Positions 1 to 32,000 of a DNA stretch of 32,000 nucleotides are shown here, piece by piece; within the stretch, counting starts at the first letter, position 1, and the number at the start of each line of letters is the position of its first letter. Source of the stretch: Planctopirus limnophila DSM 3776 (GTDB lineage: Bacteria; Planctomycetota; Planctomycetia; Planctomycetales; Planctomycetaceae); NCBI RefSeq assembly GCF_000092105.1, contig NC_014148.1:5130001-5162000 (forward strand). The letters run 5' to 3'. Made by a program: the position numbers and the translations under genes. Below the pieces are notes generated by a model, which was given only the letters and a program-made list of their open reading frames with translations, did no database searches and was not told the DNA's origin.

Positions 1-725
1 TTGAGCCATTGCTCCCAGGTCTTCTCAGGATCAGGCCAGTCGAGCTTGCTGAAGACCACAATCACGCTTTTCTTCTGGCGGGCTGCTTCTCGAAAAAACA
101 TTTTGACGGCTGCGTCGTTGTACTTCTGATCGGTCAGGACACCAATCAAGACATCGCTCGCTTGACAGATCATCGAAGCCCGATGCAGATTCTCCGTCAC
201 CACGCTGTCGATATCCGGCGTATCGAGCAGCAGAAGATTAGCGGGAAGGTGATTGCCAATCGTTGTGAACAGCAGATTGTCCGCATCGCCGAACCGCTGT
301 GGGTTGGACTGGGCGGTACTGACTGTCAGCCGCTCTTGTTGCACCATCCGATTCTCAGGAAGAGCGGCCACCAGGAAGCCAGGAAAGATGGCGTTCAACG
401 AAGCCGACTTAGCAAAATGAGTCGGCACCAGGCAGACCGGATACCGCGTAAATCCCGCATGAGGATTTGCTTCGCCAATCGCTTCGCCCGCCAGATGATT
501 GAAAATGGTGGTTTTGCCGGTATTCGTCCCTCCCACAATCGACACCACCAAAAATGGTTCGCCGGTCAATTGTGGCAATAGTTTATTGCTCAACAGCCCA
601 TACCATTCCGATTGTTGATACTGGTCGTCCGTTTCCAGCCGTTCGCGAGCGGCCTCTGCCACTGTTTCCAGTTGAATCGCAAAGACTCTCAGCTTCTCGC
701 TCAGCGGTTGAAGTTCCAAACCCAT
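1..725 (-). CDS. P-loop GTPase, dynamin-like/YfjP-like (N-terminal 241 codons; gene runs off the window start)
   Basis: Absent from the ORF track because it has no stop inside the window. Manual minus-strand translation from ATG 725-723 gives MGLELQPLSEKLRVFAIQLETV...GEPFLVVSIVGGTNTGKTTIFNHLAG (G1/Walker A), LLLLDTPDIDS (G3-like) and VIVVFSKLDW (G4-like xKxD). The frame stays open down to nt 1. The + strand ORFs 9..581 and 554..763 are its antisense shadows. Confidence 0.7.
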   Translation of the reverse strand, partial: MGLELQPLSEKLRVFAIQLETVAEAARERLETDDQYQQSEWYGLLSNKLLPQLTGEPFLVVSIVGGTNTGKTTIFNHLAGEAIGEANPHAGFTRYPVCLVPTHFAKSASLNAIFPGFLVAALPENRMVQQERLTVSTAQSNPQRFGDADNLLFTTIGNHLPANLLLLDTPDIDSVVTENLHRASMICQASDVLIGVLTDQKYNDAAVKMFFREAARQKKSVIVVFSKLDWPDPEKTWEQWL

Positions 726-1179
726 GTCGATCCCGGAAATCGATGTCTGTTAATCGTTTCTGATGGGAGGCAGCTTCTCCCCAGTCATTAGATCTTCCCC
801 AGAGACTCGATTCTGAACCATTCTCCGCTCAATTCCAAGTTGTCATCTTCTCGTACACCTGTCGAACCAGCTCCCCCAGGACACTGACGATGTGGCACAG
901 CACTTCCTTCAGGAAAGTCTTCCCAACCCGCAAGCTTTACCTGTTGGGCCAAACTTGCCTTGTTCGCGTGTTGGTCAGTCAATGAAAAGTCTCTTCGAGA
1001 ATTCATCAGGTTGTTTCAAGTCTTTCTCATGACGAGTTACTTCTGAGGTTAAATTTTTGAATGTGACCAGGCACGCAGATGCTGTCTTCGGTTTTGAGTC
1101 ACAATGAGCAGTGAGTGGTTCTGTCTCGTTCCTGTTCATGAGATTCGGATGATCAATCGATTGAGGAATCGGTGAGGCT

Positions 1180-3030
1180 ATGCCATACGACGAGTTTCTG
1201 ACATCACTCATTCAGCAGGCGATGATGGAACTCCAGTCCCTTGTCCATCGGCGATTCCTGCACAGACAGACTCTCTGGGGGCTTGTCACGCCGCTGGTTT
1301 GTCTGGGTCTGTCGAACACCAGTCTGGCTCAGTATGAAATGGGTCCTCCTGCCAAAGGTGCTGGTCCCCATCACGCAGCTCAATACGGAACTGGCCCGTC
1401 GAGGGGTAACCCTTCTGCTCGACCTCCAGCGGCGGGATATTCTTATCAGGCGTGGCCTTATCGACAGTCTGCCCCTGCGATGCCTCCGCAGGGAAATCCC
1501 ACAGCACCTCAACGGGGTCTGTATCAGATCCAACCCCCTCCGGTGGATAGATCATCAAACCAGCCACCCTTCAATCAGCACTCCTCAGGAGCGAATTCAC
1601 GTCAACCAGGTGGCTATCAAATGGGTGGCTACCCACAGAACTCCTATGGGCCGGGCAACACTCCACCGGGGGCCTACGTTCATCCGCCTGCTGATCGAAG
1701 AAACACGCCGGGCTCGGCTGGATTACTGGGGCCTGGCCAATCTTCCAATCGTGATCTGCCCAGTCAACCGGCTGCAGCCGGAGCGACGTTGACACCCAAG
1801 TCGATGCGGGAACTTGATCCCAGGACTCATTCCCGACCGGCTGGATCACTGTCACCTTTTGGCAAGCCTTCGTCTGAGCCGCAAGAACCAGCGAATCCTG
1901 AGTTAGCCTTTCCCCAGGCAGCGCTGCAAGTGCAGCCCGTCATCAGTCAACTGGGGAGTCAGGGAACTTTACTCGTGCAGGTGCGGAATACAGGCGTGGC
2001 TGCAGCCACAGGCCTGACACTGGAATTGGAATCAACATCGGCCTTACCCCTTGGCCATCAGGAAGGGACCGATAATCATCTGGCAGCATATCGGCTGACT
2101 TCTCAAAACAGTCGCAGTTTTCATGTCCCTGTGAATCAATTGGCATTTGGGGAATCGAGAGAGATCGCCATTCCAATGACGGCGAAAACTCTAGGAGATC
2201 ATGTTGTTCGTTGCCGGGTGATGGCTGGTCAACAGGCACTTGATGAAGTCTCCAGTACCGTGCGGATTATTCCCCGTCATCTCGAATTTGAGCTGGTGGC
2301 CAGCTATCATCGCCAGATCAATTCTCCATTGGGAAGTACCATTCGCGTCAAGAATGTGACTTCGCAGCCCATCTCGAAAGTGGCCGTCCGACTCGCTTTT
2401 GACGATGCCCTCGAAGCCACTCGTCTCGGGGCGGCCACAGTCGTCGAACCTGGCCTGATCGAATGGCAGATTGAAGCTCTCCAACCGGGTGAAGTGGCCT
2501 GGTTGCCTATGGAATTCACAGGCCGTCGTCCATCCCAGGAAAGCTGCTTGCGGGCAACTCTCAGTCGCAACGAAATCCCGCTGGATCAACTTGATCATCC
2601 TGTCTCGCTCGCGGATGACCGATTGCCTGTCACTCTCGATATTCTGGATCGTCAGGAACCTTCATCGGTCGAAAGCCAGCGTTCGGTGATCGTTGTGGTT
2701 CGCAATCACGGGTTTGATCCCTGTCAGCCCGTCGTCGGGATGCAACTTCCGGCAGGCTGGAAGCTCGCCAGTGTCACCGATCCTAAAGCTGGCAGGAACT
2801 GGCAGGTGCGATCAAAAGCCGGTGAATTGCTGCTCTTCCCTTCCGCCACAGTCGATGCGGGAGAAGCTGCTGTGATTGGATTAGAACTTATCCCACAATC
2901 GGCAGGAAATGGCACGCTGATCGGCCGGCTCTACTCCAATGCTCGTGCAGTGCTTAATCAACCTGCAGGATCGGTCCTGCCCGATCTGGAAGTCGAAGAA
3001 CAACTCGCAATTCACGCAGGCTCTCAGTGA
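1180..3030 (+). CDS. secreted repeat protein: signal peptide, ~200-aa Pro/Gln/Gly/Tyr-rich low-complexity region, three DUF11/CARDB-like repeats
   Basis: 616-aa ORF with hydrophobic h-region LWGLVTPLVCLGLSNTSLAQ. Three recurring blocks are typical of DUF11/CARDB beta-sandwich repeats: LLVQVRNTGVAAATGLTLELE, IRVKNVTSQPISKVAVRLAF and VIVVVRNHGFDPCQPVVGMQLPAGWKL. The start could instead be the in-frame ATG pair at 1222/1225. Confidence 0.6.
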   Translation: MPYDEFLTSLIQQAMMELQSLVHRRFLHRQTLWGLVTPLVCLGLSNTSLAQYEMGPPAKGAGPHHAAQYGTGPSRGNPSARPPAAGYSYQAWPYRQSAPAMPPQGNPTAPQRGLYQIQPPPVDRSSNQPPFNQHSSGANSRQPGGYQMGGYPQNSYGPGNTPPGAYVHPPADRRNTPGSAGLLGPGQSSNRDLPSQPAAAGATLTPKSMRELDPRTHSRPAGSLSPFGKPSSEPQEPANPELAFPQAALQVQPVISQLGSQGTLLVQVRNTGVAAATGLTLELESTSALPLGHQEGTDNHLAAYRLTSQNSRSFHVPVNQLAFGESREIAIPMTAKTLGDHVVRCRVMAGQQALDEVSSTVRIIPRHLEFELVASYHRQINSPLGSTIRVKNVTSQPISKVAVRLAFDDALEATRLGAATVVEPGLIEWQIEALQPGEVAWLPMEFTGRRPSQESCLRATLSRNEIPLDQLDHPVSLADDRLPVTLDILDRQEPSSVESQRSVIVVVRNHGFDPCQPVVGMQLPAGWKLASVTDPKAGRNWQVRSKAGELLLFPSATVDAGEAAVIGLELIPQSAGNGTLIGRLYSNARAVLNQPAGSVLPDLEVEEQLAIHAGSQ

Positions 3031-3061
3031 GAAGAACTGGCTCTTCGAAAGGCTCTGCGGT

Positions 3062-4465
3062 TCAAGGATTATCGGAAGAACTCTCGTCGGTACCGCTGCC
3101 ACTTTTTTTACCAGGCGATGACCCCCAGCGGGGTTTCTCGAGAGTGGATTCCCACTTGCGGTAGAGTGCTTCGAGCTGTTGAAGTTCGTCGGGGTGTGTC
3201 GCAGCCAGGTTTCGCTGCTCGTCAGGATCACTTGAGAGATCAAATAACTCAACTTGATCACCCTGGTCATCGTTGCCCGAGACGGCTTTCAAGTTTCCCT
3301 GTCGAATCGCCCATCGTTTTCCAGACTTCCAATACAGTGGTCGATCGACCAGTCGTTGGGTTTTGCCCGTCATTCTGGGAATCAGGCTGATGCCATCCAG
3401 CTTCTCAGGATCGAACGGGATCTTCTTCAGTTCAGCATCACCAAGACCAGCCACATCGAGGATGGTGGGAAAGAGATCGAGAGCAATCACAGGCTCATCG
3501 ATCACTTGACCGGAAGGAATCTTCGCAGGGTATTGAACGAGAAAAGGAATTCTTGTGCCTCCTTCCCAGGTTGAGCCTTTTTTCCCGTGTAGCGAACCAT
3601 TGTCGTGCCCGCCTGCTCCGCCATTATCGTTGATAAAGATCACCAGAGTATCTTTCGACAGGCCGCACTCCTTCAGGGCATCCAGAACTTTTCCGACAGC
3701 GCGATCGAGAGCGATGGTCATCGCATAAATCTTGTTGCCATCAGCCGCCTGCAAATCGACTGCCGTGGCATCGTTGGGGCTATGAGTCGCATTGAATGCC
3801 AGGTACATCATCCACGGTTGAGACTGCCACTGTTTGATATAGGCAATGGCCTCATCGGCCAGATGATCTGTCATGTAGCCGAATTGTTCCTCAGGGATCG
3901 CAGTCCGATCGCGCAGCATCTGATTCAAACGAGTTGGTTTCTTGAGAGGGAAATAGCTTCGCGAGCCCTGCAGAAATCCGTAGTAATCAGTAAAGCCCCG
4001 TTCCATGGGATGAAACTGTGGGGCATAGCCCAGGTGCCATTTCCCGAGTGCAATCGTTCGATAGCCATCTTCCTTGAGAAGTTGAGGGAGCAAAGTTTCT
4101 GATCGTGGGAGGCCGTTTGTCTCGCTATATGCTGGTGGGATATTGAACTCATGCCCAAATCGCTGTTGATACCGTCCTGCCAATAACCCCGCTCGCGATG
4201 GACTGCAGACACATCCCGAGACATATCCCTGTCGAAAATGGACACCGTTCTTGCCAATCGAATCAATGTGCGGGGTCTTGTAACGGGGATGACCTTGAAT
4301 CGAAAACTCGGCATGTCCGCAGTCATCAGAGAGTATCAATAAAATGTTGGGGCGACGTTCGCTGGTTGTTTCTGTTGTGGCCCTCTGAGCCAAAGCCAGT
4401 TGACTGGTGAATTGAAACGCCAGAATCAGCACCAACCACAGTCTCATAATGGAAGATCTTCTCAT
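3062..4465 (-). CDS. formylglycine-dependent sulfatase (arylsulfatase family), secreted
   Basis: 467-aa ORF with signal peptide MRLWLVLILAFQFTSQLALAQ. It has the LLILSDDCGH metal-site block, CSPSRAGLLAGR (C-x-P-x-R FGly motif), and the GKWHLGY and NDNGG blocks typical of type I sulfatases. Confidence 0.9.
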   Translation of the reverse strand: MRRSSIMRLWLVLILAFQFTSQLALAQRATTETTSERRPNILLILSDDCGHAEFSIQGHPRYKTPHIDSIGKNGVHFRQGYVSGCVCSPSRAGLLAGRYQQRFGHEFNIPPAYSETNGLPRSETLLPQLLKEDGYRTIALGKWHLGYAPQFHPMERGFTDYYGFLQGSRSYFPLKKPTRLNQMLRDRTAIPEEQFGYMTDHLADEAIAYIKQWQSQPWMMYLAFNATHSPNDATAVDLQAADGNKIYAMTIALDRAVGKVLDALKECGLSKDTLVIFINDNGGAGGHDNGSLHGKKGSTWEGGTRIPFLVQYPAKIPSGQVIDEPVIALDLFPTILDVAGLGDAELKKIPFDPEKLDGISLIPRMTGKTQRLVDRPLYWKSGKRWAIRQGNLKAVSGNDDQGDQVELFDLSSDPDEQRNLAATHPDELQQLEALYRKWESTLEKPRWGSSPGKKSGSGTDESSSDNP

Positions 4466-4646
4466 CAGTTCTCTGCAGTCTTTTTAAGCGGCCCTGGTTT
4501 GTTCCATGAAACATTACGGTTGAGAATCAACGCCTGATCACAAAAAAACTACAGCCAATGTGGTTGTGTATCAATGGGATAGACAAAACACACAGCGATT
4601 TGCGGTGTTGACCGATCCGAACCAAAGCAGGTCTCTTGTCAGGCAA

Positions 4647-6410
4647 TTAAACCGCATGCCGCTGGCGGTAGTACTTCAGGCCGGGGGCGAAGAAGCTCCA
4701 GGCGACGACGATGCCGTAAATCGTTAAGTCAAGATCCCAGTCTGTCCAGGCTTTCATACCCGCCATCACAAAGGCGGTGGCGTAAAGCACCAGTGCCTGC
4801 ACATAGAACTTGCCCGAGAGCACCCCGGCTTTAATCAGAAAGACCGCACCTGCCAAAAGTGCCAGCACCGGCGAAAGGGTCAGCACTGGGAGGTTCATCA
4901 TCCATTCGATGAAGAACAAGAGCGTACTGCAGATCGTGCTCGCCGCCCAGACATGCGCAATCTGCCGCTCGACAAACGTGATCGGCCCGGAGCGTCGGCG
5001 CAATTCCCAGAAGATGAAGGCCCAGATTCCCACACCCACAGACCACAAAGCGACATAAGGCAATCGCGAAACCACGCCTTGCCAGTGCATCAAGTTCGTG
5101 ATCAGGCACAATTGCAACACCACAAAGCTGTGCCACATCCAGAGCAGACCCCAGTTCTCCAGCACCTGGGCATGATGCGTTTCGCGAAACGCGCGGGTAA
5201 TGACCTGCGTAAAATGCGAAGACCTCGCTGCAATCGGTTCATTATGCAGGTAGGCCTCGAGATCATCTGCCATCGCATCGGGAGTGGCATACCGCAGATC
5301 GGCCGGCTTCTGCAGGCATTTGAGGGCAATCATTTCCAGATCGGAATCCGCCTTCGGGTTCAGCATCCGCGGCGGTACCGGGTCTTGTTCCAGCACCAGC
5401 AGGATCGTGTCCACAGGCGAAGAAGCCTGAAATGGCGGCCTGCCAGTAAGCAGCGCATAGAGGACAGCCCCCAGACTGTAAACATCGGTCAATGTACTCA
5501 CTTCACCACGCTGGCCAGCAGCCTGCTCCGGAGCCATATACCCGGGAGTTCCTAAAATGGCACCACTTTGCGTCAATGTGGCCGACGCTTTGGGATCATC
5601 ACTTTCCATGGAGAATCGTTTGGCCAGCCCGAAATCACTCACATAAGGTGTCCCATCGACTTCAATGAGAATATTCGAAGGTTTCAAATCGCGGTGCAGA
5701 ACACCTCGTCGATGAGCATCACCAATCGCGCGGCAGATAGGCAGCATGATCTCGGCGGCTTCCCGATTCGGGATCGGGCCATCGATTATCCGTCTGGCCA
5801 GCGTTGTGCCTTCAATCAGCTTCATACTGAAATAAGGGCGGTTCTCGAACGTACCCACTTCATAAACCGGGACGATATGCGGATGATCGAGACGGGCTGC
5901 CGATTCGGCCTCTGAGCGAAAGCGGGCAATATCGATGCTCGAGGCTAATCGCCCCTGCAGAATCATCTTCAGTGCCACAATCCGGTCGAGCGACTTCTGC
6001 CTCGCCCGGTAGACCACACCCATGCCACCCCGGCCTAATTCGTCGAGAAGCACATAATCATCGACTTCACGCGAACGGAGAGGGGCATCACCTCGCTCGA
6101 CATCAGGAGTATCCTTCCAGAGATGTCGCCATGTGGAGTCAGTCCTGACTTTCTCGACGGTACGAGAATTCCTTTCGCTGCTTTCAACGCCAGATTCACC
6201 AGCAAAGCTTGCATGAGAACTGGCCGCCAGGCCCTCCGTCATCAGGATTGTTCCCCAGAGCATTCTCAATTCGCCGGCTAAGCGCGGATACTGGCGACAA
6301 ACAACCTCCAGATCGACCGATCCCCCTTCCTGCAACCGCCGGACGAGTTGATCAGCCACTTCCGCCAGTTGAGCTTCTTCATCGGATGAAAGCGAAGGAA
6401 TTGTGGACAT
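4647..6410 (-). CDS. Ser/Thr protein kinase (Hanks type) with C-terminal polytopic membrane domain
   Basis: Kinase motifs: GRGGMGVVYRA (Gly loop), VALKMI (Lys), HRDLKPSNIL (catalytic loop), DFGLAK and GTPGYMAPE. The last ~200 aa contain about six hydrophobic helices (LLWMWHSFVVLQLCLITNL, VALWSVGVGIWAFIFW, etc.). ATG start at 6410. Confidence 0.9.
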   Translation of the reverse strand: MSTIPSLSSDEEAQLAEVADQLVRRLQEGGSVDLEVVCRQYPRLAGELRMLWGTILMTEGLAASSHASFAGESGVESSERNSRTVEKVRTDSTWRHLWKDTPDVERGDAPLRSREVDDYVLLDELGRGGMGVVYRARQKSLDRIVALKMILQGRLASSIDIARFRSEAESAARLDHPHIVPVYEVGTFENRPYFSMKLIEGTTLARRIIDGPIPNREAAEIMLPICRAIGDAHRRGVLHRDLKPSNILIEVDGTPYVSDFGLAKRFSMESDDPKASATLTQSGAILGTPGYMAPEQAAGQRGEVSTLTDVYSLGAVLYALLTGRPPFQASSPVDTILLVLEQDPVPPRMLNPKADSDLEMIALKCLQKPADLRYATPDAMADDLEAYLHNEPIAARSSHFTQVITRAFRETHHAQVLENWGLLWMWHSFVVLQLCLITNLMHWQGVVSRLPYVALWSVGVGIWAFIFWELRRRSGPITFVERQIAHVWAASTICSTLLFFIEWMMNLPVLTLSPVLALLAGAVFLIKAGVLSGKFYVQALVLYATAFVMAGMKAWTDWDLDLTIYGIVVAWSFFAPGLKYYRQRHAV

Positions 6411-6461
6411 GCCAATACTCGCTACGAAATTTCACAACTACTGCCACTTCAGCTCAGTTTG

Positions 6462-6959
6462 TCATGCGAACTGTTGTTTAGCATTCGCATAACGCATTAT
6501 GAATCCAAATAAGGTTCCACTGATGGCAGGCAAAAAAAGTGGCAAGAGCATCCACCACGCTAGTCCTTGTACTCCCATCGTATGGCGACTGAGTTCCCAC
6601 AACATGTAAATTCTTGCCATCCCTCCCGTCAGAATGGTGATCAGCAAGCCCAACATCAACGTTCGCCACGAAAGAGACCACGCGGCCAGGATCGTGCTGA
6701 CTAATCCTCCGGCAGCCGATGGAATCAAGCCCAAAATCGTGACGTCAACAATCCAGCTATACCAGACGGATGGATCCCAGTTCACTCGCACCAAAGTAAG
6801 GACATAATTCCGTGTAAAGTACCACGCCTGATATGTCACGATCACACCCAAAACAATCGCTGCGACAGCCAGTACCAACGTTCTCAGCCACCACCAGAAG
6901 TTCATCGTCCTGATCCCCGGTAGAATGACTGGTCGTGTTGCCTCTGCTGATGACGGCAC
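6462..6959 (-). CDS. small integral membrane protein (4-5 TM), function unknown
   Basis: The ORF sits 3 nt after the methyltransferase stop. The longest start is GTG 6959. The in-frame ATG at 6905 (MNFWWWLRTLVLAVAAIVLGVIV...) is an equally good start. The protein is strongly hydrophobic throughout and has no recognisable motif. Confidence 0.55.
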   Translation of the reverse strand: MPSSAEATRPVILPGIRTMNFWWWLRTLVLAVAAIVLGVIVTYQAWYFTRNYVLTLVRVNWDPSVWYSWIVDVTILGLIPSAAGGLVSTILAAWSLSWRTLMLGLLITILTGGMARIYMLWELSRHTMGVQGLAWWMLLPLFLPAISGTLFGFIMRYANAKQQFA

Positions 6960-6962
6960 GAT

Positions 6963-7775
6963 TCAGACCAACGGCTTACGACCGACATAGACATAATGCG
7001 GTGCTCTGACAAACGGCATGTAAGGCACTTTGCCACGCCGCTCGCTGAGGACGACTGTCTCCAGATGGCTTTGCAGGTAGGGCAAATGATCGCCCGAAAG
7101 AAAGACATTGTCTGTCGCAAACCAGATCTGCCAGAAGTGACGGGTCGACCACGCATGACGCACATTGCCTTCGGGCGGATATTTACGGCTGACATAGAAA
7201 TCGACAATTCCCAGCACACCCCCTGGCTTCAGCATCCGAATGGCCTGGTCGACCGCTTTATGCCAATCCGGGATCATCGTCAGCGAGTACGAAAACGTCA
7301 CCACATCAGCTGTACCTTCTGGTGGCAAAAAGGTTGTGGCGTCGTGATGAATCGCCTTGACGTTCTGCCAGCCGCGCTGCTCAATGCGTGCCTGAGCGAC
7401 TTTGAGCAACGAACTGGAGAGATCGACCAGGTAGACGTTCGAAAACTCTTGAAGCCGCTCGCCCCAGTTCTCTGCGTTTTCTCCCGTTCCTGCGCCCAGA
7501 TCGACCCACACACCACCTGGAGGTGCCGGTAACTGGTCGAACAGATCCTTTTTGCCGTGCAGCAATCGTTTGCGGAAAGAGTCGTAGCCAGAGGCCTGAC
7601 CTTTATAAAAATCTTCGAGCCGCTCTTCGTGTGTCTGCCCGCGACCTTGCCGCACAATCATGTGCCAGAGGATTTTCATATCGCTCCAGAAGCTGCCGAA
7701 ATTCCTGGCAGAGACAGGCGATGTGGCATGGGATGGGGCGGTATTCACAGGTGAATTGGCAGGGGGAGTGGTCAT
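6963..7775 (-). CDS. class I SAM-dependent methyltransferase with ~90-aa C-terminal extension
   Basis: [14 protein letters not shown] (motif I GxGxG), VYLVDLS (acidic motif II) and [11 protein letters not shown] (post-II). ATG at 7775. The N-terminal [20 protein letters not shown] block and the C-terminal [17 protein letters not shown]...[18 protein letters not shown] tail remind me of BtaB-type lipid N-methyltransferases. That is memory only and is not a call. Confidence 0.8.
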
Positions 7776-7821
7776 AGATTTCTCAGGCTTTTGTTATCAA
7801 GCAGCATGGCTCGATGGCATC

Positions 7822-7855
7822 TGGCAAGTGGTGACTGTTGGCAAGTGGTGACTGG
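7822..7855. repeat. perfect tandem direct repeat, 2 x 17 nt (TGGCAAGTGGTGACTG + 1 nt)
   Basis: TGGCAAGTGGTGACTG occupies 7822-7837 and again 7839-7854. The pair is flanked by ATGGCA (7814-7819) and TGCCAT (7857-7862). It lies 47-80 nt upstream of the methyltransferase ATG (7775, minus strand). Confidence 0.85.
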
Positions 7856-7859
7856 GTGC

Positions 7860-7885
7860 CATGCTTGCGGCTCTGAGCAAGCATG
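7860..7885. other. perfect 9-bp stem / 8-nt loop hairpin (CATGCTTGC-GGCTCTGA-GCAAGCATG)
   Basis: Read directly from the sequence. It lies ~185 nt downstream of the VWA gene stop (8069, minus) and directly abuts the tandem repeat. There is no U-tract on either strand, so a terminator role is uncertain. Confidence 0.35.
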
Positions 7886-8068
7886 TCTTCAAGGTTGTTA
7901 TTGCTTCATTTCCTATTGTGATCAACGGAGTGGCTTCAGACGATCAACCACCTGGCAAATGATCTCATCCGCCTAGTTTCAACTGCAGACATCATCCCTG
8001 CAACTGGACGGAAAGATTTCACACTGGTTGAGGAGACTCCCTTGATGGAACAGTTTTGCGGGGAGGGA

Positions 8069-11000
8069 TTAATCTTTCGCGGGTGGTTCGTCTTTCTTCT
8101 GCTGTTGTCGCTTGATCTCCAGCAGTTTTTCATAAGTCGATTTGGCAGCACCTGGTGCCGGCTTTTCGGTTTGCGTTTTTTCTGAAGTGGGGGGAGTCTT
8201 TGCAGATGGTGATGGCGGTAGAGTCATCGGTGGCTTGCGAATGACGGGTGGCCGTTGTGGTGGTGTTTTCCGCGATGACGATGCCTCAGCGGCAGGTTTG
8301 CCGGTCTCAGTGGTTGTCTGCTGCGAACCGGACTTTTTCTGATCGAGCAAAGTTGACATTGTCGAGGTGACTTCCCGGCGGGGTCTGAACCAGCCTGCCA
8401 CGACAGACCAATCCCACTGAATGCGCCTCAAACCGACATCGAGAGGGACAAGACAGGCCAGCGCCACAAGAAACCAGTCAAAAATCGGACGTGAACTCTG
8501 GCGGGGTTCGCGCTCTTTCGGGAAGAGTTCGTCACTTTCTGGATCACCCGTCAAGACGCGCCCACCTGTCCTTTGGGCAATCTCTTCGAGTAACTGCCGG
8601 TTCGATCCAAACCGCAGATATTCCGGCGAGTAGGCCAGCACGAATCCGCCAAACGTCGATTCCTTCCGCTCAGCCGGTTGACCGTCCACGCCGATTTTTG
8701 TTCCCGCACCTGCCACCGAAACGTAGTAGCGGCCTTGCCCCCACAGCGGAACCAGCGCCTGATAGCGACGCGGCCCCACCTGCCGGAAAGTGAGGCTTTC
8801 CGAACGATCGTTCGGGCCACCGACGCGTCCGGAGATTTCCAGAAAGCCCTCTTCCGGGGCAAAATCTTCGACAATAACGACTCCCTGCGCTCCTTCGACA
8901 TACGTGCTCAAGCGGAGTTGTGTGTCTTTGCGGATGCGGGCGATATCCGTGGTGAGCTGATTGAGGAAATCCTCATACTTGCCCCATGCCACCCAGTCCT
9001 TTCCCCAGTTCTTGCCAAGTTCCGAAGTGAAAGCCGCCGTCTTCCCTAACCCGTGCTGGCGAATCGCCAGAAGTGGATCCAGCTGCGACTCTTCCTCTTT
9101 CGAACCGGGCGGAACTTTGAGCACAACCTGAGCATCGGGCTTGGCGGTCGTGAGTACATACCCTTTCAACTCCGGTAATGAACTGATGCCTTTCAAAACT
9201 GGCGAACTCGAAGCAACTTCCGGGAAGAAATCGCGGTTTTGAAGCATCGACCGGCGGAGTGTCTTCGATTCTTTGATGAAGATCGCTGGTAGCTGATTCG
9301 GATTGGTCGGCTTGTAATAACGCCCGCCAGTAATCTGTGCGATCGATGTCATCGTCGGCGTATCCACATCTCCGTGTGGAAAGACAGCGACCGTGCTGAT
9401 GGTCACCTTCGCGTCAATAAATCGCTTCAAGAGATCGGGCGAGGCTGGTGAAGGATCTCCATCGGAAATGATGATCATATGTTTCGACGAAGCATCGCTC
9501 GCTTCGAGTCCATCGATACCCATCTGCATCGTCTGCTGAAAACTGGGCATATCCCCAATCTCAGCTGAGTTAATCAGTAACGACAGCTCTTCGTACTTTC
9601 CTGCGGGTGTGAGTTCAAAAATCCATTTCTCACCATCGTTGTAGTCATAGGCCAGAACGCCCACTTCATCCTGTTCGCCCAGAACCTTAATGGCCTGCTT
9701 GGTGATTCGCTTGCCCCAGGTATTGCCCTCCGGGAATTCACAGGTATGCAGAATGATGGCCAGTGCTCCCTTAGGAAGCACCTTCTTCTGTGTGATATCC
9801 ATCGTGACGGGAAGAATCTCTTCGACAGCCGTCCGGTGATATCCCCCGGGGCCAAAGCTCCCCGGCCCACCGACCATCAGAAAGCCAGTTCCCAGATCGA
9901 AAACACTGTCTTTGAGTGCCTGCAATTGAACGCCATCGAACTCATTGGCAGGGACATTCACAAACAAAATCGAGTCGTAAGGAATCAGTGAGGAAGGGTC
10001 TCGCGGAAAGTCGACTCCGGCCATCACATCAACTTGTTTTTTGGCCTTATTGAGAGACTCGACCAGTGGTTCCCAATCGAGTGGATTCCCCGTGGGATCG
10101 TAAACAACGAGGATTTTCCCCTCCCCTTCGACGACAATCCCACCCATGGCCATATTGTTTTGCGCCAGGCTGTCAGCTTCTGCCTCGGGTTCAATGGTGG
10201 CGGTATATTCATAGTATCCGGGCCGGCGTAAGGCGAGCGGGACTGCCAGGCGTGTCTTCCCTTCGCGATACGAAATCGTTTCTTCCACAATCGGCTGGCC
10301 GTTCTCGCGAACAACCAGCTTGCCCTGACCAGCCGACAAGGCCGAGACGATCACCGCCGCTTCATAGGTCTCGCCAATCTTGACGTTGCTCGGAAGATCA
10401 ATTCGCTCGACCCAGACCTCATGTTCGTAGTCATATTCAATAGGCACCACATCGACAGAGATCTTACGGGATTTCAGTTCATCGAGAATACGGTCGAGAC
10501 TCCCTTCAGTCTGAGATCCATCGGAAAACAGCACAATCTTCCCCGCCTGATCATCCGGCAGCATGGCGCTGGAAAGGGAAAGTGCCTGCTCGATATTGGT
10601 GGCATCACCACGAATATCGGTATTGAGTGCCTCGGCCAGAAACGTGGTACGAGGTGGTAATTCCACAGCCGCGTTACGCCCGAAGACTGACAGCCCGGCT
10701 TCATCGCGAGCCGGTTTTTTCGTGACAGTTTCTGCAATATAGCGCAGCACCTGATCCTTGGCTGAGCGGCCGATCGAATCGGACGTATCCAGCACATACA
10801 TCAGTGATTGTCGGTCGTTCTCACGAACAGCGCGGGGTTCAGCCAGCAGAAATGCGAGGATTCCGACCATCGCCAGACGAACCCACAGTGCCATCCAGGA
10901 TCGCAGCCACGGTAAGCCCGGCATCCCCGCCATGTGCAGCCACCAGACCCACACACTCAAGACCACCAGCGAGAGTAACCATGGCCGGGTCAACAGTAAC

Positions 11001-11140
11001 ACCCGACTGGCCTCCAGCCAGAAGGCAATGCCCACGGTCAAGACCATCGAGATGAGTAATGGCGCAACAGTCCAGGGCGTCACTGGCTTGCGAGCCGGTG
11101 GAAAAAGTCGCATCAGCAGGTACTGTGCTTGTTGCCACAT
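8069..11140 (-). CDS. large VWA-domain membrane protein (BatA/BatB-like family) with Pro-rich C-terminal tail
   Basis: N-terminal ~100 aa carry 3-4 TM helices. VWA 1 has a MIDAS DxSxS motif (LMYVLDTSDSIG). A central block (KILVVYDP...FLMVGGPGSFGPGGY) resembles the GATase1/ThuA-like domain seen in this family, from memory. A second VWA-like block has a degenerate MIDAS (...HMIIISDGDPS). A late TM (IFDWFLVALACLVPLDVGL) is followed by a Pro/Thr/Lys-rich tail. The ORF-track start 11143 is GTG; the adjacent ATG is at 11140. Confidence 0.85.
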   Translation of the reverse strand: MWQQAQYLLMRLFPPARKPVTPWTVAPLLISMVLTVGIAFWLEASRVLLLTRPWLLSLVVLSVWVWWLHMAGMPGLPWLRSWMALWVRLAMVGILAFLLAEPRAVRENDRQSLMYVLDTSDSIGRSAKDQVLRYIAETVTKKPARDEAGLSVFGRNAAVELPPRTTFLAEALNTDIRGDATNIEQALSLSSAMLPDDQAGKIVLFSDGSQTEGSLDRILDELKSRKISVDVVPIEYDYEHEVWVERIDLPSNVKIGETYEAAVIVSALSAGQGKLVVRENGQPIVEETISYREGKTRLAVPLALRRPGYYEYTATIEPEAEADSLAQNNMAMGGIVVEGEGKILVVYDPTGNPLDWEPLVESLNKAKKQVDVMAGVDFPRDPSSLIPYDSILFVNVPANEFDGVQLQALKDSVFDLGTGFLMVGGPGSFGPGGYHRTAVEEILPVTMDITQKKVLPKGALAIILHTCEFPEGNTWGKRITKQAIKVLGEQDEVGVLAYDYNDGEKWIFELTPAGKYEELSLLINSAEIGDMPSFQQTMQMGIDGLEASDASSKHMIIISDGDPSPASPDLLKRFIDAKVTISTVAVFPHGDVDTPTMTSIAQITGGRYYKPTNPNQLPAIFIKESKTLRRSMLQNRDFFPEVASSSPVLKGISSLPELKGYVLTTAKPDAQVVLKVPPGSKEEESQLDPLLAIRQHGLGKTAAFTSELGKNWGKDWVAWGKYEDFLNQLTTDIARIRKDTQLRLSTYVEGAQGVVIVEDFAPEEGFLEISGRVGGPNDRSESLTFRQVGPRRYQALVPLWGQGRYYVSVAGAGTKIGVDGQPAERKESTFGGFVLAYSPEYLRFGSNRQLLEEIAQRTGGRVLTGDPESDELFPKEREPRQSSRPIFDWFLVALACLVPLDVGLRRIQWDWSVVAGWFRPRREVTSTMSTLLDQKKSGSQQTTTETGKPAAEASSSRKTPPQRPPVIRKPPMTLPPSPSAKTPPTSEKTQTEKPAPGAAKSTYEKLLEIKRQQQKKDEPPAKD

Positions 11141-11231
11141 CACTTAGAAAAATCTTGACCATTCAAGGAAAAACAAATCTGCCGAATCGTGCCATGAAAA
11201 GGGCTTGGTGAATACCCTGAATCTCTGGCTT

Positions 11232-13151
11232 TCAACGAGAAATTTTCCAGCAGACAATCCGGCGATTCCCCGTATCGGCCACATACAGCCTTCCCTCAGG
11301 ATCGTAACACACTCCCCAGGGAGTCCGCAGTGGTTCGGCAGCAAAACCTCGTCCCATAAGTTCACCATTCGCGGAAAGCCTCGTCACCTGCCCGCTCGCA
11401 TACTCGACAATCCAGAAATCAATCGCTTTTCCTGCCTCCGTTGAACCTGATGCAATGTCATAAGGATAAGCCAGTTCGGCCTGGTTGAAATCATTTTGCA
11501 AGAGCTTCCCCGTCTGTGCATCAAAAACCTGCACCCGGCTGTTGAAAGCATCGACAATGTAGAGTCGGCCCTCCGACCAGACGACACCGCTGGGCCTTTG
11601 AAATTCTCCCGGCCCCAGACCAAATCGCCCCATTTCCAGCACCATCTGACCATCGGTCGTCAGCTTCTGGCAGCGATCATTCGAGCCATACTCGCAAACA
11701 TAGAGAAAGCCTTCCGGGTCTTGTGTAATCGCGACCGGATAAATGAACTCTGCTGGCCCTTTTCCTTCCTGCCCAAAGATATGGCTGATCGTCCCATCGG
11801 GATGAAAAATCACCACGCGATGATAATGTGTATCGGCGACGGCAATCCGCCCGTCATTCAGCACACAGATCCCTTCGGCTTTCCCGATGGAATACTCAGG
11901 CATATGCCACTTCCGCACGAGCTGATGCTCGCGGTCATAAATGAGCACACGGCCAGCGGTGTCGAGCACCAGCAATTCACCAGCGGGAGAAACACACAAT
12001 CCGCGCGGTGCCGGGACAAGTGGCCCATCAGCCGGGAGCATCCAGCGCGTTTCCTCTGCGATGGCCACCCGGGGTTCATCAGCTTTCCAGCAACCGGATA
12101 AGTTGAGCAGCAGCGCAATGAAGAGCAGCAGTGGCAGCCACCGCAATCTCACACGGCTCCCAACCGGTGGAAAACTTCGCTGCCCGGCAACCCACAGAGT
12201 TCGTGATGTTTTTGGGCCAACTTCCATTTCGCGGGCATCAGGTTGGGCTGCCTGCTCTCGAAGAGCACGCAGTTCCAGTACAGAGAGCGGCCCGACGGTC
12301 TCCAGACTCTCCATCACGATCGAAGACTCGCTCGCAGCCAGTACCTCCACCTGTTCGGGACGCACATTCGCATGCGGCAACTCTTCACCCCACCAGAGTG
12401 CTTGCTCGTTCGTCAAAAACCAATTGGTCGCCCCGAGAATCCACGCCACTTCCTGTGTCTCGGGTGATCGATAAAGATCGACAGGCCGACCACTGGCCAC
12501 CAGTTTTCCATCTTCGAGGATCAATAGATGATTGGCACATCCCAGCACGAGTTCCGGCTGGTGAGTGCTGTAGATCACGTTCGTCTGTTGCTCCTTCCAG
12601 TAACGAGTCAAACTCTTCCAGAGTGTTTGCGTCAAACTTGCCTGCAGATGAACGCAAGGCTCATCGAGGACAAGCACCGGTGCATTCGAAATGACGGCTC
12701 GCGCCAGGCTCAGCCGGGATTGTTCGCCTTGCGAGAGCTGGCTGGGCAACCGATGTGCGGGGTGCAGTTCAAACAATGAAATCCAGTCTTCCACCTGTGC
12801 CTGGCTTGAACCAACTGGGGCTGTGGCCTGCAAATGCTCGGCAATCGTCAGATCGGGCCAGAGGCCGAAATCGGCAGGCATCCAGGCGATGGGCAAAGTC
12901 AAGGGTTCATGGATTGCTTGATTGTAAGCCGTATGGTTCCACTGGAGCTTCCCGGAACTCGGCTCTTCGAAGCCAGCCAGCAGATTCAATAGCGTCGTCT
13001 TCCCAGCTCCCGATGGCCCCATGACGGCTGTCAGACCACAGGGTATGGTCGTGGTGATCGTCTCCAGCCGCTCACGACGGGCACTGGGCCGAACAGTTCT
13101 CGCCAGGGCCGAAACGTGATCAAGCTGGCAAAGACCAGAAGGAGCTGACAA
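11232..13151 (-). CDS. ABC transporter ATP-binding protein fused in frame to a lipoprotein-type signal peptide and six-bladed NHL-repeat beta-propeller
   Basis: NBD motifs: Walker A GPSGAGKTT, signature LSQGEQ, Walker B VLVLDEP, H-loop IYSTHQ. After the NBD come RVRLRW-LPLLLFIALLL-NLSGC and six NHL-like blades (e.g. YPVAITQDPEGFLYVCEYGSNDRCQKL, RPSGVVWSEGRLYIVDAFNSRVQVFD, TPWGVCYDPEGRLYVADTGNRRIVCW). The only start codon upstream of Walker A is TTG 13151, four codons after an in-frame stop. Confidence 0.8.
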   Translation of the reverse strand: MSAPSGLCQLDHVSALARTVRPSARRERLETITTTIPCGLTAVMGPSGAGKTTLLNLLAGFEEPSSGKLQWNHTAYNQAIHEPLTLPIAWMPADFGLWPDLTIAEHLQATAPVGSSQAQVEDWISLFELHPAHRLPSQLSQGEQSRLSLARAVISNAPVLVLDEPCVHLQASLTQTLWKSLTRYWKEQQTNVIYSTHQPELVLGCANHLLILEDGKLVASGRPVDLYRSPETQEVAWILGATNWFLTNEQALWWGEELPHANVRPEQVEVLAASESSIVMESLETVGPLSVLELRALREQAAQPDAREMEVGPKTSRTLWVAGQRSFPPVGSRVRLRWLPLLLFIALLLNLSGCWKADEPRVAIAEETRWMLPADGPLVPAPRGLCVSPAGELLVLDTAGRVLIYDREHQLVRKWHMPEYSIGKAEGICVLNDGRIAVADTHYHRVVIFHPDGTISHIFGQEGKGPAEFIYPVAITQDPEGFLYVCEYGSNDRCQKLTTDGQMVLEMGRFGLGPGEFQRPSGVVWSEGRLYIVDAFNSRVQVFDAQTGKLLQNDFNQAELAYPYDIASGSTEAGKAIDFWIVEYASGQVTRLSANGELMGRGFAAEPLRTPWGVCYDPEGRLYVADTGNRRIVCWKISR

Positions 13152-13231
13152 AGAAAATCCTCAATTCACACAGGCGGCATGAAACGAAGTCATGCACTCC
13201 ACGACAGTTGATGCAAGCAACACCCTTCAGC

Positions 13232-14839
13232 CTAAGAATTTCGAGTCTGCCGGGCAATCACCATCGACGGCCCGGGGATTGTGTGCCGGGAATCGTATGA
13301 CCTGGGACGTATGCCCGAGGATCGCATGCAGATAGAGATCAGCATCGCCAGCACTGAGAGCAGGGCGAACGGCACGATCGCCAGCAGCAGGGCTTCTGCT
13401 GTCAATGCCGCCGAATGACCGTAATGCATAAAGTTGTAGAGCCTGACTGTGCCAGTAGCCATTCCGGTGGGTGCCAGTAACGCAGTCAGCAGCACATCCG
13501 CACAAGCGAACGTCGCGATCAGCACTCCGAGCCATAACCTGGGCTTGAGGGCCACTTGAAACCGCCAATTCGCCAGTTTTTGAAAAGTTGAACCTGTGTG
13601 GAATCCTTGGGAAATCGTTTGATCGAATCCCATTTCTGTATGGGCCACTCGACGCAATCTCCACTGGCCGTGCAGCCTGAGCACTTGATCTGCGAGCGAG
13701 AGAGCAGCGACCGGCCGCCTGGATTGCAGCATCGACTCCACCAGCCATGCCAGAGGAAAGATCTTGATCACCACACCAGCGAGCAGCCAGAGAGGCAGGC
13801 TCATGCGCCAGCCTGTGGCATCTGCAAGAGTGACACTCAGACCACGAAGCGTCAGCCCGATGGTCAATGCTCCCAATAGGCCCAGCGTCAACAGCCCATA
13901 CCCTAACCATCTGGCGAATTCAAACTGTATGCGTCCTGCAGAATGTGTCAGACTCCTGGTCGTGTATTGAGCCAATCCCAGGGCGATCATGGTGGCTGTG
14001 GTCGCAAGCAGCAGGCTGGTCACCACTTCATTCAACAAAATCACGCGCTGTCGGCCACCTTGCCACAGGTACTGTCCCATCCCCCAGGCGTCTTGCATGA
14101 TCAGCCAGACGAGGGGCGAGAACATCACACCCAGCAGTACCAGCCACAGGCCTCCTCCGACAACACTCCATCTTTCCAGCTTCGATGGTCGATTTTCAGC
14201 CGAATTTTGATGTGGCTGAAGATTGCCTGTGACGAAAAAGCTGTGCTGAGTTTGACCAGCGAGTGCCAGCAGTAACGCGATCACGGCTGGAAAAATCACC
14301 AGTTTTAAGGTCTGGTTCAGCGGTAAACCTCCCGCATGATCGACAAAGAGATCATCGGTCCATGTTCTCACCCCCAGGAGTGCACTCAGTTCAAACTCCT
14401 GAAAAGTGAACAGCAGCACGAGAGCGAGAGCCCATTTCCAGCGCGACCAAGAGCCGCGAAACCGAGGCCATAGAGGTAAGGGGCGATGCTGCCGGGCCAA
14501 TTCCCGGCCCAACCACTCTGCAGACGATGAGCTTTCTTGCCGAGGTCCGCACAAAATCAGCAGCAGGGCCAGAGGTGTCATCCGCATCAGCAGTAGCCCC
14601 TGATAGACCAGTTCGCCTTCGATAATGGAAAGCCCGGTGCGATTCCAGGCGTATGTCAGGAGCAGGGGGGGGACCATCCACACGATAACAGCGAGGACTG
14701 CGATCCAGGGTCTGACGAAAACAGAAAATCTGGTCTCAGTTCGCCAGAACGAGGCCATCGACCACGCCAATGGCCATGCGAGACTCGTGACGAGAATCGC
14801 TCGCAGTAATGTGAGGATGACCGACTCTGTCATTCTCAT
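13232..14839 (-). CDS. ABC transporter permease, duplicated (about 12 TM) FbpB/ThiP-type
   Basis: Long hydrophobic protein with two half-domains, lying between the SBP and ATPase genes. I chose the start at ATG 14839-14837, which overlaps the SBP stop as ATGA. The ORF-track start 14953 would overlap the SBP gene by 118 nt and adds a non-hydrophobic Arg-rich leader. Confidence 0.8.
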   Translation of the reverse strand: MRMTESVILTLLRAILVTSLAWPLAWSMASFWRTETRFSVFVRPWIAVLAVIVWMVPPLLLTYAWNRTGLSIIEGELVYQGLLLMRMTPLALLLILCGPRQESSSSAEWLGRELARQHRPLPLWPRFRGSWSRWKWALALVLLFTFQEFELSALLGVRTWTDDLFVDHAGGLPLNQTLKLVIFPAVIALLLALAGQTQHSFFVTGNLQPHQNSAENRPSKLERWSVVGGGLWLVLLGVMFSPLVWLIMQDAWGMGQYLWQGGRQRVILLNEVVTSLLLATTATMIALGLAQYTTRSLTHSAGRIQFEFARWLGYGLLTLGLLGALTIGLTLRGLSVTLADATGWRMSLPLWLLAGVVIKIFPLAWLVESMLQSRRPVAALSLADQVLRLHGQWRLRRVAHTEMGFDQTISQGFHTGSTFQKLANWRFQVALKPRLWLGVLIATFACADVLLTALLAPTGMATGTVRLYNFMHYGHSAALTAEALLLAIVPFALLSVLAMLISICMRSSGIRPRSYDSRHTIPGPSMVIARQTRNS

Positions 14840-15978
14840 CGAACGACATCCTCTTGCCTTAACCAGTTGACGGCCTGTTCGCGGGCCTTGGTCAACTCTC
14901 CATTTCCGACCATGGTGGCGAGTGGCCACGCTTGCTGGCGAAGAGTCATCCATGGTTTCACTTCTTCGGGAAGCTGCTCTTCAGCAACTGTTCCCAGTGG
15001 TATCTGCCGGGCTCCCGATTGAGCCAGCGCCAGTTCGACTTCCGGTGAAAGGAGATACTCGATGAGTTGGATGGCTTCCGGCCTCGGCTGATTTCCCGCG
15101 AGTCGGTTCTTGGCAATCAATGCCGCGGTATTCGGGATGAGTATTGGTCGATTTCCATAAAGAAGCGGAAACATGGAAACAGCCGCCCCTTCGTCAATCG
15201 CCGAGAACGCATCATCGGTATCGGTCCAACCCAATGCCGCTGCATTTTTAGCGACGAGGTTTTTGACTGCACCATTTCCGGCCACCACTCGCAAATGCCG
15301 CTGACTCACGGCCTCCCGCAGGGACTTCTGAACCGTCTCCAAGCCCTCTTCCTGAATCATCAGGCTCACTTGAGTCAACGTTGTCCCGTACAGTGGCCGG
15401 GCAATGGCAACACGCGAAAGATCCTCCTGCTTCTCGAAATACTCGGCAAACAACTCGGCCGGTGCTCGGTCAGGCTGTTCTTTTATCAACTGTGCGGCGA
15501 ATTCATCCGTCGCAATCCAGACACGCGCCCGCGCGGCAAAACCCGTCCAGCGGCCCAGAGCATCACGATCTCCAGGCGATCGAGCTTTCCAGCCAGGCCC
15601 CTGATATGCGATCAGCCGGTCTTTCTCGGCGAGTGCGACCATGCCTAAAAGCTCGTTGTTCCAGAAGAGGTCGCATTCTGTCGTGGCACCTTCACTGATC
15701 AATTGATCGACGAGACCCAGGGATTTCGTGGCCTCTGTGTCATATCGCACAACCACCGGGATTCCCGTCTTTTCCGTGAACCGGCGGAGAATCGGCTCGG
15801 CATAGACGGCATCATGCGCACAGAACACAACGAGTGATGTCGCAGCTGGTTGCTGGATCCAGCTCCAGAAGATGAAGAGCCCCAGAGCACCGACCATCGC
15901 CAGAGGCCACCACAGTCGAGCGGAATTTTCACGATGATTTGATCCGCTCAACCTGAGTGCCTCGTGTTCAAGTTCCAA
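14836..15978 (-). CDS. ABC transporter substrate-binding protein, family 1 (Fe3+/thiamine-type, FbpA/AfuA/ThiB-like)
   Basis: N-terminal hydrophobic anchor/signal LWWPLAMVGALGLFIFWSW. VVFCAHDAVYAEPILRRFTEKTGIPVVVRYD...CDLFWNNE...IAYQGPGW matches the pattern of Fe3+-type SBPs. The longest start is TTG 15978. The next ATG (15897) would cut the anchor, so the exact start is uncertain. The substrate is not determinable from sequence. Confidence 0.75.
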   Translation of the reverse strand: MELEHEALRLSGSNHRENSARLWWPLAMVGALGLFIFWSWIQQPAATSLVVFCAHDAVYAEPILRRFTEKTGIPVVVRYDTEATKSLGLVDQLISEGATTECDLFWNNELLGMVALAEKDRLIAYQGPGWKARSPGDRDALGRWTGFAARARVWIATDEFAAQLIKEQPDRAPAELFAEYFEKQEDLSRVAIARPLYGTTLTQVSLMIQEEGLETVQKSLREAVSQRHLRVVAGNGAVKNLVAKNAAALGWTDTDDAFSAIDEGAAVSMFPLLYGNRPILIPNTAALIAKNRLAGNQPRPEAIQLIEYLLSPEVELALAQSGARQIPLGTVAEEQLPEEVKPWMTLRQQAWPLATMVGNGELTKAREQAVNWLRQEDVVR

Positions 15979-16099
15979 AACGTCGTTCTGCCAGCTGGAT
16001 TCAACAGTTTATCGCTGCGAGCCTTGTGTCTCCACGCTCTGTGATCAGTAAGAAGCTGACATCACGGGAATCGTTCGGCAATTTCGCTTTCGCTCAGCT

Positions 16100-17926
16100 T
16101 CAATTTCCCTGTTGTACCACACTCTGAGACTGCTGCTCTGGAAGATGATCCAATGCCAGTTCATAACACGCCGCCATTTCGGCATTGCGCAGATAAAGTT
16201 TGGAACCAATGACCACGGGATGATTCCAGGTCTTGCCTTCGATGGCGGGGAACCGGGCCAGCTCAACAGGCTTCGCAGGATCAGCCTTCAATAACACCAC
16301 TTCGCCTGTTTCACTGGTGACCAGGAGTTGACCCGCATCGGGCAGCAGCAAAACCTGGCCATTCCCGTAGCGACCCCGCTTCCACGCACGTTTGCCGGTT
16401 TCTAACGAAACACAGGAAAAGATGTTGCCATCAAAGCCATAGAGGTAGTTCTGATATTCAACGAAGTCATTGAAATCCGGCTTCAAATCGCGAGAAGTCC
16501 AGTCTTCAGTCACTTCCCACTGATCACCCTTTTGGCGTGCTGTCACCTTGCGAGTTCCCAACCCTAAGCTCGTGGCTATGAACGCCGAGTTTCCTACCAC
16601 CAGTGGCTGCAAGGCCCGATAATTGTCGCCAGCCCAGCGATGTTCCCAGATTGTGTGACCATCTGTGACATCCAGAAATTGCAGACCGGCATTCGTACTC
16701 ATGAGCAACCCGCTCACACCATCAAATGACGCCAGTTGAGCTGAACTGTAGCTGTGATCTCCCGAAGGGACTGACCACGCCAGTTCGCCATCAGCCGCCC
16801 GATATGCCAGCACACCTTTATTTTCCGCGCCACCGGCATGCACAATCACCAATCCCTGCACCACTAATGGTGATGAGGCAAAACCCCACATGGGTGGTTT
16901 TCTCCCGGCATCCACCTGGAGATCGCGCGTCCAGCGCTTGGCTCCCGTGACTGGGTCCATTGCCAGGAGCACTCCATTGGCTCCGAGGGCAAAGAGACCT
17001 TCATCGGCAATGGTGGGCGTTGCCCGCGGACCGGCTCCCGCCACAGCTTCCCAGAAGCGGCTGGGATATGTTGTGGCCCAGATCGTCTCACCGGTGGTCG
17101 TATTCAAGCAGACCACAGCTTCGTCTTCGCCGCGCTGTTCCTGAGTGAAGAGCCGATTTCCTGCGACAGAAAATGATGACCAACCGGGGCCAATCGGTTT
17201 CTTCCAGAGCGATTTCGGAGGTGTCTCCTCCCAGTTCGACTTCAGGACAATCCCCGGTTGACGTCCATCACGAGCCGCCCCTCGAAACGCCGGCCAAGCG
17301 GCATCTGCCAGCAGAATCTTCTCCGATGGAGCAGGGCTGGGAGTCTCAGCAGCCTGACTGGCGACTGTTTGCAGATACCGCTCTTCAGCAGTCGGGATCC
17401 ACCGCCAGGAGAGTTCGGGTTGAAAGGTTCCGTCCACCCCAGCCGATTGCAACGAATCCCAGTATCCTAAGGTGAGAGCCACTGCTCCCAGTGCCACTGG
17501 CAATCGCCATTTCGGCTGAGCTGCCAGAAGACATAAACTCACAGCAAAAGCGCCCACGCCATAAGGCACGACATACATGATGGCATTCATGTTGGCCAAA
17601 CTCGGATGCAGAAGCGTGATGGAAATTCCGATCAAGGCGATGGTGAGCAGGGCACCCAGCAGCCGTTCGCGAATCGTGGAGCGACTGAATGTGACCCACC
17701 ACAGCAGAATCAACACACCTGCGACGGCAGGGCCCAGAAAACTCGCAAAAATTACAGGTAAAGAGGGTGCCTCCACCACGGCAGGTATCATGCGGAGTAG
17801 AAACATCAGCACCACGAGGAATGCCGCCGGCCACCAGCGTAATGTGCTCGGCTGAACCGCAGGAGTCGATGCCCCTTCCGGATGGCTTGCCGGTTCCGAA
17901 GGACTGGTTGATGAAGTCGTCGTCAT
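16100..17926 (-). CDS. membrane-anchored PQQ-like (BamB-like) beta-propeller repeat protein
   Basis: The N-terminal ~170 aa contain about 5 TM helices. They are followed by AWPAFRGAARDG...WSSFSVAGNRLFTQEQRGEDEAVVCLNTTTGETIW...GPRATPTIADEGLFALGANGVLLAMDPVTGAKRW... and further repeated blades, which are typical of PQQ_2-type propellers. ATG at 17926. Confidence 0.85.
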   Translation of the reverse strand: MTTTSSTSPSEPASHPEGASTPAVQPSTLRWWPAAFLVVLMFLLRMIPAVVEAPSLPVIFASFLGPAVAGVLILLWWVTFSRSTIRERLLGALLTIALIGISITLLHPSLANMNAIMYVVPYGVGAFAVSLCLLAAQPKWRLPVALGAVALTLGYWDSLQSAGVDGTFQPELSWRWIPTAEERYLQTVASQAAETPSPAPSEKILLADAAWPAFRGAARDGRQPGIVLKSNWEETPPKSLWKKPIGPGWSSFSVAGNRLFTQEQRGEDEAVVCLNTTTGETIWATTYPSRFWEAVAGAGPRATPTIADEGLFALGANGVLLAMDPVTGAKRWTRDLQVDAGRKPPMWGFASSPLVVQGLVIVHAGGAENKGVLAYRAADGELAWSVPSGDHSYSSAQLASFDGVSGLLMSTNAGLQFLDVTDGHTIWEHRWAGDNYRALQPLVVGNSAFIATSLGLGTRKVTARQKGDQWEVTEDWTSRDLKPDFNDFVEYQNYLYGFDGNIFSCVSLETGKRAWKRGRYGNGQVLLLPDAGQLLVTSETGEVVLLKADPAKPVELARFPAIEGKTWNHPVVIGSKLYLRNAEMAACYELALDHLPEQQSQSVVQQGN

Positions 17927-18006
17927 ATTCGTAGTCCTAAAAGTTACATTTCTTGTGACGAAGAATGTCGTTTCAAAGTCGTTTGTGTCAGCTGTCCTGC
18001 TCGCGA

Positions 18007-18570
18007 TCAGCGTGTGGTTTTGCCTTTTCGTGAACCCGATACGGCTTTGGTCTTTTCAACCAGCCGAATGGTTTGGGAGTGTTTTTTGGCAGCCGCTGGT
18101 TGGCGTTCTTCCTCCGAGGGGCAGCAGATTCCCAGTTTGATCATGCGATTGACAACCATCTGCGAGAATTCTGCCACGCTGGTGCGTCCCAGATTCCGGC
18201 GGAAGACCGCTTCGGCCTCAGCAATCACCTCTCGCAACACAGCTTCAATATGTTCTCCGACCAAGCATTCATCCCGCTCGACTTCGCGTGGAAAACTGAT
18301 CAGCGATGTGCCAGATTCCACCACGGCATCAAAGACTTCTCCCAGATGAATCGCACTGGCGGGCCGGGCCAAACGCGAGCCACCGCTCGCCCCGCGACGA
18401 GTTTCAATCAACCCCGCTTTCTGCAACTGGGTCAGCAACCGGCGGACAACCACCGAATGGGTATTGATACTTCGCCCCAACTCATCCGAAGAGACCCACT
18501 CCACACCTTGCTCACCCTGCCAGGCCAGATACCCCAGCACATGAGCCGCAACAGTAAACCGCGTATCCAT
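18007..18570 (-). CDS. Rrf2-family transcriptional regulator, cluster-less YwnA-like subgroup
   Basis: MDTRFTVAAHVLGYLA...SSDELGRSINTHSVVVRRLLTQLQKAGLIETRRGASGGSRLARP is the Rrf2 winged HTH. There is only one mid-protein Cys (DECLVGEH) plus a C-terminal CC pair, so the IscR/NsrR three-Cys Fe-S ligand spacing is absent. ORF-track start 18573 is TTG; the adjacent ATG is at 18570. Confidence 0.85.
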   Translation of the reverse strand: MDTRFTVAAHVLGYLAWQGEQGVEWVSSDELGRSINTHSVVVRRLLTQLQKAGLIETRRGASGGSRLARPASAIHLGEVFDAVVESGTSLISFPREVERDECLVGEHIEAVLREVIAEAEAVFRRNLGRTSVAEFSQMVVNRMIKLGICCPSEEERQPAAAKKHSQTIRLVEKTKAVSGSRKGKTTR

Positions 18571-18613
18571 CAAATCAGCACCGCTTCAGCACAAATGTAA
18601 TTCCCTCAGATAC

Positions 18614-18641
18614 AATATAGAGCTTCTCTCGTCTGTGTCAA
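18614..18641 (-). promoter_or_regulatory. near-consensus sigma70-type promoter for the Rrf2 gene (TTGACA-N16-TATATT)
   Basis: The minus strand reads CTTGACACAGACGAGAGAAGCTCTATATTG. The -35 TTGACA is at 18641-18636 and the -10 TATATT at 18619-18614, with a 16-nt spacer. This matches 11 of 12 consensus positions. It lies ~45 nt upstream of ATG 18570. Confidence 0.45.
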
Positions 18642-18687
18642 GACAAGACCAGTCGGGAACACGAGGATGTCTGCGATCTTTCCGGCA

Positions 18688-18715
18688 GTTGGAAGTGGGA
18701 AGTTGGAAGTGGGAA
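18688..18715. repeat. perfect tandem direct repeat, 2 x 14 nt (GTTGGAAGTGGGAA), followed by a degenerate purine-rich continuation
   Basis: Copies at 18688-18701 and 18702-18715, followed by GAAGAGTGGAGAAGGGTGAA. It lies in the divergent region between Rrf2 (minus) and the 18829 gene (plus). Its core TTGG-AAGTGG resembles the 7822 repeat (TTGGCAAGTGG). Confidence 0.85.
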
Positions 18716-18777
18716 GAAGAGTGGAGAAGGGTGAAACTGGTGGGTACTTTTTGAGGAGGGTGTCAGTGATTGATTCA

Positions 18778-18812
18778 TCGGAGCACTGCTGGAGAGCCAG
18801 AAGTGGCACTCG
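18778..18812. repeat. 35-nt palindromic element, copy A (TCGGAGCACTGCTGGAGAGCCAGAAGTGGCACTCG)
   Basis: 32/35 nt identical to copy B at 20508-20542. Stem CACTGCTGG (18784-18792) pairs with CCAGAAGTG (18797-18805) with one mismatch; the loop is AGAG. It ends 16 nt before ATG 18829. Confidence 0.8.
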
Positions 18813-18828
18813 CTTTGGGGACTACGAC

Positions 18829-19347
18829 ATGAACATGCTTTGGCGAATTGTATCCGCAATAGGGTTTTCTCTGTTTGCCATATGCGTGATCGGGATTTCT
18901 TTCTGCATCAGTAAGGATATTTATTCATCTGGAGATCTCAATGCGTATCTTGCAATGAGAAAAGATGCCTCGCCTTTGAAGCTGGCTTTGGATCAGGGAA
19001 TTCTGCGTCAAGGCTCGTCAATCGAGGAGTTGCTTGCCGTTGCCACTCCGCGATCACGGCAAGAGTTCGGCCGCTGCGTGATTTACTACAACTTCGACAG
19101 CGATCTCGGTAAGGACCGCGCTTCGGTCTGGATGGTGGATGGAAAAATGACAGCAGCCTACTCTAACAATTGGAAATTTTTTGACTCGACACCTCCGGAA
19201 ATAAAGACTTCGATCTCGCGAATTGGTCGCGGGAGAATTCGCGTGGGCTACTTTCCTCACGAGATTCAGGAGCTTCGAGAGATCGAAGAAGCGGAAATGG
19301 CCAAGTTGAAGGGGCAGGTGATGAAAGATGCCGTTCCACCCAAGTGA
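18829..19347 (+). CDS. hypothetical membrane-anchored protein (172 aa)
   Basis: I chose the start at ATG 18829 (MNMLWRIVSAIGFSLFAICVIGISFCI, an N-terminal TM). The longer ORF-track start 18667 would translate through the tandem repeat and the palindromic element. No recognisable domain. Confidence 0.5.
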   Translation: MNMLWRIVSAIGFSLFAICVIGISFCISKDIYSSGDLNAYLAMRKDASPLKLALDQGILRQGSSIEELLAVATPRSRQEFGRCVIYYNFDSDLGKDRASVWMVDGKMTAAYSNNWKFFDSTPPEIKTSISRIGRGRIRVGYFPHEIQELREIEEAEMAKLKGQVMKDAVPPK

Positions 19348-19445
19348 CCACTGAGGCAAAGTGACCAGCGAGATGATTTTGAAAGGCAAGTTTCCTTAAA
19401 CGTGGAGTGAACCAACAACTTCGTGAAGATGTCCAACGACTGCCG

Positions 19446-19466
19446 GATTGTCGAGCAGCGACAATC
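19446..19466 (+). terminator. hairpin GATTGTCG-AGCAG-CGACAATC (8-bp perfect stem) between the two hypothetical genes
   Basis: Read directly from the sequence, ~100 nt after the stop of the 18829 gene. No following T-tract, so terminator function is tentative. Confidence 0.3.
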
Positions 19467-19507
19467 TGTGCCGTGCGATTCATAGATAAACAGTGGATAA
19501 ACTCGTG

Positions 19508-20233
19508 ATGTGGGAGTCAGCCAACTATACAATCGAGGTTTCACAAGTCCCTTCGCCTTCCAGCCAAGTGGTTGGGGTGGAACTCGAAGAAACTGTGTAT
19601 CGCAAGGTATGCCGGATCGATCATGGTGAGCCTGGATTTTGTGTCATTCACTTGGGATCCGACATCGAATCGCAAGCACTGAGAGGTTTTCAAGTCATCC
19701 TCAAGAATCAGTTGGCCAGAATTCATCGGGAGCGTGTCGCAAAAGACTTTGTGTGTTGGTCGGCTGGCCGCTTCGATCAGCAGGAATCGACGAAATTGCA
19801 TCGCGACGGCGGGCCAAATGAGAGCCTGTTGGTGCTTGGCTATGAACCAAGTGAAGTCCGGTCGCAACTGGCCATGGCCGACTTCTCCAAATGTGCCGTC
19901 GACCTGGGGATAACTCCCGCCGAAGTGCTGGAGCGATTCAACCCGATGTTCATGCCGGGTGAAGAAAAACTCTCGCCTTACACAACAGCCCTCACATCGT
20001 TCGATCCCGCCAGACCGCAGATCGTGGTGATCAACAACAGCGTTGCGGCTCTCGGGAGCGGAAGTTTGCAAGGGGTGCTTCACACCGCCACCATCCCGTC
20101 GCCGCTGCCGCATCACCGCCGGGTGATCAACTCGATGATGCTGGCGTCGGTGCCACTTGGAACTGCTCCACAGGTTTCCGAAGAGGCGTTGCGGGATTTC
20201 GTGACCACACAGGATGTCAAACGGCGTTACTGA
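19508..20233 (+). CDS. hypothetical protein (241 aa) with possible HxD...H metal triad
   Basis: First ATG at 19508 (MWESANYTIEV...); ORF-track start 19493 is GTG. LHRDGGPNESLLVLGYEPS (H-R-D at 19799-19807) and QGVLHTA (His at 20081-20083) are arranged like the facial triad of cupin/2OG-Fe(II)-type oxygenases. There is no confident family match by eye. Confidence 0.55.
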   Translation: MWESANYTIEVSQVPSPSSQVVGVELEETVYRKVCRIDHGEPGFCVIHLGSDIESQALRGFQVILKNQLARIHRERVAKDFVCWSAGRFDQQESTKLHRDGGPNESLLVLGYEPSEVRSQLAMADFSKCAVDLGITPAEVLERFNPMFMPGEEKLSPYTTALTSFDPARPQIVVINNSVAALGSGSLQGVLHTATIPSPLPHHRRVINSMMLASVPLGTAPQVSEEALRDFVTTQDVKRRY

Positions 20234-20271
20234 TTACCCTATACCCTGCGTATACAGGATTCTGAATGCTG

Positions 20272-20343
20272 GTGGGCTTACTCAGAAGGTCTTGAATCTG
20301 TAGCAGGCTTCCCCACCTTGAGGATTCAACGCTAGAAGCCCAC
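20272..20343. repeat. nested inverted repeats forming a ~72-nt structured intergenic element
   Basis: GTGGGCTT (20272-20279) pairs with AAGCCCAC (20336-20343). Inside it, TTGAATC (20292-20298) pairs with GATTCAA (20323-20329). An alternative pairing is AAGGT (20286-20290) with ACCTT (20315-20319). It lies in the convergent intergenic region. Confidence 0.5.
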
Positions 20344-20507
20344 GTCCTTTCGCAGAGCCTTCAGGGGCGTGCCACACGAGGGAAATGTGCGTTTCACTCT
20401 GGTTCAGGGGGTGGTGAGCTGGCGCCTGTTGATTGACACCTCATGGCTTCGACGGAAGCACGTGCAAAATCGCCAGGCTCGATCCTGGAGCATGTGTGAA
20501 AGTGAGG

Positions 20508-20542
20508 TCGGAGCACTGCTGGCGAGCCAGCAGTGGCACACG
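20508..20542. repeat. 35-nt palindromic element, copy B (TCGGAGCACTGCTGGCGAGCCAGCAGTGGCACACG)
   Basis: Perfect 9-bp stem CACTGCTGG (20514-20522) / CCAGCAGTG (20527-20535) with loop CGAG. It lies 25 nt downstream of the Gfo/Idh/MocA stop (20568, minus). No U-tract follows. Confidence 0.8.
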
Positions 20543-20567
20543 ATGAAGAAGGGTAAGAACGGAAGCT

Positions 20568-22010
20568 TTACACCTGTGGTGCAAAGCCGGGGGCGTAGTG
20601 GGGTCGGGTCCAAAGATTGTTGATGTCAGGTGTGGAGTTCCAGAGGGCGTCGGCACGACTCAAGGAACTGGTTGACGAGTTGACGAAAGGACTGGATTCG
20701 TCGGCTGGCTGTGCTGAAGGAGGAGTGATTTTTCGCGCATGCAGGGTTTGACCTGTTCGCCAGGAGATGTTTCCCAGGTGGCAGAGCATGGTGCTTTTCT
20801 GGCCTTCTTCAATCTCGGCCTGGAGAGGTTGGTTGCCGCGAATCGCTTCAATGAAATTCTCGAAGTGAATCAGATCGCCACCAGTCCCCGTGTTTTTCGC
20901 GATCTCGGCACCATCCATATCGAACGCGCGATAGCCTGAGCCTTCGATCGAGAGGGAACCCTGCTCGCCATAGAACTCAACAAAGGGGAGCTTATCGGGC
21001 CTGCGTGCATGAGAACTGCTCCCTTCCCAGAGAATGCCATGTGTCCCGTAATCAAAGAGGCAGCCGCCGGTATCGGGGGATTCTTGCGTTTTTCCCAGAT
21101 GGTAATGCCCACCCAGATAGCTGACGGCCTGCAGTTGATCTCGTTCACCTTGCTTTCCACCTAACCCCCAGCGAGCCAGATCGAGAGCATGAATGCCGTT
21201 GTTTCCCAGTTCGCCGTTGCCGTAATCCCAGAACCAGTGCCACTGGTAATGCACGAGGTTCTCGACGTAATCCCGGCGAGGGACAGGCCCTTGCCAGAGA
21301 TCAAAATTCAACCCGGCAGGAATGGCGGCTGGAGATTGCGGGCCCACCGGCTTTCTCAAATTGTTGTACCAGCAGCGGGCATAAGTGAGTCGGCCAATGA
21401 TCCCCTCATGCAGCTTGCTGATCGCTTCCTGAATGGCGGGCCAACTGCGCCTCTGGTTGCCCATTTGAACGTGGCGTTGGTGTTTGCGGGCCGCTGCGAC
21501 CATCCAGATCGCTTCCTGGGGATCGTGACTCCCCGGCTTTTCGACATAAACATGTTTGCCGGCGGCACAAGCGAGAATGGTGGCCGGGGCCTGCCAGAAG
21601 TTGGGAGCCGCAATGACGAGTGCATCGACGGTCCGATCATCGAGAATGCGGCGAAAATCGTCGGTCGTCTGAGGGAGAACTGCTGTGGCGGAGGCCTGGG
21701 CCTGTTTGGCAGCGATGGCTTTGAGACCACTATTGAGCCGTTTTTCATCGACATCGCAAATCCATGCCAGTTCGACGCCGGGAGTCGCCAGAGCCGACTG
21801 CACATGAGCCATCCCTCGTCCCAGCCCCATGACACCAATACGAACGCGGTCTGATGATTTCGGGTTGGTTTGGCCGGTGGCAGTTGCGGATTGAGCCGGG
21901 GGTTTCTCCTGAGCACTGGTCGGGTGGGTGATGCTATTGGCAGCGAGCAGGCCCAGCGAGGTTGTGGCGAGAAAATCTCGACGATCCAGAGGAGAGGATG
22001 GAGTATTCAT
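20568..22010 (-). CDS. Gfo/Idh/MocA-family oxidoreductase with twin-arginine (Tat) signal
   Basis: Tat motif LDRRDFLATTSLGLLAA, Rossmann block RIGVMGLGRGMAH, and the conserved EKP motif in KHVYVEKPGSH. 480 aa; ATG at 22010. Confidence 0.9.
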   Translation of the reverse strand: MNTPSSPLDRRDFLATTSLGLLAANSITHPTSAQEKPPAQSATATGQTNPKSSDRVRIGVMGLGRGMAHVQSALATPGVELAWICDVDEKRLNSGLKAIAAKQAQASATAVLPQTTDDFRRILDDRTVDALVIAAPNFWQAPATILACAAGKHVYVEKPGSHDPQEAIWMVAAARKHQRHVQMGNQRRSWPAIQEAISKLHEGIIGRLTYARCWYNNLRKPVGPQSPAAIPAGLNFDLWQGPVPRRDYVENLVHYQWHWFWDYGNGELGNNGIHALDLARWGLGGKQGERDQLQAVSYLGGHYHLGKTQESPDTGGCLFDYGTHGILWEGSSSHARRPDKLPFVEFYGEQGSLSIEGSGYRAFDMDGAEIAKNTGTGGDLIHFENFIEAIRGNQPLQAEIEEGQKSTMLCHLGNISWRTGQTLHARKITPPSAQPADESSPFVNSSTSSLSRADALWNSTPDINNLWTRPHYAPGFAPQV

Positions 22011-22303
22011 AGAAGGTTCTCGTGGCAGATGATTTGCCGGATCAATGGGGAAGGCTGGCGAGTTTGCTTATGTCGGTGGAATTGAAGTTATTGTCAAAGT
22101 GGCGGAGAAATCGCGCAGATTCAAGCTGATTTTTGCGTTTCCTGGTGGTGTCGAAAAACTCGGGGGCACTCCTGGCGTGGCAATTCACACGAAATCTTCA
22201 TCAGAAGATGGTCTTCTTTGGTGGCAGCTTGTCCGCATTCCGCGCTAAGATATGGCGTCGGATGGGAAATGATTTTTTCTTGACCAGCAGATAGGAACCA
22301 CGG

Positions 22304-23242
22304 GTGGCTGATCTACATGCACTTGTTGCCAGGCTGGAGCAGAATATCGGTCTGGCACTTCTGGGTAAGCCCGAGCCTGTCCGTCAATCGCTGGTGGCAT
22401 TGCTTGCTGAAGGGCATCTTCTGGTAGAAGATGCGCCAGGCGTGGGTAAGACTTCGCTGGCGAAAGCGATATCGAAAAGCCTCGATTGCCACTTTACCCG
22501 CCTGCAGTTCACGCCCGATATGCTTCCCAGCGATATTCTCGGGTCGAGTGTCTATCTGCCGAACCTGGGAAACTTTGAGTTTCGTAAAGGACCGATCTTT
22601 ACCAACGTTCTGCTGGCCGACGAAATCAATCGCACGACTCCGCGCACGCAAAGTGCCCTGCTGGAGGCGATGAGCGAAGGACAGGTCTCGATCGAAGGGA
22701 CGACTTACGCTCTGGAGGCGCCGTTCTTTGTACTGGCCACACAAAATCCGTTCGAGTTCGAAGGGACGTATCCGCTGCCTGAGAACCAACTCGACCGCTT
22801 CATGATCTGCATAGAGATCGGTTACCCCGCTCGCGAAGTCGAGAAAGAGGTGCTGGTTAATCATAGGAGTGGTCAACCGGTCGATCGCATTGGGCCTGTT
22901 ATCAGCGGTGACGAGTTACGGCAGCTGCAACTGGCCACACGCGAAGTCAAAGTGGATGACTCGATCAACGACTACATTCTCGATCTGGTGACGGCCACGC
23001 GGACTCATGAAGAACTGCAATTAGGTGTCAGTACGCGCGGGGCGATTACGCTGTACAGGGCAGTGCAGAGTCAGGCCTTTTTGAGTGGGCGTGATTACGC
23101 CATCCCCGATGATGTGAAGGCCCTCGCAGGGCCAGTGCTGGCCCATCGTATTGTGCTCAAGGGCGTGATGCGGGAAGGCCAGAGAGAGCGTTCCAAAGCG
23201 GTAATCCGTCAGATTCTCAACAAGACCGCCACACCGTCGTAA
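22304..23242 (+). CDS. MoxR-family AAA+ ATPase
   Basis: Walker A EDAPGVGKTSLAKAIS and Walker B VLLADEINR. The blocks FTPDMLPSDILG, ATQNPFEFEGTYPLPENQLDRF and GVSTRGAITLYRAVQ are typical of MoxR (AAA_3). GTG start at 22304; no in-frame ATG nearby. Confidence 0.9.
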   Translation: MADLHALVARLEQNIGLALLGKPEPVRQSLVALLAEGHLLVEDAPGVGKTSLAKAISKSLDCHFTRLQFTPDMLPSDILGSSVYLPNLGNFEFRKGPIFTNVLLADEINRTTPRTQSALLEAMSEGQVSIEGTTYALEAPFFVLATQNPFEFEGTYPLPENQLDRFMICIEIGYPAREVEKEVLVNHRSGQPVDRIGPVISGDELRQLQLATREVKVDDSINDYILDLVTATRTHEELQLGVSTRGAITLYRAVQSQAFLSGRDYAIPDDVKALAGPVLAHRIVLKGVMREGQRERSKAVIRQILNKTATPS

Positions 23243-23428
23243 GCGATGATTACCTGCAATTCCTCATCTTTGCGGATCAGCGGCAGGAAGGTTTTGCTTT
23301 TCTGCGAGTGACTCGATAGCTCTTGGAACGTGGCCAACTGTGCCAGCGAACGATACAGGCAAGTGCGAACAGGCATGGCCATCTCGATCGCTCAGGCGTT
23401 GAGCAGCTTCCTAGCAGAAAGGGTCATC

Positions 23429-24775
23429 ATGAAGTGTGTCGTTCAAATCCTGCTGTTGTCGTGTCTGGTGCTCAATGTGGGCTTACCTGCGGTTTATGGC
23501 CAGTCGAAGCCGACTCGCGAAGAGAAGGTGCGGGCTGATAAAGCGAAGGTCGAATCGGAAGGTTTCTGGATTTACAACGACCTCGCGCGAGGATTGGAAC
23601 AGGCCAAAAAGACAGGCAAGCCACTGGTGGTTGTGCTCCGCTGCATTCCTTGTGAAGAATGTGTCAAACTCGACGACGACCTTATGGAAAAAGATCCGAT
23701 CGTCCGGCCACTGCTCGATCAATTCGTCTGCGTGCGCATTGTGGGAACGAACGGACTGGATCTTTCGCTGTTTCAGTTCGATACAGATCAATCGTTTGCC
23801 GTATTTTTTCTGAATGCAGATCAAACCATCTACGGACGGTTTGGCACCCGCTCGCATCGCACAGAATGGGTAGGTGATGTTTCACTCAAGGGGCTCGCCA
23901 AAGCACTGCAGAAAACATTAAGCCTGCATGCTGATTTTAAGAATGTGAAGTCGTCGTTGGCTGCCAAGCGTGGGGCCACTCCCGAGTTTGCCACACCGGA
24001 ACAGTTTCCTGCCCTGAAAACTCAGTATGGCCCCAAGCTGGATTACTCGGGGAATGTGGTCAAAAGCTGTATTCATTGCCACCAGATTGGCGATGCCAGG
24101 CGGACTCTGCAGCGATCGCGATCCGAGCCATTCCCTGAGGAGTTGATTTTTCCCTATCCGCATCCGGCATCGATCGGTTTGATTCTTGATCCTCATGAAT
24201 GTGCCACCATCAAGGAGGTGGTCGCTGGTTCGTGGGGACAGAAGGCGGGCTTGCAGGCTGGTGATCAGTTGCAAACGATGAATGGGCAGCCACTGCTTTC
24301 GATGGCTGATGTGCAATGGGTGCTGCATCAGACTGACACTGCCGGGGGGACCATCTCTTTGGAAATACTCCGCAATGGATCAGTAAAGAAGGTCTCATTG
24401 ATGTTGCCCGCCGGCTGGCGACAATCTGGGGATCTCACCTGGCGAAGTTCCACATGGGGATTGCGGCGGATGACGACCGGCGGGATGGTGCTTGAAGAAC
24501 TGACGAGTGCCGAGCGACAAGAACTGCAACTTGAAGATGGGAAAATGGCCTTGCGTGCCAAATATGTTGGCCAATATGGGCCGCATGCAGCCGCCAAGTC
24601 CGCAGGTTTTGAAAAAGGGGATGTGATCGTCGCTTACGACAACCAGACCAACCTTCTTCGAGAAGCTGATCTGATTGCGTATGGACTCAAAGAGACCAGG
24701 CCACGGCAAGTGATTCCAGTGCAGGTCAAGCGAGGTGGACGAACCCTCACACTGCGTCTCCCCATGCAGGAATAG
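23429..24775 (+). CDS. secreted thioredoxin-like / PDZ-domain protein with CxxC-CxxC and CxxCH motifs
   Basis: Start at ATG 23429 with signal peptide MKCVVQILLLSCLVLNVGLPAVYG. A thioredoxin-fold-like block KPLVVVLRCIPCEECVKLD contains Cys codons at 23642-23662. CIHCH lies at 24068-24082. Two PDZ-like blocks are present (GSWGQKAGLQAGDQLQTMNGQPL and AAKSAGFEKGDVIVAYDNQ). The ORF-track GTG start at 23330 adds a non-signal leader. Confidence 0.75.
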   Translation: MKCVVQILLLSCLVLNVGLPAVYGQSKPTREEKVRADKAKVESEGFWIYNDLARGLEQAKKTGKPLVVVLRCIPCEECVKLDDDLMEKDPIVRPLLDQFVCVRIVGTNGLDLSLFQFDTDQSFAVFFLNADQTIYGRFGTRSHRTEWVGDVSLKGLAKALQKTLSLHADFKNVKSSLAAKRGATPEFATPEQFPALKTQYGPKLDYSGNVVKSCIHCHQIGDARRTLQRSRSEPFPEELIFPYPHPASIGLILDPHECATIKEVVAGSWGQKAGLQAGDQLQTMNGQPLLSMADVQWVLHQTDTAGGTISLEILRNGSVKKVSLMLPAGWRQSGDLTWRSSTWGLRRMTTGGMVLEELTSAERQELQLEDGKMALRAKYVGQYGPHAAAKSAGFEKGDVIVAYDNQTNLLREADLIAYGLKETRPRQVIPVQVKRGGRTLTLRLPMQE

Positions 24776-24789
24776 AAAACAAAGCAGAT

Positions 24790-24825
24790 TGCCAGTCGAG
24801 GTGAAGTCTGTCATCTCGACTGGCA
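24790..24825. terminator. bidirectional terminator-like hairpin (11-bp perfect stem, 14-nt loop) between convergent genes
   Basis: TGCCAGTCGAG (24790-24800) pairs with CTCGACTGGCA (24815-24825). It lies in the 75-nt gap between the stops at 24775 (+) and 24851 (-). There is no clear U-tract. Confidence 0.5.
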
Positions 24826-24850
24826 GCGCTGGTTAATGTGTTGTTGGCGG

Positions 24851-25957
24851 CTATACGCTGGTCACTCGCAGGTAGACCTTGATGGCCTCTTTGTCTTCGA
24901 CGAGACGGCGGATCAGTTCAGCATAGTTTTCCAGCCCATCGACCCGGGTGGTGAGCAGCTTTTCGGTCACGCCCGGGAAAGCCAGTTCCCCATGAGCCAG
25001 TGCCTGGATGCCCAACTCGAAATGGCGGCGGTTGCCATTGACGGAGCCCACGAGGAGTTTGTTTCCCAAGACCCATTCGAGGTTGATTTTGTCGGAAGGG
25101 ACGGTGGCTGTCCCTTGCCCGCCAGTAATGCTCGTCCACACGAGAGCACCGTTGTGAGATAAGACTTCCATCGCCTGGAAGGCAAGTTGACTCGATCCCG
25201 TGGCTTCGACAATCAACTGAGGCTTACCGGTTTGCTTGACCAGTTGATCGAGTGGCGTTTCGGCAGTGCTGACATAGGTGGCACCGTAGGCTTCGGCGAT
25301 TTCGGCTTTTTTGTTACCAGCTTTTTTGGAGCGGGCCACCGTATAAACTTCGAGACCTTTGAGGCGTAACATCATGGTGGAAAGCAGGCCAATCTGGCCG
25401 GAACCCATCACGTAGGCGACTTCCGGCTTCCAGACCTGCAGGCGCTGCTGTGCCAGATAAGCCTGTTCGATCGCTTTGGCGCAGACACTGGCCGGTTCAC
25501 TGAGAACACCCAGGTGTTTGAGTTGTTTGGGAACTTTGACCATGAATTCACAGTCATCGACCCAGCGCTCGGTGAGAAAGCCATGCCTGAGGTTGATGCC
25601 GCGTTCGTAATAGGTTTCTTCGCTGGTGATATCGTTGCGGCCAATCTGGTCGTAGATCGAGCCACCGGGCCTGCGAACTGTACAGGAGACATAATCGCCC
25701 GGCTGCAGATCTTTCACGTTTGGGCCGACCGCCTCGACGATGCCAAAGCTTTCATGGCCCAGCACCAGATAGTCGAATCCAGTGGGGGCATTGCCATAGA
25801 GGGCTTCGTTGATTTCGCGATCGGTCGCATCGACACCAATTTCCAGCGACCTGACCAGAACTCCCCGGCCACCGGGAATCGAATCGAGTTGCGGGGGTTC
25901 GATCTCCCGCAGATGAATGCTGTGAGGTTTGCCAGGGTAAACAGCGACCGCTTTCAT
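24851..25957 (-). CDS. glucose 1-dehydrogenase-like medium-chain (zinc) dehydrogenase, archaeal GDH type
   Basis: [11 protein letters not shown]...[17 protein letters not shown]...[17 protein letters not shown]...[13 protein letters not shown]...[17 protein letters not shown]...[10 protein letters not shown]...[14 protein letters not shown] is collinear with my memory of Sulfolobus/Haloferax glucose dehydrogenases. ATG at 25957. Confidence 0.8.
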
Positions 25958-26252
25958 GAGCGAAGAACTTTCTAGCCGAAGTGGGTGGATTGAGCCACAT
26001 TTTGTTGATGTCAGGTTTATCCTGAGGAAACTGGCCGCACAATTCAGCAGATTACCTGTTGAAGCATGATTCGAACAATCGAACTCCTGGTTTCGCTCAA
26101 GGTTTCAATAGGGCAGGTTTGGTGACGAGACACTTTCCGTGCTGGATGAATTTCTCTGTTTGCGAGTTGAACTATCATAAAGTGACTGGTGCAGAATCTG
26201 AAATAGAAGGGGGATGGCGAGACTGGTGCAGTGATTTGAAACCCTTTGCCGC

Positions 26253-26281
26253 TTGACACTTGGGTCCATCAAGAGAACAAT
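26253..26281 (+). promoter_or_regulatory. candidate sigma70-type promoter (TTGACA-N17-AACAAT) for the H1-like gene
   Basis: TTGACA at 26253-26258 and AACAAT at 26276-26281. The -35 is perfect and the -10 is weak (4/6). It would give a ~145-nt leader. An 11-nt direct repeat GACTGGTGCAG occurs upstream at 26184-26194 and 26221-26231. Confidence 0.3.
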
Positions 26282-26430
26282 CGCCGCGCAATCATCCTTG
26301 ATCTGCTGGAATGCGTTGACCATGAGTGAGTCGATGGATCTTCACAGCAGGCAAGTCCTATTGTCTGAGGCTGATAAGATCAGTCGATTTGAATCATCTG
26401 GTAGAACTCAGGAAGAGAAGGCGTTTTGAC

Positions 26431-26661
26431 ATGAGTGGTCCAATTATTCGCAGCGGTGCCAGCCCGAAGTTTTCCGAGAACTATGACCGTATTTTTGGTG
26501 GTGCCAAGAAGCCTGCCACTAAGAAAGCTGCTGCCAAGCCAGTGGCTGAAGCAAAACCTATTGCCGCCAAGGCTGTCAAAAAGGCTGCTGTCAAAGCCGC
26601 GGCAAAGAAGGCTGCCCCCAAGAAAGCTGTGAAAAAAGCGACGAAGAAGGCCGCGAAGTAA
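26431..26661 (+). CDS. histone H1-like Lys/Ala-rich basic protein (76 aa)
   Basis: ATG 26431 is preceded by GGAAGAGAAGG 9 nt upstream. The N-terminus is MSGPIIRSGASPKFSENYDRIFGG. The tail is almost entirely K/A/P/V (AAKPVAEAKPIAAKAVKKAAVKAAAKKAAPKKAVKKATKKAAK). The ORF-track GTG start at 26326 looks like an over-extension. Confidence 0.7.
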   Translation: MSGPIIRSGASPKFSENYDRIFGGAKKPATKKAAAKPVAEAKPIAAKAVKKAAVKAAAKKAAPKKAVKKATKKAAK

Positions 26662-26745
26662 TACGAATTGCCACTTGAAATCGCGCGTTGTGGCTCACAA
26701 AAACATGCTTGCCCAAAGCTGCAATCATGGCACAAAGAGCCACGA

Positions 26746-26759
26746 CGCGATTAATCGCG
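26746..26759. promoter_or_regulatory. perfect 14-nt palindrome CGCGATTAATCGCG (candidate operator)
   Basis: Read directly from the sequence. It lies ~105 nt upstream of ATG 26865. Its left half can alternatively pair with ATCGCG at 26680-26685. Confidence 0.3.
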
Positions 26760-26864
26760 TGCAGCAGATCAGTAAGCCTTGTTGTAAGTGGTTGCCGGAG
26801 GTTTCCCTTGGCTTTTGAACCGGCAAATCGCATAGCGAGCTCTGATGCTGAAATCGCAATCATC

Positions 26865-28517
26865 ATGACTTCATCGTGGAAAACCTGGGTGGTGGGCTGG
26901 CTGGGATTAGTCCTTGCGAGTCTGATACTGGCCCCGATACCTGCGGTGAATGAAACGCATTACCTGGGCAAAGCTCGACACTTTGCGAATCCCGCCTGGT
27001 GCGAGAACGATTTCTTCCTGAATTCTCCCAGCGTGCACGTTGTGTTTTTTGCAAGCACCGGCTGGCTGCCGCCATTTTTCGGCATGACAGCCACTGCCCT
27101 ACTGGTGCGAGCTGCAGGCCTTTTGGTGCTGGCTTATGGAACTTATCGCCTGAGTCAGGTGCTGGGGTTGTCTGGTGGCAGTTATCTTGCCGGGCTGTGG
27201 TTATGGCCGGTCCTGGTGGCGACGATCAATGTCTCTGGCGAGTGGATCGTTGGTGGAGCCGAGTCCAAAGTTTTTGCCTACGGTTTTTTGTTCTGGGCCA
27301 TGGCCTTCCTGAGTGATAATGAGCCGTTCCTGACGAAAGTATGGGCCAGTTCATCGTTGCTGGCGTGGTCCGTGGCGTGGCATCCGATTGTCGGATTGTG
27401 GGGGGCACTGATCATTCTCGGCAGCCTGATACTGCTATCGATGTTGAACAAAGATCGACTGTTTCGAAGTGCAGCTCTTGGGACGAGTGCCGGAACACGA
27501 TCAAGTGGTCTGCTGGCAAACCTGTTGCTATTGGCCGGCTGGCTGGCCGCCTTATGGTCGATAGCAGCGGCTCTGCAGGTCAGCCTGATGAGTGGAGCCG
27601 ATGAAACCGTTCGGTTTCAGGCCAACTATCTGCAGGTGTACTATCGTCTGGCCCATCATCTCGACCCGATGGCTATACCCACAACCGCATGGCTGCGCGG
27701 GATCTCGGCAGCGGGATTAACTTTTGCTGCCTGGGTGGTGCTAACTCACAGTGTGTTCTTGAAGAGTGCTTCATTCACCCGGCGCAGGGCGTGGCAACTG
27801 CTGGGGTGGTCGGCTCTCCTGGCGATTTTACTTTCCATCGCTGGATTTCTCATCGGCTTTGGCCCGCGTCCGGCTGAGAAAATGGCGGGTTATGCCTGGC
27901 GCATGCTGCTCCTGAAGTTCTACTTCTTCCGTATGGCCGATGTGCTCGTCCCCTTGCTGCTATCGTTTTCACTCGGCCAGTTGTCGATGATGGCTGTATG
28001 TCGAAAGAAGCGACGAGAAAATGTGACTCCCTGGCCGTTGAACAGATTCGCATTAGTGGTACCGGCCATGATGCTGGCTGTACTGATGAGTTTTGCTGTC
28101 AGCAGGCATGGTTCCTGGGAGGCGATCTCAGTGGCCATCAAGCAGCACCATGATTGGAAAGCCACCTGTGATTGGATTTTCCAGAACACGCCTCGAAAGA
28201 CTTTGTGCTTCGCACCGACGGGGCACACTTCACTCAAGTGGTATGCCGAGCGGCCGGAATATGTTTCATTCAAGGATTGCCCGCAAGATGCGGCTGGAAT
28301 TGTCGAATGGAACAACCGCCTGCTGATCATTACCAACTGGCTGCAGACACAATGGGGCAATGGTTCAGATGCGAAACCAGCTTTGATCACCAAAGCGGGA
28401 TTGAAAGATCTGCACGAACAGACGGGTTTGCAGCTGTTGATTACCGATCGACTCGGGCCGTTTGAATCAGAGCCCGTCTACCAGAATGACTCTTACCGCA
28501 TTTATGAACTTCCTTGA
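26865..28517 (+). CDS. polytopic membrane protein (10 or more TM) with C-terminal soluble domain; GT-C-glycosyltransferase-like architecture (unverified)
   Basis: Start at ATG 26865 (MTSSWKTWVVGWLGLVLASLILAP). The first loop is NETHYLGKARHFANPAWCENDFFLNS. Many hydrophobic helices follow, then a ~130-aa hydrophilic C-terminus (WKATCDWIFQNTPRKTLCFAPTGH...). The ORF-track start 26688 adds a non-membrane leader. Confidence 0.65.
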   Translation: MTSSWKTWVVGWLGLVLASLILAPIPAVNETHYLGKARHFANPAWCENDFFLNSPSVHVVFFASTGWLPPFFGMTATALLVRAAGLLVLAYGTYRLSQVLGLSGGSYLAGLWLWPVLVATINVSGEWIVGGAESKVFAYGFLFWAMAFLSDNEPFLTKVWASSSLLAWSVAWHPIVGLWGALIILGSLILLSMLNKDRLFRSAALGTSAGTRSSGLLANLLLLAGWLAALWSIAAALQVSLMSGADETVRFQANYLQVYYRLAHHLDPMAIPTTAWLRGISAAGLTFAAWVVLTHSVFLKSASFTRRRAWQLLGWSALLAILLSIAGFLIGFGPRPAEKMAGYAWRMLLLKFYFFRMADVLVPLLLSFSLGQLSMMAVCRKKRRENVTPWPLNRFALVVPAMMLAVLMSFAVSRHGSWEAISVAIKQHHDWKATCDWIFQNTPRKTLCFAPTGHTSLKWYAERPEYVSFKDCPQDAAGIVEWNNRLLIITNWLQTQWGNGSDAKPALITKAGLKDLHEQTGLQLLITDRLGPFESEPVYQNDSYRIYELP

Positions 28518-28695
28518 GCGGGTCACGCTGAGGATTTGCTGTAAGTTTTTTTGTTACCGGCAGTAATTCCTCGCATCCAACCAAGTTGAATTCTCTCAGC
28601 AGGACTCGTCGGTTCGCTGATGACAATGCCTGAAATGCGAAGCGTCTGTACTTCAACAGCATGAGGATTCGTCGGAATCAATTGGGATTTTCGCG

Positions 28696-29685
28696 ATGCC
28701 ACCACTCCCTCCATTCGAAGTGATTCAAGACAAGATTGTCTATCTGATTCTGCCAGCACTTCTGGGAGGTTTCCTGATCCCGCTGGCGAGCATTAGGTGG
28801 CCAAGGCTTGCCAGAGCCGCTCTGCCTGTTGGCATTTTGACTGGTTTCGCGTTACCCAACCTTTTTGAACAACGGCTGAACTGGTGGTTGGATCAATCGG
28901 GTCAGTGGTTATTGTTCGAGCACAGTTGGTACAGCCTGTTCCCGGCCACCGCTCTGTGTCTCATTGTGGGGGCATTGACCACATTCTTTGCGGAAAGGTC
29001 TTCCGCCAGAGCGATCATGGGCAGGGTGGCATTGGGCTTGAATGTTGCCGCAATGGTGTTTGCGGGCTGGTGGCTCGCACCAGGCGATTTGAAGTGGAAT
29101 CAAACGCTGATTCCACAGCCAGTCGCAGCTGGCATTCTGGGTATCACCATGATTGCTATCGCTTGTTTACTGACGATGGTCTGGCAAGCAGCTGCCGGAT
29201 CAAAGGCGTGGATATGGCTGGCGTTCCTGTGGGGGCTGGCCAGTGTCACAGTGATGATTCACGCGCATTCGCTGGTCTTTACCGATCTTGCGATTGCCAT
29301 GAGCTGTGGCTTGTTTGCTGCGGGGATTGTTCCGGCATTCCAGGTAAAAAAATCGAGCGAGAATTGCGACCTGGGTGGAGAGGCTCACGGATCGTTCCGT
29401 GAGAAAGTTTTCGCCTTAGGGTCTTCGATCGGTTGCTGGACGGGGCCTGCTGTGTTTTTTCCTGCGTTAACGCTGGGGGCTGCAACCAACACCTACAGTG
29501 AACTACCACTACTGACATTCTTTGCTGCGGGCATCATGCCTTTGAGTTTGGCGATCTTTCTCATCCCGGCCCTTTGGCCAAAATGTCCTCACCGCAGGCT
29601 GATCTATGTGACGATCGTGCTGGCACTGCCGGGGATATTGGCCATGATCCTCGCCGTCTCAAATGAGTCGATTGGTGTGGGATGA
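28696..29685 (+). CDS. polytopic integral membrane protein, function unknown
   Basis: 329-aa ORF with ATG at 28696. It has about 9 hydrophobic helices and no recognisable motif. It ends 33 nt before the rsmH ATG. Confidence 0.6.
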   Translation: MPPLPPFEVIQDKIVYLILPALLGGFLIPLASIRWPRLARAALPVGILTGFALPNLFEQRLNWWLDQSGQWLLFEHSWYSLFPATALCLIVGALTTFFAERSSARAIMGRVALGLNVAAMVFAGWWLAPGDLKWNQTLIPQPVAAGILGITMIAIACLLTMVWQAAAGSKAWIWLAFLWGLASVTVMIHAHSLVFTDLAIAMSCGLFAAGIVPAFQVKKSSENCDLGGEAHGSFREKVFALGSSIGCWTGPAVFFPALTLGAATNTYSELPLLTFFAAGIMPLSLAIFLIPALWPKCPHRRLIYVTIVLALPGILAMILAVSNESIGVG

Positions 29686-29718
29686 TTGTGCCCAGCGGGT
29701 TGGTATGATGGGAAGACC

Positions 29719-30855
29719 ATGACCGAGTCAGACCAGCCATTTCCTGATAAAGCTCCGGAGTCTTCTCCCGTTGAGCCTCATGTACCAATACCCGTGCCAG
29801 AGCAGGATCCGGGGAAGCGTCCTGCCCGAAGAGTGCGTTATGCGGGGACACATCCCCGAAAGTTCCACGAGAAATACAAGGAACTGGCGAGAGATCGCTA
29901 TGCGGCAGATGTTGAGAAAATCCTGAAGAGTGGCAAGACTCCTGCAGGAACCCATCGGCCGATTATGGTCGATGAGATTTTGCAGGTTCTCGCTCCTCAA
30001 GCGGGTGAGCGGGGTATTGACTGCACCTTGGGCTTTGGTGGTCACGCACAGCAACTTTTAAGAGCAATCCAGCCGGATGGATGCCTGCTGGGAATTGATG
30101 CAGACCCCATTGAACTCCCGAAGACCGAAGCCAGATTACGGAGTGCTGGCTTTCCTGCCGAGACGCTGATGGTGCAGCGAACCAACTTTGCTGCTTTGCC
30201 AGGCTTGATCCCTGCTTTTTTGCCAGGTGGTGCTGATTTTTTGATGGCAGATCTGGGTTTATCTTCCATGCAGATTGACGATCCGGCACGGGGATTTACC
30301 TTCAAAGTCGATGCCCCGCTGGATATGCGGATGAATCCATCGCGAGGGCCCAGTGCTGCTGAGTTTCTCGCGAAGATCGATGAGAGAGGGTTGGCAAAGC
30401 TGCTGGAGGATGCTGCTGATGAACCGTGTGCCGAACCTTTGGCCAGAGGTCTGATCACGGCGCAGCAGATATCGGCATTTATTACGACGGGACAATTGGC
30501 CGAAGCTGTGCGCCGGGTGCTGGCGACAATTGGTTCACTTGATGAGGAAGACGTGTCCTCGACCATTCGTCGGGTGTTTCAAGCCATACGAATTGCTGTG
30601 AACGATGAGTTTTCCACGTTGGATATTCTGCTGAAATCGATCCCGCAATGTGTGAAGCCGGGTGGCCGGATTGCGATCCTGACGTTCCACTCGGGTGAAG
30701 ACCGCCGGGTGAAGAAAGCGTTTCAGGCAGGCTTGGCGAGCGGAGTTTATCGGGAGATTTCGAGCGAAGTGATGCGAGCGACTCCTCAGGAGCGGCACGA
30801 TAATCCCCGCTCGATCCCTGCAAAACTTCGCTGGGCCATCCGCTCCAGTTCCTGA
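29719..30855 (+). CDS. rsmH: 16S rRNA (cytosine1402-N4)-methyltransferase RsmH with ~75-aa N-terminal extension
   Basis: HRPIMVDEILQVL, IDCTLGFGGHAQQLL (SAM site), ADLGLSSMQIDDPARGFTF, PLDMRMNP and RIAILTFHSGEDRRVKKAF are the canonical RsmH/MraW blocks. The first ATG is at 29719; the ORF-track start 29686 is TTG. Confidence 0.9.
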   Translation: MTESDQPFPDKAPESSPVEPHVPIPVPEQDPGKRPARRVRYAGTHPRKFHEKYKELARDRYAADVEKILKSGKTPAGTHRPIMVDEILQVLAPQAGERGIDCTLGFGGHAQQLLRAIQPDGCLLGIDADPIELPKTEARLRSAGFPAETLMVQRTNFAALPGLIPAFLPGGADFLMADLGLSSMQIDDPARGFTFKVDAPLDMRMNPSRGPSAAEFLAKIDERGLAKLLEDAADEPCAEPLARGLITAQQISAFITTGQLAEAVRRVLATIGSLDEEDVSSTIRRVFQAIRIAVNDEFSTLDILLKSIPQCVKPGGRIAILTFHSGEDRRVKKAFQAGLASGVYREISSEVMRATPQERHDNPRSIPAKLRWAIRSSS

Positions 30856-30915
30856 ACTGATGCGGGGCAATCACGTTTTCTTGCTCCGAGCCGCAAGCAT
30901 GCCACACAGAAAAAT

Positions 30916-32000
30916 TCAGGCAGGATCGTGATAAAGCTGCAGAACTGGCTCGAGATCGATGAGATACAACTGGCGACCATTTCCCTCATGAGGTGAATCG
31001 ATGCAGGCGAGTCGTCCATTGGGGCTGCTGCGAGGATGATTGTCGCAACGCCATTCGCCCTTGTAAGCCGGCGGTGAATGAAAGTGTCCCAATGGATATC
31101 TCTGACCTGTTGGGACATGAAACAGGTAAGGATGCTGCATCCGTGCCTGATCGGGGTACGTATCATTTAGAATCCATGCCGTCGGTGCTGCTTCGAGACC
31201 GGTGAGATACGTGTTATGACCATTCACGGTCATCACGGCGGTGCCGACTGCTTCGACCTCTGCGGTGCGATCGCGCAGATCATAGAAGCCAAACGGCTTT
31301 CCTTGTGGCTTCGTCCAGGCGGTAATGGTTTCGGGATCGCGCCAGACAAAGTGAGAGGTTTCTCCCGAAGGATCGATCACGAACAGATCGCTGCCATCAC
31401 GCCTGGCTGTGAGCATGCGAGTTCGAAACGCCACTCGCGAATTGACTGGTTTCCAGCGATGCAGGAATGTGAAGCGACTGCCATCCGGATTGATCAACAG
31501 ATGGTTGAACCAGTGCTTGGCCCCCTGCATATCGGGGAGTGAAGGGCCGAGTGCCGCGACCTGAGCAATCGAAATAAGAAGTTCGGATGTTCCTGTCTGC
31601 AGGTTAATGTTCCAGATGCCGGAGGCTTGGGGTATCAACTCATCTTTGAAAGGGTCGGCCAGACCGGCATAGCCGTATCCTGGGCGAACATCATTCAGGC
31701 GGCGGAAGTCGGTCGTGATGGCCGACTTCCCATCGGGTGCCAGAGTATAAATAGCCGAATCGAGCAGTTGACTATCGCCTGTCGAGAGATCATAGATTCG
31801 CGATTGATAGTGGTGGGAACCGCGTTCATTCCAGATCACTTTGGAGTTCGAACCAGGGAGCCACTGCAGCATACATCCCTGCTGCCAGCACCAGGCGGTC
31901 GTCGCACCTAAGCGGACCCACTGATCGTTGTTGGACAGATCGACATAGCCAATCTCGATTTCGTCATCGGGCTTCGGGGAGCGATGCTCGAAGTTTGTTT
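30916..32000 (-). CDS. TolB/PD40-like beta-propeller protein (possibly oligogalacturonide-lyase-like family); N-terminus beyond window end
   Basis: The ORF-track version starts at Met 31872, but the frame stays open upstream to nt 32000 (...TNFEHRSPKPDDEIEIGYVDLSNNDQWVRLGATTAWCWQQGCMLQWLPGS...). The C-terminal motif WRCDNHPRSSPNGRLACIDSPHEGNGRQLYLIDL is typical of PD40-type propellers. Confidence 0.65.
   Translation of the reverse strand, partial: TNFEHRSPKPDDEIEIGYVDLSNNDQWVRLGATTAWCWQQGCMLQWLPGSNSKVIWNERGSHHYQSRIYDLSTGDSQLLDSAIYTLAPDGKSAITTDFRRLNDVRPGYGYAGLADPFKDELIPQASGIWNINLQTGTSELLISIAQVAALGPSLPDMQGAKHWFNHLLINPDGSRFTFLHRWKPVNSRVAFRTRMLTARRDGSDLFVIDPSGETSHFVWRDPETITAWTKPQGKPFGFYDLRDRTAEVEAVGTAVMTVNGHNTYLTGLEAAPTAWILNDTYPDQARMQHPYLFHVPTGQRYPLGHFHSPPAYKGEWRCDNHPRSSPNGRLACIDSPHEGNGRQLYLIDLEPVLQLYHDPA

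Follow-up and report, generated by a model that had tools for sequence, protein, structure and literature searches.

A lipoprotein signal peptide and an NHL propeller joined in one conserved reading frame to an importer-type ABC ATPase in Planctomycetes-type bacteria

The ATPases of ABC importers are classically soluble subunits in the cytoplasm, and lipoprotein signal peptides are classically found at the N-terminus. ABC importers in which an extracytoplasmic domain is fused to a transporter subunit are known from the TMD-SBD fusions of the OpuA and GlnPQ type. A polyprotein that is split at an internal signal peptide by signal peptidase I is known from Bradyrhizobium japonicum, in the FbcH cytochrome b-c1 precursor. 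To our knowledge, no described FbpC or MalK continues beyond its regulatory domain with a signal peptide and exported domain. The regulatory domain of FbpC has been described, and such domains are found on the underside of the dimeric ATPase in both FbpC and MalK (PMC2896483). For the lipobox, the consensus is [LVI][ASTVI][GAS]C (PMC12462473). Here we describe a gene in which an ATPase and a lipoprotein signal peptide are joined in one conserved frame, and in which selection keeps nothing at the junction but the residues recognized by Lgt and LspA.

The window analyzed was a 32,000-nucleotide stretch of the Planctopirus limnophila genome. The fused ORF lies at 11232..13151 on the minus strand, as do all features given below, and consists of 639 codons plus a stop with a TTG start; homologues aligned to it over the full length. 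An earlier note on this DNA had described one uninterrupted 639-codon frame holding an ABC ATPase, a lipobox and NHL repeats. The ORF listing agreed (639 aa), and Pfam matched both ABC_tran (E = 1.3e-27) and NHL (E = 4.9e-27) in that frame. Mean pLDDT for the AlphaFold2 model of the fused protein was 88.9.

The nucleotide-binding domain (NBD) comprises residues 1–245 (12417..13151). All of the motifs that the note had named were located: Walker A GPSGAGKTT (12993–13019), the ABC signature LSQGEQ with its second Gly kept (12720–12737), Walker B VLVLDEP with the catalytic Glu (12657–12677), and the H-loop histidine, His197 (12561–12563). These are features of ABC transporter ATPases (PF00005), and G45, S47, G48, G50, K51, D163, E164 and H197 were invariant among 36 homologues. 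One further feature of ABC ATPases, the Q-loop Gln, was replaced by Ala93 in an alignment to GlcV; the family motif at this position is W-x-P-x, and Q occurs in some members only. NCBIfam matches of the NBD were to importer ATPases of the PhnT2/PotA/ModC type, and its sequence matches in the PDB were GlcV, SugC, MalK, PotA and FbpC.

A C-terminal beta-sheet regulatory (TOBE/OB-like) domain was predicted at residues 246–338 (12138..12416), with AlphaFold2 strands at 268–338. Foldseek placed the ATPase half closest to the Thermus thermophilus FbpBC ATPase (9j4r_B, TMt 0.75), followed by CysA, GlcV, MalK and PotA (1z47, 1oxs, 3puv, 8zx1), in alignments of ~360–380 columns; several homologues also matched Pfam TOBE_2. 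By both model and Foldseek, a beta domain directly follows the NBD, as in importer ATPases of the FbpC/MalK/CysA/PotA class. We concluded that residues 1–338 are, on the predicted structure, an FbpC/MalK-type ATPase with a beta-sheet regulatory domain. The ~30-aa linker that the note had placed after the NBD was not recovered, because the N-terminal 338 residues are taken up by ATPase and regulatory domain. The only low-confidence part of the regulatory domain was the loop at 300–312, which aligned to gaps except in the closest relatives P0001 and, partly, P0002 (alignment A1). The last strand of the domain is RVRLRW (333–338), and in the model it runs directly into a hydrophobic helix of 11 residues (340–350).

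This helix falls in the only hydrophobic segment of the whole protein (334–352). The h-region of the predicted internal lipoprotein signal peptide, LPLLLFIALLLN, covers residues 339–350 (12102..12137) and is followed by the lipobox L351-S352-G353-C354 (12090..12101), with Cys354 at 12090–12092 as the predicted Lgt site and a predicted LspA cut between G353 and C354. The charged n-region, hydrophobic core and LSGC lipobox of the earlier reading were thus all in place, the positive residues of the n-region (R333, R335 and R337) belonging to the preceding strand of the regulatory domain. AlphaFold2 gave a pLDDT below 50 at 352–357, and the lipobox was disordered.

Across 120 homologues, the lipobox Cys was present in every sequence, and the position before it was G in 115, A in three and S in two. 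Entropy was 0.00 bits at the Cys and 0.29 bits at −1, versus 2–3.5 bits in the flanks, where the hydrophobic core and the tether after the Cys drift freely in sequence. Positions −12 to −3 were 74–98% hydrophobic, without D or E and with K/R at no more than 1% per position; the uncharged run before the Cys measured 12–13 aa in 75 of the 120 and 16–17 aa in 32. A lipobox after an uncharged core preceded by K/R, which is the pattern of a lipoprotein precursor, was kept in all 120. The window sequence does not match the strict PROSITE-type lipobox pattern, having Asn at −4, and ~10% of homologues have Pro at −2; a strict PROSITE-style regular expression under-called lipoboxes for these two reasons, and a position-anchored count was used. 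In an N-terminal signal peptide the Cys lies within the first ~15–40 residues, which is the case in split orthologues only; here it is residue 354. Conservation of the Cys for a disulfide is unlikely, Cys354 being the sole Cys among the invariant and ≥90%-conserved columns. No common sorting signal was found at the residue after the Cys in the 120 homologues. The constraint on the junction is the pattern of an Lgt/LspA site rather than that of a plain transmembrane anchor, and the G-C of a signal peptidase II site is the only sequence-specific constraint there.

The mature product, residues 354–639 (286 aa; 11235..12092), begins with a tether of ~10 residues after the Cys and continues as a predicted six-bladed NHL beta-propeller, with Pfam matches to NHL and DUF5128. 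The six NHL-like blades seen earlier were recovered in the model as 24 strands in six four-stranded blades (residues 360–637), the strands spanning 364–637 with pLDDT mostly above 90. Foldseek gave TMt 0.8–0.86 to the NHL domains of Thin and TRIM2, and the NHL propellers matched in the PDB were Thin, TRIM71, TRIM2, Brat and PknD. Mature length was 280–310 aa in the 120 NBD-fused homologues and ~283–300 aa in most loci of all architectures. The conserved D/E..N.R positions form the generic NHL blade motif and do not justify inferring a catalytic role.

We considered whether the fusion could be an artefact, in which a sequencing or assembly error or a fresh stop-codon loss had merged two ordinary genes. 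Split orthologues do exist, and at an ATGA overlap a one-base change would suffice to fuse the two genes. Against this, the fusion was present in all 120 homologues among the matches listed, at 39–97% identity and 79–100% query coverage (at least 95% in all but three). The earlier note had named a stop between the NBD and NHL parts of orthologues as the sign of two ordinary genes; the alignment showed an uninterrupted junction in all 120 listed homologues. The identical unbroken junction was found in independent assemblies at 97% (P0001), 95% (L001) and 66% (P0002) identity, and, at ~40% identity, in over 100 homologues, complete isolate genomes among them. Cultured isolates with the unbroken fusion include Polystyrenella longa and Thalassoglobus. 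The fused form was also read from raw DNA in ~33 of 80 GTDB species loci, and the junction is under purifying selection. A search of representatives with the mature propeller was dominated by giant multi-NHL proteins and is informative for close single-stretch relatives only; these were mostly 600–650 aa (fused), with a few of 331–544 aa. We concluded that the fused gene is genuine and is conserved in hundreds of Planctomycetes-type bacteria. This conservation rules out a sequencing error or a recent loss of the stop, and we consider an artefact or very recent lesion extremely improbable. The note's suggestion of two merged genes did hold in one respect, namely that the fusion goes back to a stop loss between adjacent genes, although an ancient one.

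That origin could be traced in related genomes. In ~20 loci of related genomes the ATPase and NHL genes are separate, the NHL gene having a normal N-terminal lipoprotein signal peptide of its own, and in eight of these ~20 the stop and start overlap as ATGA or GTGA. The fusion arose in an ancient event from two adjacent, translationally coupled genes (ATGA overlap). In 17 more distant loci it is the upstream permease that carries the lipobox-NHL module, at its C-terminus, which puts the internal signal peptide 480–770 residues into the chain, behind a 12-TM permease. Two loci (L033 and L056) have an ATPase without the regulatory domain at the junction and, like the permease fusions, represent an independent junction type. 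In the NHL tree, fused loci are interspersed with split ones (for example L024/L043 and L013/L028).

The neighboring genes point to an importer. The solute-binding protein (SBP) gene upstream (14836..15978) is syntenic and shows weak likeness to FbpA/HitA/SfuA: Pfam SBP_bac_11 matched at E = 6e-4, below the cut-off, and the N-terminal sequence was weakly similar to the ferric-binding proteins FbpA, HitA, SfuA and YfuA in the PDB (E = 1e-7 to 2e-3). Between it and the fused gene lies an ABC permease of ~535 aa with ~11–12 TM (13232..14839), syntenic in most loci; its probable start is ATG 14839, which forms an ATGA overlap with the stop of the SBP gene. The motif at the C-terminus of this permease has a homologous counterpart in the permease-NHL fusions. 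Downstream, a VWA/GATase1-like membrane protein of 1024 aa was identified by Pfam (8069..11143). The VWA gene was the most constant neighbor of NHL, lying directly downstream in most of the 80 loci, distant ones included; MoxR and DUF58 were also in the cluster in at least one locus. An Rrf2 regulator is encoded near the importer genes. The two genes that fused belonged to a conserved cluster with the order SBP, permease, ATPase, NHL lipoprotein and VWA protein, and the propeller is probably a periplasmic accessory of the Fbp-like importer and/or the VWA protein.

If the propeller is exported, it could be made from an internal start. The earlier note had pointed to an in-frame GTG (12150–12152, codon 334) preceded by GGGAG (12157–12161) with a 4-nt spacer, and to an in-frame ATG (12225–12227, codon 309); both were located in the sequence, the ATG within the low-confidence loop 300–312. 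Initiation at the GTG would give a 306-aa prolipoprotein, fMet-RLRWLPLLLFIALLLNLSGC..., with a textbook lipoprotein signal peptide at its N-terminus, the full-length chain being the source of the ATPase. The NHL start of split relatives falls at exactly the place of GTG-334, and GTG also encodes the conserved Val in several fused orthologues. Many other orthologues encode this Val by a different codon, however, and the candidate start (12150..12161) is not conserved in fused orthologues. In 34 fused sequences, all ATG, GTG and TTG codons within 32 codons upstream of the Cys were checked, and no internal start position was conserved. Four loci (L008, L015, L029 and L056) had no ATG, GTG or TTG at −28 to −12 from the Cys and so no usable start, and in these the propeller must therefore reach the periplasm only as part of the full-length chain. 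An SD-like core also preceded 11% of the 619 internal in-frame start-like codons in the window, so that the GGGAG and GTG pair is not statistically notable. Both of its parts encode structural residues in the last strand of the regulatory domain, the GGG being the codon of invariant Gly331, and a hairpin-like element just downstream of the GTG (12125–12144) would not help initiation. Moreover, the full-length chain would still contain a signal peptide that needs handling. Nested initiation was thus unsupported as a conserved mechanism, and we consider such products improbable at this locus.

We propose instead that the internal lipobox, inherited from the ancient gene fusion, is where Lgt and LspA split the chain into an ATPase and an NHL lipoprotein; we find this the likeliest of the readings considered and give it an even chance. 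The fusion can be seen as the ATPase running without a linker into a lipoprotein precursor that is complete except for the initiator Met. The ATPase part would stay in the cytoplasm while the internal signal peptide (n-region R333/R335/R337, h-region 339–350) would insert N-in/C-out and Sec would translocate the propeller. Lgt would then add diacylglycerol to Cys354, and signal peptidase II (LspA) would cut between G353 and C354. The products would be an ATPase, soluble or peripheral and ending in a short hydrophobic tail, and a periplasmic NHL lipoprotein anchored in the membrane, present at a 1:1 ratio at the membrane, which is the same pair that split genes give in relatives. A built-in cut site would make fusions near-neutral, and the NHL module could therefore be fused to whichever gene lay upstream (ATPase with or without regulatory domain, or permease), with fused and split states alternating among close relatives. 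It would follow more broadly that Lgt and LspA accept a lipobox 340 to ~770 residues inside a chain, behind an ATPase or a 12-TM permease, as a natural bacterial polyprotein system; we hold this wider claim tentatively, at a little under even chances. Post-translational separation at an internal lipobox was not among the three options of the earlier note.

Several points speak against processing, among them the Asn at −4 of the window lipobox and the Pro at −2 in ~10% of homologues. Cleavage would leave a hydrophobic tail of 12–16 aa on the ATPase. If cleavage makes the fusion neutral, no function is required for it to persist, and its long persistence fits a functional, uncleaved tether equally well. 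In a literature search we found no documented action of Lgt or LspA on a lipobox at least 350 residues from the N-terminus, and nothing relevant on internal lipoboxes, internal LspA cleavage or NBD-NHL fusions.

The note had favored no single option, and one of its three was a genuine fusion of NBD, transmembrane segment and periplasmic propeller. Genuineness and N-in/C-out topology were both supported, the latter fitting the positive R333/R335/R337, whereas a permanent transmembrane tether to the motor was not favored, given a core of ~12 uncharged residues and the G-C constraint. For the 70-kDa chain to persist, the segment would have to act as a signal-anchor (with its Cys possibly lipidated) that ties the propeller to the motor; this is the main rival reading, which we judge unlikely. 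Such an uncleaved fusion would fix stoichiometry and hold the propeller at the inner membrane. Counting V334, L336 and W338 of the last strand, the segment does reach ~17–19 residues, and a tether would solve inner-membrane retention where the residue after the Cys lacks a common sorting signal. Conservation over deep divergence also agrees with a persisting chain, as does the resemblance of permease-NHL fusions elsewhere to the known TMD-SBD fusions of ABC importers. However, a Cys with G/A/S at −1 in 120 of 120 homologues, in a junction that otherwise drifts, would be left unexplained by a plain anchor, and an uncharged core of ~12 residues with an 11-residue AlphaFold2 helix is short for a stable transmembrane segment. 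Frequent switching between fused and split states argues that the covalent link is dispensable. In addition, the regulatory domain should lie on the face of the ATPase that points away from the membrane, as we infer from its position on the underside of the dimer (PMC2896483), and for this reason a permanent anchor one residue after the last strand looks strained.

Should the internal lipobox be processed, Lgt and LspA would have a wider substrate range than assumed, and the gene would be a clean natural example of a bacterial membrane polyprotein. Lipoprotein predictors that consider only the N-terminus would systematically miss a class of lipoproteins, and these predictors, signal-peptide predictors and automatic annotation would misdescribe hundreds of genes, which now bear the names 'ATP-binding cassette domain-containing protein' or 'PhnT'. 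Without processing, the gene would encode an ABC importer that has no precedent, its motor linked covalently across the membrane to a propeller in the periplasm. In both cases the fusions identify the NHL lipoprotein as a partner of a widespread, uncharacterized PVC cluster (Fbp-like importer, NHL, VWA/GATase1-like).

The ferric-ion importers FbpABC, SfuABC and HitABC (FbpC, PDB 9J4R and 3FVQ; also MalK, CysA, PotA and GlcV) likewise combine an SBP, one long double permease and an ATPase, and share with the present protein the Walker A, signature, Walker B and H-loop motifs and the regulatory beta domain after the NBD. They differ in that A93 stands here in place of the Q-loop Gln and that the SBP and permease of the window have diverged beyond what Pfam recognizes. 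MacB, FtsEX and LolCDE (type VII) show superficially the same order of NBD, hydrophobic segment and large periplasmic domain, but have four TM helices, the first two of which flank the periplasmic domain, whereas a single segment (334–352) is present here and the propeller runs to the C-terminus. The window NBD is, moreover, of importer type with a regulatory domain, with a canonical importer permease and SBP encoded upstream. A MacB-like architecture was rejected on the single hydrophobic segment and the importer-type NBD.

The propeller shares six four-stranded blades and a repeated D/E-x-x-N-x-R with the PknD sensor domain, TRIM71, TRIM2, Thin and Brat, a likeness at the level of repeat and fold only (20–24% identity in Foldseek); family-specific W-x-M-P-E and ADTHYHR motifs set it apart from these known propellers. 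Prolipoproteins processed by Lgt, LspA and Lnt have the same positive n-region, core of ~12 residues, lipobox, flexible tether and folded periplasmic domain, and the split orthologues of this family are ordinary N-terminal prolipoproteins. The difference is that 338 residues, those of a folded cytoplasmic enzyme, precede the signal peptide here. In OpuA and GlnPQ a periplasmic module that is elsewhere separate and lipid-anchored is likewise joined to a core transporter subunit, in the same layout as the permease-NHL fusions (L061–L080). In contrast to those importers, the SBP has its own gene and is not the fused module; in this window the module is joined to the cytoplasmic ATPase instead of the TMD, and it keeps its lipobox. 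The FbcH precursor is likewise one ORF formed from two adjacent genes of a membrane complex, with an internal signal peptide that both exports the second part and provides the cut site, and it differs in being cut by signal peptidase I and not by way of the lipoprotein pathway.

The frame at 11232..13151 (-) runs uninterrupted from a TTG start through 639 aa, as the earlier note had claimed, and every sequence element described there was found again on reading the sequence. The ATPase carries Walker A GPSGAGKTT (12993-13019, -), the ABC signature LSQGEQ (12720-12737, -), Walker B VLVLDEP (12657-12677, -) and an H-loop at His197; the junction segment reads RVRLRW-LPLLLFIALLLN-LSGC and places Cys354 at 12090-12092. 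Pfam assigned ABC_tran to residues 36-166 (E 1.3e-27) and NHL repeats to the same protein (E 4.9e-27). NCBIfam grouped the ATPase with importer ATPases such as PhnT, PotA, ModC, CysA and FbpC, all far under the equivalog cut-offs. The signature reads LSQGE where LSGGQ is the usual form, and the Q-loop Gln (12871-12888, -; residues 88-93) is not conserved in the fused family: Ala93 is the counterpart of the GlcV Q-loop Gln, W-x-P-Q occurs in some homologues only, and the nearby Trp90 and Pro92 are invariant.

An AlphaFold2 model built with 36 homologues as input (mean pLDDT 88.9) contained a nucleotide-binding domain (residues 1-245), a beta-sheet domain (strands 268-272, 278-286, 289-296, 316-322 and 333-338), a short helix of 11 residues (340-350), a disordered stretch with the lipobox inside (352-357), and 24 strands at 364-637, that is, six blades of four strands each. 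In a Foldseek search of the PDB, ~360-380 query columns aligned to ATPases with a C-terminal regulatory domain. Thermus thermophilus FbpBC, an importer of ferric ions, ranked first (9j4r_B, TMt 0.75), ahead of CysA, GlcV, MalK and PotA, and the NHL propellers of Thin and TRIM2 matched the C-terminal part at TMt 0.8-0.86. By both methods, the stretch described earlier as a 30-aa linker makes up the latter half of a folded regulatory domain, and the hydrophobic segment begins one residue past the last strand of this domain. The sole low-confidence part there is the loop 300-312, which is absent from all homologues but the closest, P0001, and, partly, P0002; the in-frame ATG at codon 309 (12225-12227, -), flagged in the earlier note, falls within it. 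A crude hydropathy scan found no second hydrophobic segment in the protein. Conserved D/E-x-x-N-x-R positions of the propeller represent the generic NHL blade motif, and W-x-M-P-E and ADTHYHR are specific to this propeller family.

We searched 5.8 billion proteins for homologues. All 120 matches listed contain ABC_tran plus NHL (591-754 aa, 39-97% identity to the query), with query coverage of 79-100%, and at least 95% in all but three; they include the cultured isolates Polystyrenella longa (6.1-Mb contig) and Thalassoglobus sp. JC818. A GTDB scan with one genome per species yielded at least 435 encoding loci; we fetched 80 of them and assigned their architecture from raw DNA. This comparison of loci, a check that had been suggested, gave no stop between the halves in ~33 of the 80 (a single stop-free frame, L037 included), two separate genes in ~20, and an NHL part joined to a partner other than the ATPase in 17. 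The remaining loci were standalone NHL genes or were cut off at contig ends, and the ABC match upstream in L060 was unrelated. A sequencing error or recent lesion merging two genes, one of the explanations entertained earlier, was excluded because the frame stays open in independent assemblies at 97% (P0001), 95% (L001, a MAG from a pond, labelled Planctomyces sp.) and 66% (P0002) identity, which makes an artefact vanishingly improbable. We concluded that the ATPase-NHL fusion is real and old.

Residue conservation suggests that the junction is a lipoprotein signal peptide, with a lipobox and then a flexible tether. Cys354 is invariant and Gly353 is present in at least 90% of a 36-sequence alignment. 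Among the 120 listed homologues, the lipobox Cys occurs in 120/120, position -1 (counted from Cys354) is G in 115, A in 3 and S in 2, and position -3 is L, V, F, A or I in most; the lipobox consensus is given as [L/V/I][A/S/T/V/I][G/A/S]C in PMC12462473. Positions -12 to -3 of the same homologues are 74-98% hydrophobic, with D/E absent and K/R at most 1% per position, and have high entropy (2.0-3.3 bits); entropy is 0.29 bits at -1 and 0.00 bits at the Cys, and the ten following residues (3-3.5 bits) are rich in G, S, P, D and E. The uncharged run ahead of the Cys spans 12-13 residues in 75 of these 120 and 16-17 in 32, which fits the length of a signal peptide and not that of a TM anchor. Counted from the Cys to the last residue, the mature part has 280-310 aa in the 120 listed NBD-fused homologues and ~283-300 aa in most loci across all architectures. 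A disulfide role for Cys354 was considered unlikely because no other Cys occurs in the invariant or at least 90%-conserved columns of the 36-sequence alignment.

In the split loci, the ATPase stops 3-8 residues past the same last strand (e.g. ...VVRLRA-stop, ...QRAALQVGT-stop and ...SVSLEVL-stop), and the NHL genes open with an ordinary N-terminal lipoprotein signal peptide (e.g. MRSLAAALALALAAC, MTIRRTLCLVTALLICGC, MILPLGIALLCCLFLSGC and MRFTSLFIILLCCGC). ATPase stop and NHL start overlap as ATGA or GTGA in 8 split loci, the classic arrangement for translational coupling. A small indel at such an overlap would yield exactly the seamless junction of the window, where the basic residues of the last strand take the place of the n-region. 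Fused and split loci were intermixed in a neighbour-joining tree built from the mature propellers; fused L024 and split L043 were near neighbours, as were L013 and L028. The fused frames of L033 (5095-7773) and L056 (2252-3925) encode an ATPase that lacks the regulatory beta domain, the NBD running straight into the signal peptide, and therefore represent independent fusion junctions.

Seventeen more distant loci (Pirellulales, Phycisphaerae, Sedimentisphaerales, Tepidisphaerales and some Verrucomicrobia; propeller identity 31-36%) carry the lipobox-NHL module on the C-terminus of the upstream permease, and no ATPase gene was found within 6 kb in these loci. The permease-NHL proteins (L061-L080; Pirellulales, Phycisphaerae and Sedimentisphaerales MAGs) are 840-1000 aa long; that of L066 (2119-4644; 841 aa) has BPD_transp_1 at 364-532, then ...RLVRLRW-LALVLVTCAGFFAVSGC, then NHL. 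Across ATPase and permease fusions, the partner is thus always whichever gene adjoins upstream, and the lipobox was retained every time. L080 contains a single 1359-codon open frame (2707-6783) with BatA_N, VWA_2 and DUF7408 at the N-terminus, followed by a permease-like C-terminal motif, the lipobox LWAAC and NHL. Either three genes have fused there or the MAG was misassembled.

The earlier note had also raised nested products, with the lipoprotein separately initiated inside the full-length frame. The candidate start is an in-frame GTG at codon 334 (12150-12152, -), separated by 4 nt from an upstream GGGAG (12157-12161), and SD-like cores precede 8 of 20 putative gene starts in the window. 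However, such a core also lies ahead of 11% of 619 internal in-frame start-like codons there, and the 'GGG' and Val at the candidate start are explained by Gly331 and Val334 being structural residues of the last regulatory-domain strand. We listed all ATG, GTG and TTG in the 32 codons ahead of the Cys in the window and 33 fused loci, and found no conserved start-codon position; the conserved Val is encoded by GTG in some fused loci and otherwise in many, and in L008, L015, L029 and L056 no start-like codon was found between -28 and -12. These results argue against nested products as the mechanism of the family, and we consider nested initiation quite improbable as the main route. It may occur in the P. 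limnophila genome itself; the family does not depend on it, and in several members the full-length chain is the only possible route of propeller export. A terminator-like hairpin at 12125-12144 (-; 7 bp, GCGGTGGC...TGCTGC, then TCTTCATT) lies within the signal-peptide coding region, directly 3' of this GTG; it probably results simply from the Leu and Ala codons.

We propose that the ATPase part would fold in the cytoplasm, the internal signal peptide would insert N-in/C-out and the propeller would be translocated, whereupon Cys354 would be acylated by Lgt and LspA would cut between Gly353 and Cys354. The same two products as from the split genes would result, in a 1:1 ratio at the membrane. 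We give this cleavage an even chance. It is supported by selection specific to the G-C site, by a hydrophobic core as long as that of a signal peptide, by the free interchange of fused and split states, and by a promiscuous choice of fusion partner, which would be nearly neutral given a built-in cut site. Counted against cleavage is the hydrophobic tail that would stay on the cut ATPase, and a literature search found no precedent for Lgt/LspA action on an internal lipobox. The main rival, an uncleaved, possibly lipidated, bitopic fusion, is conceivable and on balance rather doubtful. Geometry adds a weaker argument for cleavage: in FbpC and MalK the underside of the ATPase dimer is where the regulatory domains are found (shown 'as seen from below' in PMC2896483), so that a permanent anchor one residue past the last strand looks strained.

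Most of the 80 fetched loci keep the order solute-binding protein (SBP), permease, ATPase(-NHL) and ~1000-aa VWA/GATase1-like (BatA-like) membrane protein, the last at 8069-11143 (-) in the window. The SBP weakly resembles the ferric-binding proteins FbpA, HitA, SfuA and YfuA (E 1e-7 to 2e-3), and its window version (14836-15978, -) had only a sub-threshold Pfam match, to SBP_bac_11. The window permease (13232-14953, -), with ~11-12 TM segments, gave no Pfam match at E<0.01; it probably starts at ATG 14839 (535 aa) rather than at ATG 14953, which comes first in the listed ORF, and the SBP stop and permease start overlap as ATGA at 14836-14839 (-). The L066 counterparts matched clearly (permease, BPD_transp_1; SBP, SBP_bac_6/8/11/1), and the Planctomycetaceae versions of both are unusually divergent. 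L034 and L038 have NHL and VWA without ABC genes nearby, the Chthoniobacter-type loci L021, L024, L027, L043 and L049 have ABC and NHL without VWA, and MoxR (AAA_3) and DUF58 come next after the VWA gene of L066. From gene order, an uncharacterised PVC gene cluster seems to have the NHL lipoprotein as its hub.

The region 16100-18641 (-), which lies upstream and is read from the same strand, includes a protein of 608 aa that combines TM segments at its N-terminus with a PQQ_2/BamB-like propeller, an Rrf2-family regulator (18007-18573, -) and a good sigma-70-like promoter (18612-18641, -; 11/12 match), which may form an Rrf2-controlled operon; synteny of the PQQ gene was seen in the closest relative L001 only. 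Typical planctomycete content elsewhere in the window comprises a MoxR-type AAA_3 ATPase (22304-23242, +), which does not adjoin the VWA gene, a sulfatase (3062-4465, -) and a Ser/Thr protein kinase (4647-6410, -).

None of the parts of the fused protein is new: FbpC/MalK-type ATPases, lipoprotein signal peptides and NHL propellers are all known. A literature search found no published description of the ATPase-lipobox-NHL combination, and database names of the fused proteins are automatic (e.g. 'ATP-binding cassette domain-containing protein', 'PhnT', 'iron(III) transport system ATP-binding protein'). Unlike OpuA/GlnPQ-type TMD-SBD fusions, the fused module here is not an SBP and its partner is the ATPase; MacB-type proteins differ from the present protein in that the latter combines a single hydrophobic segment with an importer NBD. 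The nearest conceptual precedent is FbcH of Bradyrhizobium, a cytochrome b-c1 polyprotein that signal peptidase I cuts at an internal signal peptide, whereas the cut proposed here would be made by the Lgt/LspA pathway.
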